Source: Candidatus Eiseniibacteriota bacterium (GTDB lineage Bacteria > Eisenbacteria > RBG-16-71-46). Taken from it: a stretch of DNA of 64,000 nt. Position 1 is the first letter of the stretch. Each line of letters begins with the position of its first letter. The notes under the pieces were generated by a model. The model saw only the letters and a program-made list of their open reading frames with translations, was not told the origin of the DNA and did no database searches. The stretch is from NCBI GenBank assembly GCA_963717935.1, contig CAVQXP010000004.1:256001-320000 (forward strand), written 5' to 3'. The position numbers and the translations under genes were made by a program. Positions 1 to 64,000 of this stretch are shown here, one piece after another.

Positions 1-60
1 GAACCCGAGCAGCCGCCCCGCCACCGTCCGCGCGCTCAACGTCGTCTCCCCGGTCACCAC
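1..60 (-). CDS. 5' end of a gene running off the window edge, probable partner of the MBOAT gene
   Basis: GAGGGAG RBS then GTG at 60, 9 nt after the MBOAT stop; reads VVTGETTLSARTVAGRLLGF with no stop. Confidence 0.5.
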   Translation of the reverse strand, partial: MVTGETTLSARTVAGRLLGF

Positions 61-69
61 GGTCTCCCT

Positions 70-1458
70 CTAGTACTTGAAGTAGATGAACGACAGCCCC
101 GCCTGGGCGGCGAACATCACGATCAGGGACACGACCAGCAGCCCCAGCGCGAACGTCACCCAGGCCCGCCGCCGCAGCAGCCACTCGTCCAGCTGGAGCG
201 GGTCCTTCACGATCTCGATGCCGATCATCAGCAGCAGCGGGAACAGCGCGTTCGCCAGCAACGGCTGGTTGAAGAACGGCCCCGGCCGGCCCAGCGCGCG
301 CAGGGCCTCGCCCGCCTCGGCGAGCGAGCCCGCGCGGAAGAAGAGCCATGCGAACAGCGCCTGGTGGAACGTGACGATGATGGCGATCCAGCGCGCGATC
401 CCGCGCCGGGGCGGCCGTTTCCCGCGCAGGCGCCAGATCAGCAGGTAGATCCCGTGCAGCGCGCCCCAGATCACGTAGGTCCAGGTCGCGCCGTGCCACA
501 GGCCGCAGGCGAGGAACACCAGCAGGATGTTGCGCGCCTCGCGCGCGCCCGGCTCGAAGGCCCCGCCCAGCGGCAGGAAGACGTAGTCGCGCAGCCAGGT
601 CGTGAGCGAGACGTGCCAGCGCCGCCAGAACTCCTGGATGTCGCGCGCCAGGTAGGGCGCCTGGAAGTTGAAGACCAGATCGATCCCCAGGAGCCGCGCG
701 ATCCCGACCGCCATGTCGGAGTAGCCGCTGAAATCGCAGTAGATCTGGAAGGCGAACAGGTAGGTCGCGAGCACCATGCTCGCGCCGCTGTGGGCGGCCA
801 GGTTGCCGTAGACCGCGTCCACGTAGGGCCCGAGGTTGTCCGCGACCACGACCTTCTTGAAAAGCCCCCACAGGATGAGGATCACGCCCCGGTAGACGTG
901 CTCCGCCGTCACCCGCCGGGGGCGCCGGAGCTGCTCGAGCAGGTGGTCGTGCCGCTCGATCGGCCCGGCCAGCAGTACCGGGAAGAACGCCACGAAGCGC
1001 AGGTGGTCGAACGTGGAGACCACTTCCGTCCGGCGCCGGTAGACGTCGATCGTGTAGGCCATGGACTGGAAGGTGAAGAAGCTGAGGCCGACCGGCAGGA
1101 CGAGGTGGAGCAGGGGCAGCGACGGATGCAGGCCGAGCAGCCCGAGCAGGTCGCCGGCCGACTGGACGAAGAAGTCCAGGTACTTGAAGAGCCCCAGCAC
1201 GCCCAGATTGACGCACAGGCTCACGAGGAGCCACGCCCTGCGCCGGCCCGGGTCCTCGGTGGCGCCGATCCGCGCGGACGCGGTCGCGTCGGTGAGCGCC
1301 GACAGCAGCAGGAGGCCGAGGTAACGCCAGTCCCACCAGCCGTAGAAGACCAGGCTCGCGGCGAGCAGCATCAGGTTCTGCCCGCGGAACGGCAGCAGCC
1401 GGTACAGGAGCAGGACCGTCAGGAAGAAGACGAGGAAGTCGAGCGAGGAGAATGTCAT
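70..1458 (-). CDS. MBOAT-family membrane O-acyltransferase (AlgI/PatA/DltB type)
   Basis: Motifs LPVGLSFFTFQ, QIYCDFSGYSDMAVG, FWRRWHVSL, GLWHGA (catalytic His), C-terminal FIYFKY; ATG 1458 with GGAGG RBS. Confidence 0.93.
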   Translation of the reverse strand: MTFSSLDFLVFFLTVLLLYRLLPFRGQNLMLLAASLVFYGWWDWRYLGLLLLSALTDATASARIGATEDPGRRRAWLLVSLCVNLGVLGLFKYLDFFVQSAGDLLGLLGLHPSLPLLHLVLPVGLSFFTFQSMAYTIDVYRRRTEVVSTFDHLRFVAFFPVLLAGPIERHDHLLEQLRRPRRVTAEHVYRGVILILWGLFKKVVVADNLGPYVDAVYGNLAAHSGASMVLATYLFAFQIYCDFSGYSDMAVGIARLLGIDLVFNFQAPYLARDIQEFWRRWHVSLTTWLRDYVFLPLGGAFEPGAREARNILLVFLACGLWHGATWTYVIWGALHGIYLLIWRLRGKRPPRRGIARWIAIIVTFHQALFAWLFFRAGSLAEAGEALRALGRPGPFFNQPLLANALFPLLLMIGIEIVKDPLQLDEWLLRRRAWVTFALGLLVVSLIVMFAAQAGLSFIYFKY

Positions 1459-1575
1459 CGGCGGCCTCCGGGCCACCGGCGCTCGGCTTTCGACGACATG
1501 CGGGACCCTCCTCGATCAGCGGAGGCCCGACAATAGCAGGAACCACGGTCGCGGAGGCAAGGACGGCGGGGAGCA

Positions 1576-1630
1576 CGTGTCCCCGCCCGAGCGGTGCCCT
1601 ACGGCGAGCAGGACCGCGACGGCCCGCTCC
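1576..1630. repeat. 55-bp direct repeat, copy 1 (duplicate of a segment near the 3' end of the DUF2877 gene)
   Basis: 54/55 identical to 2692-2746; abuts the stop codon of the 1631-2278 gene. Confidence 0.95.
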
Positions 1631-2278
1631 CTACCGGTAGAGCGACTTGAGCTTCCCCCAGGTCGTCAGCGATGTCGATACGACGGACGACGAACTGACA
1701 CGAAGCACTCCAAGGATCTCCTTCCCCTGCTGGCCGTCCGGCACCTGGACGATGTCCACCTGCACCGGGAAGCGAACCTCCTGGCCACCGAGTGTCATGG
1801 TGATGTCGTAGCACGACGTACCCGCGTAGTCCTGCGGATAGCCAACCATGCACCAAAGCTGCCAGCCGGTCAGCGCCGGAGTGTTCCGGAACACTTCCTC
1901 CGGGCTCAGCATGGTCAGCAGGGTGTCGTTTTCGACATCCACGCAGCCAACCGCCTCATCCGGAAGAAGATCCGAGTCGAGTTCGGCTGACGACGATCCC
2001 ATCATGAAGCTGTACGGTCCCCACGGGATGTACCCCGAGGTCAAGACCCCGGTAACCTGCGCACCGTTGATCTCGGAACCGGCGATCGGCGCCGATCCGG
2101 TGTTCACGATCAGACCGCACGAGAGGCTGATGCCGCCACCGATCGCGATCGGGTCCAGGTAAGCCTTCACCAGGACGTGGTTGATGACGACCACGTCGAG
2201 GCGATCCGCAGCCTCCGCAGCGCCCCCTGCCAGCGTGCAGACCACGAACAGCGCTCCAGCCCAGATGTTCCGCGTCAT
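1631..2278 (-). CDS. Secreted hypothetical protein with C-terminal TTWGKLKSLYR motif
   Basis: GGGAGG RBS, signal peptide MTRNIWAGALFVVCTLAGGAAEA, Ser/Thr linker before the terminal motif; visibly less GC-skewed codon usage. Confidence 0.8.
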   Translation of the reverse strand: MTRNIWAGALFVVCTLAGGAAEAADRLDVVVINHVLVKAYLDPIAIGGGISLSCGLIVNTGSAPIAGSEINGAQVTGVLTSGYIPWGPYSFMMGSSSAELDSDLLPDEAVGCVDVENDTLLTMLSPEEVFRNTPALTGWQLWCMVGYPQDYAGTSCYDITMTLGGQEVRFPVQVDIVQVPDGQQGKEILGVLRVSSSSVVSTSLTTWGKLKSLYR

Positions 2279-2613
2279 GGACAGGCCCCTCCCCCGGTTC
2301 TCCCTGCCCGGTCCGACCGTGACATGCACATCGCCAAGCGCAGTCCTCCCGAAGAGACCGGTCCGCGCTCGGTGAGGCAATGCAGGGTCGTCCTTGAGCC
2401 GGGAAAGCGCGGCCGAAACAGCAGGCGGGGGATCAGCACTCCCAGGGACCCAGGACGCCGTGCTCAGATGACCCTACGCCTTGACCTCGGACTGGTCCAT
2501 GCAAGTCTTCGTTGGAGGCTCAGGGCCGGGCCGGTTGCACGCGGGTCGCGTCCCGCCTCGCCAGAGCGGGGCCTGCCTGCCTCAGGGTCGTCCACCCGCG
2601 GTGCTGGAGCCGC

Positions 2614-3453
2614 TCATCGCGCCCCACGGCGCCCGGGCCGCGGCGGCGCCCCTCGCGCGACGCGCTCCAGCGCGGCGCTGATCCCGCGCAGCGTGTCCCC
2701 GCCCGAGCGGTGCCCTACCGCGAGCAGGACCGCGACGGCCCGCTCCAGCGCCTTCGCACCCGGCTTCGGCAATGCCAGCGTCTCCAGCACCCCCAGCACC
2801 GGCTCCGCGTAGAAGCCCGCCTGCGCGGCGTCGAGCATCTGCGCCGCGAGGCGCGTGGTGCGGGACGTGCCCCGCTCGAGCTCCGCGCCCAGCCGCTCGC
2901 GCAGGGCGGCCGCGGCGCCCGATGCCTCGCGCGCCGCGTCGAGCCCGGCCAGCACGCCCACGAGCACGTCGTCCCCGGAGGGCGTGAGCCCCTCGCCCAA
3001 CCCGACCAGCGTGGCGAGGCCCCGGACCTCGCCACCCGCCCGGAAGCGCTCGAGCGCGGCGGCGAGCGCGGGCTCGAAGGATGGGGCCGTCGGCTGTGCC
3101 GCCGCACCCCGCGCGAGCGTCCGCAGCCCGGCGGCGGGCAGCGCGCGCAACCGGCGCCGCAGCCGCAGGTCCACGACCTCGAGCCCCGCCAGCTCGATCC
3201 TCAGCGCCCCCGCCTCGACCACGCCGTCCGCGACGCGCACCGGCGCACCCTCGGCGATGCGCCCGAGGTCGCGCCGGGTGAGCGGGACGGCGACGGACCA
3301 GGGATGCAGGGGCGACTTCGCGGGCAGCAGGGCCACCAGCGGACCATCGTCGAGCAGCAGGTTGACCGCCCGGGCGTGGACCGAGACGACGAAGCCGCGC
3401 CGGTCGCCGATCAGCGCTTCGGCGGCGAAGGGTCCGGCGCGGCGGGCGCTCAT
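2614..3453 (-). CDS. DUF2877 protein (YlbF/AllH-like oxamate carbamoyltransferase subunit)
   Basis: Signature LVGLGEGLTPSGDDVLVG and VGHRSGGDTLRG; context with FdrA and DUF1116. Confidence 0.85.
   Translation of the reverse strand: MSARRAGPFAAEALIGDRRGFVVSVHARAVNLLLDDGPLVALLPAKSPLHPWSVAVPLTRRDLGRIAEGAPVRVADGVVEAGALRIELAGLEVVDLRLRRRLRALPAAGLRTLARGAAAQPTAPSFEPALAAALERFRAGGEVRGLATLVGLGEGLTPSGDDVLVGVLAGLDAAREASGAAAALRERLGAELERGTSRTTRLAAQMLDAAQAGFYAEPVLGVLETLALPKPGAKALERAVAVLLAVGHRSGGDTLRGISAALERVARGAPPRPGRRGAR
2692..2746. repeat. 55-bp direct repeat, copy 2 (inside the DUF2877 CDS)
   Basis: 54/55 identical to 1576-1630. Confidence 0.95.
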
Positions 3454-3467
3454 CGCTTCGGCGCGGC

Positions 3468-4376
3468 TCAGCGCTTCGGCTTGCGCTTCGCCGCGGCTCC
3501 CCGGGCCGGCGTGGGCCTGCGGCCGTGCAGTTGCGGCGCCAACGCCCCGGCGATGTCGCCGTACTTCGTGAGCTTGCACTTCGCCTTGATCTTCATGAGC
3601 TGCTCGTAGCGCTTGTCGTCCACGAACGCCACGATGCGCGAGATCGAGGACTCGCCGTCCACGAAGCGCCAGGGGAAGCAGCCGACCTCCACGCGCTGGT
3701 TCAGCAGCAGGTCGATGTCCCCGCCCAGGCACTCGGCGTGGATGATGCCCTTGTTGAACATCTCGAGGTGCATCAACTGGTACTTGCTGTCGTCGAAGAA
3801 CTCGGCCAGCGGCTTGCCGTACTTGGCCCGGAAGTGCTGGTCGGCCTGGCGCGCCTGGCGGGGCATCCAGTCGCGGATGATGGTGTTCATCGGGTGGTCG
3901 GCGCTGCCGCAATCCACGCCGATCCAGCGCAGCTTCTTCTTCTTGGCCCACTGGGCGAACTCCCGGTCCGGCCCCGGGTGCTTGACCATGTAGGCGATCT
4001 CGTCGGCCGTGGGCTGGTCCCAGCCGTGGTGGTGGAAGCCGGTGTGGATGATGAGGATGTCGCCGGTGCGGACCTCGACGCGCTCCTCGACCATCTTCGA
4101 GGTGTAGACGTCGTAGGCGCCGCACACGTCCGAGAGGTCCACGATCGCCGCGTCGTGCACCAGGAAGTCCAGGTCGAGCGAGGCGATGTCCTTGCCCGGC
4201 GTGTAGAAGTGGATCTCGCCGTCGAGGTGCGTGCCGAGGTGGTTCGAGTGCGTGAGCAACTGGCCGTTGGCGCCGTTGGGCGCGAGCCGCTTGAAGTACT
4301 TGATCTGCAGCGGCTCGTAGGTCGGCCAGGCCGGCGTGCCGATGCCGAGGGGGATGGTGAGGTCGATGAGCTTCAT
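3468..4376 (-). CDS. Cyclase-family metal-dependent amidohydrolase (kynurenine formamidase/isatin hydrolase fold)
   Basis: MKLIDLTIPL start with GGAGGAG RBS; HLGTHLD (HxGTHxD) metal motif; GDILIIHTG. Confidence 0.88.
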   Translation of the reverse strand: MKLIDLTIPLGIGTPAWPTYEPLQIKYFKRLAPNGANGQLLTHSNHLGTHLDGEIHFYTPGKDIASLDLDFLVHDAAIVDLSDVCGAYDVYTSKMVEERVEVRTGDILIIHTGFHHHGWDQPTADEIAYMVKHPGPDREFAQWAKKKKLRWIGVDCGSADHPMNTIIRDWMPRQARQADQHFRAKYGKPLAEFFDDSKYQLMHLEMFNKGIIHAECLGGDIDLLLNQRVEVGCFPWRFVDGESSISRIVAFVDDKRYEQLMKIKAKCKLTKYGDIAGALAPQLHGRRPTPARGAAAKRKPKR

Positions 4377-4402
4377 GGTCTCCTCCGAAGCGTGACGGCG
4401 CG

Positions 4403-5854
4403 TCAGGCCCTGGCGGCCGGCGCGCCGAGCGACTCTGCGAACGCGAGCAGCGCCTGGCGGAAGCACGCGAGCGGCGGCTTCACCAGGCCGGCGCCCACCA
4501 TGCCGATGCCGGGCTGCTTGTGCGCGATGCCGGTGTTGACGACCGGCACGACGCCGCTCTCGACCACCTTGAGCAGGTCGATGCCGGTCGCCGTGCCGCG
4601 GAAATCGAGCGCCGGGATCTTGTAGACCGGGTGCTCGGCGAGCGTGATGTCGTACATGCGGCGCGTGTAGCCGAGCGCCTGCGCGGCGCTGCCGCCCACG
4701 AACTGGACGATGGCGGGCGCGGCGGCCATGGCCATGCCCCCGAGCCCGGCCGTCTCGGTGATGACCGAGTCGCCGATGTCGGGCGCGGCGTCCGCGGCGC
4801 TGAAGCCCGGCAGGTAGAGCCCGTCCACCATGGGCGCGGGGGCCGTGAACCAGCGCCCGGGAAGCCCCGACACCTGGATGCCGAAGTCGGTCCCGTTGCG
4901 CGCCATGACGCTGACCATGGCCGAGAGCGGGATGCCGGCCGCCGGGTCGAGCGAGCACTTGCTCGCCGCCATGGAGAGATTCAGGAAGAAGTGGTCGTTG
5001 CCGTCGAGGAAGCGCAGGACCGCCGCGATGTCGTCGGCGCCGGCCTTGATCCTCACCAGGTGCGGCGCCAGCGCACGGATGAGCAGCGAGGTGGCCGCGC
5101 GGTTGCGGTTGTGCACCTCGTCGCCCATCTGGAGCGCCTGGGCGATGACGTTGCGCAGGTCGAGCGGCCCGTGCGAGGCCAGCGCCTCGCGCAGCGCAGG
5201 GGCCAGCACCTGCTCCATCCAGCGCAGGCGCACGAGGACCTCGTCGTCGTAGGCGCCGTAGCGCAGCACCTTGCCGAGCCCCTCGTTGAGCGTGGAGAAG
5301 GCGCGGTTGCCGAAGGCCGTGTTCTCGAGAATCCACACCGGCATCGAGGCGGTGACCACGCCGGCCATCGGCCCCACCGTGGCGTGGTGGTGGCAGGGCG
5401 CGAACGCCACCTTGCCCGAGGCCGCGAGCCGCGCGGCCTCCTCGGGCGTCTTCGCCAGCCCTTCGTAGACCAGGCCGCCCATCACCGCGCCGCGCGTCGG
5501 CCCGCTCATGCGCTCCCACTCGACCGGCGGGCCGGCGTGGAGCACGAGGTCCCGGCGCATGCCGGGGACGGCGTCGAGCGCCGTGCCGATGCCGACGATG
5601 ACCGGCCGGGCCGCGAGCAGCCGCTCGACCGACTGGCGGGTCGCCGCGGCGATGTCGGCGCGCACCGCGCCGTCCGCGCCGAGGCAGGCGTCGAGCGCGG
5701 CGAGCACCGCGGGGTCGCCGCCCGCGGGGGGCCGCCAGTCCACGTCCACCGCGCTGCCGCCCGCGCGGCGCAGGTCGGTCGCGAAGGAGGCCAGGCCGAC
5801 ATTCACGACCGACAGCTCCGCGCCGAAGAGCGCGAGCACCTGCTCGACGTTCAT
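4403..5854 (-). CDS. DUF1116 protein (YlbE/AllG-like) with an N-terminal FdrA-C-like segment
   Basis: LHAGPP, GPMAGVVTASMPV, LNEGLGKVLRYGA, MGDEVHNRN, DIGDSVITETAGLGG, NTGIAHKQPGIG; ATGA overlap with the fdrA stop. Confidence 0.9.
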   Translation of the reverse strand: MNVEQVLALFGAELSVVNVGLASFATDLRRAGGSAVDVDWRPPAGGDPAVLAALDACLGADGAVRADIAAATRQSVERLLAARPVIVGIGTALDAVPGMRRDLVLHAGPPVEWERMSGPTRGAVMGGLVYEGLAKTPEEAARLAASGKVAFAPCHHHATVGPMAGVVTASMPVWILENTAFGNRAFSTLNEGLGKVLRYGAYDDEVLVRLRWMEQVLAPALREALASHGPLDLRNVIAQALQMGDEVHNRNRAATSLLIRALAPHLVRIKAGADDIAAVLRFLDGNDHFFLNLSMAASKCSLDPAAGIPLSAMVSVMARNGTDFGIQVSGLPGRWFTAPAPMVDGLYLPGFSAADAAPDIGDSVITETAGLGGMAMAAAPAIVQFVGGSAAQALGYTRRMYDITLAEHPVYKIPALDFRGTATGIDLLKVVESGVVPVVNTGIAHKQPGIGMVGAGLVKPPLACFRQALLAFAESLGAPAARA

Positions 5855-7386
5855 CGCCCGGCCCCCCCCAGCACGGCGGCGGCGAACAGGGCCGCGCGCC
5901 GGTTGTCCGTTTCGACGGTCACTCCGGCGTCCGCGAGCCGGCGCACCTGCGCGTCGTAGCCCTGCGGGTCCTCGCCCGTGCCCGTGACCGAGGCGACCGC
6001 CACCAGTTCGCGCCCCTGCGCCCGGCGCCGCGCCTGGTCCACGCCCGCGGCCAGCACGCCCGCCGGGTCCGGGTGCGAGCCGTAGCCGATCACGCAGTCG
6101 AACAGCAGCAGCCCGGCCGCGGGATCGGCCGACTCGACCGCGAGCCGCTCGTTGCGCAGCACCGGCTCGATCATCGGGTGCGGCCGGCCCCGCGTGAACA
6201 CGTCGTCGCCCAGGTCGAGCAGCACGTGGCCCGGCACCGGCTCGACGCCGTCCACCCGCAGCGCGCCCTGCTTGTGCAGGTTCGAGCGCACCTCGAGCCC
6301 GGCGCGCGCGAGCAGGGCGAGCGCCTCCTGCCCGGTCGTGCCACCGCAGAACAGCGCCTTGAGCGCCGCGCCCGGCCGCAGGAGCGCCGCGGCCGACGCG
6401 ACGCACGACGCATCCGCGACCGGCGGCGGCGGCGTGAAGGCGAGACCGCTCAGCCGGCAGGCCAGCTCCGCCGCGCCGGCCAGCGAATCGGCGAAGACGA
6501 TCCCGTGGGCCGGGTCCTCCGGGCGCGGGGCGTCGCCCACGAAGTGGATCACGCAGGGCTTCGGCGTCGCCGCCAGCGCCGCGACCACCTGTTCCGCCAC
6601 CGCCGGAGCCGGCGGCTTCGAGATCACGACGATCACCTTCGTCTCCGGGTCGGCCGCGAGCGCCTCGATGCCCAGCCGCATCATGAGCCCGCCCACCGCG
6701 GCCGAGAGGTCGCGTCCGCCCGTGCCGATGGCCTGCGAGACGCCACCGCCGAGACGATGGACCAGGCTCGAGACCTCCTGGATGCCCGTGCCCGCCGCGC
6801 CCACGATACCGATGGGACCGCGCCGCACGGCGTTGGCGAAGGCGAGCGGCCGGCCGTCGAGGATGGCGGTGCCGCAGTCGGGGCCCATCATCAGCAGCCC
6901 GCGCGCCGCCGCCTCGCGCTTGAGCGCGACCTCGTCCTCGAGCGTCACGTTGTCCGAGAAGAGCATCACGTGCCGGCCCAGCGCAAGCGCGCGCCGCGCC
7001 TCGCGCGCGGCGTGCTCGCCGGGCACCGAGATGAGGACGAGGTTGGCCTCCGGGTGGGCCCGCACGGCCGCCGCGAGCGACGCCGGACGCGTCTCCTCGT
7101 CCGCGCCCGCGTCGGGCCGGGCCTGCAGCAACCGCTCCAGCTCCGCCTCGACCGCCGCCGGCGAGCCGGCCGCGCCCTTCACCGCGATGAGCAGGTCGTT
7201 GGGCGTGGCCACCGCGAGCGCGGGCCCGCCGTAGCCCTGCGCGCCGAGCAGGTCGCGGTTCTGCGGCGTGCCCATGGCGACCACCGCGTCCTCGACGCCC
7301 GCGAGGCCCTTCAGGGCCTGCGAGACCCGCATCAGGAGCACGGAGTCGTGATACGAGTCCCTGCGGACCAGCACGAAGGCAGCCAC
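5851..7386 (-). CDS. fdrA: FdrA (AllF-like), succinyl-CoA synthetase alpha-like CoA-binding protein
   Basis: YHDSVLLM, AMGTPQN, LISVPGEHA, MMGPDCGT, GTGIQEV, GTGGRDLS, LDLGDD...GRPHPMIEP. Confidence 0.9.
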   Translation of the reverse strand: MAAFVLVRRDSYHDSVLLMRVSQALKGLAGVEDAVVAMGTPQNRDLLGAQGYGGPALAVATPNDLLIAVKGAAGSPAAVEAELERLLQARPDAGADEETRPASLAAAVRAHPEANLVLISVPGEHAAREARRALALGRHVMLFSDNVTLEDEVALKREAAARGLLMMGPDCGTAILDGRPLAFANAVRRGPIGIVGAAGTGIQEVSSLVHRLGGGVSQAIGTGGRDLSAAVGGLMMRLGIEALAADPETKVIVVISKPPAPAVAEQVVAALAATPKPCVIHFVGDAPRPEDPAHGIVFADSLAGAAELACRLSGLAFTPPPPVADASCVASAAALLRPGAALKALFCGGTTGQEALALLARAGLEVRSNLHKQGALRVDGVEPVPGHVLLDLGDDVFTRGRPHPMIEPVLRNERLAVESADPAAGLLLFDCVIGYGSHPDPAGVLAAGVDQARRRAQGRELVAVASVTGTGEDPQGYDAQVRRLADAGVTVETDNRRAALFAAAVLGGAGR

Positions 7387-7396
7387 GTCTCCCCCG

Positions 7397-10270
7397 CTAT
7401 CCCCTGGCTCCGCCCGCCGCGGTCTTCGCCGGCTGCGTCCCGCCCTCCGCCGCGCGCTTGAGCGTCAGGAAGACGCGCTCGGGATCCAGCGGCAGCTCGA
7501 AGAACTCCACGCCGGTGGCGTTCGAGACCGCGTTGCCCACCGCGCCCGGCACCGAGATCATCGAGTGCTCGGCCACGCCGCGCGCGCCGTAGGGTCCCTG
7601 CGGATGCGGCGTCTCGACGAAGAACTGCTGCATCACCGCCGGGATGTCCTTCGCGGTCGGGATCTTGTAGTCCGTGAACGAATTGTTGAGCAGCCGGCCG
7701 TTCTGGAACACGAACTTCTCCATCACCGCCGAGCCCAGCCCCTGCACCACGCCGCCGATCACCTGCATGCGGCACTGCTGCAGGTTCAGCACCTTGCCCG
7801 CGTCGAAGGCCGAGACGAGCTTGAGCACCTGGATGTGACCGGTGTCGGTGTCCACCTCGAGCTCGACGGCGTGCGCACCGTAGGTCCAGTTGAGCGCCGG
7901 CAGTCCCTGGCCCGTCTGCGGGTCGAGGTTCGTGAGGCCGGTCGCGATGTAGCGGCCCTTGCCGATCACCGGCCCGCCGATGCTGCTGCCATCCGGGTAG
8001 GTGTAGCCCAGCACGAGCTGGCTGTAGTCGAGCGTGCGGGCGGGCTTGCCCTTCACCCAGACCTTGCCGTCGCCGCACTCGATCTGCTCGGGCGGGGCAT
8101 GGAGCGCCTGCCCGGCGACGCTGCGGATCTGGTCGAGGCACTCCTTCGCCGCCTGGATGACGGCGTTCCCGCCCATCACCGAGAAGCGGCTCGCCACCGT
8201 CTGCCAGTCGTAGGGCGTGTAGTCGGTGTCGCTGTCCCACGGCACGCGCACCTTCTCGAGCGGGAGCCGCAGCTCGTCCGCCGCGATCTGCGCGAGCGCG
8301 GTGTAGGTGCCCTGGCCGTAGTCCACGCCGCTCACCAGCAGGTTCGCCGAGCCGTCGCCGTTGAACAGGATGGTGACCGCGCACGAGGTGTAGGTCGGCA
8401 TGGCGGGCGCCTTGTGCAGCATCGCCACGCCCTTCGCCCGCACCTTGCCCGAGCCCGGCGCGACCGGTCTGGCGGCGCGCACCTTCGGATTCCAGCCGAT
8501 CGCCTCGGTGACGAGCCGCAGGCACTCCTCGGGCCGGCCGTGGCCCGGGGTGAACTCCTCGCCGGTGATGGTGGTCTCGCCCACGCGCAGCAGGTTCTTC
8601 CGGCGGAACTCGACCGGATCCAGGCCCAGCGCGAGCGCCACCATGTCCATGTTCCGCTCGATGCCCCACAGCACCTCGAGGTGGCCGAAGCCGCGGTAGG
8701 CGGTGCCGTGGATCTTGTTGGTGTAGACCACCAGCGAGTCGAGCTTGCAGTTCGGGATCACGTACGGCCCGGCGCCGGAGTAGGCCGCCGCGCGCCCGAC
8801 GTTGACGCCGTAGTCGGCGAAGGCGCCGGCATCCCACAGGTAGGTGACGTCGAGCGCGGTGATGCGCCCGTCCTTCGTGACCCCGGTCTTGATGGTGCTC
8901 TGCAGTCCCTGGCGCGAGGGCAGGGTGTTGAACTCCTCCTCGCGCGTGGCGCTGATCTTCACCGGACGCCCGCCCGCCGCCTTCGACAGGCAGTAGACCA
9001 GCGGCTCGAGGTGGATGCCCGCCTTGCCGCCGAAGCCGCCGCCGACGTAGGGCACCCTCACGCGCACCTTGCCCGGCGCCATGCCGAACGTGCGGCAGAA
9101 CAGCGTCCGCACGGTGAACGGCGACTGGGCCGAGGTGATGATCTCGACCTCGCCGTCGGCGCGCGCGGTGGCGATGGCCACGTGCGTCTCCATCGGCACG
9201 TGCTGCACCGGCGGGTTCTGGAAGTGGAACTCGAAGACGCGGTCCGCCCGGGCCATGCCCTGCTCGACGTCGCCCTTGCGGATCTTCTGGTGGTGGGCGA
9301 TGTTGCGGCCCGGCTCCGGGAAGAACACGCCCTTCATCCACGAGTAGTCCGCCAGGCCCGGATGCACCTGCGGCGCGCCGTCCTTCAGCGCCGCGTGCAC
9401 GTCGAGCACCGGTTCCAGCACCTCGTACTCGACCTCGATCGCCAGCGTGGCGAGCTTGGCCTGGATCCAGGTATCGGCCGCCACCGCCGCGACGGCCTCG
9501 CCCTGGTGGTGCACCACGCCGCGGGCGAGGATGTCCTTGTCCTCCATGTAGAGCCCGAGCTTGTAGGGCAGGTCGGCGCCGGTGAGCACCGCCTTCACCC
9601 CCGGCATCGCCTTCGCCTTCGACACGTCGATGCGCCGGATGCGCGCCGAGGCATGCGGCGAGGTCAGGATGCGGCCGTGCAGCATCCCGTCCAGCGTCAG
9701 GTCGTGCACGAACATCGCCGAGCCCGTCACCTTCGCCGCCGCGTCCACGCGGTTGACCTCGCCGCCCACGTAGGGCGCCGTGGGCGCGGGCTTGGCGCGG
9801 TAGCCGCCCTTCGCCACGGCCTCGACCGCGTCGATGATCGGCTCGTAGCCGGTGCAGCGGCAGTAGTTCCCCGAGAGCGCCTCGACGATCTCGTCGCGGG
9901 TCGGCTTCGGGTTCCGCTTCAGCAGCGCGCGGGCGGAGGCGAGCATGCCCGGGGTGCAGAAGCCGCACTGGATGGCGCCGTGGTCCACGAACGCCTGCTG
10001 CAGCACGGAGAGCGTGCCGGGCTCGCCGTTCTCGGCCTCCGCGGTCTCGATCACCGCGCCGTCGGCCTCGACCGCGAACACCAGGCAGGAATTCACCGGC
10101 TTGCCGTTCAGGATCACGGTGCACAGTCCGCACTCGCCGATGTAGCAGCCCGACTTCACGCTGTGCTGGTGCAGGTCCTCCGTCAGCAGCTGGTGCAGCG
10201 TCCGGTTCGCCGGGACCTCGAGGGTGGAGGTCTCGCCGTTCACCGTCAGGGTGATCGGGTAGAGACTCAT
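7397..10270 (-). CDS. Xanthine dehydrogenase-family molybdoenzyme, (2Fe-2S) subunit fused to the Mo-binding large subunit
   Basis: N-terminal GCYIGECGLC and QCGFCTPG...CRCTGY; GGGFGGK, AYRGFG, YGQGTYT, GARGVAE. Confidence 0.92.
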   Translation of the reverse strand: MSLYPITLTVNGETSTLEVPANRTLHQLLTEDLHQHSVKSGCYIGECGLCTVILNGKPVNSCLVFAVEADGAVIETAEAENGEPGTLSVLQQAFVDHGAIQCGFCTPGMLASARALLKRNPKPTRDEIVEALSGNYCRCTGYEPIIDAVEAVAKGGYRAKPAPTAPYVGGEVNRVDAAAKVTGSAMFVHDLTLDGMLHGRILTSPHASARIRRIDVSKAKAMPGVKAVLTGADLPYKLGLYMEDKDILARGVVHHQGEAVAAVAADTWIQAKLATLAIEVEYEVLEPVLDVHAALKDGAPQVHPGLADYSWMKGVFFPEPGRNIAHHQKIRKGDVEQGMARADRVFEFHFQNPPVQHVPMETHVAIATARADGEVEIITSAQSPFTVRTLFCRTFGMAPGKVRVRVPYVGGGFGGKAGIHLEPLVYCLSKAAGGRPVKISATREEEFNTLPSRQGLQSTIKTGVTKDGRITALDVTYLWDAGAFADYGVNVGRAAAYSGAGPYVIPNCKLDSLVVYTNKIHGTAYRGFGHLEVLWGIERNMDMVALALGLDPVEFRRKNLLRVGETTITGEEFTPGHGRPEECLRLVTEAIGWNPKVRAARPVAPGSGKVRAKGVAMLHKAPAMPTYTSCAVTILFNGDGSANLLVSGVDYGQGTYTALAQIAADELRLPLEKVRVPWDSDTDYTPYDWQTVASRFSVMGGNAVIQAAKECLDQIRSVAGQALHAPPEQIECGDGKVWVKGKPARTLDYSQLVLGYTYPDGSSIGGPVIGKGRYIATGLTNLDPQTGQGLPALNWTYGAHAVELEVDTDTGHIQVLKLVSAFDAGKVLNLQQCRMQVIGGVVQGLGSAVMEKFVFQNGRLLNNSFTDYKIPTAKDIPAVMQQFFVETPHPQGPYGARGVAEHSMISVPGAVGNAVSNATGVEFFELPLDPERVFLTLKRAAEGGTQPAKTAAGGARG

Positions 10271-11121
10271 GACGCCCTCCCCGCGCCGAGCAGCCGGCGC
10301 GCGAGCCGGCGGCACAGCAGCGCGGTCATCTCGCGCCGATACTCGGCCGAGGCCCGCACGTCGTCGATCGGCTGGATGTGCTCCACGGCCAGCGCCGCGA
10401 GGCGCTCGCCGACGTCCTTCGGGTCCGACTTGGGCCCGACGCCCGTGAGCGCCGGCACCAGCGCCGGCCGCACGGCGCACGAACCGATCGCCACGCGCAG
10501 CGTGCCCGCCGCCGGGTCGAAGGCCGCCGCCGAGTTCACGATCGCCAGGTCGTGCCCGCAGGTGCGCTTGATCTTGTCGAAGGCGCTCGCGAGCCCCTTC
10601 GCCGGCTTCGGCACGATCACCGCCGTCACCAGCTCCCCGGGAGCGAGCGCGGTCTTCTTCACGCCCAGGAAGAAGTCCGAGAGCGGCGCCTCCCGCGTCC
10701 CCTGAGAACCCACGACGCGCAGCCGCCCGTCCAGCACGAGCAGCGGCGGGGCGGTGTCCATGCAGGGCGAGGCGTTCGAGAGGTTCCCCGCGACCGTGGC
10801 CCGCCAGCGGATCTGCAGCGAGCCGATCGCCTCCGCCCCCTCCGCGAGCGCCGTGAAGACCTCGCGGATGCGGGCGTCCTCGGCGACGTCCTGCACCCGC
10901 ACGCAGGCGCCGATCTCCAGGTCGCCCGCGGGCGTCCAGCGGACGGTCCCCAGCTCGGGGATGCGCTTGATGTCCACCAGCACGGTGGGTTGCGGACCGC
11001 CGCGCAGCGCGATCATCAGGTCGGTCCCGCCGGCCAGGATCCTCGCGCCTCCGCCGGCCCCGGCCAGCAGCGCGGTGGCCTCGGCCACCGTGCCCGGTCT
11101 CTCGTAGCGGAAGCCACTCAT
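10267..11121 (-). CDS. XDH/CoxM-family FAD-binding subunit
   Basis: ILAGGTDL, QIRWRATVAGNLSNASP, DDVRASAEYRR; ATGA overlap with the next gene. Confidence 0.92.
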   Translation of the reverse strand: MSGFRYERPGTVAEATALLAGAGGGARILAGGTDLMIALRGGPQPTVLVDIKRIPELGTVRWTPAGDLEIGACVRVQDVAEDARIREVFTALAEGAEAIGSLQIRWRATVAGNLSNASPCMDTAPPLLVLDGRLRVVGSQGTREAPLSDFFLGVKKTALAPGELVTAVIVPKPAKGLASAFDKIKRTCGHDLAIVNSAAAFDPAAGTLRVAIGSCAVRPALVPALTGVGPKSDPKDVGERLAALAVEHIQPIDDVRASAEYRREMTALLCRRLARRLLGAGRAS

Positions 11122-11203
11122 GGTCTCTTCTCCCCTGCGGCCTGCGACCCGGAGCGCCGGCGCTCCCGCGGTCGCGAGCGCCGCGGGGCACCGTGGCCTC
11201 CGG

Positions 11204-11542
11204 CTAGACGGCGGTGAAAACCAGCCCGGTGATGTCCTTGCCGTTGATCTCGCGCACCTTGCCGATGTGCGCCCGCACGCGCGCACCGGTCTTCGGCTCG
11301 GCGATCTCCAGCCGGCCGGTCGCACGCACGCCCATGTCCAGCTCGACGATGCCCAGCGTGACGTAGAGTTGAGCGTAGTCCAGCGGCAGCGCGTAGACGC
11401 GCGTCCAGGTCAGCAGCTTGCCCTCGCCCTCGACCGGCACCGGCTCGAACTGCGTGCCACCGCACGAGGGGCAGTAGAAGTGCGTCGGATACGAGAGCTT
11501 GCCGCACTTCTTGCACTTCGCGGCTTCGACGTCCATCGCCAT
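11204..11542 (-). CDS. DUF35 Zn-ribbon/OB-fold protein (ChsH2/BbsA-like thiolase partner)
   Basis: CKKC...CPSC, then GKLLTWT and GIVELD; directly downstream of the thiolase. Confidence 0.88.
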   Translation of the reverse strand: MAMDVEAAKCKKCGKLSYPTHFYCPSCGGTQFEPVPVEGEGKLLTWTRVYALPLDYAQLYVTLGIVELDMGVRATGRLEIAEPKTGARVRAHIGKVREINGKDITGLVFTAV

Positions 11543-11543
11543 G

Positions 11544-12731
11544 TCACACCCCCCGCTTCAGGACGGTGGCGACGACGTTGTTGCCGAAACCGCCGAAGTT
11601 CACGGCGAAACCGTGCTTCGGCTGGTTCGGCACCTGGTAGTCACCCGCCTCGCCGCGCAGCTGCAGCGTGAGCTCCACGATCTGCGACACGCCGGTGTTG
11701 CCCACGGGATGCCCGCGGGACTTGAGCCCCCCCGACGGATTGATGGGCAGCTTCCCGCCGATCTGCGTCTCGCCCCGCTCGAGCGCCTTGTGGCCCTCGC
11801 CCTTCTTGAAGAAGCCGGCCTCCTCGCTCTCGACGATCTCGAGGATGGTGAAGGCGTCGTGCAGCTCGGCGACGTGGATGTCCTTCGGGGCCAGCTTCGC
11901 CATGGCGAACGCCCGCTCCGCCGCGAGCCGCACCGCGGTCAGCTCGGTCGGGTCGGGCCGGTCCTGCACCGCCTGCGAGTCGGTCGCCTGGCCCATGCCG
12001 GCGATCAGCACCGGCGTCTTCTTGAACTCCTTCGCCATCGCGGCCGGGGCCAGCAGCACCGCCGAGGAGCCGTCGCTCACCGGGCAGCAGTCGAAGAACC
12101 GCAGCGGCTCGGCGATCCACGGGTTGTTGTTGAGCGCGTCCGGCCCGGTCAGGATGCCCTCCATCGTGACCGGGATGCGCAGGTGGGCCTTCTTGTTCTT
12201 CGCGCCGTTGAGGTGGTTCTTGATCGCCACCATCGCCAGGTGCCGGGACTCGACCCCGTAGCGCTCCATGTACAGGCGCGTGAACATCCCCGCCAGCGCG
12301 GGCAGCGTCACGCCGTAGACGTACTCGGCGTAGCGGTGCGAGAGGAACGAGACGAACTCGGTCGCCTCGAAGTTGTTGACCTCCTGCATGCGCTCGCCGC
12401 CGCACACCAGCACGAGGTCGCAGTACCCCGAGGCGACGGAGTGGACGCCGTGCTTGATGGCCGAGGCGCCCGAGGCCGGGCCGTTCTCGATGGTCTCGGA
12501 GACCGTGTGCGGGTACAGGTTCATCCGGTCCACCAGCCCGCTGGACAGGCCGGCCATGCGGTTGTTGCGCGGCGCGCCCATGTTGGCGACGTAGACCGCG
12601 TCGATCTTCCGTTCGCCGACGCCGGCGTCCACGAGGGCGTCGTTCGACGCCTCGCACATCATCTTGAGCAGGCTCCATTGCGCCCGCCCGAACTGGGTCG
12701 AGCCCACGCCGACGATGGCCACGTCCCTCAT
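11544..12731 (-). CDS. Thiolase-fold protein (SCP-x/archaeal type) lacking the canonical nucleophilic Cys
   Basis: VAIVGVGST, DCCPVSDG, ELHDAF, NPSGGLKSRGHPVG; ENGPASG where E-x-A-C-A-S-G is expected. Confidence 0.88.
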   Translation of the reverse strand: MRDVAIVGVGSTQFGRAQWSLLKMMCEASNDALVDAGVGERKIDAVYVANMGAPRNNRMAGLSSGLVDRMNLYPHTVSETIENGPASGASAIKHGVHSVASGYCDLVLVCGGERMQEVNNFEATEFVSFLSHRYAEYVYGVTLPALAGMFTRLYMERYGVESRHLAMVAIKNHLNGAKNKKAHLRIPVTMEGILTGPDALNNNPWIAEPLRFFDCCPVSDGSSAVLLAPAAMAKEFKKTPVLIAGMGQATDSQAVQDRPDPTELTAVRLAAERAFAMAKLAPKDIHVAELHDAFTILEIVESEEAGFFKKGEGHKALERGETQIGGKLPINPSGGLKSRGHPVGNTGVSQIVELTLQLRGEAGDYQVPNQPKHGFAVNFGGFGNNVVATVLKRGV

Positions 12732-13477
12732 ATGCGGGCCTCCAGCGTGTGCTCGATCTGCGTCAGCATCACGCGCAGGTCCGGCTCGCGCAGCGGGTAG
12801 GACTTCGCCAGCAGCTCGGCGGAGACCGGGCGCGTGCCCGTGACCAGCCGCGACTTGGCCTTGAAGTAGGTGTCGCGCGTCAGCACCCAGGCGGGCGCGC
12901 CGCCCAGCTCGTGCTGCACCTCGAACTTCTTGTCGAGCGGGTACTCGATCATCCAGCGCCGGTGGCCGATCGGGCTCTCGGCCACGATCCAGACCTCGTC
13001 CTGGCCCAGGTACTCGATGTGGTGCTCCATCTTCGAGGCGAAGAGGTGCGAGCCCACGCGCAGGCCGCGCTTGAGGGTCAGCGTGTGGAACGAGACGCCG
13101 TGCTTCTCGTCCCAGAGCCGGCCGTTCACGATGCCGGCCAGCACGCCGTCGATCACGCCGACCAGGCAGTACTCGTCGCGCACGCGGTGCGTCTTCCAGC
13201 CCAGCAACTCGGCGAACAGGCGGGCCGAGACGATGTCGTAGTAGTCGCGATTCAGCCAGGAGAGCGGCTGGATGACCTTGAGCATCGTGTCCACCTCGTC
13301 CACCGAGGCCTGGCGCACGACCATGGTCTCGCCACTCGCCAGCAGGACGGCCTTGGGGGGATAAGGGGCCATGGGCAGCGCGGGTGGGCGCAGCATGGCC
13401 TCGAGTTCGTCGATCATGCGCTCCTCCTCGGAGGTGAGGTATTCGCCAGCATCCCAGTCGTAGACAGGGGGGCTCAT
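12728..13477 (-). CDS. Hypothetical protein, probable GNAT-fold N-acyltransferase
   Basis: Clean codon usage, ATGA-coupled to the thiolase; 'LASGETMVVRQA...LVGVIDGVLAG...RGLRVGSHLF' resembles GNAT topology; alternative start at 13417. Confidence 0.6.
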   Translation of the reverse strand: MSPPVYDWDAGEYLTSEEERMIDELEAMLRPPALPMAPYPPKAVLLASGETMVVRQASVDEVDTMLKVIQPLSWLNRDYYDIVSARLFAELLGWKTHRVRDEYCLVGVIDGVLAGIVNGRLWDEKHGVSFHTLTLKRGLRVGSHLFASKMEHHIEYLGQDEVWIVAESPIGHRRWMIEYPLDKKFEVQHELGGAPAWVLTRDTYFKAKSRLVTGTRPVSAELLAKSYPLREPDLRVMLTQIEHTLEARI

Positions 13478-13636
13478 CGAAGGCTCCAGGCTGAAACGGG
13501 TCGCCCGCCCAGAGGGGACCGGGAGGGCGGAAGAGAACCGGATAACACTTCCACGTCGCGGCCGCAACGACAAGGGGACTTTCGGACCGTCCCGGGGCCC
13601 CCATCGGGCGGCTGTGGCCGGCGCGACTCCGCAGGA

Positions 13637-14533
13637 TCAGCGCAGGAACAACACCACGACCCCCGCCACCGCCACCAGCGCGCCGGCCAGGGTCCGCAGG
13701 GTCAGGCGCTCCCCGTGGAAGCGGGACGAGAGCAGCAGGGTGAGCACCGGGTAGATGGCGGTGATGGAGGCGGCCACGCCGGCCTCGATGTACTTGAGCG
13801 CGGTGAGCGACAGGGTCACGCCGAGGAACGGCCCGAAGAAGGCGCCGCCCACCATGAAGGCAGAGCCCGCTCGGTCGCGCAGCGCGTCGAACGAGCGGCG
13901 CACGTCGCGCTGCGCCGCCGCCAGCAGCCAGATGCCGACCGCGGCCGCCACGATGCGGACCACGGTCGCCGAGAGCGGGTCGAGCCCCGTGCGCAGGGCC
14001 AGCTTCGAGAGGACGTAGCCGCCCGCCTGCCCCACCGCGGCCAGCACGCCCGCCACCACCCCCACCAGGATCGAGCCCTCGATGTGAGCCTGCGCCGGGT
14101 GCTCCTGCTCCCAGATGACCCAGGCGATGCCACCCAGCGTGAGCGCCATGCCGAGCAGGATGAGCGGCCCGGGATGCTCGCCCAGCAGCGGCCAGGCGAG
14201 GAGTGCGGTGAAGATGGGCGCGGTCGAGGTGACGAGCGCCGCCCGGCCGGGGCCGAGGATGACGAGCGAGCGGAAGTAGTAGGTGTCGCCGAATACGAAG
14301 CCCACCAGCCCGCTCACCGCGAGCAACCCGACCGCCCACGGGGTCGCCCACACGGGCCAGGGGGAGCCGCGCAGGAAGAACAGCGCGGTGCACAGGAGCC
14401 CGGCGGCCACGGTGATGCGCAGCCGGTTGAGCACGACCGAGCCCATGCGCTGGCCGGCGGCCGCGAAGAAATTGGAGCCGGCCGCCCAGCACGTGGCGGT
14501 GCCGAGGGCGGCGAACTCGCCGGCGAATCTCAC
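13637..14533 (-). CDS. DMT/EamA-family transporter
   Basis: About 10 hydrophobic segments in two EamA-like halves. Confidence 0.88.
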   Translation of the reverse strand: MRFAGEFAALGTATCWAAGSNFFAAAGQRMGSVVLNRLRITVAAGLLCTALFFLRGSPWPVWATPWAVGLLAVSGLVGFVFGDTYYFRSLVILGPGRAALVTSTAPIFTALLAWPLLGEHPGPLILLGMALTLGGIAWVIWEQEHPAQAHIEGSILVGVVAGVLAAVGQAGGYVLSKLALRTGLDPLSATVVRIVAAAVGIWLLAAAQRDVRRSFDALRDRAGSAFMVGGAFFGPFLGVTLSLTALKYIEAGVAASITAIYPVLTLLLSSRFHGERLTLRTLAGALVAVAGVVVLFLR

Positions 14534-14594
14534 GGGACGCCCCGGGGCGCGTGGGGGGCGCGGCGGCCGAAACCGCTCGCGGAGTGGCTCGGAC

Positions 14595-14978
14595 TCAAGA
14601 GCGCGGCAGGCCCGCGGACGCGGACTTCACCTCGAGGATGTGGTTCTTCTCGTCCACCAGCACGACGCGCGGCTTGAAGCCGGTCACCTCCGCCTCATCG
14701 AGGGAGGCGTAGGCCGCCACGATCAGACGGTCGCCGGCATTCGCGAGCCGCGCGGCGGCGCCCATCACGCAGATGGTGCCCGAGCCGCGCGGAGCCTTCA
14801 CGACGTAGGTCGAAAAGCGCTGGCCGGTGTTGACGTTGTAGATGTCCACGCGCTCGTACTCGTGCAGGTCGGCCGCCTCGAGCAACGTCTCGTCCACCGC
14901 GCAGGAGCCCTCGTAGTGCAGCTCGGTCTGCGTGACCGTGACGCGATGGAGCTTGGACTTGAGGAGCGTGCGCAACAT
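14595..14978 (-). CDS. panD: Aspartate 1-decarboxylase
   Basis: [17 protein letters not shown] self-cleavage site, [17 protein letters not shown]. Confidence 0.95.
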
Positions 14979-15153
14979 GGGAATCCGCCTCCGTTGGGGA
15001 GGACAAAGGTACCCGAGACCGGGCTTCGGACGCCAACCGGCCACGCCGTGGCGCGATTCAGGCGTGCGGGGGACCGCGTCCGCCCTGGAGAAGCGGGGGG
15101 CCCACGGAGCGCGAGACCCCGTGGACCCCCCGAACCCTCTGCGGCGGGCCCGG

Positions 15154-16412
15154 CTAAGCCCGCTCCTCCCACACCCGTCGCGATGTTGACGATCACCTCG
15201 ACCGCCTTCCCCATGTCCTGGACCGAGATCCACTCGAGCCGCGAGTGGAAGTTGTGCTCGCCGGCGAAGACGTTCGGCGTCGGCAGGCCCATGAACGAGA
15301 GCCGCGAGCCGTCGGTGCCGCCCCGGATGGCCTGCTCGCGCAACTCGAGGCCCGAGCGGCGCACCGCCTCGCGCGCGTTCTCGACCACCTGCGGGTACTT
15401 GTCGAGCACTTCCTTCATGTTGCGGTAGGACTCCTCGACCTTGCAGACGACGGAGGCGCCCGGCCAGGCCGCGACGGTCTCCTTCGCCAGCTTCTCGAGG
15501 AAGTCCTCCTTGGTCTTCAGCTCCGCGGTGACGAAGTCGCGGATCAGGAACTTGACCGAGGTCTTCTCGACCGCGGCATCGATCACGTACGGATGGACGA
15601 AACCTTCGCGCTTCTCGGTCGTCTCGGGCGAGAGCCGGTCCTTGGGCAGCCGCGAGACGAAATCAGCCGCGATCTTGATGGAGTTGATCAGGCGTCCCCT
15701 GGGCGAAGCCGGGGTGCGTGTTGAAGCCCTCGAACGTGATGGTCATCGAGTCCGCCGAGAAGGTCTCCATCTCGACCTCGCCCAGCTCCTCGCCGTCCAT
15801 GGTGTAGGCGCAGAAGGCGCCGAAGCGCTTCACGTCGAAGTGCCTGGTCCCGCCGCCCACCTCCTCGTCGGGGGTGAAGCCGAGGCGGATCGCGCCGTGC
15901 GCGATCTCCGGGTGCTGCATCAGGTACTCCGCCGCCGCCACGATCTCGGCCACGCCCGCCTTGTTGTCCGCGCCCAGGAGCGTCTTGCCCGAGGCCGTGA
16001 TGATGTCGTTGCCCTTCTGCCGCAGGAGCATCGGGTTGTCCTTGAGCCGCAGCACCGCCGTCGGGTCGTCGGGCAGCACGATGTCCCCGCCCTGCCAGTT
16101 GCGGTGGATGATCGCCTTCACGTTCGCGCCGTCCGCCTCGGGCGACGTGTCCACGTGCGCGATGAAGCCGACGACCGGGACGTTCGCCTTCTTCGTCGTG
16201 GCCGGCACCGTCGCGAAGACGTAGCCGTGCTCGTCGCGCGTGGCGTCCTTGAGTCCGATCTCCCGCAGTTCCTCGACCAGCCTGTCCAGCAGCACGAGTT
16301 GCTTCGCCGTGCTCGGATATGTCTCCGAGTTCTCGTCGGACTGCGTGTCGTAAGTGATGTAGCGCAGGAAGCGCTCGAGCTCGGTGGTCTTGAGCGGGGG
16401 GTTCGAGGGCAT
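15154..16412 (-). CDS. pepT: Peptidase T (M20B tripeptidase), with two apparent 1-nt insertions (~15700, ~15175)
   Basis: [48 protein letters not shown]; corrected frame gives ...[12 protein letters not shown]... and ends ...IATVWEERA*. Confidence 0.9.
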
Positions 16413-16476
16413 GGCAGGACTCCTGGGTTGGGCAGGTCGTTCGTGAAAGCAGATGGGCTCAGGCTAGTCGAGCCCC

Positions 16477-16755
16477 ACCGGCAGAGGCAAATGCCGCACG
16501 CGCGCGCCGAGCACGCGGGACCCGGGGATGGCGGTGGGCGAGCGCATGGTGCCTCTGCTCGCCAACCGGCAGAGGCAAGCGCCGCGCGCGCGCCGCGCAA
16601 GCGGGACCCGGGGGTGGTGGTTGGCGAGCGCATGGTGCCTCTGCTCGCCAACCGGCAGAGGCAAACGCCGCGCGCGCCGCGCAAGCGGGACCCGGGGGTG
16701 GTGGTTGGCGAGCGCATGGTGCCTCTGCTCGCCAACCACCACCCCCGGGTCCCGC
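16477..16755. repeat. Three tandem 84-88-bp palindromic units capped by a perfect 29-bp-stem hairpin
   Basis: Units start accggcagagg at 16477, 16565, 16651; arms 16685-16713 and 16727-16755 are exact reverse complements. Confidence 0.93.
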
Positions 16756-16787
16756 ACCACCCGTCCGCACCGGTCCGCGCCGGACGG

Positions 16788-17222
16788 CTAGAGCAGGTCC
16801 TCGAGGATCTCCGCGGCGGTCCTCACAAAGGCGGGGCAGCGGCTCTTGAAGAGGCCCTGCTCGCGGGCGCTCTGCAGCCCCTCGGGTGCGCCGAGGTCGC
16901 AATCGAGCAGTTCCCGGCACACGATCGAGCCGTGCCGCGCCTTGAATCTCGCGAGGAACTCCTGGACCGGCGGATAGGCGCGCTCCTTCGCCAGCGGATC
17001 GTCCGTGGGGGCGCTGCAGTGCCCGAGCCCCAGCGCCATGATCGCGCCGGTCACCGCGCCGCAGGTCTCGCCCGAACGCGCCAGGCCGCCACCGAAGCCG
17101 GCGGCCACGCGCAGCGCCGTCTCGCGCGGGAGATCCGCGGGGTCGGCAAAGGCGGAGAACACCGACTGCGAGCAGGAGAACTCCTGCTCGAACATCCGAA
17201 CGGCCGTCTCGATGCGGTCCAC
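16788..17222 (-). CDS. C_GCAxxG_C_C family putative redox-active protein
   Basis: CSQSV, GFGGG...TCGAVTGA, IVCRELL, CPAFV; GTG start with GGGGAGG RBS. Confidence 0.88.
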   Translation of the reverse strand: MDRIETAVRMFEQEFSCSQSVFSAFADPADLPRETALRVAAGFGGGLARSGETCGAVTGAIMALGLGHCSAPTDDPLAKERAYPPVQEFLARFKARHGSIVCRELLDCDLGAPEGLQSAREQGLFKSRCPAFVRTAAEILEDLL

Positions 17223-17245
17223 TGCGCCTCCCCGGTCCGGTCGAC

Positions 17246-18679
17246 CTACTCCTTCACGCCGTCCAGCTGCTCCTGCAACCACGTCTCGACCTTCCCCATG
17301 ATACCGCGGTCGAGGTTGCTGAGGACGATCAGCGTCCACTCGCCGCGGCGCGCGAGGCTCGCGGAGATGCCGTGGGCGCCGCCCGCCATGGAGTAGCCGG
17401 CGGGCATCGGACCGGCGGCGGCCCCGGGCTCGGGTTTCGGCCCACCGAGCACCCAGCGGCTCCAGGCGGGCCCCGCCAGTTTCGCGTCACGCAGCGCCAG
17501 CTCGAAGCGCAGCAGGTCGTCCACGGTCGAGTAGCCACCGCCCGCCGCGCTGCCGCGGGCCGGCCGCGTGTGGACGTTCTCGCGCAGCGGCCCGTCGCCT
17601 TCACGGTAGTAGCCCATCGCCACGCCGGGCGTGGGGTCGTCCGCCTCGTACGAGTCCGTGCCCTTCATCCCGGCCGGTTCGAAGACGTGCCGGCGCACGT
17701 AGTCGTAATAGTCCTCACCCGAGGCCTTCGCGACGACCTCACCGAGCAGCACGAAACCACCGTTGGAGTAGCGCTGCGAGGTGCCCGGCTCGAACCACAG
17801 CGAATCGTCACGGAACAGGGCCACGTAGTCACGGTTGTGGCGCAGGGTCGAGCGGTCCATGCGCCCGTAGCGCTCGTTGAAGAAGTCCGTCGTCCCGGCG
17901 CGGTGTTCGGCCAGCATCTCGATCGTGATCTTCCGGCCGCTCTCCTTCGGCCAGTCCGGCAACCAGCGCTCGAGCGTGTCGTCGAGCCGGAGCCGGCCCT
18001 GCTCGGCGAGCTGCGCGACGCCCAGCTTCGTGAACAGCTTGCACAGCGAGCCCAGGTTGAAGCGGGTGTCCTCGCGGACCGGCGCGCCGAAGCGGCGCTC
18101 GGCGATCCCGTAGGCCTTGCGGAGCACCGGCGTCCCGTTCCGTGCCACCAGCACCACGCCGGCGAACTCGTCCGCCTGTGTCCGCTCGGTGAGGTAGGCG
18201 TCGAAGCGCGCCGGCAGCTCCGCGGCCGGGAGCGCGGGAGGCCGCGGCCCGACCGCGCCCGGATCGTCGATCCCGTTCAGACGGATGCCCACCAGGCCGA
18301 AGGGCGCCTGGTCCTCGCACAGGAAATCGAGCATCACCCAGGCCCCGGCGCCGTCCTTCGCCACCAGACGGACGAAGCTCGCGTCGGCCTCGACCACGCG
18401 CTCGGGCGTGAAGCTGCCGCCGGCCTGCGCCCGCGTCTGGCGCAGGCGGCCGAGGCGCGCCTCGATGGGCGCCGCGAACGCCCGGGCCGCGAAGTGCTCG
18501 AGCAGCATCTTCCGCATCGCGGCCTCGTCGCCGGAATTGAACGCCTGCAGCCACGCCTTCGCGTGACGGCCCGCCGGCGTGCCGGGCCATGTCACCGGCG
18601 CGCTCGAAGCCGGCGCCGGAGCACCGGCGAAGAACAGCAGGGTCGTGCACACCGCAAGGAACAGCCTGTCGAGCCTCAT
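17246..18679 (-). CDS. Secreted serine hydrolase, beta-lactamase/AmpC-like family
   Basis: Signal peptide; FNLGSLCK (SxxK), YSN, AGGGYST. Confidence 0.88.
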   Translation of the reverse strand: MRLDRLFLAVCTTLLFFAGAPAPASSAPVTWPGTPAGRHAKAWLQAFNSGDEAAMRKMLLEHFAARAFAAPIEARLGRLRQTRAQAGGSFTPERVVEADASFVRLVAKDGAGAWVMLDFLCEDQAPFGLVGIRLNGIDDPGAVGPRPPALPAAELPARFDAYLTERTQADEFAGVVLVARNGTPVLRKAYGIAERRFGAPVREDTRFNLGSLCKLFTKLGVAQLAEQGRLRLDDTLERWLPDWPKESGRKITIEMLAEHRAGTTDFFNERYGRMDRSTLRHNRDYVALFRDDSLWFEPGTSQRYSNGGFVLLGEVVAKASGEDYYDYVRRHVFEPAGMKGTDSYEADDPTPGVAMGYYREGDGPLRENVHTRPARGSAAGGGYSTVDDLLRFELALRDAKLAGPAWSRWVLGGPKPEPGAAAGPMPAGYSMAGGAHGISASLARRGEWTLIVLSNLDRGIMGKVETWLQEQLDGVKE

Positions 18680-18726
18680 CTCCGCCTCCTCTCGCGCGCG
18701 ATGCGCGCCGGGATCGGCGCCCTCCC

Positions 18727-20208
18727 TCACTCCCCCCGCGCCCGGCGCAGGGTATCGAGGAAGGACGCTTCCATCCAGTAGATGTCGATGTTCCCGTTGC
18801 GGGTCAGGCTGTAGGCCTCCCGCAGGGCCCGGAGGGTCAGGGGCGCCTCCGGCGTCGACGCGACCTCGCGTGGCTTCGTCGAACCGAAGAAGAGGTACTT
18901 CCCGTCCGGCGAGACGTAGGAGGAGCCCGCGTTGCCGCCGACGGGACTCACGTCCTTGCCCAGGCACACCCCCTCGCTCCAGCGGTCCTCCGCGTCGCGG
19001 AAGAAGACGTAGTACTGCGGCCGTCCCGGCTCCGCCCCGTCGGTCCGCCCGTTCACGCACGCGACCAGGTAGCTCTCGTCGGGCGAGACGAACGCGTTGT
19101 AGGGAACCCCCTGTCCGTTCACCGCCGCGGGGAGGGTGTCGGGCTCCTGGTACCGGCCGTCCACGAGCCGCGAGCGCACGATCTTCAACTCGTCGCTCCG
19201 CGGCGCCCCGCGCGTGAAGTAGAGCGTGCCGTCGCGGGTGAGCGAGGGGAAGAACTCGTTGCTCGTCGTGTTGACGGGCGCGCCCAGGTCGTAGGGCTCG
19301 CCCCAGGTGCCGTCCGCCTTGCGGTCGGCCGCGAAGATGTTCTGGTTGGCCCAGCCCCCCTTCGTCTCCTCTCCCGCCGTGGGCCGCGTGGTCAGGAAGA
19401 GCATCCGCTTCCCGTCGGCCGACAGGCAGGGCTCGAAGTGAAAGTAGCGCAGATCGGCGGCGAACGGCGCGACCGCGGGCTCGGTCCAGTGGCCGTCCTC
19501 GAGACGCGTGACCATGATGGTGCTGGTCTGTCCCGACATGACGCCGAAGTAGATCTCCCGGCCGTCCGGCGCGATCGCCACGTCGCGCTCGTTCATCCCC
19601 GTGCAGACGAGGCCGGGGGCGAACAGCTCCGGCGTCCTGCCCGGCGGCTTCTGGCCGAGGTACGGCCCGTCGCAGGCGGCGAAGCTCCTGCCCCCGCGCG
19701 CAGTCGCCTCCACCTGGTCCGATGCCAGCGAGAAGTGCATCTGCGCGATGAGCCACCGGCCGCCGCGCTTCTCCAGCACGCCCGTCCAGCGGGCGTCGTC
19801 CCAGCCCATCTTCACGCCATCCCATTCGCCGTGGTCGTCCAGCACGCACGAGAACCAGGCGGCATCGCCGGACTTCGACAGGTGGATCCGCATCTCCTTG
19901 AACCTCGAATCCAGGGCCTTGAACCTGGGGTCCATGAAGACGTCCTCGGCGAGCTTCCGGAACGGCTCGAACCCGACGATGGTGCTCTTCGAGTCCGGGT
20001 GGAAGATGAAGAAGCCCGAATCCTGCGCGAAGCAGTCGAACAGCGCCTGCCTGTCCTTGGTCAGCGCCCAGTCGATCGAGGTGCGGATGACCTTGTCGAT
20101 CTTCGCCTTCTCGGCGGCTTCGTCCCCCCGCGCGGCCGTGGTGACGGCGGGGACGCCCGCGAGGAGGGCGAGGCAGAACAGCACGATCTGGAGGATCCTG
20201 GCTCTCAT
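18727..20208 (-). CDS. Secreted protein with SnoaL/NTF2-like domain plus PD40 (TolB-like) beta-propeller
   Basis: Signal peptide; ARWTGVLEKRGGRWLIAQMHFS; GPYLGQKPPG, repeated (S/A)xDG motifs, DIYW. Confidence 0.78.
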   Translation of the reverse strand: MRARILQIVLFCLALLAGVPAVTTAARGDEAAEKAKIDKVIRTSIDWALTKDRQALFDCFAQDSGFFIFHPDSKSTIVGFEPFRKLAEDVFMDPRFKALDSRFKEMRIHLSKSGDAAWFSCVLDDHGEWDGVKMGWDDARWTGVLEKRGGRWLIAQMHFSLASDQVEATARGGRSFAACDGPYLGQKPPGRTPELFAPGLVCTGMNERDVAIAPDGREIYFGVMSGQTSTIMVTRLEDGHWTEPAVAPFAADLRYFHFEPCLSADGKRMLFLTTRPTAGEETKGGWANQNIFAADRKADGTWGEPYDLGAPVNTTSNEFFPSLTRDGTLYFTRGAPRSDELKIVRSRLVDGRYQEPDTLPAAVNGQGVPYNAFVSPDESYLVACVNGRTDGAEPGRPQYYVFFRDAEDRWSEGVCLGKDVSPVGGNAGSSYVSPDGKYLFFGSTKPREVASTPEAPLTLRALREAYSLTRNGNIDIYWMEASFLDTLRRARGE

Positions 20209-20419
20209 GACAGCCTCCTGCGGGGAAGGAACGGCAGCGGGCGGCATCCGCCCGGTGCGGCCCGGCCTCCGTGACGGCGCAGTCGCCAAGCAGACCGATC
20301 CACGCTACCGCCGCACCGCGGACCGGCGACGACGCGTCGAACCGGCGCGGGGAGCGAAGCCCGGACGCGGGCGCCCGGGGGACGAACGGCGGCCCCGCGC
20401 GCGGGTGCCGTTGCGGGCC

Positions 20420-22221
20420 CTATCTTCGCCCCAGCAGCGTGAGCAGCCCCGTCGTGAGCCAGGGCACGTAGGTGATCAGCAGCACGCCGAAGCCCAGGAT
20501 CGCCAGGATCGGGAGCGTGGCGCGCGCGATCTCGAACACCGGACGCTTGAAGCGGTAGGCCGCCAGGAACAGGTTGAAGCCCACGGGCGGCGTCAGGTAG
20601 CCGAGTTCGAGATTGGCCACGAAGATGATGCCCAGGTGCACGGGGTTGATCTCGAACGCCCGCGCGATCGGCACGATCAGCGGCACCACGACCACGGTCG
20701 CGGAGAAGATGTCCATCAGGCAGCCGACCACGAGCAGGAACAGGTTGAGCCCCAGCAGGAACACCGCCGCCGAGTGCACGTGCCCGCGGGTCCACTCGAC
20801 CAGGTGCGCCGGCACCTGCGCGTCCACCAGTAGGAACTCAGCCCCATGGCCGCGCCGAGGATGACGAGCACGCCGCCGCACCAGCACCACGCTCTCGCTC
20901 AACACCCGCGGCACGTCGCGCCGGAGCCCCAGGTCGCGGTGCACGAAGGTCTGCGTCGCGAACGCGTAGAGTGCGGTGAGCGCCGCGGCCTCGACCAGCG
21001 TGGCGAAGCCGCCGAAGATCGCGACCAGCACGATCACCGGCATGAGCAGCTCCCACTTGGCCTCGTTCACCGCGCCGAGCACCTCGCGCCAGGTGAAGGA
21101 CGTGCGGCGCGCCTGGCCGGTCACCCCCTCGCGGATGCCCCAGGCCATGACCAGGCCGAGCAGGAGCAGCCCGGGCAGCAGACCGCCGATGAACAGGTCC
21201 TCGATGGCGACCTGCGCCACGATGCCGTAGAGGATGAGCGGGAGGGCCGGCGGGAACAGCAGCCCGAGCGAGCCGCACCCCGTGATCAGGCCGAGCGAGA
21301 AGCGTTCACGGTATCGCTCTTCCGAGAGCGCCTTCAGCAGCAGCGCGCCCAGCGCCAGGATGGTCACTCCCGAGCCCCCGGTGAAGGCGGTGAAGAACGC
21401 GCAGACCACCGCCACCACCACCGCCGTTCCCCCCGGCAGCCAGCCGACCAGGGCGCGGAAGACGCGCAGCAACCGGCTCGAAGCGTGGCCCTCGGCCAGC
21501 AGGTACCCCGCGAGCGTGAACAGCGGGATCGCGGCCAGCGTCGGTGAGACGGCGAGCCGGTAGGTCTCGGCCGGCACGGCCGCGATCGGCACGGCGTCCC
21601 GCATGAAGAAGACCAGCGCGACGCCCCCGAGCAGCACGAAGAGCGGACCACCCACCGCGGTCGCCAGCAGCACCAGCGCGAGGCCGGGCCAGAAGGACAC
21701 GTCCGCCAGCAGTTCGGGGCGCTGCCCCACCGCCAGGCCGACCGCGATGCCGAGAACCGCGACCAGGCGTCCGGGCCAGCGGGGCGCCGCGAGCCACGCC
21801 ACCCGCAGCGCGATCAGTGCGAACGCGACCGGCAGCACCAGCTGCGCCATCCACACCCGCACGCCGAGCGCGAGGACGGCGCCCGCGCCGCGCTCGATCA
21901 CGACCATGTCCCAGCTTGCGCGGGCGAGCAGGGTCGAGACCGCCGCCGCCACCGCGGCCGAGAAGATCGCCGCGGCGCGGCGCCACGGCCCGTCAGGGAT
22001 GAAGGCGCCGGTCGCCAGGGACAGCAGCCGGCGCTCGCGCGCGGCGAGGGCCGCGCCGAGGAAGCCCACCCACAGCGTGAGGTGCGGACGAACGTCCCCG
22101 AGCCGGGAACGCCGATCTTGAACAGCGCCCGCGAGACGATCTCAGCGAGCGGCAGCAGCACCATCAGCACCAGCGCCGCGTTGGTGATGCCCCGCTCGAG
22201 GCGGCCGGGGAGGTCCTTCAG
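20420..22221 (-). CDS. dctM: Fused TRAP transporter DctQ-DctM permease (frameshift ~22085, compensating shifts ~20830-20880)
   Basis: AIPLFTLAG, FTGGSGVTILALG, GSLGLLFPP, NLELGYLTPPVGFNLF; N-terminal DctQ part in another frame; start codon uncertain. Confidence 0.85.
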
Positions 22222-23282
22222 CGCACGCCTCCGCCGCTCTTCCGGCGGAACGCGTCACGCTCGCGGCGCGCCAGGTCGAGGATGTCCGGCGGCACCCGGA
22301 TGCCCTTCATCCCGTTGGCGAACTGTTCCGCCGTGGCGCGGAACTGCGTGGCGTTCGCGCCGGTCACGGCGTTCACCCTGAGTCCCCGCTTCTTCATCTC
22401 GGCCACCGCGATGGTGTCCTGGCGCGGCACCTCGATCTCGAGCTTGTGCTCGAGCCGGCGGCACGACTCCATGATCCGCGCGCGGTCGGGCTCGGCGATC
22501 TTCGCCCACGCCTGCTTCGTCATGACGAGCCCACCCACCAGCGGCGCCAGTCCCATGCCCACCAGGTTGGGCGTCATCCGGTACCACTGCAGGGTGAGCC
22601 CGAGCAGCGGCGTGGTCGGGTAGGCGTCGATCATGCCGGTCTGCAGCCCGGTCATGATGTCGGTGGCCGCGAGCGCCACCGGCTGGAAACCGAACTGCCG
22701 CCACAGCGCCACCATCTGGTCGTCGCCCGCCCACACGAACATCTTCGCCTTGCGCAGCTCGACCACCGATTCGACCGGTTGCTTGGTGAAGAAATAGACC
22801 CAGCCACCGTGTCCCCAGGCGAGCAACACGAAGCCCTTGGCCTCGAGGCGCTGCCGGAGCAGCGGGGTGAGCTTGTCGAGCGTGGCGTAGAGTTCGGGGT
22901 ACGACGTGAAGAACATCGGGATGTTGAAGACGTTGAAGGCCGGGTCGATGTTGGCGAGCCCGGCGGTGGTGACAGCCGCCGCCTGCAGTTGCCCGATGCG
23001 CATCTTGCGCACCGCGTCGGGCTCGTCGCCCGCCACGCCGCCCGGGTAGACGCGCAGCACGACCCGCCCCTGCGTGCCGGCGGCCCATTGCGCGCCCATG
23101 TCGCGCATGGACTGGTCCCAGACCGAGCCTTCGGGCACCAGGGTGGCGAGCTTGATGACCTGCGACTGCGCCGCCGCAGGCGCGGGCGCGAGCAGGGTGA
23201 CCGCCAGCGCCAGGATCGCGGCGCAGAGCACACCGGCGATGCCGGAACGGAGGGAACGCCTCACCTGCTGGAGGTCTGTCAT
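22218..23282 (-). CDS. dctP: TRAP substrate-binding protein DctP (TatP type)
   Basis: IKLATLVPEGSVW, YPGGVAGDE..VRKMRIGQL, LQTGMID. Confidence 0.9.
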   Translation of the reverse strand: MTDLQQVRRSLRSGIAGVLCAAILALAVTLLAPAPAAAQSQVIKLATLVPEGSVWDQSMRDMGAQWAAGTQGRVVLRVYPGGVAGDEPDAVRKMRIGQLQAAAVTTAGLANIDPAFNVFNIPMFFTSYPELYATLDKLTPLLRQRLEAKGFVLLAWGHGGWVYFFTKQPVESVVELRKAKMFVWAGDDQMVALWRQFGFQPVALAATDIMTGLQTGMIDAYPTTPLLGLTLQWYRMTPNLVGMGLAPLVGGLVMTKQAWAKIAEPDRARIMESCRRLEHKLEIEVPRQDTIAVAEMKKRGLRVNAVTGANATQFRATAEQFANGMKGIRVPPDILDLARRERDAFRRKSGGGVR

Positions 23283-24244
23283 CAGTTCTCCTGGATCTGC
23301 GTGGTGTCGGAGGGCGCCGGGTCGTCGAGGAAGAATTCGTCCTCGCGATCGAGCAGCGCCCGGGCCTTGCGCTGCAGGACGATCGTGACCAGACGCTGCG
23401 CCGGATCCCGGTCGGGGTCGAACTCGAGCGCCCGTGCCAGCAGCGTCTCGAACTCCCTGCGGTCCTGCTTGAGCACCGAGACGGTCGTGGCGAGCGTCAC
23501 GTAGGGCGAGGCCCTGGTGTCCTTCGACAGCGCCACCGACCGCGCGAAATGTCCCCGCGCGCGCGCCTCGGAGCCGCCCATCGCCTCGGGCAGCGCATCG
23601 AGCAGGATGAGCGCGTCGTGGATCGCGCCGCCCTCGTAGCCTTCGTCGAGCGCGAGCCCGCGCTCCATCAGCGCGCGGATCGCCGGCAGGTCGGCAAGCA
23701 GCTCGGGGCGGTCCTTGCCGAGCGAGATGGCCGAGCCCCACGAGGCCGCGGTCCAGTAGAGCATCGGGAGGTGGCGTCTCTGGATGCGCGCCGCGGCCTT
23801 CACCGGGTCGAGCTCGAGCTGCCCGGAGATGCCCCGATAGCGCTTCTCGAGGCCGCGCAGCCCGTAGCCGCGCGCGCGCAGGTAGAGCCTGAGCGCGCGC
23901 TCGTGCAGCACCGTGGCGCGCGGGTAGTCGCTGTTCACCAGCAGGTCGCCCTCGGCCTGCACGAACGCGTAGGAGTACTGCGTGAAGCCTTTGCAGAGGG
24001 TGAGCAGCAGGCCTTCGTGCTCCGGCGCTACCGCGAGCAGCGACTCCATGGTCTTCAGGCCGAACGGCAGCGCGTCGCGCACCAGCTCCGGGTCATCGTC
24101 GGTGCCGTAGACGTCCACGCCGCCGGTGAGCGAGTTGGCGACGCTCCCGACCGCCCAGCGCTTGACCGAGCACGAGGAAAGCACCGACGAAAGCGCGAGG
24201 AGCAAGGCGAGCGCGACGACCAGGCGCGGTGCACGGGAGGACAT
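23282..24244 (-). CDS. TRAP T-component lipoprotein TatT
   Basis: Lipobox LSSC; DDPELVRDALPFGLKTMESLL; helical; first gene of the T-P-QM operon. Confidence 0.85.
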   Translation of the reverse strand: MSSRAPRLVVALALLLALSSVLSSCSVKRWAVGSVANSLTGGVDVYGTDDDPELVRDALPFGLKTMESLLAVAPEHEGLLLTLCKGFTQYSYAFVQAEGDLLVNSDYPRATVLHERALRLYLRARGYGLRGLEKRYRGISGQLELDPVKAAARIQRRHLPMLYWTAASWGSAISLGKDRPELLADLPAIRALMERGLALDEGYEGGAIHDALILLDALPEAMGGSEARARGHFARSVALSKDTRASPYVTLATTVSVLKQDRREFETLLARALEFDPDRDPAQRLVTIVLQRKARALLDREDEFFLDDPAPSDTTQIQEN

Positions 24245-24250
24245 GCCCGC

Positions 24251-24280
24251 ACGCTAGCGCGGGGCCGGAGAGGCGGTCAA
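24251..24280 (-). promoter_or_regulatory. Sigma70-type promoter for the TRAP operon, probably leaderless
   Basis: TTGACC-N18-TAGCGT, 6 nt before the ATG at 24244; no RBS. Confidence 0.55.
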
Positions 24281-24332
24281 GCGCGGTGGGACGTGACCTG
24301 CCAGCGCGTGCGATCGAACCGCGTGGCCGCCC

Positions 24333-24968
24333 TCAGGCCCCGCGGCGGGCGATCAGCACGGCGTAGCCGGGGTTGCCGTCGCGGGGCTCGGAGCCCTCTG
24401 CCTCGATCACGAGCCCGGCTTGCGCGAACCAGCGGCGGTAGGTCCCGACGTCGGCCTGGCTGTAGTACATCCGCACCCCCGGCACGCCGCGCCAGTCCTT
24501 CTCGACCCCGGTCCATGGCTCCTTGCCGACCATGGCGAGGAACCGCCCGCCGGGCACCAGCCAGCCGGCCACGCGCGCGATCAGCGCGGGCTGATCGGCG
24601 AGCGGCACGTTGAAGATGGAGTAGAACGCGACCACCGCGTCGAAGGAGCCCGGCTCGAGCTCGACCGTCGTCATGTCGGCGCAGACGAAACGCGCCTGCG
24701 GCACCAGCGCTCGCGCGCGCTCGATCTGCACCTGCGACAGGTCCACGCCGGTCACGGCGCAGCGCTTCACCAGCTCCTGCGCGACCGGCACGCCGCAGCC
24801 GCAGCCCAGGTCGAGGACGCGCGCGCCGTCCGCCAGCAGGGGAGCGAGCCGGCCGAGCCAGTACGCGTAGCCGGAGCCCGCGAGGTCGAAGGTGTCGCCC
24901 CGGTAGGCGCACGACGCCAGGTCGTACCCCACGCGCACCAGCTCCCGGGGATCGGTGATGTGGTCCAT
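24333..24968 (-). CDS. Class I SAM-dependent methyltransferase
   Basis: VLDLGCGCG, GVDLS, SFDAVV, LVPGGRF. Confidence 0.9.
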   Translation of the reverse strand: MDHITDPRELVRVGYDLASCAYRGDTFDLAGSGYAYWLGRLAPLLADGARVLDLGCGCGVPVAQELVKRCAVTGVDLSQVQIERARALVPQARFVCADMTTVELEPGSFDAVVAFYSIFNVPLADQPALIARVAGWLVPGGRFLAMVGKEPWTGVEKDWRGVPGVRMYYSQADVGTYRRWFAQAGLVIEAEGSEPRDGNPGYAVLIARRGA

Positions 24969-25250
24969 GGGGCGCTCCGCCGCCGGCCGTTCCACCGTCA
25001 GTCCTCGCCGATGTCGCCGAGCAGGGTCCTGGCCATGCCATCCTCGCGGGCGAGCGGGTAGGGGGTGATGAGCTGCGAACCGACGCAGCCCGCCGCGGCG
25101 TGATGAGGTCGCCGCGGCTCGTGCGGTCCCAAGGGTCGGCTGAGAATACCACCAGCCGATCGAGCGGCGCGCCCGCCGCGTGAGGGGCTGACGGGCGACC
25201 GCGACCGGGGCGAGGGCCTCGGGCGCACGCGGTGAGCTATGCTACCGGCC

Positions 25251-26399
25251 ATGCGCGACCCCGCCCTGCTCGAGGAATGCCGCGCGCTCCGCCACGCGGT
25301 CGAGCGCCACGCCACCCTCGAGGCGCTGCGCGCCGCGCCCGGGTGGCCGGGGCTCGACGCGCGCCTGCGGCGCCTGCTCGGCGCGACCCGCCTCGTCCCT
25401 GCACGCTCGCTCCCGCCCCCGTCACCCGACCCCACGCGCGTGCGGGCCGTGCATTGGAACCTCGAGCACGGCAACGAGTACCGACAGATCGAACGAGCGC
25501 TGCTCACTCACGCCGAACTGCGCGACGCCGACCTGGTCCTCGTCAACGAGGTGGACCTCGGCATGGCGCGCTCCGGCGACCGTGACGTCGCCGCGGACCT
25601 CGCCCACGCGCTCGGGCTCCACGGCGTCTTCGCCCCGCTCTTCCTCGAGACCACGTCCGGCCGCGACGACGACGTGCGCTCGGCAGCCGGCCGCGAGAAC
25701 GCGGAGGGCCTCTTCGGCGTCGCCATCCTCTCGCGCTGGCCCATCGTCGAGGCGCGCATCGTGGACCTGCCGAGTCCCGAGCGGATCCAGTTCGACGTCG
25801 AACGGATGGTCGGACGGCACATCGGCCTCGTGGCCGCGATCGAGCGCCCCGGCGCGACGTTCGTGGCGGTCTCGACGCACCTCGAGGTCCACCGCACGCG
25901 CATGCACCGTGCGGCACAGGCACGCGCGCTGGCGGGCGCGCTGCGTGACGAGACCCGCCCCGTGATCCTCGCGGGCGATTTCAATTCCCACACGTTCGAT
26001 CGCGGGCTGTGGCACGCGCCGCTGGCGGGCGCGCTCGCCCTGTTGCTGACACCCGGCGGGGCGCTCCAGCGCCGGCTGCTCCATCCCGACCGGGGCCCGG
26101 CGCGCGAGCCGCTCTTCGACGAGCTGCGCGACGCGGGTTTCGAGTGGGCGCCGTTCGTGGACCGCGAGCCCACGCTGCGGCTGCGTTTCGAGCGCCTGGA
26201 CGAACTGCGCACGCTCTTCGGCCCGGCGCACGCGCTGGCGCGCCGGGCGCTGGCCCGGGCCGAGCGGCGCGCGCGGCTGCGGCTCGACTGGTTCGCGGGG
26301 CGCGGCTGGCGCGGCGGCCGCGGATTCACCGTGCCGGACCTCGACGGCCCCGGGCGCGCCTCGGATCACGCGCCGCTCGTGGCGGAGTTCCGGCCGTAG
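25251..26399 (+). CDS. Endonuclease/exonuclease/phosphatase (EEP) family protein
   Basis: HWNLE, NEVD, GVAILSRWP, THLE, LAGDFN, LDWF, SDH. Confidence 0.88.
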   Translation: MRDPALLEECRALRHAVERHATLEALRAAPGWPGLDARLRRLLGATRLVPARSLPPPSPDPTRVRAVHWNLEHGNEYRQIERALLTHAELRDADLVLVNEVDLGMARSGDRDVAADLAHALGLHGVFAPLFLETTSGRDDDVRSAAGRENAEGLFGVAILSRWPIVEARIVDLPSPERIQFDVERMVGRHIGLVAAIERPGATFVAVSTHLEVHRTRMHRAAQARALAGALRDETRPVILAGDFNSHTFDRGLWHAPLAGALALLLTPGGALQRRLLHPDRGPAREPLFDELRDAGFEWAPFVDREPTLRLRFERLDELRTLFGPAHALARRALARAERRARLRLDWFAGRGWRGGRGFTVPDLDGPGRASDHAPLVAEFRP

Positions 26400-26555
26400 C
26401 CGAAACCAGCGCGACATCGGGCGGGTGGCGGAAGGCGCTCCGGGCGAGCGCTCGGTCGCGCCCGTACCCGCCCGCCTTGCCGCGTCCGGCGGCGCCCGGC
26501 TAGAGTCCCGGGTCCGAACACGACCTTCCGGCCCCTTCCCACGCTCGGAGCCCGC

Positions 26556-27678
26556 ATGCCGCTTCCCGCCCCCAACACGCTGGCCATCATCGGCGCCGGT
26601 CCGGTCGGGCTCGAGGCCGCCCTCGCGGCACTCGATCACGGCTTCGACGTGCAGGTGCTCGAACAGGGCGAGGTGGGCTCTCACCCGCTCGCCTGGGGCC
26701 ACGTGCGGATGTTCACGCCCTGGCGCATGAACCTGGGGAAGCACGCGCGCGCGCACCTCGAAGCGACGGGCTGGACCGCGCCCGGGCCCGAGGCCTGCCC
26801 CACCGGGCTCGAGCTGGCCGAGCGCTACCTGCAGCCGCTCGCGGAACTGCCCGAACTGGCCGGACGCATCCACCCGTTCACGCAGGTCGTGCAGGCGAGC
26901 CGGCACGGTCTCCTGCGCGGCGAGGGCTCGGACGCGGGCACGCGCCGCGCGCGGCCCTTCCGCCTGCTGGTGCGCGACCAGGGCGGGCGGGAGAGCTTCC
27001 ATCACGCGTTCTCGCTGGTGGACGCCTCGGGTGTGTACGCCAACCCCGACTGGGCCGGCACCGGCGGCATCCCGGCGCGCGGCGAGCTGTATCTGAGGCC
27101 GCAACTCGCCTATCACGTCGAGGACGTGCTGGGCCTCGACCGCGAGAGATACGCGGGCCGGCGCACCCTCGTGATCGGCGAGGGCGCCTACGCGGCGACG
27201 ACGGTAGCGGCCCTCGCGCGGCTCGCCGACGAGGCGCGCGGGCACGACCGTGGCGTGGGTCACGCGCGCGGTCGCGGCCGACATCTTCCCGGCAGCGGAG
27301 CACGATCCGCTGCCCGGACGACGGGAGCTGCGCACCCGGGCGCGAGCGCTCGCCGCTGGCGCGCACCCGGCGGTGGCGCACGTCGGCGGTGCCGAGGTCG
27401 AGGAGTTCGAGTTCAACTCGGCCACGCACCGCTACCGCGTGATCCTCGCCGCGGGCGACGCGACGCGCACCGAGGAGGCGGACCGCGTCATCGTCAACGT
27501 GGGCTTCGGGCCCGACGAGACGCTCTGCCGCGAGCTCGACGAGGACGAGCCGCAGTTCTTCGCGCTCGGCCAGGGACCGCACGGGCGCGAGCCGGACTTC
27601 CTGCTCGAGACCGGCTACCGGCAGGTCGGGGACGCGGTCGCGCGGCTCGCCGACGGGATGCGCGCGAGCGCTCCGTAG
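26556..27678 (+). CDS. FAD/NAD(P)-dependent oxidoreductase (flavin monooxygenase/ArsO-like), frameshift ~27240
   Basis: IIGAGPVGL, WGHVRMFTPW, VDASG, second motif VIGEGAYA; continues in ORF 27250-27678 (GYRQV). Confidence 0.75.
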
Positions 27679-27765
27679 TCTCCCCGCGGCCCCGGCGCGC
27701 CGTGGGCCCCACCGGGCACCCTCCACCACTCCCCCACCCCGGCGCGCGGTGCTACCCTGCGCCGC

Positions 27766-29241
27766 ATGGACTGGACTCCCGGCACCCTCGCCGAGCTGCG
27801 CGCCCTGCTGGGTGACGACGGCGTGCTCGACAGCGAGGCCGCGCGCCTGACCTACGACACGGATGCGCTCACGCTCGAGCACGGCATGCCCGACGTCGTG
27901 GTGCTGCCCCGCTCGACCGACGAGGTCGCCGCACTGGTGCGCTGGGCGCACTCGCACGACGTGCCGGTGACACCGCGCGGCGCGGGCACCGGGCTCGCCG
28001 GCGGCGCCACGCCGCACCACGGCGGCATGCTGCTCGTGTCGAGCCGCATGGACCAGGTGCTCTCGCTCGATCCCGGGCGGATGTTCGCCTGGGTCCAGCC
28101 GGGGCTCGTGAACGCGCGGCTCTCCGAACTCGCCGAGCCTCACGGACTGCACTTCGCGCCCGACCCATCCTCGCAGCCCGTGAGCACGATCGGGGGCAAC
28201 GTCGCCGCCAACGCCGGCGGCCCGCACTGCCTCAAGCACGGCGTCACCGCCAACCACGTGCTCGGCCTGGTCGCCGTGCTGTACGACGGCCGCATCGTGA
28301 CGCTGGGCGGCGAGGCGCCGGATGCGCCGGGCGCGGATCTCGCCTCCGTGATGGCCGGCAGCGAGGGCACGCTCGGCATCCTCTGCGAGATCTGCGTGCG
28401 GCTGGTGCCGCGGCCCGAGGCCGTGCACACCCTGAGTCTCGACTTCGCCGTGATCGAGGACGCCTGCCGCGCGGTCTCCGCGGTGATCGCCGCCGGCATC
28501 GTGCCCGCCGCGATGGAGTTGATGGACCGCCAGACCATGGAGGTGGTCGAGGCCTGGCTCCACCTCGGGCTGCCGCTGGACGCCGCCGCGATGCTCATCG
28601 TCGAGGTGGACGGGCCGGCCGTGAGCCTGCCGGCCCAGGTCGGGCGCATCACGGCCATCGCCCGGGAGCACGGCGCGCGCTCCGTCCGCGCGGCGAGCGA
28701 CGCGGCGGAACGCGCGGCGCTGTGGCGCGGGCGCAAGTCGTCGTTCGGGGCCTACGGGCGCACCGGGCGAGCCTTCTACCTCATGGACGGCACGGTCCCG
28801 CGCTCGCGTCTGGCCGAGGCCGTCACCGCCGTGTACGCGCTGGCGGGCGCACGCGGCCTGGCCGCCGGCACCCTCCTGCACGCGGGCGACGGCAATCTGC
28901 ACCCGCACATCCTCTTCGACACCGACGACCGGACGCAGCGGCAGGCCGCGCTCGAGGTCTCGCAGGAGATCCTGCGCGCCTGCATCCGGCTGGGCGGCAC
29001 CATCTCGGGCGAGCATGGCATCGGCCTGGAGAAGATCCCGATGATGAGCGAGGCCTACGCGCCCGTCGACCTCCGGACGATGAGCCGGCTGCGGCGGGCC
29101 TTCGACCCCGACGGCCTCCTGAACCCGGGCAAGGTCCTGCCGGGAGGCGAGGGCGGCGGTGGGACGCGGGCGCACGTCCGCGCACCGGCGCGACCCGCGG
29201 GCGTCGACGCCAGGAACGATCAGGAGGGACCGTGGAAGTGA
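27766..29241 (+). CDS. glcD: Glycolate oxidase subunit GlcD-like FAD-linked oxidase
   Basis: PRGAGTGLAGGA, APDPSS, GGNVAANAGGPHCLKHG, HAGDGNLHP, GEHGIG, LNPGK. Confidence 0.88.
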   Translation: MDWTPGTLAELRALLGDDGVLDSEAARLTYDTDALTLEHGMPDVVVLPRSTDEVAALVRWAHSHDVPVTPRGAGTGLAGGATPHHGGMLLVSSRMDQVLSLDPGRMFAWVQPGLVNARLSELAEPHGLHFAPDPSSQPVSTIGGNVAANAGGPHCLKHGVTANHVLGLVAVLYDGRIVTLGGEAPDAPGADLASVMAGSEGTLGILCEICVRLVPRPEAVHTLSLDFAVIEDACRAVSAVIAAGIVPAAMELMDRQTMEVVEAWLHLGLPLDAAAMLIVEVDGPAVSLPAQVGRITAIAREHGARSVRAASDAAERAALWRGRKSSFGAYGRTGRAFYLMDGTVPRSRLAEAVTAVYALAGARGLAAGTLLHAGDGNLHPHILFDTDDRTQRQAALEVSQEILRACIRLGGTISGEHGIGLEKIPMMSEAYAPVDLRTMSRLRRAFDPDGLLNPGKVLPGGEGGGGTRAHVRAPARPAGVDARNDQEGPWK

Positions 29242-30443
29242 GACCGCCGCACACCGCAGCGCGCGCAAGCGAGATCACCCCTGCACCGGCCCCCCACGTG
29301 GCGTGGCCGCTCGCCGTCGTGCTCAGCATCGCGCTCGGCGTCGTCTTCCGGTTCACCGCATGGCGCAGCATGTACGTGTGGGGCCCGGCGGCCGGCGTGG
29401 CGATCCTGCTCTACCTGGGGCTCGCCCGCGGACGGCTTCGGACGGCCGCGACGCACGAGGGAGAGACCGCATCGCCCGAGCCCACGCAGGTCGCGTGGGC
29501 CGTGCTCGTGATCGCCGCCTTCGCCACGAACGCGCTCACGTTCGCGCCGGAGCACCTCGGCCAACTCGCGCAGCTCAGCGCGATCCACCTGCCAGCGCTC
29601 ACCTGGCTCGTCATGGGCGTGGCCGTACTCGGACGCGTGGAGGACCCGCTCGAGCGCTTCGCCGCGGTGGTCAAGTCCATCGAGGTGCTGGTGACGGCCG
29701 CGATCTACGCCGGCGTGGTGGTCATCTTCTCCGGCGTGACGGCCGGCCTGCTGACGGCGCTGCAGGTGGAGATCCCTCCGCCGGCCCGCCAGGCCACCCT
29801 GGCCTTCCTCCTCGGACTCGTCCCCGTCCTCGCGGTGGCGAGTGTCTACGAGCCCGGGCTGCGGCCCTCGGCCCAGCGCTTCGGCGCGGGCGTGACGCGG
29901 GTCTTCTTCATCGCGGCGCGGCTCTTCCTCCCGCTCACGCTCCTCGTGCTGCTGCTCGTGGCGGCCATCCTCCCGGCGCGCTTCGGGGTGCTCGCGGAGA
30001 ACCGGGGGACGCTCCTGATCTTCAACGCGATGCTCTTCGCCGTGATGCTCCTGATCGTGGGCGCCACGCCGCTGCGGGTCGCTGACCTCGCGCCACGCCC
30101 CGGGGCCTGGCTGCGGCGCGGCATCGCCGCCGTCGCGCTCGTCGCCGCCGTGGTCAGCGCCTACGCCCTCGCCGCCGTCCTCTCGCGGACGGCCCACGGC
30201 GGGCTCACGCCCAACCGCCTCACGGTGATCGGCTGGAACGTGGTGAACCTCGTCGCCCTGCTCCTGCTCCTGCTGCGCCAGTTGCGCGCCGGCCGCGAAG
30301 GCTGGGTGCGCGCGCTGCACGCCGCATTCGGTGACGCACTCGCGCTCTACGCGCTCTGGACGGCGTTCGTGCTCGTCGCCCTGCCGCACCTCGCGCGGAT
30401 CGCCCGCTGGCCCGTGTCCGCGGGACGCGGACTCGTGGACTGA
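29232..30443 (+). CDS. Polytopic membrane protein (DUF4153-like)
   Basis: GTG with AGGAGG RBS; many TM segments; LLIFNAMLFAV, GLTPNR. Confidence 0.65.
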   Translation: MEVRPPHTAARASEITPAPAPHVAWPLAVVLSIALGVVFRFTAWRSMYVWGPAAGVAILLYLGLARGRLRTAATHEGETASPEPTQVAWAVLVIAAFATNALTFAPEHLGQLAQLSAIHLPALTWLVMGVAVLGRVEDPLERFAAVVKSIEVLVTAAIYAGVVVIFSGVTAGLLTALQVEIPPPARQATLAFLLGLVPVLAVASVYEPGLRPSAQRFGAGVTRVFFIAARLFLPLTLLVLLLVAAILPARFGVLAENRGTLLIFNAMLFAVMLLIVGATPLRVADLAPRPGAWLRRGIAAVALVAAVVSAYALAAVLSRTAHGGLTPNRLTVIGWNVVNLVALLLLLLRQLRAGREGWVRALHAAFGDALALYALWTAFVLVALPHLARIARWPVSAGRGLVD

Positions 30444-30450
30444 CGGCCGC

Positions 30451-31692
30451 ATGAACGCGCCCTCCGCCCCGCTCGAGCCCGCCCGCTACGCCATCGCGGG
30501 CGTCGAGCCCCTGTCGGTGTCGCGGCCGGCCTCGGGAGAAGAGACGGCCGAGGTCCTGCGCGCCGCCGCGCGCGACGGGCTCACCGCCGTGCCCTGGGGC
30601 GGCGGCGTCTCGCTCGCCCGCGAGCGCGCGCCACGGCGCTACGACCTGGCGCTCGACCTCACGGCGCTCGACCGCGTGGTCGAGTACCAGCCCGAGGACA
30701 TGACCCTCACCGCCGGGTGCGGCGTGACTCTCGCGACGCTGCGCGCCGCGCTCGCCGCGCGCGGGCAGGAGTTGCCACTCGAGGGCGCGCGACCCGACCG
30801 CGCGACGCTGGGCGGGCTGCTGGCCGCCAACGCCTCGGGACCGCGCCGGCTGCGTTTCGGCGCGCCGCGCGACCGCATCCTGGGCGCTCGCTTCGTCCTG
30901 GCGGACGGCACGCTCGCCCGCAGCGGCGGGCGCGTGGTGAAGAACGTCGCTGGCTACGCCCTCCACCGGCTGCTGTGCGGCTCTCGCGGCGGGCTCGCCG
31001 TGCTGCTCGAGGCCAGCCTCAAGCTCGCGCCGGCCCCGGCGCGGCGCGTGGCGCTGGTCTTCGGCGTCGGCGCCCGCGCGCTGGGCGACGAGGCACGCTG
31101 GGCGGTGCTGCCGCGGCTCGAGCCGGCGCTGCTCACGGTCGTCGGCCAGGCGCTCGCCGGCGCGTTGCCCGTCGCCTCGCCCACCGACCCCTTCACCGTG
31201 ATCGTGGGCTTCGAGGACGACGAGGCCTTCGTGGACCAGCAGGTCGCGGCCGTCGTGCACCTGCTGGGCGAGCCCGACGCGCGGCTCGAGGACGACTCGG
31301 CGGCCGGCCTGTGGCAGGCGCTCGCCGACCTCGAGGACCGCGACGGCGCGCGGCTCACCTTCACGGGCGCCGCGAACACGCCCGCGGCGCTCGCGCCCCT
31401 GCTCGAGCGCCCCGAGGTCGCGGCCGGCACGCTGTTCCACGCCGCGGCGGGCCGCCTGCATGTCTTCCCCGGGCGGACGCCGGCGCGGGAGGTCGTGAAG
31501 TCGCTCGACCCCGCCGGCTTCACGCTCCTCGAGACCGTCGCGGGCGGCGGCGACCCCTCGGGCGTCGCCGCGCTCGAGCCGCTCATCGCCCCGCAGGCCG
31601 CGGTGCTCGATCTGCGCGCGCGCATCCGCGGAGCGCTCGACCCGGCGGGCGTGATGGCATACGGAGCGCGCTGGGAGCAGGATGGTCCATGA
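30451..31692 (+). CDS. glcE: Glycolate oxidase subunit GlcE-like FAD-binding protein
   Basis: EYQPEDMT, ATLGG, GPRRLRFG..RD, GGRVVKNVAGY. Confidence 0.85.
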   Translation: MNAPSAPLEPARYAIAGVEPLSVSRPASGEETAEVLRAAARDGLTAVPWGGGVSLARERAPRRYDLALDLTALDRVVEYQPEDMTLTAGCGVTLATLRAALAARGQELPLEGARPDRATLGGLLAANASGPRRLRFGAPRDRILGARFVLADGTLARSGGRVVKNVAGYALHRLLCGSRGGLAVLLEASLKLAPAPARRVALVFGVGARALGDEARWAVLPRLEPALLTVVGQALAGALPVASPTDPFTVIVGFEDDEAFVDQQVAAVVHLLGEPDARLEDDSAAGLWQALADLEDRDGARLTFTGAANTPAALAPLLERPEVAAGTLFHAAAGRLHVFPGRTPAREVVKSLDPAGFTLLETVAGGGDPSGVAALEPLIAPQAAVLDLRARIRGALDPAGVMAYGARWEQDGP

Positions 31693-31771
31693 GCCGGCAG
31701 CGCCTCCCGCTGCCGTTCCCCGCCCGTGACGGCCGACTTCCTCGTCTTCACCGATCCGGAGCACCGCCGAC

Positions 31772-32167
31772 ATGCCGCACCTGACCCTGGAGTACTCGAA
31801 CAACCTGCCCGCGCCCGTGGACTTCGGCGCGCTCTTCGCGCGCCTGCACGCCACGCTCGCGGAGACCGGCCCCTTCCCGCTCGCGCAGATCAAGAGCCGC
31901 GCCGTCCCGCTCGACGTCTTCCGCGTCGGCGCCGGGGCGCCGGAGAGCGTCTTCGTCCACCTGACCGTGGCCATCCTGACCGGGCGCGACGACGAGCAGC
32001 GGCGCCGGATCGGCGAGCGCCTGGTGCAGATCCTGCGCGAAGCGTTCGCGCGGGCGTGGGACGAGCGTCCGTGCGACATCACGGTGGACGTCCGCGAGAT
32101 GCCGCGCGCGACCTACGCGAAGGCGATGAACGATCGTGCGCGGGCGACTTCCCCGCCGGGAGCCTGA
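31772..32167 (+). CDS. 5-carboxymethyl-2-hydroxymuconate isomerase family (tautomerase/MIF)
   Basis: MPHLTLEYSNN (catalytic Pro1), IKSRA, FVHL..ILTGR. Confidence 0.85.
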   Translation: MPHLTLEYSNNLPAPVDFGALFARLHATLAETGPFPLAQIKSRAVPLDVFRVGAGAPESVFVHLTVAILTGRDDEQRRRIGERLVQILREAFARAWDERPCDITVDVREMPRATYAKAMNDRARATSPPGA

Positions 32168-32197
32168 CGCCCGCCGCCGCCGGAGCGGGCGCCCGCC

Positions 32198-34468
32198 CTA
32201 CCGCCGGAACAGGTACGACACCTTGAAGAACGCGGTGCGCCCCGTGGCACGGTGGCGGCCGGCGACGCGATCGGCGCCGCCGTTGTAGCCGAGGTACAAC
32301 ACCGAGCCGGGGTGGAGGACGTAGCCCAGCAGGCCATCGGCGTCGAGGTGCCTCGCCTCGGTGTCGTATTGCGGGTAGACCCGCGCGTAGAGCCGCCGTG
32401 TGAACTGCCAGGTGGTCTTCGCGCCCAGCACCCACACGTCGTAGAGCACGCCGCGGCCGTGGTCGCGCGAGAAGCGGTTGCGGTTCGCTGCGAGTTCCGC
32501 CGTGAGCCGCGGCGAGGGCCGCAGCGTGGCCCGGGCCGCGTATTGCTCGAGCCAGCCGAGGTACGAACCGGCGTCGTCCTCCCCGTACCGGATCCCGTCG
32601 CCGACCTCGGCCTCGAACGCCACGGTGAAGGCGCGCCACAGCGAGTTCTGCACGCTCAGGGTGGCGCGGCTCCCGGTGTAGTCGTGGCCGTGCCAGCGCT
32701 CCTGCCAGTGGTCGACCATGGTGAATGCCTGGGTCTGCTTCTGGAACTGCCAGTCGAGCATCGGGCCCCACCACCAGCCCTGGATCCGGCCCGCGGCGTC
32801 GTGGTCCACGGAGGCCTCGAGCCTGGGCTGGATCGAACGCAACCACGCGTTCTGCGGACGGACGTAGAAGCTGGACTCGAAGCCGGTCTGGCGCAGATCC
32901 ACGCGCTGCAGGAACCCGGTCTCGGCGCGGAAGCCGGGGCCGAGGTACTTCTGATAGAGCTCCAGTCCACGGACGCCGTCCGAGTACGTCAGCTCGGCGT
33001 GGTAGGCAGCGCCATTGCGTGTGGCGCGGCGCGAATCCTCGATGAGCAGGACGCCCGTCGTGTCCCACCGGCTCGCGTACGTGGTCGTGTCGAAACGCGA
33101 TCCGCTGTGCGCCACCTGCCCGCTGAAGAACCAGCCGCGCGACAGGCGCACCTTCGCGTCGGCGGCGAACACGGCGTTCGCGCCGCCGTCGGGCCGGGCC
33201 TCCTCGACGCCCTCGGCGGGCACGGTCGACAGGGAGACACGATCGCTCTGGTGCAGGGCGACCAGCGCGCCCACGCTCGAGTTCTCGCCGATCTCGCAGG
33301 AGGCGCGCCCGACCTGGAACCAGCCCTTCGTCGATGCGCCCTCCACCGGCCCGCCGCCGACGCCCTCGAGCGCCCCGCCGCCGTCGTCGCGAGCGACGAT
33401 GGCGGCGAGGCGCACGTGCCCGAGCCGGCCGGCGAGCTTCCCACCTGAGACCGGGTCGGCGATGCGGCGCGTGTAGACCAGGTCGATGGGCGTATCGAAG
33501 ATGTCCGCGCCTTCGAGGAAGAACGGGCGCTTCTCCTCGAAATAGAGCGGGAAACGCTGGTTCACGTCGATCTGCAGAGCGTCGGCCTCGATCTGGCTGA
33601 AGTCGGGGTTCACGGTCGCGTTGAGCGTGAGCGTGGAGGACAGCGGCACGCGCGCGTCGAGCCCGGCGTCGGTCCTGCGCTGGCGCTCCCAGTCCGTGGC
33701 CACGCCGTCGTCCTCGAACGAGCGCTGCGAGGACCACGCCGCCGCCGCGTAGGGCTGCAGGTCGAGCCGACCGCTACCCCGCAGGCCGCCGAGCCCCGTG
33801 AGATCGGCCGCCTGCAGCATGACGTCCCCGGCCACGCCCAGGCGGTAGAGCGGCCAGGAGCAGACCTCGTCGTTCTTCTGGATCTGGCGGCGGATCCACA
33901 GCCCCCACGCGCCCGGCCCGTTCTCGGGAAAGCGCAGGGTGCGCAGCGGGATCGCCAGCTCCGCGGTCCAGCCCGCGCTGTCCCGTGTGGCCTCGGCATC
34001 CCAGACGCCGTCCCACTGCGTGTCGAGCTCGTCTCCGATGAAGATGCCGTCGTACTGCACGCCGTACGGGTTCACGCCGAACGTGAAGGCCCGCCGCCGG
34101 TCGAGGTACGGGTCGAGCGCGATGCCGAGGTTGTCGAGGTCGAGGATCTGGTCGCGCGGAGCGAGGCTCGCGCGGAGCGCGCCGGGCCCGCGGTTCCAGC
34201 AGCGGCAGCCGAAGTAGAGGTGCGTCTCGTCGAAGAGCACGCGCACCTCCGTGGACTCGGATGGCGCCTCGCCCTCGCGGTTCTGGATGAGCCGGAAGCC
34301 CGTGATGGGCGTGGCGCGCGCCCAATCGGCCTCGTCGAGCACGCCGTCGACGCGGAGGGCGCCGGTCGCGCGCACCGCGGCCACCTGCGGGCGCTGGGTG
34401 GCACGGACCGGGGAGGCGCACGCGGCGGCCAGGCCGAGACCGAGCAAGATCGTGGAGACGCGCTGCAT
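32198..34468 (-). CDS. CBM9-like domain plus DUF5916 outer-membrane protein
   Basis: Signal peptide; VDGVLDEADW, GWTAELAIP, TVNPDFSQIEAD, EKRPFFLEG, terminal FFKVSYLF. Confidence 0.82.
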   Translation of the reverse strand: MQRVSTILLGLGLAAACASPVRATQRPQVAAVRATGALRVDGVLDEADWARATPITGFRLIQNREGEAPSESTEVRVLFDETHLYFGCRCWNRGPGALRASLAPRDQILDLDNLGIALDPYLDRRRAFTFGVNPYGVQYDGIFIGDELDTQWDGVWDAEATRDSAGWTAELAIPLRTLRFPENGPGAWGLWIRRQIQKNDEVCSWPLYRLGVAGDVMLQAADLTGLGGLRGSGRLDLQPYAAAAWSSQRSFEDDGVATDWERQRRTDAGLDARVPLSSTLTLNATVNPDFSQIEADALQIDVNQRFPLYFEEKRPFFLEGADIFDTPIDLVYTRRIADPVSGGKLAGRLGHVRLAAIVARDDGGGALEGVGGGPVEGASTKGWFQVGRASCEIGENSSVGALVALHQSDRVSLSTVPAEGVEEARPDGGANAVFAADAKVRLSRGWFFSGQVAHSGSRFDTTTYASRWDTTGVLLIEDSRRATRNGAAYHAELTYSDGVRGLELYQKYLGPGFRAETGFLQRVDLRQTGFESSFYVRPQNAWLRSIQPRLEASVDHDAAGRIQGWWWGPMLDWQFQKQTQAFTMVDHWQERWHGHDYTGSRATLSVQNSLWRAFTVAFEAEVGDGIRYGEDDAGSYLGWLEQYAARATLRPSPRLTAELAANRNRFSRDHGRGVLYDVWVLGAKTTWQFTRRLYARVYPQYDTEARHLDADGLLGYVLHPGSVLYLGYNGGADRVAGRHRATGRTAFFKVSYLFRR

Positions 34469-34617
34469 GGAGCGCGCAGTCTCCACGACCTCCCTGCGGT
34501 TCGCAAGGGCCCGGCCCGGGCGGTCCCGGGCCGGCGCGGGGCGGTCCGTTTTCGGGTGAGGCGCGGCCGTCATCCTGCTAGCCTCCGAGGTGGAGAGTCG
34601 CTCCCGTGGAGGTCGTC

Positions 34618-35622
34618 ATGCGCTGGACCCTGCTGCTGTCACTCGTGCTGCCCGCCGTCTCGCCTGCCGCGCCGGACGCGCCGTCGCTCGCCGCGCCCCT
34701 CGCCCACACCTACTCCATCGTCGCCCGCGATCCGCGGACGGGCGAGCTGGGCGTGGCCGTGCAGTCGCACTACTTCTCCGTCGGCCCGGTCGTGCCCTGG
34801 GCCGAGGCCGGCGTCGGGGCGGTGGCCACGCAATCGCTCGTGCTCGTGGACTACGGCCCGAACGGCCTCGACCTCATGCGCTCGGGGATGACGGCACAGC
34901 AGGCGCTCGACTCGCTGCTCCGGGCGGACACGCACAACGAGGGCCGCCAGGTGGCGATGGTGGACGCGAAGGGCGGCGTGGCCGCGCACACCGGCCGGGC
35001 CTGCATCCCTGACGCCGGGCACCACAGCGGCGCGCAGTACTCCGTGCAGGCGAACCTCATGGCGAACGACCGCATCTGGTCCGCCATGGCGAAGGCGTAC
35101 GAGAGCGCGCCAGGCGACCTGGCCGAGCGGCTGCTCGCCGCGCTCGACGCCGCGCAGCAGGCGGGCGGCGACATCCGCGGACGGCAGTCGGCGGCGATCG
35201 TGGTGGTGAAGGCGCGATCGAGCGGCAAACCGTGGGCCGACCGGCTCTTCGACCTGCGGGTCGAGGACAGCCCGGAGCCGCTCCAGGAGCTGCGGCGGCT
35301 CGTGCGCCTGCGCCGCGCCTACAACCTCGAGGACGCAGGCGACAACGCCATCGCCGAGAAGCGGCCCGAGGAGGCGTTGCGCCACTACGAGGAGGCGATG
35401 AAGCTCGCGCCCGACGTGGTGGAGCTCCAGTTCTGGGCCGCGGTCTCGATGTACACGAACGGCCGCAGGCAGGAGGCGCTGCCGCTCTTCCGGAAGGTGT
35501 TCGCGAAGGAGGCGCGCTGGGTGCCGCTCGTGGAGCGCCTGCCGAAGGCGGATCTGTTCCCCGACGACCCGGAGCAGATCGCCGAGGTCCAGGCGCAGGC
35601 GACGAAGGGCGCGAAGTGGTGA
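34618..35622 (+). CDS. DUF1028 (Ntn-hydrolase-like) secreted protein with C-terminal TPR
   Basis: TYSIVARDP..GELGVAVQS, GAVATQ, GGDIRGRQSAA, DLRVED. Confidence 0.87.
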   Translation: MRWTLLLSLVLPAVSPAAPDAPSLAAPLAHTYSIVARDPRTGELGVAVQSHYFSVGPVVPWAEAGVGAVATQSLVLVDYGPNGLDLMRSGMTAQQALDSLLRADTHNEGRQVAMVDAKGGVAAHTGRACIPDAGHHSGAQYSVQANLMANDRIWSAMAKAYESAPGDLAERLLAALDAAQQAGGDIRGRQSAAIVVVKARSSGKPWADRLFDLRVEDSPEPLQELRRLVRLRRAYNLEDAGDNAIAEKRPEEALRHYEEAMKLAPDVVELQFWAAVSMYTNGRRQEALPLFRKVFAKEARWVPLVERLPKADLFPDDPEQIAEVQAQATKGAKW

Positions 35623-37535
35623 GCAGCGTCCTGGATCACGGGCCGTCGCGCTTCGCCGAGCGCCGCCCGGGCGGCAGATCCGGCGGCACGTCCTCTCCCG
35701 CGACGCGCGTGCGCCTCTCGCAGGCTTGGCGTGACGCCCGCGACCTGCTGCGCCAGCACCGCGGCCGGCTGCTCGTCGGCTTCGCGCTGATGCTGGTGAA
35801 TCGCGCGGCCGGGTTCGTGCTGCCCGCCGCGCCCAAGTTCGTCATCGACGACGCCATCGGCAAGCACCGCCCCGAGCTCCTGGGCGTGATCGCGCTGGCG
35901 CTCGGCGTGGCGACCCTGATCCAGGCCGGCACCTCCTTCGTGCTCTCGCAGCTCCTCGGCGTGGCGGCGCAGCGCGCCATCACCGACATGCGCAAGAAGG
36001 TGATGGCCCACGTCACGCGCCTGCCGGTCCGCTACTTCGACTCCACCCAGACCGGCGTGCTGATCTCGCGCGTCATGACGGACGCCGAGGGCGTGCGGAA
36101 CCTGGTCGGCACGGGGCTCGTGCAGCTGGCGAGCAGCCTGGTCACCGCGGCGGTGGCCCTGGTCTGGCTCTTCGCCATCTCCTGGCAGCTCACGCTGCTC
36201 AACCTCGTGTTCCTCGCGGTCTTCGGCGCCGGCATGACCTTCGCCTTCGGCACGCTGCGGCCGCTCTTCCGCGAGCGCGGGAAGATCAACGCCGAGGTCA
36301 CCGGGCGGCTCGGCGAGACCCTCGGCGGCGTGCGCGTGGTCAAGGCCTACACCGCCGAGCGCCGCGAACAGCTCGTCTTCGCGCGCGGCGCGCACCGGCT
36401 CTTCCGCAACATCGCGCGCACCATGACCGGCGTCTCGGCGATCGGCGCGGTCGCGGGAGTGATCGCCGGCGGCATCGGCATCCTCATGATCCTGGTCGGC
36501 GCGCCCGCCATCCTGGAGGGCCGCATGACGCTCGGCACGTTCGGCACCTACGTGGCGCTCACCGGCATGATGGCCGCACCGCTCGTCCAGCTGGCTTCGA
36601 TCGGCACGCAGATCAGCGAGGCCTTCGCCGGGCTCGACCGCATCCGCGAGGTGCTGGGCACGCCGACCGAGCGCGACGGCGGGGGACGCGGCGCGATCGG
36701 CACGCTGCGCGGCGACCTCGCCTTCGAGCACGTCTCGTTCGCGTACACGCCGGGCGAGCCGGTGCTGAAGGACGTGAGCTTCACCGCGCCCGCGGGGACG
36801 ACGACCGCGCTGGTGGGCTCGAGCGGCTCGGGCAAGAGCACGCTCATCAGCCTGGTCATGGCGTTCAACCAGCCGCAGGCGGGTCGCATCCTGGTGGACG
36901 GGCGCGACCTCGCCGGCCTGTCGCTGGAGGGCTATCGCACGCAGCTGGGCGTGGTGCTGCAGGAGAACTTCCTCTTCGACGGCACCATCACCGAGAACAT
37001 CGCCTTTTCGCGCCCGAACGCCACGGCGGAGGAGATCCGCGTGGTGGCGCACATCGCGCACTGCGACGAGTTCGCCGACCGCTTCCCCCACGGCTTCGAC
37101 ACGGTCGTGGGCGAGCGCGGCATCCGGCTCTCGGGCGGGCAGCGCCAGCGCATCGCCATCGCGCGCGCCATCCTCGCCGACCCGCGCATCCTGATCCTCG
37201 ACGAGGCCACCTCGAGTCTCGACTCCGAGAGCGAGCAGATGATCCAGGACGGCCTGCGGCGCCTGCGGCACGGGCGCACCACGTTCGTCATCGCGCACCG
37301 GCTCTCGACCATCCGCAGCGCCGACCAGATCCTGGTGCTCGAGGGCGGCGAGATCGTCGAGCGTGGCACGCACGAGGAGCTGATGGCGAAGGACGGACGC
37401 TACCGGCAGCTCCACGACAAGCAGTACCAGCTCGAGTTCGACCGCTTCATCAACCCGGGCGAGGACTTCACCCCCGAGCCGCCGAAGCCCGAGCCCCCGG
37501 TGGCGGGCGGGCCGCCCGGGCCGGGAACGCTGTAA
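35619..37535 (+). CDS. ABC exporter, fused permease/ATPase (MsbA-like)
   Basis: TM domain; GSSGSGKS, LSGGQRQ, ILDEATS, IAHRLSTI. Confidence 0.92.
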   Translation: MSSVLDHGPSRFAERRPGGRSGGTSSPATRVRLSQAWRDARDLLRQHRGRLLVGFALMLVNRAAGFVLPAAPKFVIDDAIGKHRPELLGVIALALGVATLIQAGTSFVLSQLLGVAAQRAITDMRKKVMAHVTRLPVRYFDSTQTGVLISRVMTDAEGVRNLVGTGLVQLASSLVTAAVALVWLFAISWQLTLLNLVFLAVFGAGMTFAFGTLRPLFRERGKINAEVTGRLGETLGGVRVVKAYTAERREQLVFARGAHRLFRNIARTMTGVSAIGAVAGVIAGGIGILMILVGAPAILEGRMTLGTFGTYVALTGMMAAPLVQLASIGTQISEAFAGLDRIREVLGTPTERDGGGRGAIGTLRGDLAFEHVSFAYTPGEPVLKDVSFTAPAGTTTALVGSSGSGKSTLISLVMAFNQPQAGRILVDGRDLAGLSLEGYRTQLGVVLQENFLFDGTITENIAFSRPNATAEEIRVVAHIAHCDEFADRFPHGFDTVVGERGIRLSGGQRQRIAIARAILADPRILILDEATSSLDSESEQMIQDGLRRLRHGRTTFVIAHRLSTIRSADQILVLEGGEIVERGTHEELMAKDGRYRQLHDKQYQLEFDRFINPGEDFTPEPPKPEPPVAGGPPGPGTL

Positions 37536-37695
37536 GAAGAGGAGGGGCACCGGGCTCATCGCTTCGTCAGGGACCTGCAAGCAGCGTGCGCCACACGCGT
37601 CTTTGGCGCATCTGCTCCTTTACGGCCGGAGCCGCCGGAGTGTCACGCGCACACCCCATGCCGCCCTCCCACCGCCCCAATGGAGACTCCCGGTC

Positions 37696-38694
37696 ATGAA
37701 ATCGCCACTGTTCGCGGCCCTCGCCCTCGCCGCCCTCACTCTCGCCCTGGCGGACGCGCCGAACGCCCGGGCGGAGCAACGCAAGGAGGCCCCCGTGCCC
37801 GCGTCCACGACGTCATCCCTGCCCGCGGTCGGCCGGGCCGCGCCGGACTTCACGCTCCCCTCGACCACGGGGAAGGACATCGCGCTCTCGCAGTTCCGGG
37901 GCAGGACGGTCGTGCTCTACTTCTATCCGAAGGACGAGACGCCCGGCTGCACGAAGGAGGCCTGCGATTTCCGCGATCGTTCCGCCGAGCTCGAGCAGGC
38001 GGGTGTCGTGGTGCTGGGCGTGTCGAACGACGGCCTCGGGTCGCACCAGCGCTTCAAGGAGAAGCGGAAGCTCCCCTTCCCGTTGCTCGCGGACGTGGAC
38101 GCGAAGGTGTCGAAGCTCTACGGCGTCTACGGGAGGCAGAGCGTCTACGGCATCCCGTACACGGGCATCCAGCGCACGACCTTCGTGATCGGCCGGGACG
38201 GGCGCATCGCGCGCGTCTGGCCGAAGGTGAGCGTGAACGGTCACGTCGAGGAGGTGCTGGAGTTCGTCAGCGCCGGCGAGCCCTTGCACGACGACCCGGC
38301 GAAGGTGGTGAAGAGCGAGGCCGAGTGGCGCAGCATCCTGACGCCCGAGCAGTACCGCGTGCTGCGAGGCGCCGACACGGAGCTCGCCTGCTCGGGGAAG
38401 TACTGGAACGAGCACCGGAGCGGCATCTACCGGTGCGCCGCGTGCGGTTACGACCTCTTCGATTCGAAGACCAAGTTCGACTCGGGCACCGGCTGGCCCA
38501 GCTTCTGGTCCCCGGTGTCCGCCTCGCGCCTCGAGATCGTGAAGGACACGAGCCTGGGCGTGGAACGCGAGGAGGTGCGTTGCGCCCGCTGCGGCTCGCA
38601 CCTCGGCCACGTCTTCGACGACGGCCCCAGGCCCACCGGGCAGCGCTACTGCATGAACTCCGTGGCGCTGAGCTTCGTGCCGGCAAAGAAGTAG
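37696..38694 (+). CDS. msrB: Signal peptide plus Bcp/PrxQ peroxiredoxin plus methionine-R-sulfoxide reductase MsrB fusion
   Basis: YFYPKDETPGCTKEAC; LTPEQYRVLR, CAAC/CARC Zn sites, GWPSF, HLGHVFDDGP, RYCMNS, all in one frame. Confidence 0.9.
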   Translation: MKSPLFAALALAALTLALADAPNARAEQRKEAPVPASTTSSLPAVGRAAPDFTLPSTTGKDIALSQFRGRTVVLYFYPKDETPGCTKEACDFRDRSAELEQAGVVVLGVSNDGLGSHQRFKEKRKLPFPLLADVDAKVSKLYGVYGRQSVYGIPYTGIQRTTFVIGRDGRIARVWPKVSVNGHVEEVLEFVSAGEPLHDDPAKVVKSEAEWRSILTPEQYRVLRGADTELACSGKYWNEHRSGIYRCAACGYDLFDSKTKFDSGTGWPSFWSPVSASRLEIVKDTSLGVEREEVRCARCGSHLGHVFDDGPRPTGQRYCMNSVALSFVPAKK

Positions 38695-38806
38695 CGTCCC
38701 TCCGAGCGCCCAGGGCGTGCCCCGGGGGGCCCCGTGTCTGCGCCCCGCCACCTCCGCACAAGCACGCGTCGAGCATCGGCGCCCGGCCCTGTGCTAGCGT
38801 GGACTC

Positions 38807-40445
38807 ATGGATCCGAGCCCCGGCAGCCCGCCACCCCGCCGCTCGCTGCTGCCGCTCATCGTCGCGCTCGCGGCGTTCATGCTGAGCCTGCTGCTCGCCA
38901 CGGCCTTCCCCCTGGTCGACCCCGACGAGGGCCGCAACGCCGAGGTCGCGCGCGAGATGGCCGTGGATGGCGGATGGCTCGTGCCGCACCTCGCGGGCAT
39001 GCCCTACCTCGACAAGCCCCCCGGACTCTTCTGGGCCGCCGCCGTCGCGATCCGGGTGGTCGGCAACGAGCCCTGGGCCGTGCGCCTGCCGGCCGCGCTC
39101 GCCGCCGCGCTGACGCTCGCGCTCCTCACGCGATCCGCCCAGCGCCGCGGCGGCCGTCCCTTCGCCCTGCGCGCGGCCGCGCTCCTCTACGCCGCGCCGC
39201 TCTTCGCCGTGCTCTCGGCCTACGTCATCTTCGACATGCCGCTCACCCTCTGCGTGACGGCCGTCTGGCTCGGCCTCGCCGCCGAGGTCGACGGAGGGCC
39301 CGAGCGGAAGGCGCCGGCTCTGGATGTTCGCGGCCGTGACCGCGGGCGTGCTCCTCAAGGGACCGGTGATGCTCGCCTGGGTCCTGGGCGGCAGCCTCGG
39401 CGCCGCGCTCCTCTCCCGCTCGCGCGCGCCGCTCCGCTGGCTCGCGTGGTGGCCCGGCTGGCTCGTCGTCCTCGGCGTCGCGGGCGGCTGGTTCGCGCTC
39501 GCCAGCGCGCGTTTCCCCGAGTACCCGCGCTATGCCTTCCTCGAGGAGTCCCTCGAGCGCCTGACGAGCGGCTCGTTCCAGCGCGAGCAGCCATGGTGGT
39601 TCGTGCCCGTGGTGCTCGCGGCCGGCGCGCTGCCCTGGTCGCTCGCCACGCCCTGGTGGCGCCGGCGCACGCCGGGGGAAGAGAGCCTCCTCTCGGTCGA
39701 GAGCCGCGTCGGGCTCGGCTTCGTGCTCTTCGCCGCCGTGTTCTTCTCGCTCTCGCACTCGAAGCTCGTCACCTATCTGCTCCCCGCGCTGCCGATGCTG
39801 GCCTGGACCGCGGCCGAGGCCTGGTCCGACGCCGAGCGCGCGCGCCGCGCGGCCTGGGGACTGACCGCCGTCTTCCTGGCACTCGTCCTCGTGTTCGGCC
39901 TCGCCGGCTTCGGCCCGTGGCTGGCGCGCGCCGGGGCGCCCTTCGACTCGGCCGGCACCGCCGCGAAGATCATCGCCGCCTGCTTCGCCTACGTCGCGCT
40001 GCGCTCGGCGGCCGCGGCCCTCGGGCGGCCCGACCGCGCCTTCATCGGCATCCTCCTCTTCACCCCCGTGGTGCTCTTCGCCGCGGGCGAGCCGCTGCTG
40101 CGCTACGCCACCTCGCAGTCGGGCGAGCCGCTGGCGCGCGCCATCATCGCCACCGCGCCCGGCGGCTTCGTGCGCTACGAGGCCTGCTACAGTCCCGGCA
40201 CCGATTTCCGGCTGGGGCGGCGCTCGGCGCTGGTGAGTACCCTCGGCCACGAGACGACCAGCACCTACCAGGCCCGCTACCGCGCCACGCTCGTCGCCCG
40301 CGGCCAGTGGACGCCGCTCGCCGCGGCGCCGGACTCCGACCGCGTGGACGTCATCGTGCGCCCCGCGCGTGACGGCCCGGCACCCGCGGCCGAATACATG
40401 GAGTTCTTCCGCGACGGCCGCTTCGTCGCCTACGTCCGCCGGTAG
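38807..40445 (+). CDS. ArnT/PMT-like GT-C glycosyltransferase, frameshift ~39320
   Basis: DPDEGRNAEVAREM, YLDKPP, WAVRLP, FDMPL; second frame LLKGP, SKLVTYLLPALP. Confidence 0.85.
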
Positions 40446-40542
40446 CGCGCCGCAGCGAAGGGCCGGCCCCGGCAGGGCGGCGGAGCCGACCTTGAGGATC
40501 GTTCGTGGATGTCCCGCTCGTAGATGTCCCTTGCCTGACGGG

Positions 40543-40573
40543 CTTCGCCCGCAGGTGATGCGGAGCGTCAGCC
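40543..40573 (+). other. Right arm of a degenerate attC-like site
   Basis: cttcgcccgcaggtgatgcggagc-GTCAGCC (cf. GTTRRRY), followed within 20 nt by GGAGG RBS and the tspO start. Confidence 0.45.
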
Positions 40574-40591
40574 AGCAATGTGGAGGTGTGA

Positions 40592-41059
40592 GTGAGGAAG
40601 AGCTGGGCAGTGGGGCTGATAATCTGGATAGTTGTATCCATGGCCGCCGGCTGGGTCGGTTCCCGGTTCATGCCAGGGGAGTGGTACGCGTCCCTGGCAA
40701 AGCCCACCTGGAATCCACCGAACTCTGTGTTTGGCCCTGTCTGGTCGACACTTTACGTACTCATGGGCGTCGCGGCCTGGCTGGTCTGGAGCAAGGCGGG
40801 TTTCGCTGGTGCACCTGTGGCTCTCGGGTTGTTCCTCGTCCAGTTGGTTCTCAACTCGCTGTGGTCGTTTCTCTTTTTCGGAGCCCATCAGCCAGGGCTC
40901 GCATTCATCGAGGTAGTCGTGCTCTGGTTGGTGATCTTGGCAACGACGGTCGGTTTCTGGCGCGTTTCCGTTCCGGCAGGAATACTGCTGTTGCCATATC
41001 TGTGCTGGGTCGGATTCGCCAGTGTGCTCAATTTTCAGATTTGGCGGCTCAACTCGTGA
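40592..41059 (+). CDS. tspO: TspO/MBR tryptophan-rich sensory protein
   Basis: WYASLAKPTWNPP..VFGPVWS.LY.LMG, QLVLNSLWS.LFFG, LLPYLCWV.FA..LN. Confidence 0.93.
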   Translation: MRKSWAVGLIIWIVVSMAAGWVGSRFMPGEWYASLAKPTWNPPNSVFGPVWSTLYVLMGVAAWLVWSKAGFAGAPVALGLFLVQLVLNSLWSFLFFGAHQPGLAFIEVVVLWLVILATTVGFWRVSVPAGILLLPYLCWVGFASVLNFQIWRLNS

Positions 41060-41076
41060 GTGATGCGAGGCCATCT

Positions 41077-41166
41077 GGCTGACAAGCCATTCAAGCTGCC
41101 AGGCGGCGCTGGCTGGCGCCACCGCCGCGTCAGAACCGCCTGCAGGTCAACGCCAAAGCGGTAGGC
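41077..41166 (+). other. Degenerate integron attC site
   Basis: GGCTGAC...GGTAGGC outer boxes (cf. RYYYAAC/GTTRRRY); inner ttcaagctgccaggcgg pairs with ccgcctgcaggtcaa with one extra base; 17 nt after the tspO stop. Confidence 0.6.
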
Positions 41167-41242
41167 GGACTCCGCGGAAGCGGAGACGACTTGGCCGAGC
41201 CTCGCGTCTTGGCGGTCCGCGGCCGGGACACGAGGCAGGGTG

Positions 41243-41671
41243 ATGGAAAGCGTCGGCGGAAGAGTGGTCCCCAGAGCATGTCGACGAGGCGTTGCTGCGG
41301 CCGTCGTCCTCGGAGTTGTTGCCATTCACGCCTTCAGGGTTGGCGCCCAGTTGAGGGGGACACCGTATCGGCTGTACTACGGCTACGCCTCGGACCTCCT
41401 TCTGCCGCTGGGGATGTACTTCGTCCTTTGCTTGAGCGAGCGAACCCCCGGCTTTCTGGCCGACTGGAAGGCCAAGGCGGCCGGCGTCCTCGCTGCGGCG
41501 TCTGCTGCCGAGGTGCTGCAGGGTCTCGGGGTGCCGATGCTCGGGCGCACCTTCGATCCGCTGGACTTCGTGATGTACGCCGTCGGGGTGACCGCAGCTG
41601 CGCTGTTGGACCGAGTCGTATTGCCCGCGCTGTGTGAGATCAGATCCGCAGGTTCTGGAGCGACGCGATAG
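41243..41671 (+). CDS. Small membrane protein (DUF2809-like)
   Basis: TM segments; AEVLQ, LGRTFDPLDFVMYAVG motif. Confidence 0.65.
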   Translation: MESVGGRVVPRACRRGVAAAVVLGVVAIHAFRVGAQLRGTPYRLYYGYASDLLLPLGMYFVLCLSERTPGFLADWKAKAAGVLAAASAAEVLQGLGVPMLGRTFDPLDFVMYAVGVTAAALLDRVVLPALCEIRSAGSGATR

Positions 41672-41911
41672 CGGACCAGATCCGGGCGGGAGCGGAAGGT
41701 CTGGAGCTGGCGTTCAGGTGCGTCTGGATCACACTCAACGTGAACTCGGACTGTACGGCTGTCGGTTTCACTGCGCCGGCAGCGCAGATGGCTGGTCGAG
41801 CCGGGTCCGCAGAAGCCACTGTGCGTCGACCTTGCTCTGGACCCCACCCAGCAGCCCCCGACCTTGAGGATCGAAGGGCAGGCTTTCGAATCTCATGGTA
41901 GCCTCACTGCC

Positions 41912-42066
41912 ATGATCGCCCGTCCGGAACTCCTCGCGTCGTTGCGCGCCGCGCTGCGCCGCAGTCCCGTGGTCGTGCTCGTCGGCCCCCGTCAACGGGG
42001 CAGGACGACTGCCGCCCACTGGCTCGTGAGACCTGGTTCGGCGGCCTGCTTCGACCTCGAGGCCCC
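41912..42066 (+). pseudogene. N-terminal relic of an AAA_14/DUF4143 ATPase
   Basis: MIARPELLASLRAALRRSPVVVLVGPRQRGRTT...FDLEAP; Walker A Lys lost; similarity stops before asnB. Confidence 0.7.
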
Positions 42067-42113
42067 GCCCCGCCGGCGGACGCGCTACGCCCGCAACAGG
42101 AGAGACCGAGAAC

Positions 42114-44059
42114 ATGTGCGGCATCGCCGGGCTGTGGGCGCCCGACCTCGCCCCCGCGGAGCGCCTCGCCCTGGTCGAGGGCATGCTCGGCGTCATGCGC
42201 CAGCGCGGCCCCGACGGCACCGCCGTCTGGCAGGGCGACGGCCTGACGCTCGGCATCACGCGGCTCGCCATCGTCGCGCCCGACGAGCCGACCCGCGTCT
42301 ACTGCAGCGAAGGCGCGGACCTGCACACCGTCGTGAACGGCGAGATCTACAACCACCTCGAGTTGCGCACGCTGCTCGCCGCGCGCGGCCACCGTCTCGA
42401 GCCGGGCCCCGACACGGTGGTCGTGCCTCACCTCTACGAGGAGCACGGCCTCGACTTCCCCGCGCACCTGGACGGCATGTTCGCCGTGGCCCTGTGGGAC
42501 GCGAAGACGCGGCGCCTGATCCTGGCGCGCGACCGCGCGGGCGAGAAGCCGCTCTTCTACACCCACACCGCCGCAGGCGGGCTCGCCGGGCGCTTCGCCT
42601 TCGCCTCCGAGCCCGGAGCGCTGGCGGGTCTGCCCTGGGTCTCGCACGCGCCGGCGCCGGGGGCGCTGGCGCGGTACCTCGCGCACGGTTTCTTCGCCGG
42701 CGACGACTGCGCGTTCGCCGCGCTGCGGCAGTTGCCGCCCGCGCACGTGCTCGAGGTCGCGCCCGACGGCATGCGGCTGCAACGCTACTGGCGCCCGTGG
42801 GACGGCGTGCACCCCGCGCCGCGCATGGGCGACGATGTGCTCGCCGACGCCACGCGCGAGACGCTCGCCGAGGCGGTCGAGTCGCGCATGCCCGGCGACG
42901 TGCCCTTCGGCGTGTTCCTGTCGGGCGGCGTGGACTCGGGGCTCGTGGCCACGCTCGCGGCGCGGCGCGGGCATCGCTTCCCGGTCTTCAGCATGAAGCT
43001 CGCGGGCCAGGGCTACGACGAGACCGGCTTCGCGCGGCAGGTGGCCGGACAGATCGGCGCCGAGTACTACGAGGCCGCGATGGACCATGCGGACGGCGAG
43101 GAGGCCATCGAGCTGCTTCGCCGCGAAGATGGACCAGCCGCTCGGCGACCCGAGCGTGCTGCCGACCTGGGCGCTCGCCCGGCTCGCCTCGAAGCACGTG
43201 CCGGTGGTGCTCACCGGCGAGGGCGGCGACGAGTTGTTCGCGGGCTACCCGACCTATCTCGGCCATCGCCTGGCCGCCTTCTCCCGCCGCGTGCCGGACG
43301 CGGTCGCGAACGCGGCGCTCGCGCTGGCGCACCGGCTGCGCCCGAAGCACACGCACGTCAGCATCGCGCACCTGGTCGAACGCTTCCTCGAGGCCCGTGC
43401 CATGGACCCGCTCGAGCGGCACCTCGCCTGGTTCGGCACCGCGACCCCGGAAGCGGCGCGCGCACTGCTCGTCGCCCGCGCTGCGCGGCGCGCTCGGCGC
43501 CGGCGAGGAGCGCGGCTACCTGCGCGACTTCGCCGCGCGCGCGACCGAGGCCCGGCTGCCGGGCTGGCCGGAGCAGCCGGGGCTCATGGTCTGGCAGTTG
43601 CTGGACTTCGACCTCTACCTGGGCGGCGGGCTGCTGACCAAGGTGGACCGCTGCACCATGGCGCACAGCGTCGAATCGCGCGCGCCGTTCCTGCGGCACT
43701 CGCTCATCCGCTTCGCGCTGGGATTGCCCGAGGACGCGAAGCTGCGCGGCAAGACCGGCAAGCGCGCGCTCAGGCTGGCGGCGCGCGGACTGCTGCCCCG
43801 GGCGATCCTCGCGCGACGCAAGCAGGGATTCTCGCCGCCGTTCTCGGTCTGGGCGCGCGGGCCGCTGCGCGGGCTGGTCGAGGCGTGGCTCGCGCCGGAG
43901 CGGATCCGCCGGGCGGGCGTGCTGGACGTCGAGGCGGCGCGCCGGGTGCTCGAGGACCATGTCGCGGGGCGCACCGAGCGCGGGCGCACGCTCTGGACGC
44001 TGCTCAGCCTGCAGATGTGGGCGGAGCGCTGGGTGTCGGGGGACCCGCCGGGCGCCTGA
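42114..44059 (+). CDS. asnB: Asparagine synthase (glutamine-hydrolysing)-like amidotransferase, frameshifts ~43120 and ~43470
   Basis: MCGIAG, RGPD, NGEIYN, RDRAGEKPLFY, LSGGVDS, LTGEGGDELFAGY, KVDR..MAHSVESRAPFL, RKQGF. Confidence 0.88.
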
Positions 44060-44213
44060 CCTCGCGGTTCGGCGCGCGGCCGAGCGCGGGCGAGTCGCCG
44101 GCCCGGTGCGTTCCCGCCGCCATCCCCGGACGCAAGGTCGCGCTGGCCTCTCCCCGCGCCCCGCGCTATCGTGCGCCCTCACCGCCGTCCACCACCGAAC
44201 GCCCGGGGATCCC

Positions 44214-45339
44214 ATGAGCCGAGCCGAAGAAGCAGCGCCATCTCACGGGCCCGCGCATCGAGCCGCCCGCCATCACGGGCCGCGAGAGCGTGGCCGAGCT
44301 CATCGACCAGGCCTTCCTCGCCTACAACGCGGCCCGCCTGCGCGAGGGCGCCCGGTTGCTGACCGAGCGCATGCTCGACCCCGACGTCACCGTCGGGCTC
44401 TCGGTCACCGGCGCGCTCACGCCCGCGGGGCTCGGCATGAGCGCGCTGATCCCGCTGCTGCGGGCCGGGTTCGTGGACTGGATCGTCTCGACCGGCGCGA
44501 ACCTGTACCACGACACCCACTTCGGCCTCGGCCTGCCGCTGCACCGCGGCACCTTCCAGGTGGACGACGTCGAGCTGCGCGACGAGGGCGTGGTGCGCAT
44601 CTACGACATCTTCTTCGACTACCACGTGCTGCTCGACACCGACGCGTTCTTCCGCGAGGTCATCGGCGGGCCGGAGTTCCAGCGCACCATGAGCACGGCC
44701 GAGTTCCACTTCCTGTGCGGGAAGTACATCCGGGCCCGCGAGCAGGCCCTGGGCCTCGAGAGCCGCTCGCTGCTGGCCGTGGCCTGGGAGTGCGGCGTGC
44801 CGGTGTACACCTCCTCGCCGGGCGACTCCTCGATCGGCATGAACGTGGCGGCGAAGGCGCTCGAGGGCAACGGCCTAGTGCTCGACGTCAGCGCCGACGT
44901 CAACGAGACCGCGGCCATCGTCTGGACCGCGAAGAAGACGGGCGGCAGGAGCGCGGTCTGGATCCTGGGCGGCGGGAGCCCGAAGAACTTCATGCTCCAG
45001 ACCGAGCCGCAGCTCCAGGAGGTGCTGGGCATCAGCGAGAAGGGCCACGACTACTTCCTGGCCGTGACCGACGCGCGGCCCGACACCGGCGGGCTCTCGG
45101 GCGCCACGCCCTCGGAGGCGGTCTCGTGGGGCAAGATCGACCCCGACCAGCTCCCCGGCACGGTGATCTGCTACACGGACTCCACCATCGGGCTGCCGCT
45201 GCTCACGGCGTACGCGCTCGCGAAGCACGCGCCGCGCCCGCTCAAGCGGCTCTACGACCGCCGCGCGGAGATGATGGAGGCGTTCCGCCGCGCCTACTTC
45301 ACCGAGGGGCGCGGGGCGAAGACCGGGACGAAGGAGTAG
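44214..45339 (+). CDS. Deoxyhypusine synthase-like protein (SpeY-type homospermidine synthesis), apparent indel just after the ATG
   Basis: [52 protein letters not shown]; frame is open upstream of 44290 ([16 protein letters not shown]). Confidence 0.88.
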
Positions 45340-45370
45340 AGGTCCGCCGCCGGGCCCGAGGAGTGAACCC

Positions 45371-46829
45371 ATGAGAGCGATCGTCTTCGAGCGGCATGGC
45401 GGCCCCGAGGTGCCCGAGCCGCGCGACGCGCCCGGCCATGCCTCCCGCACCGGCCTCGGCTGGTTCGACGCCGAGGACGCCCCGGCGCGCGTGGACCTGC
45501 GCTCATGCATCCACTGCGGGCTGTGCCTGGCCGCCTGCCCGACCCACCGCACGCTCAAGCTCGAGCCCGACTCGCCGCGCGGGCGCCTCTACCTCATGCG
45601 CGGCCTCTCCGAGTCGCGCATCGCGCCCAGCCACCCGCTGCTCGAGCACCTCGACCATTGCCTGGGCTGCCGCGCCTGCGAGACCGCCTGCCCCGCGGGC
45701 GTGCCCTACGGCCGGCTGCTCGAGGTGGCGCGCGGGCAACTCGAGCGCCGCGTGCGCGAGCGCTCGTTCGCGCGCCGGCTCGGCGAGTGGGCCCTGGTGC
45801 GGCTGGTGCCCGACCGCGCGGCCATGCACCGCGCCGCCGACCTGATGCGCCTGATGCAGAACCCGGTGTTCGAGGCGCTCCTGCGCTCGCGGGCCGCGCG
45901 CGCCCTGCTGCCGGACTTCGCCGTGCGCGGCTGGCAGATGGTCCCGCCGCTCCTGCCCCGCCGCGAGCGCGCTCTCGAGCGGGTGGCGCCGGCGCTCCCG
46001 GCCGGCGCGCGGATGGAGGTGCGCGCCGATGCGCTCGTCTTCCATCCCGCGGGCGTGGCGAGGGCGCGCACCGCCTTCTTCACCTCCTGCGTGATGGAGG
46101 TGATGTTCCCGCGCATCGACCACGAGGCGGTGCGCCTGCTCGTGCTCGCGGGTTGCGAGGTGACCGTGCCGCGGGGGCAGTGCTGCTGCGGCGCGCTCCA
46201 GGCCCACGCCGGGATGCGGCGGCTCGCGAAGGACCTGGCGCGCGCGAACGTGCGCGCCTTCGATCCGGGCGGCTACGACTTCGTGGTCAACGACTCCGCC
46301 GGCTGCGGGGCCGCGCTGCGCGATTCGGGACGAGCTGCTGCACGACGATCCGCTCGCCGCGCCCGCCGCGCGCTTCGCCGCGCGCGTCCGCGACATCGCG
46401 GAGGTGCTGGAGCAGGTCGGCCTGCCCGAGCCGGCCGTGGCGCTGCATTCGGCCCGCGAACCGGCCCGGCCCCTGCGCGTCGGCTACCACGACCCCTGCC
46501 ACCTCGCACACGCCCAGAAGGTGCGCAGCGAGCCACGCGCGCTGCTGCGGCGCCTGCCGGGCATCGAGCTCGTGGACCTGCCGAACTCCGACTGGTGCTG
46601 CGGCAGCGCCGGCGTCTACAACCTCGCGCATCCGGCGATGGCCGACGCCCAGCTCGCGCAGAAGGTGGACTCCATCGCGGCCGTCGCGCCCGAGGTGGTC
46701 GTGGCCTCGAACCCCGGCTGCGCGATGCACATGGCGCGCGGCGCCGCCGAGCGCGGGCTCGAGGTGCGGGTCGAACATCTGGTCGAGCTGCTCGCGCGGG
46801 CGTACCCGCCGCCCGCCGCCCGCGGATGA
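45371..46829 (+). CDS. glcF: Glycolate oxidase Fe-S subunit GlcF-like, frameshift ~46330
   Basis: CIHCGLCLAACP, SPRGR, CLGCRACETACP, CCGAL, YHDPCHL, CCGSAGVYN, SNPGC. Confidence 0.87.
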
Positions 46830-48118
46830 GCGTCCGGCGCACTCTCCCCCGCGCCGCCGTCGCCGCGCTCTTCCTCGAGCGCCAGCACCTCGGCCGGCCA
46901 CGGGCGCGCAGGCTCACCGCGGCGAGTCTCGTCCGCTTCGCCGAGGACGTGGGCGGCATCCAGATCGACTCCATCAACGTGCTGGAACGCGCGCACCTCC
47001 TGACGCTCTGGAGCCGTTTCGGCGCGTACGATCGCTCCGCGCTCGAGCGGCTCGTCTACCGGCGGCGGCTGTTGTTCGAGTACTGGGCGCACGCGGCCTG
47101 CCTGGTGCCCACGACGCACTTCCCGATGTGGCGGCGCGCCATGCTCGACTACGAGGTCCGCCACACCGGCTGGACGAAGTGGCTGAGGAAGCACGGCCCG
47201 ACCATGAAGCGGGTCGAGCAGGCGTTCCGCGAGCGTGGGCCGCTGGGCAACTCCGACTTCGCGGACGAGCGCCGCGGCAAGCGCATGGCGGGCTGGTGGG
47301 CCTGGAAGCCAGAGGCGCACGCCATGGACTACCTGTGGAAGAAGGGCGTGCTCGGGGTGCATTCCCGCGTGCACTTCCAGCGCCGTCTCGACCTGGTCGA
47401 GCGCCTGCTGCCCGACGCGCTCGAGCTCGAGCCGCCGTCGCGCGAAGCGTTCCGCCGCTGGCACGTGCGCCGTTCGCTCCACGCGATGGGCGCCGCGAGC
47501 ACGGCCGACCTGCGGATGTACCTCTCCTACCCGCGCGCGGCCGTGGCCGAGCGCCGCGCGACGATCGAGACGATGCGGGGCTCCGGCGAGATCGCCGAGG
47601 TCACGGTCGAAGGCGAGCGCGCGCCGTGGCTCGCGCTGGCCGAGGACGTGCCCGTTCTCGAGGCCGCGGCGCGGCGCCGCTCCCCTCCCAGCCGCGGGAC
47701 CACGCTCCTCTCTCCCTTCGATTCGTTCCTCTGGCACCGCGAGCGCACGAAGACGCTCTTCGGCTTCGACTACCGCATCGAGGTCTACACCCCCGGGCAC
47801 CAGCGCGTGCACGGCTACTACTCGCTGCCCATCCTGCACGACGGGGCGCTCATCGGCCGGCTCGACGCGAAGAACCACCGCGAGGCGCGCCGGCTCGAGG
47901 TGAAGCACGTCCACTTCGAGGGCTGGTTCGCGGCCGGGTCCGCCCCGCCGGTCGACGGGCGCGGCCGCGTCGCGCTCGAGCCCGCGCTGGCGGGCCTCGG
48001 CGAGGCGCTCGCCTCGCTCGCGGCCTTCGTCGGCGCCGGGCGCGTCACGCTCGGGCGCGTGAGCCCGGCGAAGCTCGCGACCCCGCTGCGCCGGGCGGTG
48101 GCGGCCGGCGGGTCGTAG
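46826..48118 (+). CDS. ycaQ: YcaQ/AlkZ-family crosslink-repair DNA glycosylase (winged helix)
   Basis: QIDSINVLERAH.L.LWSR, FEYWAH, LLSPFD, FGFDYRIEVYTP..RVHGYYSLPIL. Confidence 0.88.
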   Translation: MSVRRTLPRAAVAALFLERQHLGRPRARRLTAASLVRFAEDVGGIQIDSINVLERAHLLTLWSRFGAYDRSALERLVYRRRLLFEYWAHAACLVPTTHFPMWRRAMLDYEVRHTGWTKWLRKHGPTMKRVEQAFRERGPLGNSDFADERRGKRMAGWWAWKPEAHAMDYLWKKGVLGVHSRVHFQRRLDLVERLLPDALELEPPSREAFRRWHVRRSLHAMGAASTADLRMYLSYPRAAVAERRATIETMRGSGEIAEVTVEGERAPWLALAEDVPVLEAAARRRSPPSRGTTLLSPFDSFLWHRERTKTLFGFDYRIEVYTPGHQRVHGYYSLPILHDGALIGRLDAKNHREARRLEVKHVHFEGWFAAGSAPPVDGRGRVALEPALAGLGEALASLAAFVGAGRVTLGRVSPAKLATPLRRAVAAGGS

Positions 48119-48281
48119 TCGACGCGCGGCGCCCGCCTGGCCGCGCGCTCCAACCCCATGCCCGGCCCCGCACACCCGGCCCCGCCTAGACCGTCCGCGG
48201 CAGCGGCGGCTACACTTATGGCACGTTCACCGCCTCGTCCGGGCGGTGCCAGGCCTGCACCTCGCCCTTTCGGAGTCCGCC

Positions 48282-50897
48282 ATGCGCCTTGGTCGCCTGC
48301 TCGCCATCTCCGCTGTCCTGTTGTGCGTCGTCGTCGTCGCCGGCCGCCATGGCTCCCGGCCCGGCCCCGGACTGGAACCGTCCCGCGAAGAGGAAAAGGG
48401 CGAACGGGAACCGAGCGAATGGTGGGAGAACCAGCGCGCCTTCCCGGGCACGAGCGTGAACCAGGCGGCCTTCGCCGCCGCGCGCGAGCGGGCGCAGTTC
48501 GATCGCGCGCGGACCGCGTTCACGACCAGCGCGGAGGGGCTCACCTGGACCCAGCTCGGGCCCTACAACATCGGCGGGCGGGTCACCGCGCTCGCCGTGG
48601 CCCCGGGCGGGACCACGATCTACCTGGGCGCGGCCAACGGCGGCGTGTTCAAGTCCACGAACTCGGGCGTGAACTGGACGCCGGTGACGGACGGCCTGGG
48701 CTGGGAGCTGTTCTCCATCGGCGCCCTCGCCCTCGACCCCACCGACGCGAACGTCGTCTACGCCGGCACCGGCGAGGCCAACAACTCGGTGGACTCCTAC
48801 GACGGGAACGGGCTCCTGCGCAGCGTGGACGGCGGGCAGAACTGGCAGTCGCTCGGCCTGCAGGCGACCGCGCGCATCGCCCGCGTCGCGGTGGACCCCT
48901 CGGACCCGAATCGCATCTTCGTGGCCGCGATGGGGACCCAGTTCTCGACCGGGCCCGAACGGGGGCTCTACCGCAGCGAGGACGGCGGACAGAGCTGGAG
49001 CAAGGTGCTGTTCGTGAGCGACTCGACCGGCGCCAACGACGTGCTCATCAACCCCGCGCACCCCGAGACGGTCTACTGCGCCACGCTCGAGCGCGTGCGT
49101 CGCTACACCTACCGGCGCGCGCACGGTCCCGAGTGCGGCATCTGGCGCAGCGCGGACTACGGCTCGACCTGGACGAGGCTCACGAACGGGCTGCCGACGC
49201 CCTCGGACAGCGTCGGCCGCATCGCGCTCGCGCTGTGCGCCTCGAAGCCGTCGATCCTCTACGCCCAGATCGGCTCAGGCTCGGCACTCGGCTGGGTCGG
49301 GCTCGGCATGTACCGCAGCCTGGACGGAGGACAGACGTGGTCCAAGCGTGACTCGGGCGGCAGCTTCAAGAACGCCTTCGGCGGCTTCTGCTGGTACTTC
49401 GGCGACGTGGCCGTGGACCCGAACAACTCCGAGATCGTGTACGCGCAGGGACAGATCCTGGGCCGCTCCAGCAACGGAGGCCAGACGTTCTCGGACCTCA
49501 CGAGCGGCGGCAGCTCCGTCCACGTGGACTTCCACGGCATGTGGATCGACCCGGCGGCCCCGAACCACCTCTACGTCGGGAACGACGGCGGCTTCTTCTC
49601 GACCACCAGCCTGACGACCTGGCTCAAGTCGGTGGACCTGCCGATCACGCAGTTCTACGCCGGCTGCGTGGATCCCTCGAACGCGAGCCGCGTGGGCGGC
49701 GGCACCCAGGACAACGGCTGCATGCTGACCGCGTCCTCGCCCACGGGCTGGTACGAGATCGCGCCGGGCGGTGACGGGTTCTACGTCCTCATCGACCCCA
49801 CCAACCCGAACATCGTGTTCTCCGAATGGCAGTACGGCAGCGGCGGCTACGGGCCCCTCCGCTCGACCAACGGCGGCAGCTCCGGAGCGTACGGCACGGG
49901 CATCACGGTGAGCGACCGCTTCAACTGGTGCGCGCCCTTCGTCATGGACCCGACCGATCACAACGTCCTGCTGTGCGGGAGTCACAGGGTCTACAAGAGC
50001 ATCGACAACGGCCTCGTCTGGACACCGGTGAGCGGAGACCTCACCTCGTACCCGGACCCGCTCTCCGTGCTGAGGTACCACACCATCACCACCCTGGACA
50101 TCTCCCCGGCCGATCCGCAGAGCTACTACGCGGGCACGGACGACGGCCGGGTCTGGCGCTCGATCGACGCGGGTGCCACCTGGACGAACATCTCCGCCGG
50201 ACTCCCCCTCTACTACGTCACCCGGGTGACCGCCGACCCGGTCGCCCCGGGTGTCGTCTATGCCTGCCTGTCGGGCTTCGGTCAGGATGAGCAGTCCCCC
50301 CACGTCTTCCGGAGCACCGACCGGGGCGACACCTGGACCCCGGTCGCCGGCAACCTGCCCGACGCCCCGGCGAACGACCTGATCGTGGACCCCGGCGACC
50401 CGAACACCCTGTTCCTGGCGACGGACGTCGGGGTCTACGTCACCCGCAACCTGGGCGGCGAGTGGAGCCCGTTGGGCCTGGGGATGCCGCTCCAGGCGAT
50501 CTTCGACCTGACGCTCCACCAACCCTCGCGCACCCTGGTCGCCGCCACGCACGGGCGCTCACAGTGGAAGATCAGCCTCGACGCGCTACCCCTTGCGGCA
50601 GGCCCCACTGCGACCCCCGGGCGTATCGCGCTGAGCGCGCCGGCGCCCAATCCGAGCCGGGGCGCGGCGCGCTTCGCGCTGGCACTGCCGGGGGCCGGAA
50701 CCGCGGAAGTCACGGTCTTCGACGCCGCGGGACGGCGCGTCCGAAGTCTGTTTTCGGGAGCCGCCGGGCCCGGCTCTCTGCCGCTCGCCTGGGACGGGCT
50801 CGACGCTCGTGGCCATCGCGCGGGTGCCGGGGTCTACTTCCTCCATGCGCGTGCGTCCGGCTCGACGGTGACGCGGAGACTCGTGCGGGTGGACTGA
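48282..50897 (+). CDS. Secreted BNR/Asp-box (VPS10/GH74-like) beta-propeller protein with C-terminal FlgD-type Ig domain
   Basis: Signal peptide; many S.DGG.(T/S)W boxes; GPYNIGGRV; C-terminal PNP...VFDAAGRRVR.L...WDG.D..G...GVYF. Confidence 0.85.
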   Translation: MRLGRLLAISAVLLCVVVVAGRHGSRPGPGLEPSREEEKGEREPSEWWENQRAFPGTSVNQAAFAAARERAQFDRARTAFTTSAEGLTWTQLGPYNIGGRVTALAVAPGGTTIYLGAANGGVFKSTNSGVNWTPVTDGLGWELFSIGALALDPTDANVVYAGTGEANNSVDSYDGNGLLRSVDGGQNWQSLGLQATARIARVAVDPSDPNRIFVAAMGTQFSTGPERGLYRSEDGGQSWSKVLFVSDSTGANDVLINPAHPETVYCATLERVRRYTYRRAHGPECGIWRSADYGSTWTRLTNGLPTPSDSVGRIALALCASKPSILYAQIGSGSALGWVGLGMYRSLDGGQTWSKRDSGGSFKNAFGGFCWYFGDVAVDPNNSEIVYAQGQILGRSSNGGQTFSDLTSGGSSVHVDFHGMWIDPAAPNHLYVGNDGGFFSTTSLTTWLKSVDLPITQFYAGCVDPSNASRVGGGTQDNGCMLTASSPTGWYEIAPGGDGFYVLIDPTNPNIVFSEWQYGSGGYGPLRSTNGGSSGAYGTGITVSDRFNWCAPFVMDPTDHNVLLCGSHRVYKSIDNGLVWTPVSGDLTSYPDPLSVLRYHTITTLDISPADPQSYYAGTDDGRVWRSIDAGATWTNISAGLPLYYVTRVTADPVAPGVVYACLSGFGQDEQSPHVFRSTDRGDTWTPVAGNLPDAPANDLIVDPGDPNTLFLATDVGVYVTRNLGGEWSPLGLGMPLQAIFDLTLHQPSRTLVAATHGRSQWKISLDALPLAAGPTATPGRIALSAPAPNPSRGAARFALALPGAGTAEVTVFDAAGRRVRSLFSGAAGPGSLPLAWDGLDARGHRAGAGVYFLHARASGSTVTRRLVRVD

Positions 50898-51042
50898 CCC
50901 GCGCGCGCGAGGAGCGTCGAGCCCGGGACTCTCGTCCCGGGCTCGACCTCATTCCGACCGCGCTGGAAGCGGCCCGGAATATGCTTGGCAGTTCCGACCG
51001 CTTCAGTCGCGGACAAAACCGGACCCACAGCAAAAACTAGCT

Positions 51043-51070
51043 TTGAAAATGCGGGTTATCCTGCTATACA
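51043..51070 (+). promoter_or_regulatory. Sigma70-type promoter for hup
   Basis: TTGAAA, 16-nt spacer ending TGc, then TATACA, in an AT-richer patch. Confidence 0.55.
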
Positions 51071-51143
51071 AGCACCCGGCTAGGGCACAATGAAGTGCCC
51101 GTCCGTTCCGCTACTCGTACCTTCGCAAGGAGAGGATGGAACC

Positions 51144-51434
51144 ATGGCGAAGATGATGACCAAGTCCCAGGTCGCCGCCCACATCGCCGGCAAGTTCGAG
51201 CTCACGAAGAAGATGGGCACGCTGATCCTCGAGGAACTGGCGACGCTCGCGGGCAAGGAAGCCAAGAAGAACGGCTTCGTGTTCCCCGGCGTGGGCAAGT
51301 TGGTCGTGGTGAACCGCAAGGCGCGCATGGGCCGCAACCCGCAGACGGGCCAGCCCATCAAGATCCCGGCAAAGCGCGTTCTGAAGTTCCGGATCGCGAA
51401 GGCCATGAAGGAGCTTGCGCTGAAGGCGCGGTAG
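51144..51434 (+). CDS. hup: HU family DNA-binding protein
   Basis: MTKSQ, RKARMGRNPQTG..IKIPAKRVLKFR; GGAGAGG RBS. Confidence 0.95.
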   Translation: MAKMMTKSQVAAHIAGKFELTKKMGTLILEELATLAGKEAKKNGFVFPGVGKLVVVNRKARMGRNPQTGQPIKIPAKRVLKFRIAKAMKELALKAR

Positions 51435-51452
51435 TCCCTCGGCAGACCTTGC

Positions 51453-51484
51453 AAGGGCCCCGGACTCCCGAGACCGGGGCCTTT
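51453..51484 (+). terminator. Probable intrinsic terminator after hup
   Basis: aagggccccgg/ccggggccttt hairpin with a short U tract. Confidence 0.6.
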
Positions 51485-51561
51485 CGCTTGGCCGCGAGGC
51501 AGGGAGGCGCGGCCGGGCTTTGCGCCGCTCCCCCGCCTCTGTCACCATGCCCTCCACTTCC

Positions 51562-52502
<941 letters not shown>

Positions 52503-52506
<4 letters not shown>

Positions 52507-53219
52507 ACGCCGTCCTCGTCCTCGCCACGCTGCGGCAGCGCTTCACGAGCCCCATCCGGCTCCTCATCGTGCTGCTGCTCGGCTGGATGCCGATGCTCCC
52601 GATCCTCATGGCGCCGCGCGCCGGGTTCGCCGCGTTCGGCGACTGCTACTTCCTCGCGCTGACGCTGGCCACGGGCATGATCGGCCAGGATCTCTCCTCG
52701 GGCACGCTCCAGCTGCTGCTGGCGCGGCCCGTGACGCGGGCGCAGTACGTCTTCAGCCGGTGGGGAGCGGTCGCCGCCGGGACCTTTCTGATCGCCGTGC
52801 TGCAGACGCTCGTGGCAGCGCTCATCATGGCGCTGCGCGGCGCCCCCGTGCCGTGGGACCAGGCTGCGCTGTTCCTCGCGAACGGCGCCCTGCTCGCACT
52901 CGGCACCGCGGCCGTCATGGCGCTGCTCTCGTCACTGGCAGCGGGACTGGGCGACCTGGGACTGCTCTTCCTCGTCTTCTTCTCGGCCCAGGTGCTGGAA
53001 AAGGTGGGCATGTTCAAGTCGTGGGACTGGCTCGTGCGCGGCGCCGGGGAGCTGCTGCGCGTGCTCAAGCCAGAGCTCGACCTTGCGCCCTTCTTCCACG
53101 GCGGACCGGTCGCCTGGCTGGCGGTGGTCTCGTACCTCTCGACCGTCACGCTCTGCCTCGGGCTTGCCGTGGTGGTGATGAATCGCAGGGAGTTGTCCTA
53201 TGCCTCCTCCGGCAACTGA
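52503..53219 (+). CDS. ABC-2 type permease
   Basis: About 6 TM segments, GTLQLLLARPVTR; ATGA-coupled to the ATPase. Confidence 0.87.
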
Positions 53220-53787
53220 CGGGTTGGGCGGGATTCCTCCGCACCGCGCGGGCTCGCCCCGGCGTGACCCGGTGCTGCTGCTGGCCGTCGCCGCGCTGCT
53301 GCTGGTGCTGCGCGTGGTCCTCGGCTTCCACGAAGCGGGCCCGGCGGCGGTGCCACCCACGGGCGGGCCTTCGGGCGCCGACGCCGTGCGATGGCGCACG
53401 CTGGAGACGGGCCTCGCCGAGGCCCGCGCGACGAACCGCCCCATCCTCTACGACTTCACCGCCGAGTGGTGCCCGCCGTGCCAGTCGATGCAGCGCCAGG
53501 TCTTCGCGGACCCGCGGGCCGCGGCGGAGATCGAGAGCCGGTTCGTGCCGGTGCGCGTGCTCGACCGCCAGCGCGAGGAGGGCCGCAACGCGCGCTGGGT
53601 GGACTCGCTCCAGGCGCGCTACCGGGTGAACGCGTTCCCGACCCTGATCGTGGTCGGCGTGGACGGCCGCGAGTCCACGCGCCTCGAGGGCTTCATGGGA
53701 CGCGATGCCACGCTGGGGCAGCTCCGCGGCGCGGGCGTGAGCCTGCGCTGGGGCGCGACAGGGCAGCAGCCGCCCGACAGCCGCTGA
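53200..53787 (+). CDS. Membrane-anchored thioredoxin-family protein
   Basis: N-terminal TM; DFTAEWCPPC; FPT cis-Pro loop. Confidence 0.85.
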   Translation: MPPPATDGLGGIPPHRAGSPRRDPVLLLAVAALLLVLRVVLGFHEAGPAAVPPTGGPSGADAVRWRTLETGLAEARATNRPILYDFTAEWCPPCQSMQRQVFADPRAAAEIESRFVPVRVLDRQREEGRNARWVDSLQARYRVNAFPTLIVVGVDGRESTRLEGFMGRDATLGQLRGAGVSLRWGATGQQPPDSR

Positions 53788-53790
53788 CGC

Positions 53791-54651
53791 TCAGCGCGCG
53801 AAGGTGGCGAGCACCACGGGCCCGCCGTCGGGCGCGTCGGCGAAGCGGCCGATGAGGCGGGCGAGCTCGTCCGGGCGGTCGAGCATCATGAAGTGCCCGC
53901 AACTGTCCACGCGCACCGCGCGCACCCGGGGCACGGACCCGAAGCCGAGCGCCGCCGCGGCCTCCACCCAGGGCTCTCCCTTCGGCCAGGAGCGCGGCGC
54001 GAGCACCACGAGCAGGGGACACTGCAGCCGCGCCATGCGCGCCGAGAGGTCGGTCGTGAAGGCGACCCGGATCCACGGCTTGACGACCGCGGGGTCCATC
54101 GCCGCCACCTCGCGGTAGAGCGCTTCGCCCTGCGCGGAGTCGCGGCCGAACGCGGCATAGGCCTGGCGCAGCATGCCCTGGTAGTCGCGATCGAGCGCGG
54201 CGAGCGCGGCCCGGCGCTCCGCTCCCTCGGCCTGCGGCCGCAGCGCCGTCTCGATCAGCACCAGCGCGCGCACGCGGCCCGGGCTGGCGCAGGCCTCGGC
54301 CGCGGCGACGAGCCCGCCGAGCGAGTGACCCACGAGCACGACCGGCTCCCTCGATGCGCGAGCGAGCGCCGCGTCGAGCGCCTGGGCCGAGCGCTCGAGC
54401 GAGAACGGGTCGGGCATCGCGCTGACACCGTGACCCGGCAGGTCCACGAGCACGACGTGGTGCCGCCGGGCGAGGATCCGCGCGGTGGGCAACCAGTGCC
54501 CGGCACCGCTGCCGAGCCCGTGCACGAGGACGATGGTCGGGCCATGGCCGAACGCGGCCGCCAGCAGCGCCGGCGGCGGCGAGAGCGTGCGGGCGCCGGA
54601 CAGCACCAGCACGAGCGCGGCAAGGGCAAGGACGCGGACTCGAAGGGACAC
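53791..54651 (-). CDS. Secreted alpha/beta hydrolase
   Basis: VHGLG, DLPGHG, GHSLGG nucleophile elbow, CGHFMM. Confidence 0.88.
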   Translation of the reverse strand: MSLRVRVLALAALVLVLSGARTLSPPPALLAAAFGHGPTIVLVHGLGSGAGHWLPTARILARRHHVVLVDLPGHGVSAMPDPFSLERSAQALDAALARASREPVVLVGHSLGGLVAAAEACASPGRVRALVLIETALRPQAEGAERRAALAALDRDYQGMLRQAYAAFGRDSAQGEALYREVAAMDPAVVKPWIRVAFTTDLSARMARLQCPLLVVLAPRSWPKGEPWVEAAAALGFGSVPRVRAVRVDSCGHFMMLDRPDELARLIGRFADAPDGGPVVLATFAR

Positions 54652-54827
54652 GCTTCTCCGGGGCGCCCCGGGGTTGGTCGGGGCACTCCGGGGTTATCGG
54701 CAGGCTGCAGACCCGGCTGAAGGCTGGCCGGACGCCTGCACGACGCGATTCGCACCACGTTCCGCCGCGTGCAGCGCGGGTCCGGCCCGGGGTGGAGCGA
54801 AGCTCGTGAGGAGCGCCGGCGCGCCGG

Positions 54828-55694
54828 CTACTTCTTCTTCGCCGCCAGCGTCCGGGCCGTGAAATCCGCGATGACCGCGGCCAGCGTGTCGGGCTGGTCC
54901 TGCATCACCATGTAGCCCGTGCCCTGGAGGCGCCGCGGCCGGATCCCGGTCGTGTCCTCGTAGCCGATCTCCCGGGCCACCGTCCCCCAGCTCTTGCCAC
55001 CCTTGAAGAGACGGTCCGTGGCGATGAACAGGAACGGCACCTGCAGGGATTTCACGGCCGGGGAGGCGTCGGCGAGGGGCAGGGCGCCCCAGTAGGCCTT
55101 CATGGTCCGCGCCGGCACCTGCATGGCCATGGCGTGGATGTTCATGCCCTGGGCCGAATCGCGGCCGAGCTGCGTGTAGACCATCTTCATCACGTCGTCG
55201 TAGTGCTCGTCGAGCTGCTCCTGGAAGTACCTCACCATCTGGTCCTCGATCGGCATGGGCGACTTGAGCCCGGCGTCGATGACCGCGATCCCGCGCGCGT
55301 GTCTCGGATGCGCCTTGAGCGCGAGCAACGCGAGCATCCCGCCCACGCCCTTGCCCACCACCACCGTGCTGTCCGGATCCTGCTTCGCGAGCACCAGATC
55401 GAGCGCCTCGGCCGCGGCACCGAGCGTGAATGGATCCGGCAGCGCTCCGCCACCGTGCCCCGGCAGGTCCACGAGCACGACCCGGTGCTTGCCGATGAGC
55501 TTGCGTGCGGTCGGTATCCAGCTCGTACGGCTGCCACCCAGGTCGGGAACGATCACGATGGTCGGGCCCTTGCCGAGCTCGAGCGTCTTGGGCGCCTCGA
55601 TGGGCGCCGCCGCCCCGCTCGGGGCGGCGAAGAGCGCGGCCGCGAGCAGCGCGGCCGGCGCCAGAATCCAGGTGGTTCTCGGGGTCTTGGTCAC
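54828..55694 (-). CDS. Secreted alpha/beta hydrolase paralog with a degenerate active site
   Basis: DLPGHG kept; GKGVGG in place of GHSLGG; TGYMVM in place of CGHFMM; GTG with GAGGGAG RBS. Confidence 0.82.
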   Translation of the reverse strand: MTKTPRTTWILAPAALLAAALFAAPSGAAAPIEAPKTLELGKGPTIVIVPDLGGSRTSWIPTARKLIGKHRVVLVDLPGHGGGALPDPFTLGAAAEALDLVLAKQDPDSTVVVGKGVGGMLALLALKAHPRHARGIAVIDAGLKSPMPIEDQMVRYFQEQLDEHYDDVMKMVYTQLGRDSAQGMNIHAMAMQVPARTMKAYWGALPLADASPAVKSLQVPFLFIATDRLFKGGKSWGTVAREIGYEDTTGIRPRRLQGTGYMVMQDQPDTLAAVIADFTARTLAAKKK

Positions 55695-55856
55695 GGGATC
55701 TCCCTCGGTGTGTGACTGCGGGTCCATCGACCGCCTCCCTGGCGCTCGACCCGCGCAAGGTCCGGCGCAGTGTAACCCGTGAGGCGATTCGGGGCATCCG
55801 GACCCCGCGCGGGCGCAGACGCGAGGCGGGCCCGAAAGCCTCCGAAAAGCCGCTCC

Positions 55857-55885
55857 TTGACGACTGCACATCCGTGCAGTAACGT
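55857..55885 (+). promoter_or_regulatory. Sigma70 promoter with a palindromic CTG-N10-CAG operator in the spacer
   Basis: TTGACG-N17-TAACGT; actgcac-atcc-gtgcagt at 55863-55880. Confidence 0.7.
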
Positions 55886-55904
55886 CCCTCCTGCCAGGTC
55901 CACC

Positions 55905-56159
55905 ATGAGACAGGAAACCATCGACGAGCCCGTCGCCGTGCGCGCCGATTTTCGGGGCGGCGCGGTCACGCCCATCGCCTTCCGCCTGCGCGGGCGGGAG
56001 CACCGCGTGGTGCGCGTGAACGCACGCTGGGTGGACCGCGTGCCACGGCACCCGCACTTCTACTTCTCGGTCACGGTCGAGAGCGGCGACGCCTACCAGC
56101 TCCAGCTCCAGGCCGCCGACCTCGTCTGGTGGCTGGACTCGGTGACGCTGGAGGGGTGA
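55905..56159 (+). CDS. Small protein, DUF6504-like
   Basis: IDEPVAV...PIAF..RGR.HRV..V..RW.....YF.V....G..YQL......WWL pattern. Confidence 0.65.
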   Translation: MRQETIDEPVAVRADFRGGAVTPIAFRLRGREHRVVRVNARWVDRVPRHPHFYFSVTVESGDAYQLQLQAADLVWWLDSVTLEG

Positions 56160-56307
56160 TGGCGAAGCGCGACGCGGAGGCGACGGCGAACCGGGTGACG
56201 GCTCCGGCGGCGGGGCCCCGTCGTGGCGGGGTGGAGCGAAGGGAGAGTCTTCGCTGGCGTAAGCTCACAGGGAGAAGCTGCGCATCGGACACGCCCGGGA
56301 GGAGACC

Positions 56308-57282
56308 ATGAAAGCCATCCGCATCCACGCCTTCGGCGGCCCCGAGGTCTACCGGTACGAGGAGATCCCCGACCCTTCGCCAGGCGCCGGCCAGGCTCTG
56401 GTCGCGATCGAGGCGGTCGGGGTGAACTTCATCGAGGTCTACCAGCGCACCGGCCTCTATCCCGTCCCGCTGCCCGCCACGCCCGGATCGGAGGCCGCGG
56501 GCACGATCGTCGCCGTCGGCCCCGGCGCCACGGAGTTCCGCACGGGTGACCGCGTCGCCTGGCAGGGCTCGCCCGGTGCCTACGCCGAGCGCGCGGCCGT
56601 GCCGGTCGAGCGGCTCGTGCGCCTGCCCGAGGGCGTGGGCCCGAAGCAGGGCGCCGCGGCGATGCTCCAGGGCATGACCGCGCACTACCTCGCGCACTCG
56701 ACGTTCCCCGTCAAACCCGGCGACACCTGCCTCGTGCACGCCGCGGCGGGCGGCGTCGGACTGCTGCTCTGCCAGATCGCGAAGCGGCGCGGCGCGCGCG
56801 TGATCGGCACCGTGTCCACCGCGGAGAAGGCCGCCCTCGCCCGCGAGGCGGGCGCGGGCGACGTGATCCTCTACACCGAGCAGGACTTCGAGGCCGAGGT
56901 GCGGCGGGTCACGGACGGCGCCGGCGTGCAGGTGGTCTACGACTCGGTGGGGCGCACGACCTTCGAGCGGAGCCTGCGCTGCCTCGCGCCGCGCGGGATG
57001 ATGGTGCTGTACGGCCAGTCGAGCGGGCCGGTCGGGTCCTTCGATCCGCAGTTGCTCAACCAGCGCGGCTCGATCTTCCTCACGCGGCCCATGCTGGGGC
57101 ACTACGTCGCCACGCGCACCGAGCTGCTCGAGCGCGCGAACGAGGTGCTGGGCTGGGTGCGCGACGGCACGCTGCGGCTGCGCATCGGGCGGGAGTTCCC
57201 GCTCGCGCAGGCGGCCGAGGCACACCGCCAGCTGCAGGCGCGCGCGACCACGGGGAAGCTGCTGCTGATCCCGGGGGCCTAG
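56308..57282 (+). CDS. qor: NADPH:quinone oxidoreductase (MDR family)
   Basis: [45 protein letters not shown]. Confidence 0.92.
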
Positions 57283-57336
57283 CCAGCGGCGCGCCGGAGC
57301 CGACCGGTCGAGCGCCGGGGAGGACCTCGTCGCCCC

Positions 57337-58560
57337 CTACTCGTACCGCAGCGCCTCGATCGGATCGAGCGACGCCGCCCGTCGCGCGGGCCAGACGCCG
57401 AAGAGGATGCCCACCGCGGCCGAGAACGCGAAGGCGAGCAGCACCGAGGACGGGCCCACCGCCGTGTTCCAGTGGAACACGGTGCGCAGCAGGATCGCCC
57501 CGCCCCCGCCCAGCGCGATCCCGACGATCCCGCCCAGCATGCAGAGCACGACCGCCTCGATCAGGAACTGGAGGAGGATGTTGACCTGCGTCGCCCCGAG
57601 CGCCTTGCGCACGCCGATCTCACGCGTCCGCTCGGTCACCGACACGAGCATGATGTTCATGATGCCGATGCCCCCCACCAGCAGGCTCACCGCGGCGATG
57701 CCGGCGAGCAGCAGCGAGAAGACCTGCGTCGTCTCGCCGAGCGTGTTGAGGAAGTCCGCCTGGCTGCGGATGTGGAAATCGTCCGGCTTCCCCGCCTGCA
57801 GGCGGTGTTCGCGGCGCAGGATCCTGGTGACCTCCGCCATCGCCAGCGTGACCTGGCCCTCGCTCGCGGCCAGGACGCTGATGCTCCGCAGGCGGTTGAC
57901 CCCCATGAGCCGGTAGCGCGCGGTCTGGATCGGCACCAGGACGCGGTCGTCCGGATTTCCGAAGCCGCCGCTCTGGCCCTTCGACTCGAGCACGCCGACC
58001 ACCTCGAACTGGATGGTCCCGATCCGGACGGACTCGCCGATGATCGCCTCCGGCGACGAGACGCCGAGGTCGGAGAGGACCTGCGAGCCGACCACGGCGT
58101 AGCGCCGCCGCGCGTCGTCGTCGGCTGCCATGAACATCCGCCCCGCGGCCAGCGCGTAGCGCCGGACCTCGAGATAGTTGGCCGTCGTGCCGACGATGTT
58201 GGTGTTGGTGTTGCGGTTCTCGTAGCGCACCTGGAGCTGCCGCGACATCTCGGGCTGGACCGCCGCCACGGCCGTGGCGCGCTGCTCGATGGCCTTCGCG
58301 TCTTCCAGCGTGAGCTCCGCCCGGTCGGCCGACGACGCGATGCGCCCCGGACCGAACGCCGCCCCGGCCTCCACGTCCACCAGCGTGGTGCCCAGCGCCG
58401 CGATGCGCGCCTGCACCGAGTCCCGCGCACCCTGTCCCAGCGCCACCATGGCGATCACCGCGGCGACCCCGATGACGATCCCCAGCATGGTGAGGAAGGA
58501 ACGCAGCTTGTTGGCGCCGAGCGCCTCGAGGGCGACGCGCAGGACCTCGCCGAACAGCAT
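57337..58560 (-). CDS. MacB/FtsX-like ABC permease
   Basis: NKLRSFLTMLGIVIG, GGIGIMNIMLVSVTERTREIG, PIEALRYE. Confidence 0.93.
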   Translation of the reverse strand: MLFGEVLRVALEALGANKLRSFLTMLGIVIGVAAVIAMVALGQGARDSVQARIAALGTTLVDVEAGAAFGPGRIASSADRAELTLEDAKAIEQRATAVAAVQPEMSRQLQVRYENRNTNTNIVGTTANYLEVRRYALAAGRMFMAADDDARRRYAVVGSQVLSDLGVSSPEAIIGESVRIGTIQFEVVGVLESKGQSGGFGNPDDRVLVPIQTARYRLMGVNRLRSISVLAASEGQVTLAMAEVTRILRREHRLQAGKPDDFHIRSQADFLNTLGETTQVFSLLLAGIAAVSLLVGGIGIMNIMLVSVTERTREIGVRKALGATQVNILLQFLIEAVVLCMLGGIVGIALGGGGAILLRTVFHWNTAVGPSSVLLAFAFSAAVGILFGVWPARRAASLDPIEALRYE

Positions 58561-58564
58561 GGCC

Positions 58565-60175
58565 TTACCTCCCCGCCCCGGTGCGGGACGCGCCGGAAGA
58601 ACTGGAGCTGCCGGTCCGGCTGCTGGACGAGCTGGAGCCGCCGGTGAGTCCGGCGCCGGCGCGCTCACGGATGCGGCTCGTCATCTGGTTCCGCTGCTGC
58701 TGGGCCTCGAAGACGCCCAGCATCACCACCTGGTCACCCTCCTCGAGTCCCCGCACGACCTCCGCGTAGTCGTAGTCGCTGAGGCCGGTCTGCACGACGC
58801 GGGCCGCCAGGCCGGTCGCGGTCTTCACGACCACGACCTTCATGCCGGAGCCGCTCGCGGCGCCCGTGCCGCTCCCCGCCCCGGAACCGCCGGCGCCTGC
58901 GGCAGGCGTGCCCGGCGCACCGCCCGCGCTCACGCCCGCTGCAGCCATGCGCTCGCGCATGCGGGCCAGTTGCTCGGGGTCCATGTCGCCGGAGGCCATG
59001 CGCGCGCGCATCCGGGCGACGCGCTCGGGCGTCATGCCCTCCCCGGCGGGGCCGGTCCCGCGGCTCCACGACCGGCGGGATGCCACGCTGTCGCCGGCGG
59101 CCCGTGCGGACCGGGGGCGAACGCTGTCCCCCTGCGCTCGCGATGCCGCAGCCGCGCCCGTGGCGCCGCCGCGCATCTGCGCGCGCAGCGAGTCCACGTC
59201 GATCCCCAACGCGGAGGCGAGCGGCGTGATCTCGCGCAGGCTCCGCAGCGCGTCGAGCGGCGCCGCCAGCACGTTGCGGCGCTGGTCCACGGTCATCGTG
59301 ACCTCGCCGTTCATGCCCGGCAGCAGCAGCCGCTCGTCGTTCGAGATCGAGATGAGCACCGGGAACATCGTCACCGACTGCTGCACCACCGCCTGGGGCT
59401 CGATCTTCTCGACCACGCCGTGGAAGGATCGCTGCGGATAGGCGTCCACCACCACGGCCACGTTCTGGCCCTCGTGGACCTTGCCGATGTCGGTCTCCAC
59501 GACCAGCGCCCGCATGCGGATGCGGCTGAGGTCGGCCATCTGCAGCAGCGTGGTGCCGCCCGTGACCGAGGAGGTCGCGGACGAGATCACCTGCCCGACC
59601 GAGACCGGCTTCTCGAGGACGGTCCCCGCGATCGGGGCGCGCACGGTCGCGTCCTCGAGCCGCTGCCGGGCCAGGTCGAGGTTGGTCCGGGCCGCCACCA
59701 GCGCGGACTTCGCGTTGGCCTCGTCGAGCGTCGAGGTCTCGTGTTCGGTGGCGGTGATGACCTGCGCCGCGAACAGCTCGTCGGCGCGCTGGCGCTGGTT
59801 GGCCGAGACCCGTGCGCGCGCCTCGGCGGCGACCAGGGCCGCCTGCGACTGGTCGAACGCGTTCTGCACGTCCCGCGGATCCACCTGGACCAGAAGGTCG
59901 CCGGGCTGCACCACCGAGCCGATCTCCACCGGCATGCGGACGATCTGTCCCGAGGCCTTCGACTTGACCTCCACGAGGTTGATCGGCTCCACCGTGCCCG
60001 TGGCCTCGACCGTGACGGCGATGTCGCGCCGCTCGACCGCCTCGGTGGTCACGGAGGCGCCCGCCGAGGATCGTTTCGGGAGGAACCTCACGATCACGAC
60101 CGCGGCGATCGCCACGGCGACGAGGACCAGTGCGACGATGCGTGCACGGCTTCCTGATGCCCACGGGCGATTCAC
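58565..60175 (-). CDS. MacA-like periplasmic adaptor subunit
   Basis: N-terminal TM, ATGTVEP..VEVKSKASG, APIAGTV, LLPGMN, GLEEGD; low-complexity insert and tail. Confidence 0.9.
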   Translation of the reverse strand: MNRPWASGSRARIVALVLVAVAIAAVVIVRFLPKRSSAGASVTTEAVERRDIAVTVEATGTVEPINLVEVKSKASGQIVRMPVEIGSVVQPGDLLVQVDPRDVQNAFDQSQAALVAAEARARVSANQRQRADELFAAQVITATEHETSTLDEANAKSALVAARTNLDLARQRLEDATVRAPIAGTVLEKPVSVGQVISSATSSVTGGTTLLQMADLSRIRMRALVVETDIGKVHEGQNVAVVVDAYPQRSFHGVVEKIEPQAVVQQSVTMFPVLISISNDERLLLPGMNGEVTMTVDQRRNVLAAPLDALRSLREITPLASALGIDVDSLRAQMRGGATGAAAASRAQGDSVRPRSARAAGDSVASRRSWSRGTGPAGEGMTPERVARMRARMASGDMDPEQLARMRERMAAAGVSAGGAPGTPAAGAGGSGAGSGTGAASGSGMKVVVVKTATGLAARVVQTGLSDYDYAEVVRGLEEGDQVVMLGVFEAQQQRNQMTSRIRERAGAGLTGGSSSSSSRTGSSSSSGASRTGAGR

Positions 60176-60230
60176 GTCGTTCCCCTTTCCTTCACGCCCG
60201 GCCTCGCGCCGGGCGGCTCCGTCGGTTCGA

Positions 60231-61571
60231 CTACAGGTCACGGCCCGCGAGGGCCTCGATCTGGGCGCGCGCGATGCGCTGGTCGTAGCGGGCGCGGATG
60301 AGGGCCGCCCGCGCGTCGTCGAGCTGGGTCTGAGAGGTCAGCAGGTCCAGCAGCGTGCTCTCCCCGATGGCATAGCGCTGCTGCTGGACGCGCAGATCCT
60401 CCTCCGCCGCGCCCACCGATTCGGCCTGCAACTGCACGCGTTCCCCGGCCGTCCGCAGCACGCCGAGATAGCGGGTCAGGCTCTCGCGCGCGGTGAGCCG
60501 GGCGTCGCGCAGCGCGGCCTCGGCGTTGTCCAGCGCGACGCCGCGCTGCACCACCTGCTGCTCGCGGGCGAACTGGTTGAACAACGGCAACGAGAGCGAG
60601 AAGCGCAACGTGCCGTTGTACGACAGGTCGTCCGCGCCGAACACCGGGTCGGTGCCGCTGCCGCTCCCGCCCCGGCTGTAGGAGGCGCTCACCGAGGGCA
60701 GGTAGGCGGTCCAGGCCGCCGCGCGCGCCGCCCGCGCGGCGTCCCGCTGCGCGATGGCCTGCCGCACGGCGGGGCCGTCGTCCACCAGCCGGGACAGCTC
60801 CCCCTCACCGAGGACCGCCGCGACCGCCGCGATGCCGTCGTCCGCCGCGGCCGTGATGCGGTCCGGCATGCCCACCGCGCGCGTCAGGGACGCCTCCGCC
60901 GAAGCGAGGTCGGCACCGGCCTGCGACAGCGCCAGCCGGGCGTTGCGCAGCGCGATCTCCGAGCGCAGGGAGTCGGACTTGGTCGCGCGCGCCGCGCGCA
61001 CCCGGAGCACGGCCGCCTTCAACTGCTGCTCCGCCTGCCCCTCCTGGGCCCGGGCCGCGGCCTGCGACTCGCGGGCCGCCAGCACGTTGAAGTACTGCTG
61101 CTTCACGTCGAGGTCCACCACGTAGCGGAGCGTGACCTCGCTCGCGCGGGCGGAGGCGAGCGTGGCGCGCGCCTGGCGCAGGTCGAAGAGACGCTGCCCG
61201 CCGGCGAACAGCTCCAGGCTCGTACCGAAGCTGCTGCTGTACGACCAGGGCGTGCTGGGCAGCGTGACCACGGTGCCGTTCTCGATGCGCGTCCGGCCCG
61301 CGTCCCCGCTGTACTGGCGGGTCGTCCCCGCCGAGACCGTGAGACCCGGCAGGAAGGCGCCCCAGGCCGCCCGGACGCCCGCCCGCCCGTTGCGGAGCTG
61401 CCCCGCCGCCTGGACGATCTCCGGGGCGTTCTGCCGGGCGAACGCCAGCGCCTCGTCGAGCGTGACCGCGCGCGGTGCGGCACCGTCCGGAGCGGACACG
61501 GACTGCGCAACCGCGGCGCGCGAGCCCGAGACCAGCGACGCGCACAGCAGGACCACCAGGAGCCGGGTCAT
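60231..61571 (-). CDS. TolC-family outer-membrane protein
   Basis: Signal peptide, TLDEAL..A, two repeats ending LELF/LSLPLF, RYAIG..TLLDLL. Confidence 0.9.
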
Positions 61572-62332
61572 GGCTGGACCTTTCGCGCCGCGTCCCCGGC
61601 CAGCAGGCGCCCGGTGGCTTCGTCGGACTCGATCCTGCCGTCTCTCAGCACGACGCGCCGGTGCGCGTGCCGGGCGATGTCCGCCTCGTGCGTCACGACC
61701 AGGATCGTCTGGCCCTCGGCGTGCAGCTCGTCGAACAGTGCCATCACTTCCTCCCCCGTCCGGGTATCGAGGTTGCCGGTCGGCTCGTCCGCCAGCAGGA
61801 GCGCGGGCTCGGTCACGAGCGCCCGCGCGATCGCGACCCGCTGGCGCTGGCCGCCCGAGAGCTCGTTCGGCCGGTGGTGCATGCGGTCCGCCAGTCCCAC
61901 ACGCCCGAGAGCTGCGGTCGCGCGCTGCCGCCGCTCGGCGGCGCGCACGCCCCCGTACACCAGCGGCAACTCGACGTTGCGCAGGGCGGTCGCCCGCGCC
62001 AGCAGGTTGAAGGTCTGGAACACGAACCCGATCTCGCGGTTGCGCGTGTGCGCGAGCTGCGCGTCGGTCATGTGCGAGACCCGCAGGCCGTGCAGCCAGT
62101 AGTCCCCGCGGCTCGGGGACTCCAGGCAGCCGAGGATGTTCATGAGCGTGGACTTCCCCGAGCCCGAGGGCCCCATGATGGCGACGTACTCGTTGCGCTC
62201 GACCGCGAGGCTGACCTCGCGCAGCGCGTGCACGGTCTCGCTGCCCATCGCGTAGTCGCGGCCCAGCCCTTCCACCCGCAGCACGGGGCCGGACGCCGCT
62301 CCCACCGCGCCCGGGACGCTCGGTCCGTTCAT
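61568..62332 (-). CDS. MacB/LolD-type ABC ATP-binding protein
   Basis: [39 protein letters not shown]. Confidence 0.93.
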
Positions 62333-63069
62333 CAGTCGGCCACCCTCCGGTACGCGCGCTTGAACTCGCGGGCCGGCAGGTCCCCGGAGGACTCGATCTT
62401 CGTATGGATCACGAGCAGAGCCCCCTTGTCCTCGATGCTGATGGTCTCGGTCATCTTCCCCCCGGCCGGCCCCTCGCGCTCGACCATCAGTTTCTTCCCC
62501 GTCCACGCCCCACTCAGCACCTGCGCGCCCGGGGCGTGGGCCTGCTTGTCCTCGGCGCCCGCGAGCGTCGTGATCTCCTGCAGCACCTTCCCGGTAGAGT
62601 CCTCGAAGCTCACGATGGTTTCGGTCATCGTGACGTGCATCAGGTCCGGCAGACGCCCCGGCCGCTCCGCGCCGCCGGGACCGCCGCCGCGCGGTCCGCG
62701 ATCCGCGTCGCCGCCAGAGCCCCGGGGGGGCCGGCCTCCGCCACCCATACCACCGGGGCCGCCCATGCCACCAGGGCCGCCCATGCCACCAGGGCCGCCC
62801 ATGCCACCGGGACCACCCATGCCACCGCGCATCCCACGCCCTGTTGGGCCACCCTCGGGTCGCTGCATCGTGCCGCTGCGCTTCGGATCGAGTTGCCACG
62901 TTCCGGTCAGGTCCAGAGCCTGCTTCCCGCCGGCCGTCATGGTCACCGCGTGGACCGTGTCAGCGACGTCAGCCACGTCAGCCACGTCAGCCACGTCGGC
63001 CGCGCCGGCCGCGCCGGCGAGCGCGACGCTCGCGATCAGCGCGAGTCCGGTCACTCTGCGACGGATCAT
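62332..63069 (-). CDS. Exported Gly-rich hypothetical protein
   Basis: AGGAGG RBS, signal peptide, DLTGTWQLD, (GGMGGP)n, terminal RAYRR. Confidence 0.8.
62741..62826. repeat. 18-bp coding tandem repeat (GGMGGP, about 5 copies)
   Basis: ccgcccatgccaccaggg units. Confidence 0.9.
62959..63000. repeat. 9-bp coding tandem repeat (ADV, 4-5 copies)
   Basis: gtcagccac units. Confidence 0.9.
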
Positions 63070-63149
63070 CCTGAGCCTCCTGGTTAAGGCGGGCGCGGAC
63101 CCTGGAGGGGATCACCGTTCCGCGCGTCACCCATAACGTACGCGGTCCG

Positions 63150-63166
63150 TGTGGCAGAGATGTGAC
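63150..63166 (-). promoter_or_regulatory. Putative OmpR-family box upstream of the exporter operon
   Basis: GTCACA-tctct-GCCACA on the minus strand, 11-bp period. Confidence 0.65.
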
Positions 63167-63270
63167 GACGAAGCGGCAAATTCGGGCGACCTGTCAGGGT
63201 TTCGTCCGCCCGGCCGGGCTCGTCCGGTGCGGCGCGCCACCGCACCCGAGCCACGAAGGACCACGGGCCT

Positions 63271-63287
63271 GCCACAACTCTGCCACA
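63271..63287 (+). promoter_or_regulatory. Putative OmpR-family box upstream of the response regulator
   Basis: GCCACA-actct-GCCACA; 15/17 identical to the minus-strand box. Confidence 0.65.
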
Positions 63288-63352
63288 TCGGTCGGATAAG
63301 GTAGAGTCGTGATGCGGGGCGTGCCCCCTGGTCGTGGACCCTGGAGCCTCAC

Positions 63353-64000
<648 letters not shown>

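Follow-up and report, generated by a model that had tools for sequence, protein, structure and literature searches.

A conserved nine-gene cluster of uncultured, mostly anaerobic bacteria with a probable role in the oxygen-independent breakdown of a nucleobase-like nitrogen ring

Results

A conserved core of nine genes

The evidence strongly supports one conserved functional unit of nine genes in uncultured, mostly anaerobic bacteria, and this cluster probably serves the O2-independent breakdown of a nitrogen ring that resembles a nucleobase. The core consists of a protein of unnamed family (protein X), a thiolase-like protein, a DUF35 protein, the FAD and FeS-Mo subunits of a molybdoenzyme of the xanthine dehydrogenase (XDH) family, FdrA, AllG, a cyclase-family hydrolase and AllH. 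In the 64-kb window (the whole stretch of DNA that was analysed), which comes from a high-GC bacterium, Pfam searches, together with a structural model for protein X, gave ten genes, all on the minus strand, the same family assignments as the initial annotation (Table 1).

Table 1. Genes of the run in transcriptional order.
Feature	Coordinates	Strand	Evidence
EamA/DMT transporter, 298 aa	13637..14533	(-)	Pfam EamA E 6e-38; first gene of run
Protein X, 249 aa	12728..13477	(-)	GNAT fold in AlphaFold model; no Pfam family
SCP2/archaeal-type thiolase-like protein, 395 aa	11544..12731	(-)	Pfam Thiolase_N + Thiolase_C_1
DUF35 protein, 112 aa, zinc ribbon + OB fold	11204..11542	(-)	Pfam zf-ChsH2 + OB_ChsH2_C
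FAD subunit, XDH-family molybdoenzyme, 284 aa	10267..11121	(-)	Pfam FAD_binding_5 E 3e-44 + CO_deh_flav_C
Fused 2x[2Fe-2S] + molybdopterin subunit, XDH-family, 957 aa	7397..10270	(-)	Pfam Fer2, Fer2_2, Ald_Xan_dh_C, MoCoBD_1, MoCoBD_2
FdrA/AllF-like subunit, 511 aa	5851..7386	(-)	Pfam CoA_binding + Ligase_CoA; NCBIfam PRK06091
AllG/DUF1116-like subunit, 483 aa	4403..5854	(-)	Pfam AllG E 3e-99
Cyclase-family metal-dependent hydrolase, 302 aa	3468..4376	(-)	Pfam PF04199 E 1.8e-29; between AllG and AllH
AllH/DUF2877-like subunit, 279 aa	2614..3453	(-)	Pfam AllH E 2.2e-20

Pfam and reading of the junctions also confirmed the order, the gaps and the three ATGA overlaps listed earlier. The overlap between the X and thiolase-like genes at 12728-31 was read in the sequence, and those at 10267-70 (FAD/FeS-Mo) and 5851-54 (FdrA/AllG) agree with the ORF end coordinates. 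A single nucleotide separates the thiolase-like gene from DUF35 (both reading frames were fixed by a GC3 frame plot), 82 nt lie between DUF35 and the FAD gene, and 159 nt lie downstream of the DMT gene. The cyclase gene follows AllG after 26 nt, with its ATG at 4376 preceded by GGAGGAG, and AllH follows after a further 14 nt with its ATG at 3453. Because the arrangement is conserved across loci, it is more than chance. Pfam searches of the window and tblastn with E. coli AllK, YahI and YahJ turned up neither allantoinase nor ureidoglycolate dehydrogenase, and likewise no carbamate kinase and no urease, in agreement with the earlier statement that the first three are missing.

Molybdoenzyme, FdrA, AllG and cyclase genes (module 2) adjoin the trio of X, thiolase-like protein and DUF35 in 37 of the 80 related loci. 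These 37 represent about ten phyla; the taxa concerned are Eisenbacteria, Sumerlaeota, Chloroflexota/Anaerolineae, Acidobacteriota, Actinomycetota, Riflebacteria, Phycisphaerales, Fibrobacteraceae and some Bipolaricaulota. There are at least four gene orders, some with divergent transcription (L050, L051, L069-L071), and in L079 the trio sits inside, between cyclase and AllH. The cyclase gene is constantly placed between AllG and AllH. DMT adjoins the trio in only 5 of the 80 loci, all close relatives, and both DMT and panD are lineage-specific; a Bmp/PnrA-type ABC transporter is present in L077, and L015 carries three amidohydrolases, one of them YahJ-like, together with a GntR regulator. The trio occurs without module 2 in 9 of the 80 loci with full flanks of 8-10 kb on both sides, next to housekeeping neighbours (TsaD, S9, phosphoribosyltransferases, GMP synthase), and no module 2 was seen in a further 34, where flanks were shorter; most Bipolaricaulota have the trio alone. 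This indicates that the trio need not depend on module 2, unless the latter is encoded elsewhere in those genomes. The picture for co-conservation of the thiolase/GNAT block with fdrA, whose failure would have counted against the initial annotation, is mixed: it is seen in 37 loci and in several gene orders and breaks down in the nine fully flanked ones, with none seen in the 34. What the initial annotation had put forward as a candidate operon is a real, conserved cluster of catabolic type, undescribed as far as our searches show.

A predicted three-protein complex around a thiolase-like protein without catalytic cysteines

The three genes of the trio are neighbours in every locus with room for them (75 of 75 and 73 of 73, the latter being the count for DUF35 after the thiolase-like gene). 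The 4-nt overlap of the X and thiolase genes is preserved in 55 of 61 loci, and one natural fusion of the two exists (P0122). The trio is an autonomous, translationally coupled set. Protein X has no family assignment in Pfam or NCBIfam (Acetyltransf_1 reached E 0.099, under the cut-off) and no sequence relative in the PDB. A Foldseek search of the PDB with its AlphaFold (AF2) model (pLDDT 80) returned GNAT acyltransferases and nothing else (E about 1e-6, TM 0.5-0.6), which supports the fold implied by the earlier label 'GNAT-like' for 12728-13477. The top 50 structural matches were all ordinary N-acyltransferases, with no decarboxylating GNAT among them. Homologues numbered 1999 and 3142, labelled 'hypothetical' or generically throughout; they are 61-96% identical across phyla (median 67%), and there are only 216 matches among 1.84 billion representatives. 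X represents an unnamed, compact and very conserved family with a predicted GNAT fold.

The model of thiolase, DUF35 and X together scored 0.79, and the best of three controls 0.41. Of 157 solved complexes, 116 reach the mark that it passed, against 2 of 215 mismatched pairs, a calibration that holds only roughly here, where our own alignments were used. Since X has no sequence relative in the PDB, the pass is unlikely to reflect memory of a solved complex. Runs shared at least 83% of contacts, partner pLDDT was at least 82, and in the predicted interface loop 184-204 of the thiolase meets residues 138-147 of X, where an invariant RGxRxG stretch lies. The models support binding of X to the thiolase-like protein, and with it a complex of three proteins, hitherto without a name, at whose centre stands a thiolase devoid of its catalytic cysteines.

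The best PDB relatives of the thiolase-like protein are archaeal thiolases (236-261 bits). Alignment with two of these, 7yvy and 6esq, confirmed the description 'Cys-less': the nucleophile Cys is replaced by Pro (EAACASG versus ENGPASG), in 74 of 76 copies, and HDCF by HDAF, and the loss of both cysteines is conserved. The protein retains the GHPVG histidine and the NFGGFG stretch, and DUF35 has four invariant Cys. With these two replacements an acetyl-enzyme cannot form, and the protein, judged by its residues, cannot carry out thiolysis. The residues of the Ltp2/Sal aldolases are missing as well, so that C-C cleavage by the thiolase, as first proposed, is not supported.

Molybdoenzyme, cyclase and transcarbamylase-like subunits

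The second module was assigned as an XDH-family molybdoenzyme and a cyclase-family hydrolase, and the catalytic Glu of the former and the HxGTHxDxxxH metal motif of the latter (aligned to kynurenine formamidase 4co9) are both intact. The best NCBIfam match of the FeS-Mo subunit is XdhA_XDHase at 519 bits, under its cut-off of 780, and the best PDB matches are D. gigas aldehyde oxidoreductase (339 bits), 4-hydroxybenzoyl-CoA reductase (315) and bovine XDH (257). By these scores the Mo subunit falls outside every characterised subfamily. FeS and Mo parts are encoded by separate genes in L051, L069, L071, L079 and L080. The cyclase has a median identity of 81% across phyla.

FdrA matched PRK06091 ('acyl-CoA synthetase FdrA') at 498 bits, over the cut-off of 433. 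Identities to the E. coli AllF, AllG and AllH subunits are 41, 47 and 33%, and to YahF, YahG and YahE 43, 48 and 32%. In the AllG tree, the branches of E. coli AllG and YahG measure 3.3 and 2.6, and neither protein falls within the tight group of cluster-linked sequences. These comparisons place the set as orthologous to neither AllFGH nor YahEFG and strongly support a third lineage of transcarbamylase. Searches of the window and the 80 loci gave no carbamate kinase, no allantoinase and no AllC/D/E, and with no carbamate kinase nearby an energy-conserving sense of a carbamoyl-phosphate step is unsupported. The missing genes and the long AllG and YahG branches agree with the earlier view that this is not the allantoin pathway.

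Related clusters in haloarchaea

Clusters on haloarchaeal megaplasmids carry a cyclase 50% identical to that of the window beside XDH-family FeS, Mo and FAD genes. Natrinema zhouii (NZ_CP084883), Halorussus vallis (NZ_CP100002) and Halostagnicola larsenii (NZ_CP007056) also have a 43-45% identical Cys-less thiolase (ENTSASG, HDAF) followed by an OB-fold/DUF35 gene, and a family III CoA-transferase occupies the exact position of X in two of the three. The carriers are cultured organisms, and the clusters themselves are uncharacterised. They differ from the window in having urease, a dihydropyrimidinase-like amidohydrolase and a CocE/NonD hydrolase, in lacking FdrA/AllG/AllH and in the CoxG that accompanies the Mo subunit. 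NCS2/SLC23 nucleobase permeases (pbuX model 444 bits, cut-off 414), cytosine deaminase with codB (459 bits, cut-off 438) and a urease operon are present, and by analogy this setting points to a nucleobase-type substrate. The substrate had been called unreadable from sequence; the haloarchaeal context adds this candidate class. By its score the NCS2 permease is one for xanthine, which speaks for purines no less than for pyrimidines, and since the Mo subunits are only 27% identical, the two enzymes need not share a substrate.

Discussion

The overall interpretation of the initial annotation was partly supported: a conserved, non-allantoin cluster stands, and thiolase-based C-C cleavage does not. 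We consider it rather unlikely that two unrelated units are often found side by side, namely a self-standing acyl-CoA trio of central metabolism and a separate N-heterocycle module of XDH, cyclase and AllFGH-like genes. The nine loci with the trio alone among housekeeping genes, the 34 without visible module 2, the 82-nt gap and Halorussus caseinilyticus, which has XDH genes and cyclase without an annotated thiolase, would fit such an arrangement. However, the modules stay adjacent in 37 loci despite reshuffled order and orientation, the trio of L079 is embedded in the other module, haloarchaea independently combine a Cys-less thiolase and DUF35 with a cyclase of this subfamily and XDH genes, and X and the cyclase are the two best-conserved proteins of the set.

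A CoA-thioester pathway for a (hetero)aromatic acid appears more improbable still. In it, FdrA/AllG/AllH would act as an acyl-CoA synthetase, as in older annotation, the Mo enzyme would work on a CoA ester like 4-hydroxybenzoyl-CoA reductase or furoyl-CoA dehydrogenase, and X with thiolase-like protein and DUF35 would process the ring-opened acyl-CoA in the manner of BbsAB. The FdrA domains and NCBIfam name, the second rank of 4-hydroxybenzoyl-CoA reductase among PDB matches, weak matches of thiolase and DUF35 to BbsB and BbsA, and the ability of XdhD-type enzymes to act reductively, reported in a preprint (bioRxiv 10.1101/2025.05.19.654654), are consistent with this. Against it, the sole characterised member, purified E. 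coli AllFGH, interconverts oxamate plus carbamoyl phosphate and oxalurate with Mg2+ only and is a transcarbamylase whose assay contained neither CoA nor ATP (PMC11326118); the thiolase-like protein cannot carry out thiolysis, and the haloarchaeal setting is one of nucleobase transport, cytosine deaminase and urease. A further alternative is an ordinary oxamate carbamoyltransferase that acts in the oxalurate branch of allantoin use and whose companion all genes would lie at other places in the genome. The three subunit families (Pfam, NCBIfam) are those expected for it, but identity to AllFGH is no higher than to YahEFG, both E. coli AllG-type branches fall outside the group, the allantoin genes and carbamate kinase are absent from window and loci, and a cyclase gene is constantly inserted. 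We regard this as highly improbable.

The best explanation as a whole, which we consider an even call, is a nine-gene unit in which a trio complex and a Mo/cyclase/transcarbamylase module share a ureide-ring route. Module 1 is most probably a stoichiometric complex of GNAT-fold X, a non-thiolytic thiolase-fold protein and a DUF35 scaffold, and module 2 combines the XDH-family molybdoenzyme (FAD and FeS-Mo), a cyclase-family metal amidohydrolase and an FdrA/AllG/AllH transcarbamylase. The Mo enzyme would hydroxylate a nucleobase-like ureide ring with water as the source, not O2, and the cyclase-family hydrolase would open the cyclic amide to an N-acyl-urea (ureido acid). The AllFGH-like complex would then phosphorolyse the carbamoyl group to carbamoyl phosphate and an amide, a step modelled on E. 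coli AllFGH, which does likewise with oxalurate. Finally, the GNAT subunit of the trio may be the site where the acyl group that is left passes to CoA, and the trio would then process the thioester by a non-thiolytic reaction. The most plausible one is a decarboxylation, carried out on the thiolase-fold subunit. Against this last step, the transfer of an acyl group from N to S is uphill when the donor is a plain amide.

Our best guess is an O2-independent route for a pyrimidine-like ureide, a predicted substrate. The known oxidative pyrimidine pathway runs from uracil through barbiturate and ureidomalonate to urea and malonate, and ureidomalonate is oxalurate plus one CH2. Its Mo-type uracil dehydrogenase, ring-opening amidase and N-acyl-urea cleavage match the enzyme classes of the window, whereas the known route frees urea by hydrolysis and the known barbiturase belongs to the cyanuric-acid-hydrolase family and not to the cyclase family. 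We tentatively suggest, as a possibility that falls well short of even, that uracil or thymine is converted through barbiturate and ureidomalonate to carbamoyl phosphate and malonamate, and then (through malonyl-CoA) to acetyl-CoA, CO2 and NH3. The same three subunit families in a co-directional gene set are found in AllFGH (FdrA-YlbE-YlbF) and YahEFG, and this likeness makes reversible carbamoyl transfer between amide N and phosphate likely here (PMC11326118 for AllFGH). The window proteins FdrA and AllG are, however, equidistant from both sets (41-48% identical) and outside both in the tree, and the window differs from AllFGH in the cyclase between G and H, the Mo hydroxylase and trio, and the lack of carbamate kinase and all genes.

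For the trio, a parallel exists in the archaeal acetoacetyl-CoA thiolase/HMG-CoA synthase/DUF35 complex, which channels an uphill step into a downhill one. Both have a free-standing DUF35, three coupled genes and a third subunit that docks or is predicted to dock (6esq, 6et9), but the third subunit in the window has a predicted GNAT fold instead of being an HMG-CoA synthase, and the thiolase-like protein carries the Pro and HDAF replacements. Thiolase folds without the nucleophilic Cys are also known among SCP2-thiolase-like proteins, namely the steroid aldolases Ltp2 and Sal and T. brucei SLP. They share with the window's protein a DUF35 partner, and 6ok1 and 5ab4 are among the PDB matches of the window's protein. 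The catalytic motifs differ (YDHF plus Tyr344 in Ltp2, YDCY in Sal, YDCF in SLP, HDAF here), as does the gene setting, which in the window has a free-standing DUF35 and no MaoC hydratase partner. For SLP, slow decarboxylation of malonyl-CoA is reported (PMC12329534).

Gene content of the cluster and of its trio

The ten co-directional genes and their junctions, described in the initial annotation as a candidate undescribed catabolic operon, were confirmed in the sequence (G+C ~72%). Pfam and NCBIfam assigned every gene except that of protein X to a family, and the reading frames of the thiolase-like and DUF35 genes were set by GC3 plot. We refer below to X, the thiolase-like protein and DUF35 as the trio, and to the XDH-family FAD subunit, FeS-Mo subunit, FdrA, AllG, cyclase and AllH as module 2. 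The closest relatives of the window are Candidatus Eisenbacteria MAGs, in two of which (L002 and L003) protein X is 95-96% identical. A literature search that covered sources other than subscription journals and supplementary files found no published description of the cluster or the trio. No Rfam family matched the window at gathering score, so there was no riboswitch clue to the ligand. A sigma-70 promoter scan found 0 sites, and the two terminator-like sites, against 2.8 expected, lay on the wrong strand. Downstream of AllH no recognisable gene follows.

Features of the window, with the cluster in order of transcription
Feature	Position	Strand	Assignment
Ten-gene cluster	14533 to 2614	minus	Pfam and NCBIfam, except X
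EamA/DMT		minus
Protein X (249 aa)	12728-13477	minus	GNAT fold
Thiolase-fold protein		minus
DUF35		minus	Zinc ribbon and OB fold
FAD subunit		minus	XDH family
FeS-Mo subunit		minus	Fused 2x[2Fe-2S] and molybdopterin subunit
FdrA		minus
AllG	4403-5854	minus	DUF1116
Cyclase		minus	PF04199
AllH		minus	DUF2877
Region ~1 kb 3' of AllH	1577-2613		Without convincing gene
ORF (249 aa)	1631-2380	minus	Without Pfam/NCBIfam match; not selected by GC3 filter
panD (aspartate 1-decarboxylase)	14595-15044	minus	TIGR00223, 154 bits (cut-off 106)
TRAP transporter	20420-24244	minus	Fused DctQ-DctM, DctP and TAtT T-component
Deoxyhypusine synthase-family protein	44290-45339	plus	PF01916, E 4e-67
Single long ORF	45371-48118	plus	N-terminal 4Fe-4S/CCG domains, C-terminal AlkZ-like DNA glycosylase domain

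Protein X is present in thousands of metagenome copies, yet it has no name, Pfam family or solved relative. We found 1999 homologues at E <= 1e-3, the best 120 of which were 69-95% identical, came from many phyla and were all unnamed. A set of 1.84 billion 50%-identity representatives gave 216 matches, many of them fragments, and some 90%-identity clusters held 593 and 808 members. The top 120 matches of two homologue searches were all metagenome or MAG proteins with no cultured carrier among them, and a search of plasmids gave no match. NCBIfam and Pfam held no family for X: Acetyltransf_1 stayed below its gathering score, with 12 of 25 members matching at E <= 10 (best 0.0035). An X profile run against PDB sequences gave 0 matches at E <= 10, and the ESM Atlas offered nothing more specific than 'putative N-acetyltransferase' clusters. 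The fold was assigned from the predicted model (pLDDT 80, pTM 0.79), for which all 50 of the listed Foldseek PDB matches were GNAT acyltransferases (E 2e-6 to 2.5e-4, TM to target 0.5-0.64). Its invariant stretch R137-G-L-R140-V-G142 carries Arg where the middle Gly would be expected in Q/R-x-x-G-x-G/A, which we take to be the GNAT pyrophosphate-binding motif. Only two longer or fused forms were matched, one a fusion of X with the thiolase-like protein and the other an EamA protein with partial X, which may be a gene-calling artefact.

The trio adjoins module 2 in about half of the loci analysed

A pattern scan in which each GTDB species was represented by one genome found 207 loci with X, of which we analysed the best 80, all from MAGs. 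Gene calling in these loci is crude; neighbours were located by tblastn. The thiolase-like gene followed X in 75 of the 80 loci and DUF35 came next in 73. All misses were loci truncated at a contig end (L014, L041, L046, L070 and L078 for both genes, and additionally L040 and L067 for DUF35). Of the 61 loci whose gene models were clean, 55 had a 4-nt overlap between the X stop and the thiolase start, and thiolase-to-DUF35 spacing ran from -8 to +13 nt.

The initial annotation had set co-conservation of the thiolase/GNAT block with fdrA as a test of its reading, and the result was mixed. The XDH, FdrA, AllG, cyclase and AllH genes adjoin the trio in 37 of the 80 loci; module 2 is absent from 9 loci whose flanks reach 8 kb or more upstream and 9 kb or more downstream, and was not seen in a further 34 with shorter flanks. 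Trio-only neighbours were housekeeping genes (8 loci; 86 of 163 called ORFs scanned). Nearly all trio-only loci belong to Bipolaricaulota-type genomes, and three loci of this same group (L036, L050 and L051) have both modules close together. Where trio and module 2 occur together there are at least four arrangements: the window's order (L001-L013, L016-L022, L024 and L072); divergent transcription (L050, L051 and L069-L071); the order FAD-FeS-Mo-FdrA-AllG-cyclase-X-thiolase-DUF35-AllH (L079, with L080 alike but for AllH upstream); and looser arrangements (L015, L036 and L073-L078). In several module 2 loci FeS and Mo are encoded by separate genes, which makes the FeS-Mo fusion lineage-specific. 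Among the 80 loci, the DMT gene (5 loci) and panD (2 loci) were confined to close relatives. All-against-all clustering of 1068 locus ORFs, which is coarse because the ORF caller merges high-GC genes, gave no additional conserved partner beyond the window's families.

The thiolase-like protein lacks both catalytic cysteines and is predicted to bind X

A thiolase fold with an adjacent DUF35 was found by Pfam and by PDB matches (7yvy, 6esq and 7pxp), and the thiolase-like protein was closest to the archaeal thiolases 7yvy (261 bits) and 6esq (236 bits). Its nucleophilic Cys (xxCxSG) is lost, the sequence reading ENGPASG against EAACASG in both of these, and Pro occupies the position in 74 of 76 relatives, the other two being garbled alignments. 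The acid/base Cys is lost as well (HDAF against HDCF of 6esq); HDAF alone is not decisive, since 7yvy has HDAF while keeping its nucleophilic Cys. The protein is nevertheless 51-96% conserved across phyla, and HDAF, GHPVG and NFGGFG stand unchanged in all 25 aligned sequences. With both catalytic Cys residues missing, a true thiolase can be set aside, and a fold so conserved must, on these alignments, do something other than thiolysis.

According to PMC12329534, SCP2 thiolases use the Cys of HDCF together with the nucleophilic Cys, Ltp2 uses the Tyr of YDHF and Tyr344, and Sal has YDCY. The same source describes TbSLP as Cys-less, with YDCF, and as a slow malonyl-CoA decarboxylase. With HDAF, the window's protein fits none of these four patterns. 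An aldolase of the Ltp2/Sal type can be set aside too, since its YDHF/YDCY catalytic residues are absent; the DUF35 of Ltp2/Sal comes from a MaoC hydratase, and the window has no MaoC gene. PDB entry 4yzo, a 'putative acyl-CoA acyltransferase', has Ser for the thiolase nucleophile (DNTSGSG), like the haloarchaeal proteins described below.

Modelling of the thiolase-like protein with DUF35 and X as partner scored 0.79, while the best of three controls scored 0.41. The score mark for such models is reached by 116 of 157 solved complexes and by 2 of 215 mismatched pairs, and is approximate here, where our own alignments were used. The runs agreed on at least 83% of contacts, and the pLDDT of the partner was 82 or more. 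The model supports binding of X to the thiolase-like protein, and its predicted interface places thiolase loop 184-204 against the segment of X with the invariant R137-G-x-R140-x-G142.

Module 2 resembles known enzymes without matching a characterised member

The molybdoenzyme matched no characterised equivalog in NCBIfam. It fell short of xanthine dehydrogenase proper (XdhA_XDHase, 519 bits against a cut-off of 780), and its best solved relatives were D. gigas aldehyde oxidoreductase, 4-hydroxybenzoyl-CoA reductase, CoxL and quinoline oxidoreductase, with xanthine dehydrogenase behind. The catalytic Glu of the Mo subunit aligns (GVAEHS against GVGELP). The subunit reads GGGFGGKAG, with Ala at the position of the Glu in GGFGGKE, which we take to be the purine-binding Glu of xanthine dehydrogenase. 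E. coli XdhD/YgfM, of the reductive urate pathway, is identical in architecture and would offer a model, but TIGR03313 gave 354 bits against a cut-off of 1102 and the other genes of the XdhD/YgfM cluster are absent. XdhD itself is described as acting reductively (bioRxiv 10.1101/2025.05.19.654654).

No protein of the set is better conserved than the cyclase (median 81%), which in the window's arrangement sits between AllG and AllH. The cyclase belongs to PF04199 and keeps the kynurenine formamidase metal motif HxGTHxDxxxH, but it is ~90 aa longer than that enzyme and scored only 43 bits against the arylformamidase equivalog (TIGR03035, cut-off 223). On Rhodococcus ruber plasmid NZ_CP145321 (locus L084), a 42%-identical cyclase is surrounded by genes for Rieske oxygenases, a cupin and two carbon-nitrogen hydrolases, and a DUF1116 gene occurs at a distance of 12 kb; this set may be an aerobic relative of module 2.

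The FdrA, DUF1116 (AllG) and DUF2877 (AllH) families are encoded together, as Pfam and NCBIfam agree. In PMC11326118, purified E. coli AllFGH removes the carbamoyl of oxalurate phosphorolytically, and the class received its first function in 2024. The window's proteins could not be assigned to AllF/G/H over their paralogues YahF/G/E, being 41/47/33% identical to the former and 43/48/32% to the latter; between the two E. coli sets, identity is 38/45/25%. The initial annotation had proposed this comparison, and the set proved equidistant by identity, with both E. coli AllG and YahG on long branches. In the AllG tree (23 sequences, 21 of them cluster-linked; unrooted, with two outgroups only), end branches were 0.04-1.15 for the cluster-linked sequences, 3.3-3.5 for E. 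coli AllG and 2.6 for YahG, and the E. coli proteins fell outside the cluster-linked group with their attachment unresolved. The allantoin context is missing, as had been noted from the sequence for allantoinase, ureidoglycolate dehydrogenase and carbamate kinase: allB/C/D/E, carbamate kinase and urease were not found in the rest of the 64-kb window, nor was carbamate kinase in any of the 80 loci. The cluster provides the FdrA/DUF1116/DUF2877 class with a second physiological context and a partner hydrolase. Residues 11-50 of the AllG-like protein match the C-terminal ~40 residues of E. coli AllF/FdrA, at 43% over 35 aa and at positions 508-547 of NCBIfam PRK06091; apparently, a short stretch has been exchanged between these subunits.

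Haloarchaeal and other contexts point to a nucleobase-type substrate

Homologues of the cyclase, 49-52% identical, occur on megaplasmids of cultured haloarchaea, which accounted for 12 of the 17 records found. We examined five haloarchaeal contexts with XDH genes. All five have the cyclase beside XDH-family FeS, Mo, CoxG and FAD genes, together with NCS2/SLC23 permeases and a CocE/NonD hydrolase, while XdhC, an IclR regulator and a dihydropyrimidinase-like amidohydrolase are each annotated in four. A sixth context, in Haloarcula sp. GH36, has amidohydrolases without XDH genes. In three of the five, an OB-fold gene comes directly after a gene of the thiolase family; this thiolase is 43-45% identical to the window's and likewise Cys-less (ENTSASG, HDAF). 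In two of those three, the gene immediately upstream of the thiolase encodes a family III CoA-transferase, in the place that X takes in the window. In Halostagnicola, cytosine deaminase and codB adjoin the cyclase, and in Natrinema a urease operon directly follows the OB-fold gene.

The haloarchaeal set (L085/L087, NZ_CP084883; L089/L092, NZ_CP007056; L091, NZ_CP100002) comprises XDH-family genes, cyclase, dihydropyrimidinase-like amidohydrolase, CocE/NonD hydrolase, ADH, CoA-transferase and a Ser-for-Cys thiolase with OB-fold partner, alongside NCS2/SLC23 permeases, cytosine deaminase with codB, or urease. It looks like an uncharacterised nucleobase catabolic cluster. Of the bacterial loci, L077 encodes a Bmp/PnrA-type ABC transporter; a GntR regulator and three amidohydrolases occur in L015. 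A nucleobase-type ureide is the class of substrate to which these contexts point. They fit a purine as much as a pyrimidine, since the haloarchaeal NCS2 permease passes the xanthine-permease model. With cultured haloarchaeal analogues, the function can be tested at the bench.

L015 is an Actinomycetota variant in which a YahJ-like amidohydrolase (12695-13789 of that locus) separates DUF35 from FdrA and in which FAD and FeS-Mo genes are not adjacent. Upstream are two more amidohydrolases, a luciferase-like monooxygenase, the GntR regulator and a distant XDH-like gene.

A candidate oxygen-independent route

From these assignments we infer a sequence of four steps. The ring would be hydroxylated by the Mo enzyme and then hydrolysed open by the cyclase-family enzyme to an N-acyl-urea, from which the AllFGH-like complex would take off the carbamoyl by phosphorolysis. 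The remaining acyl would pass to CoA on the GNAT subunit and be processed non-thiolytically on the thiolase-fold subunit; decarboxylation is proposed here because it is the simplest reaction open to a Cys-less thiolase-type oxyanion hole. In haloarchaea, a dicarboxylate-type CoA-transferase would stand in for X and urease for AllFGH. The best-fitting route, which we offer tentatively and with more doubt than confidence, would run from uracil through barbiturate and ureidomalonate to carbamoyl phosphate and malonamate, and from there to acetyl-CoA. In this pyrimidine chemistry, ureidomalonate is the one-carbon homologue of oxalurate.

A full reading of the cluster, which we consider quite improbable as a whole, would make the trio a new DUF35 machine. 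The GNAT would move an acyl group from an amide or ureide N to CoA, and this uphill step would be pulled by decarboxylation on the Cys-free thiolase-fold subunit at a shared CoA site; with the phosphorolytic AllFGH-like decarbamoylase and the cyclase-family ring hydrolase, the result would be an O2-independent 'oxidative' pyrimidine pathway. If so, the pathway would yield carbamoyl phosphate and acetyl-CoA and conserve the energy of the ureide and amide bonds. Its carriers would be abundant anaerobes known only uncultured, among them Anaerolineae, Bipolaricaulota, Eisenbacteria and Sumerlaeota. Should the pathway inferred above hold in general, the cluster would place genes for O2-independent nucleobase breakdown in phyla that dominate anoxic sediments and digesters.

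Neighbouring genes

The panD and DMT genes share a strand, with panD 62 nt upstream; only L004 and L005 have it in this position. The reductive pyrimidine pathway ends in beta-alanine, and the placement of panD next to the cluster is perhaps coincidence, perhaps not. The TRAP transporter is encoded on the strand of the cluster, ~6 kb upstream of it. Further along, the single long ORF with 4Fe-4S/CCG and AlkZ-like domains may be two genes fused by ORF calling, and a deoxyhypusine synthase-family protein is encoded in this bacterial genome.
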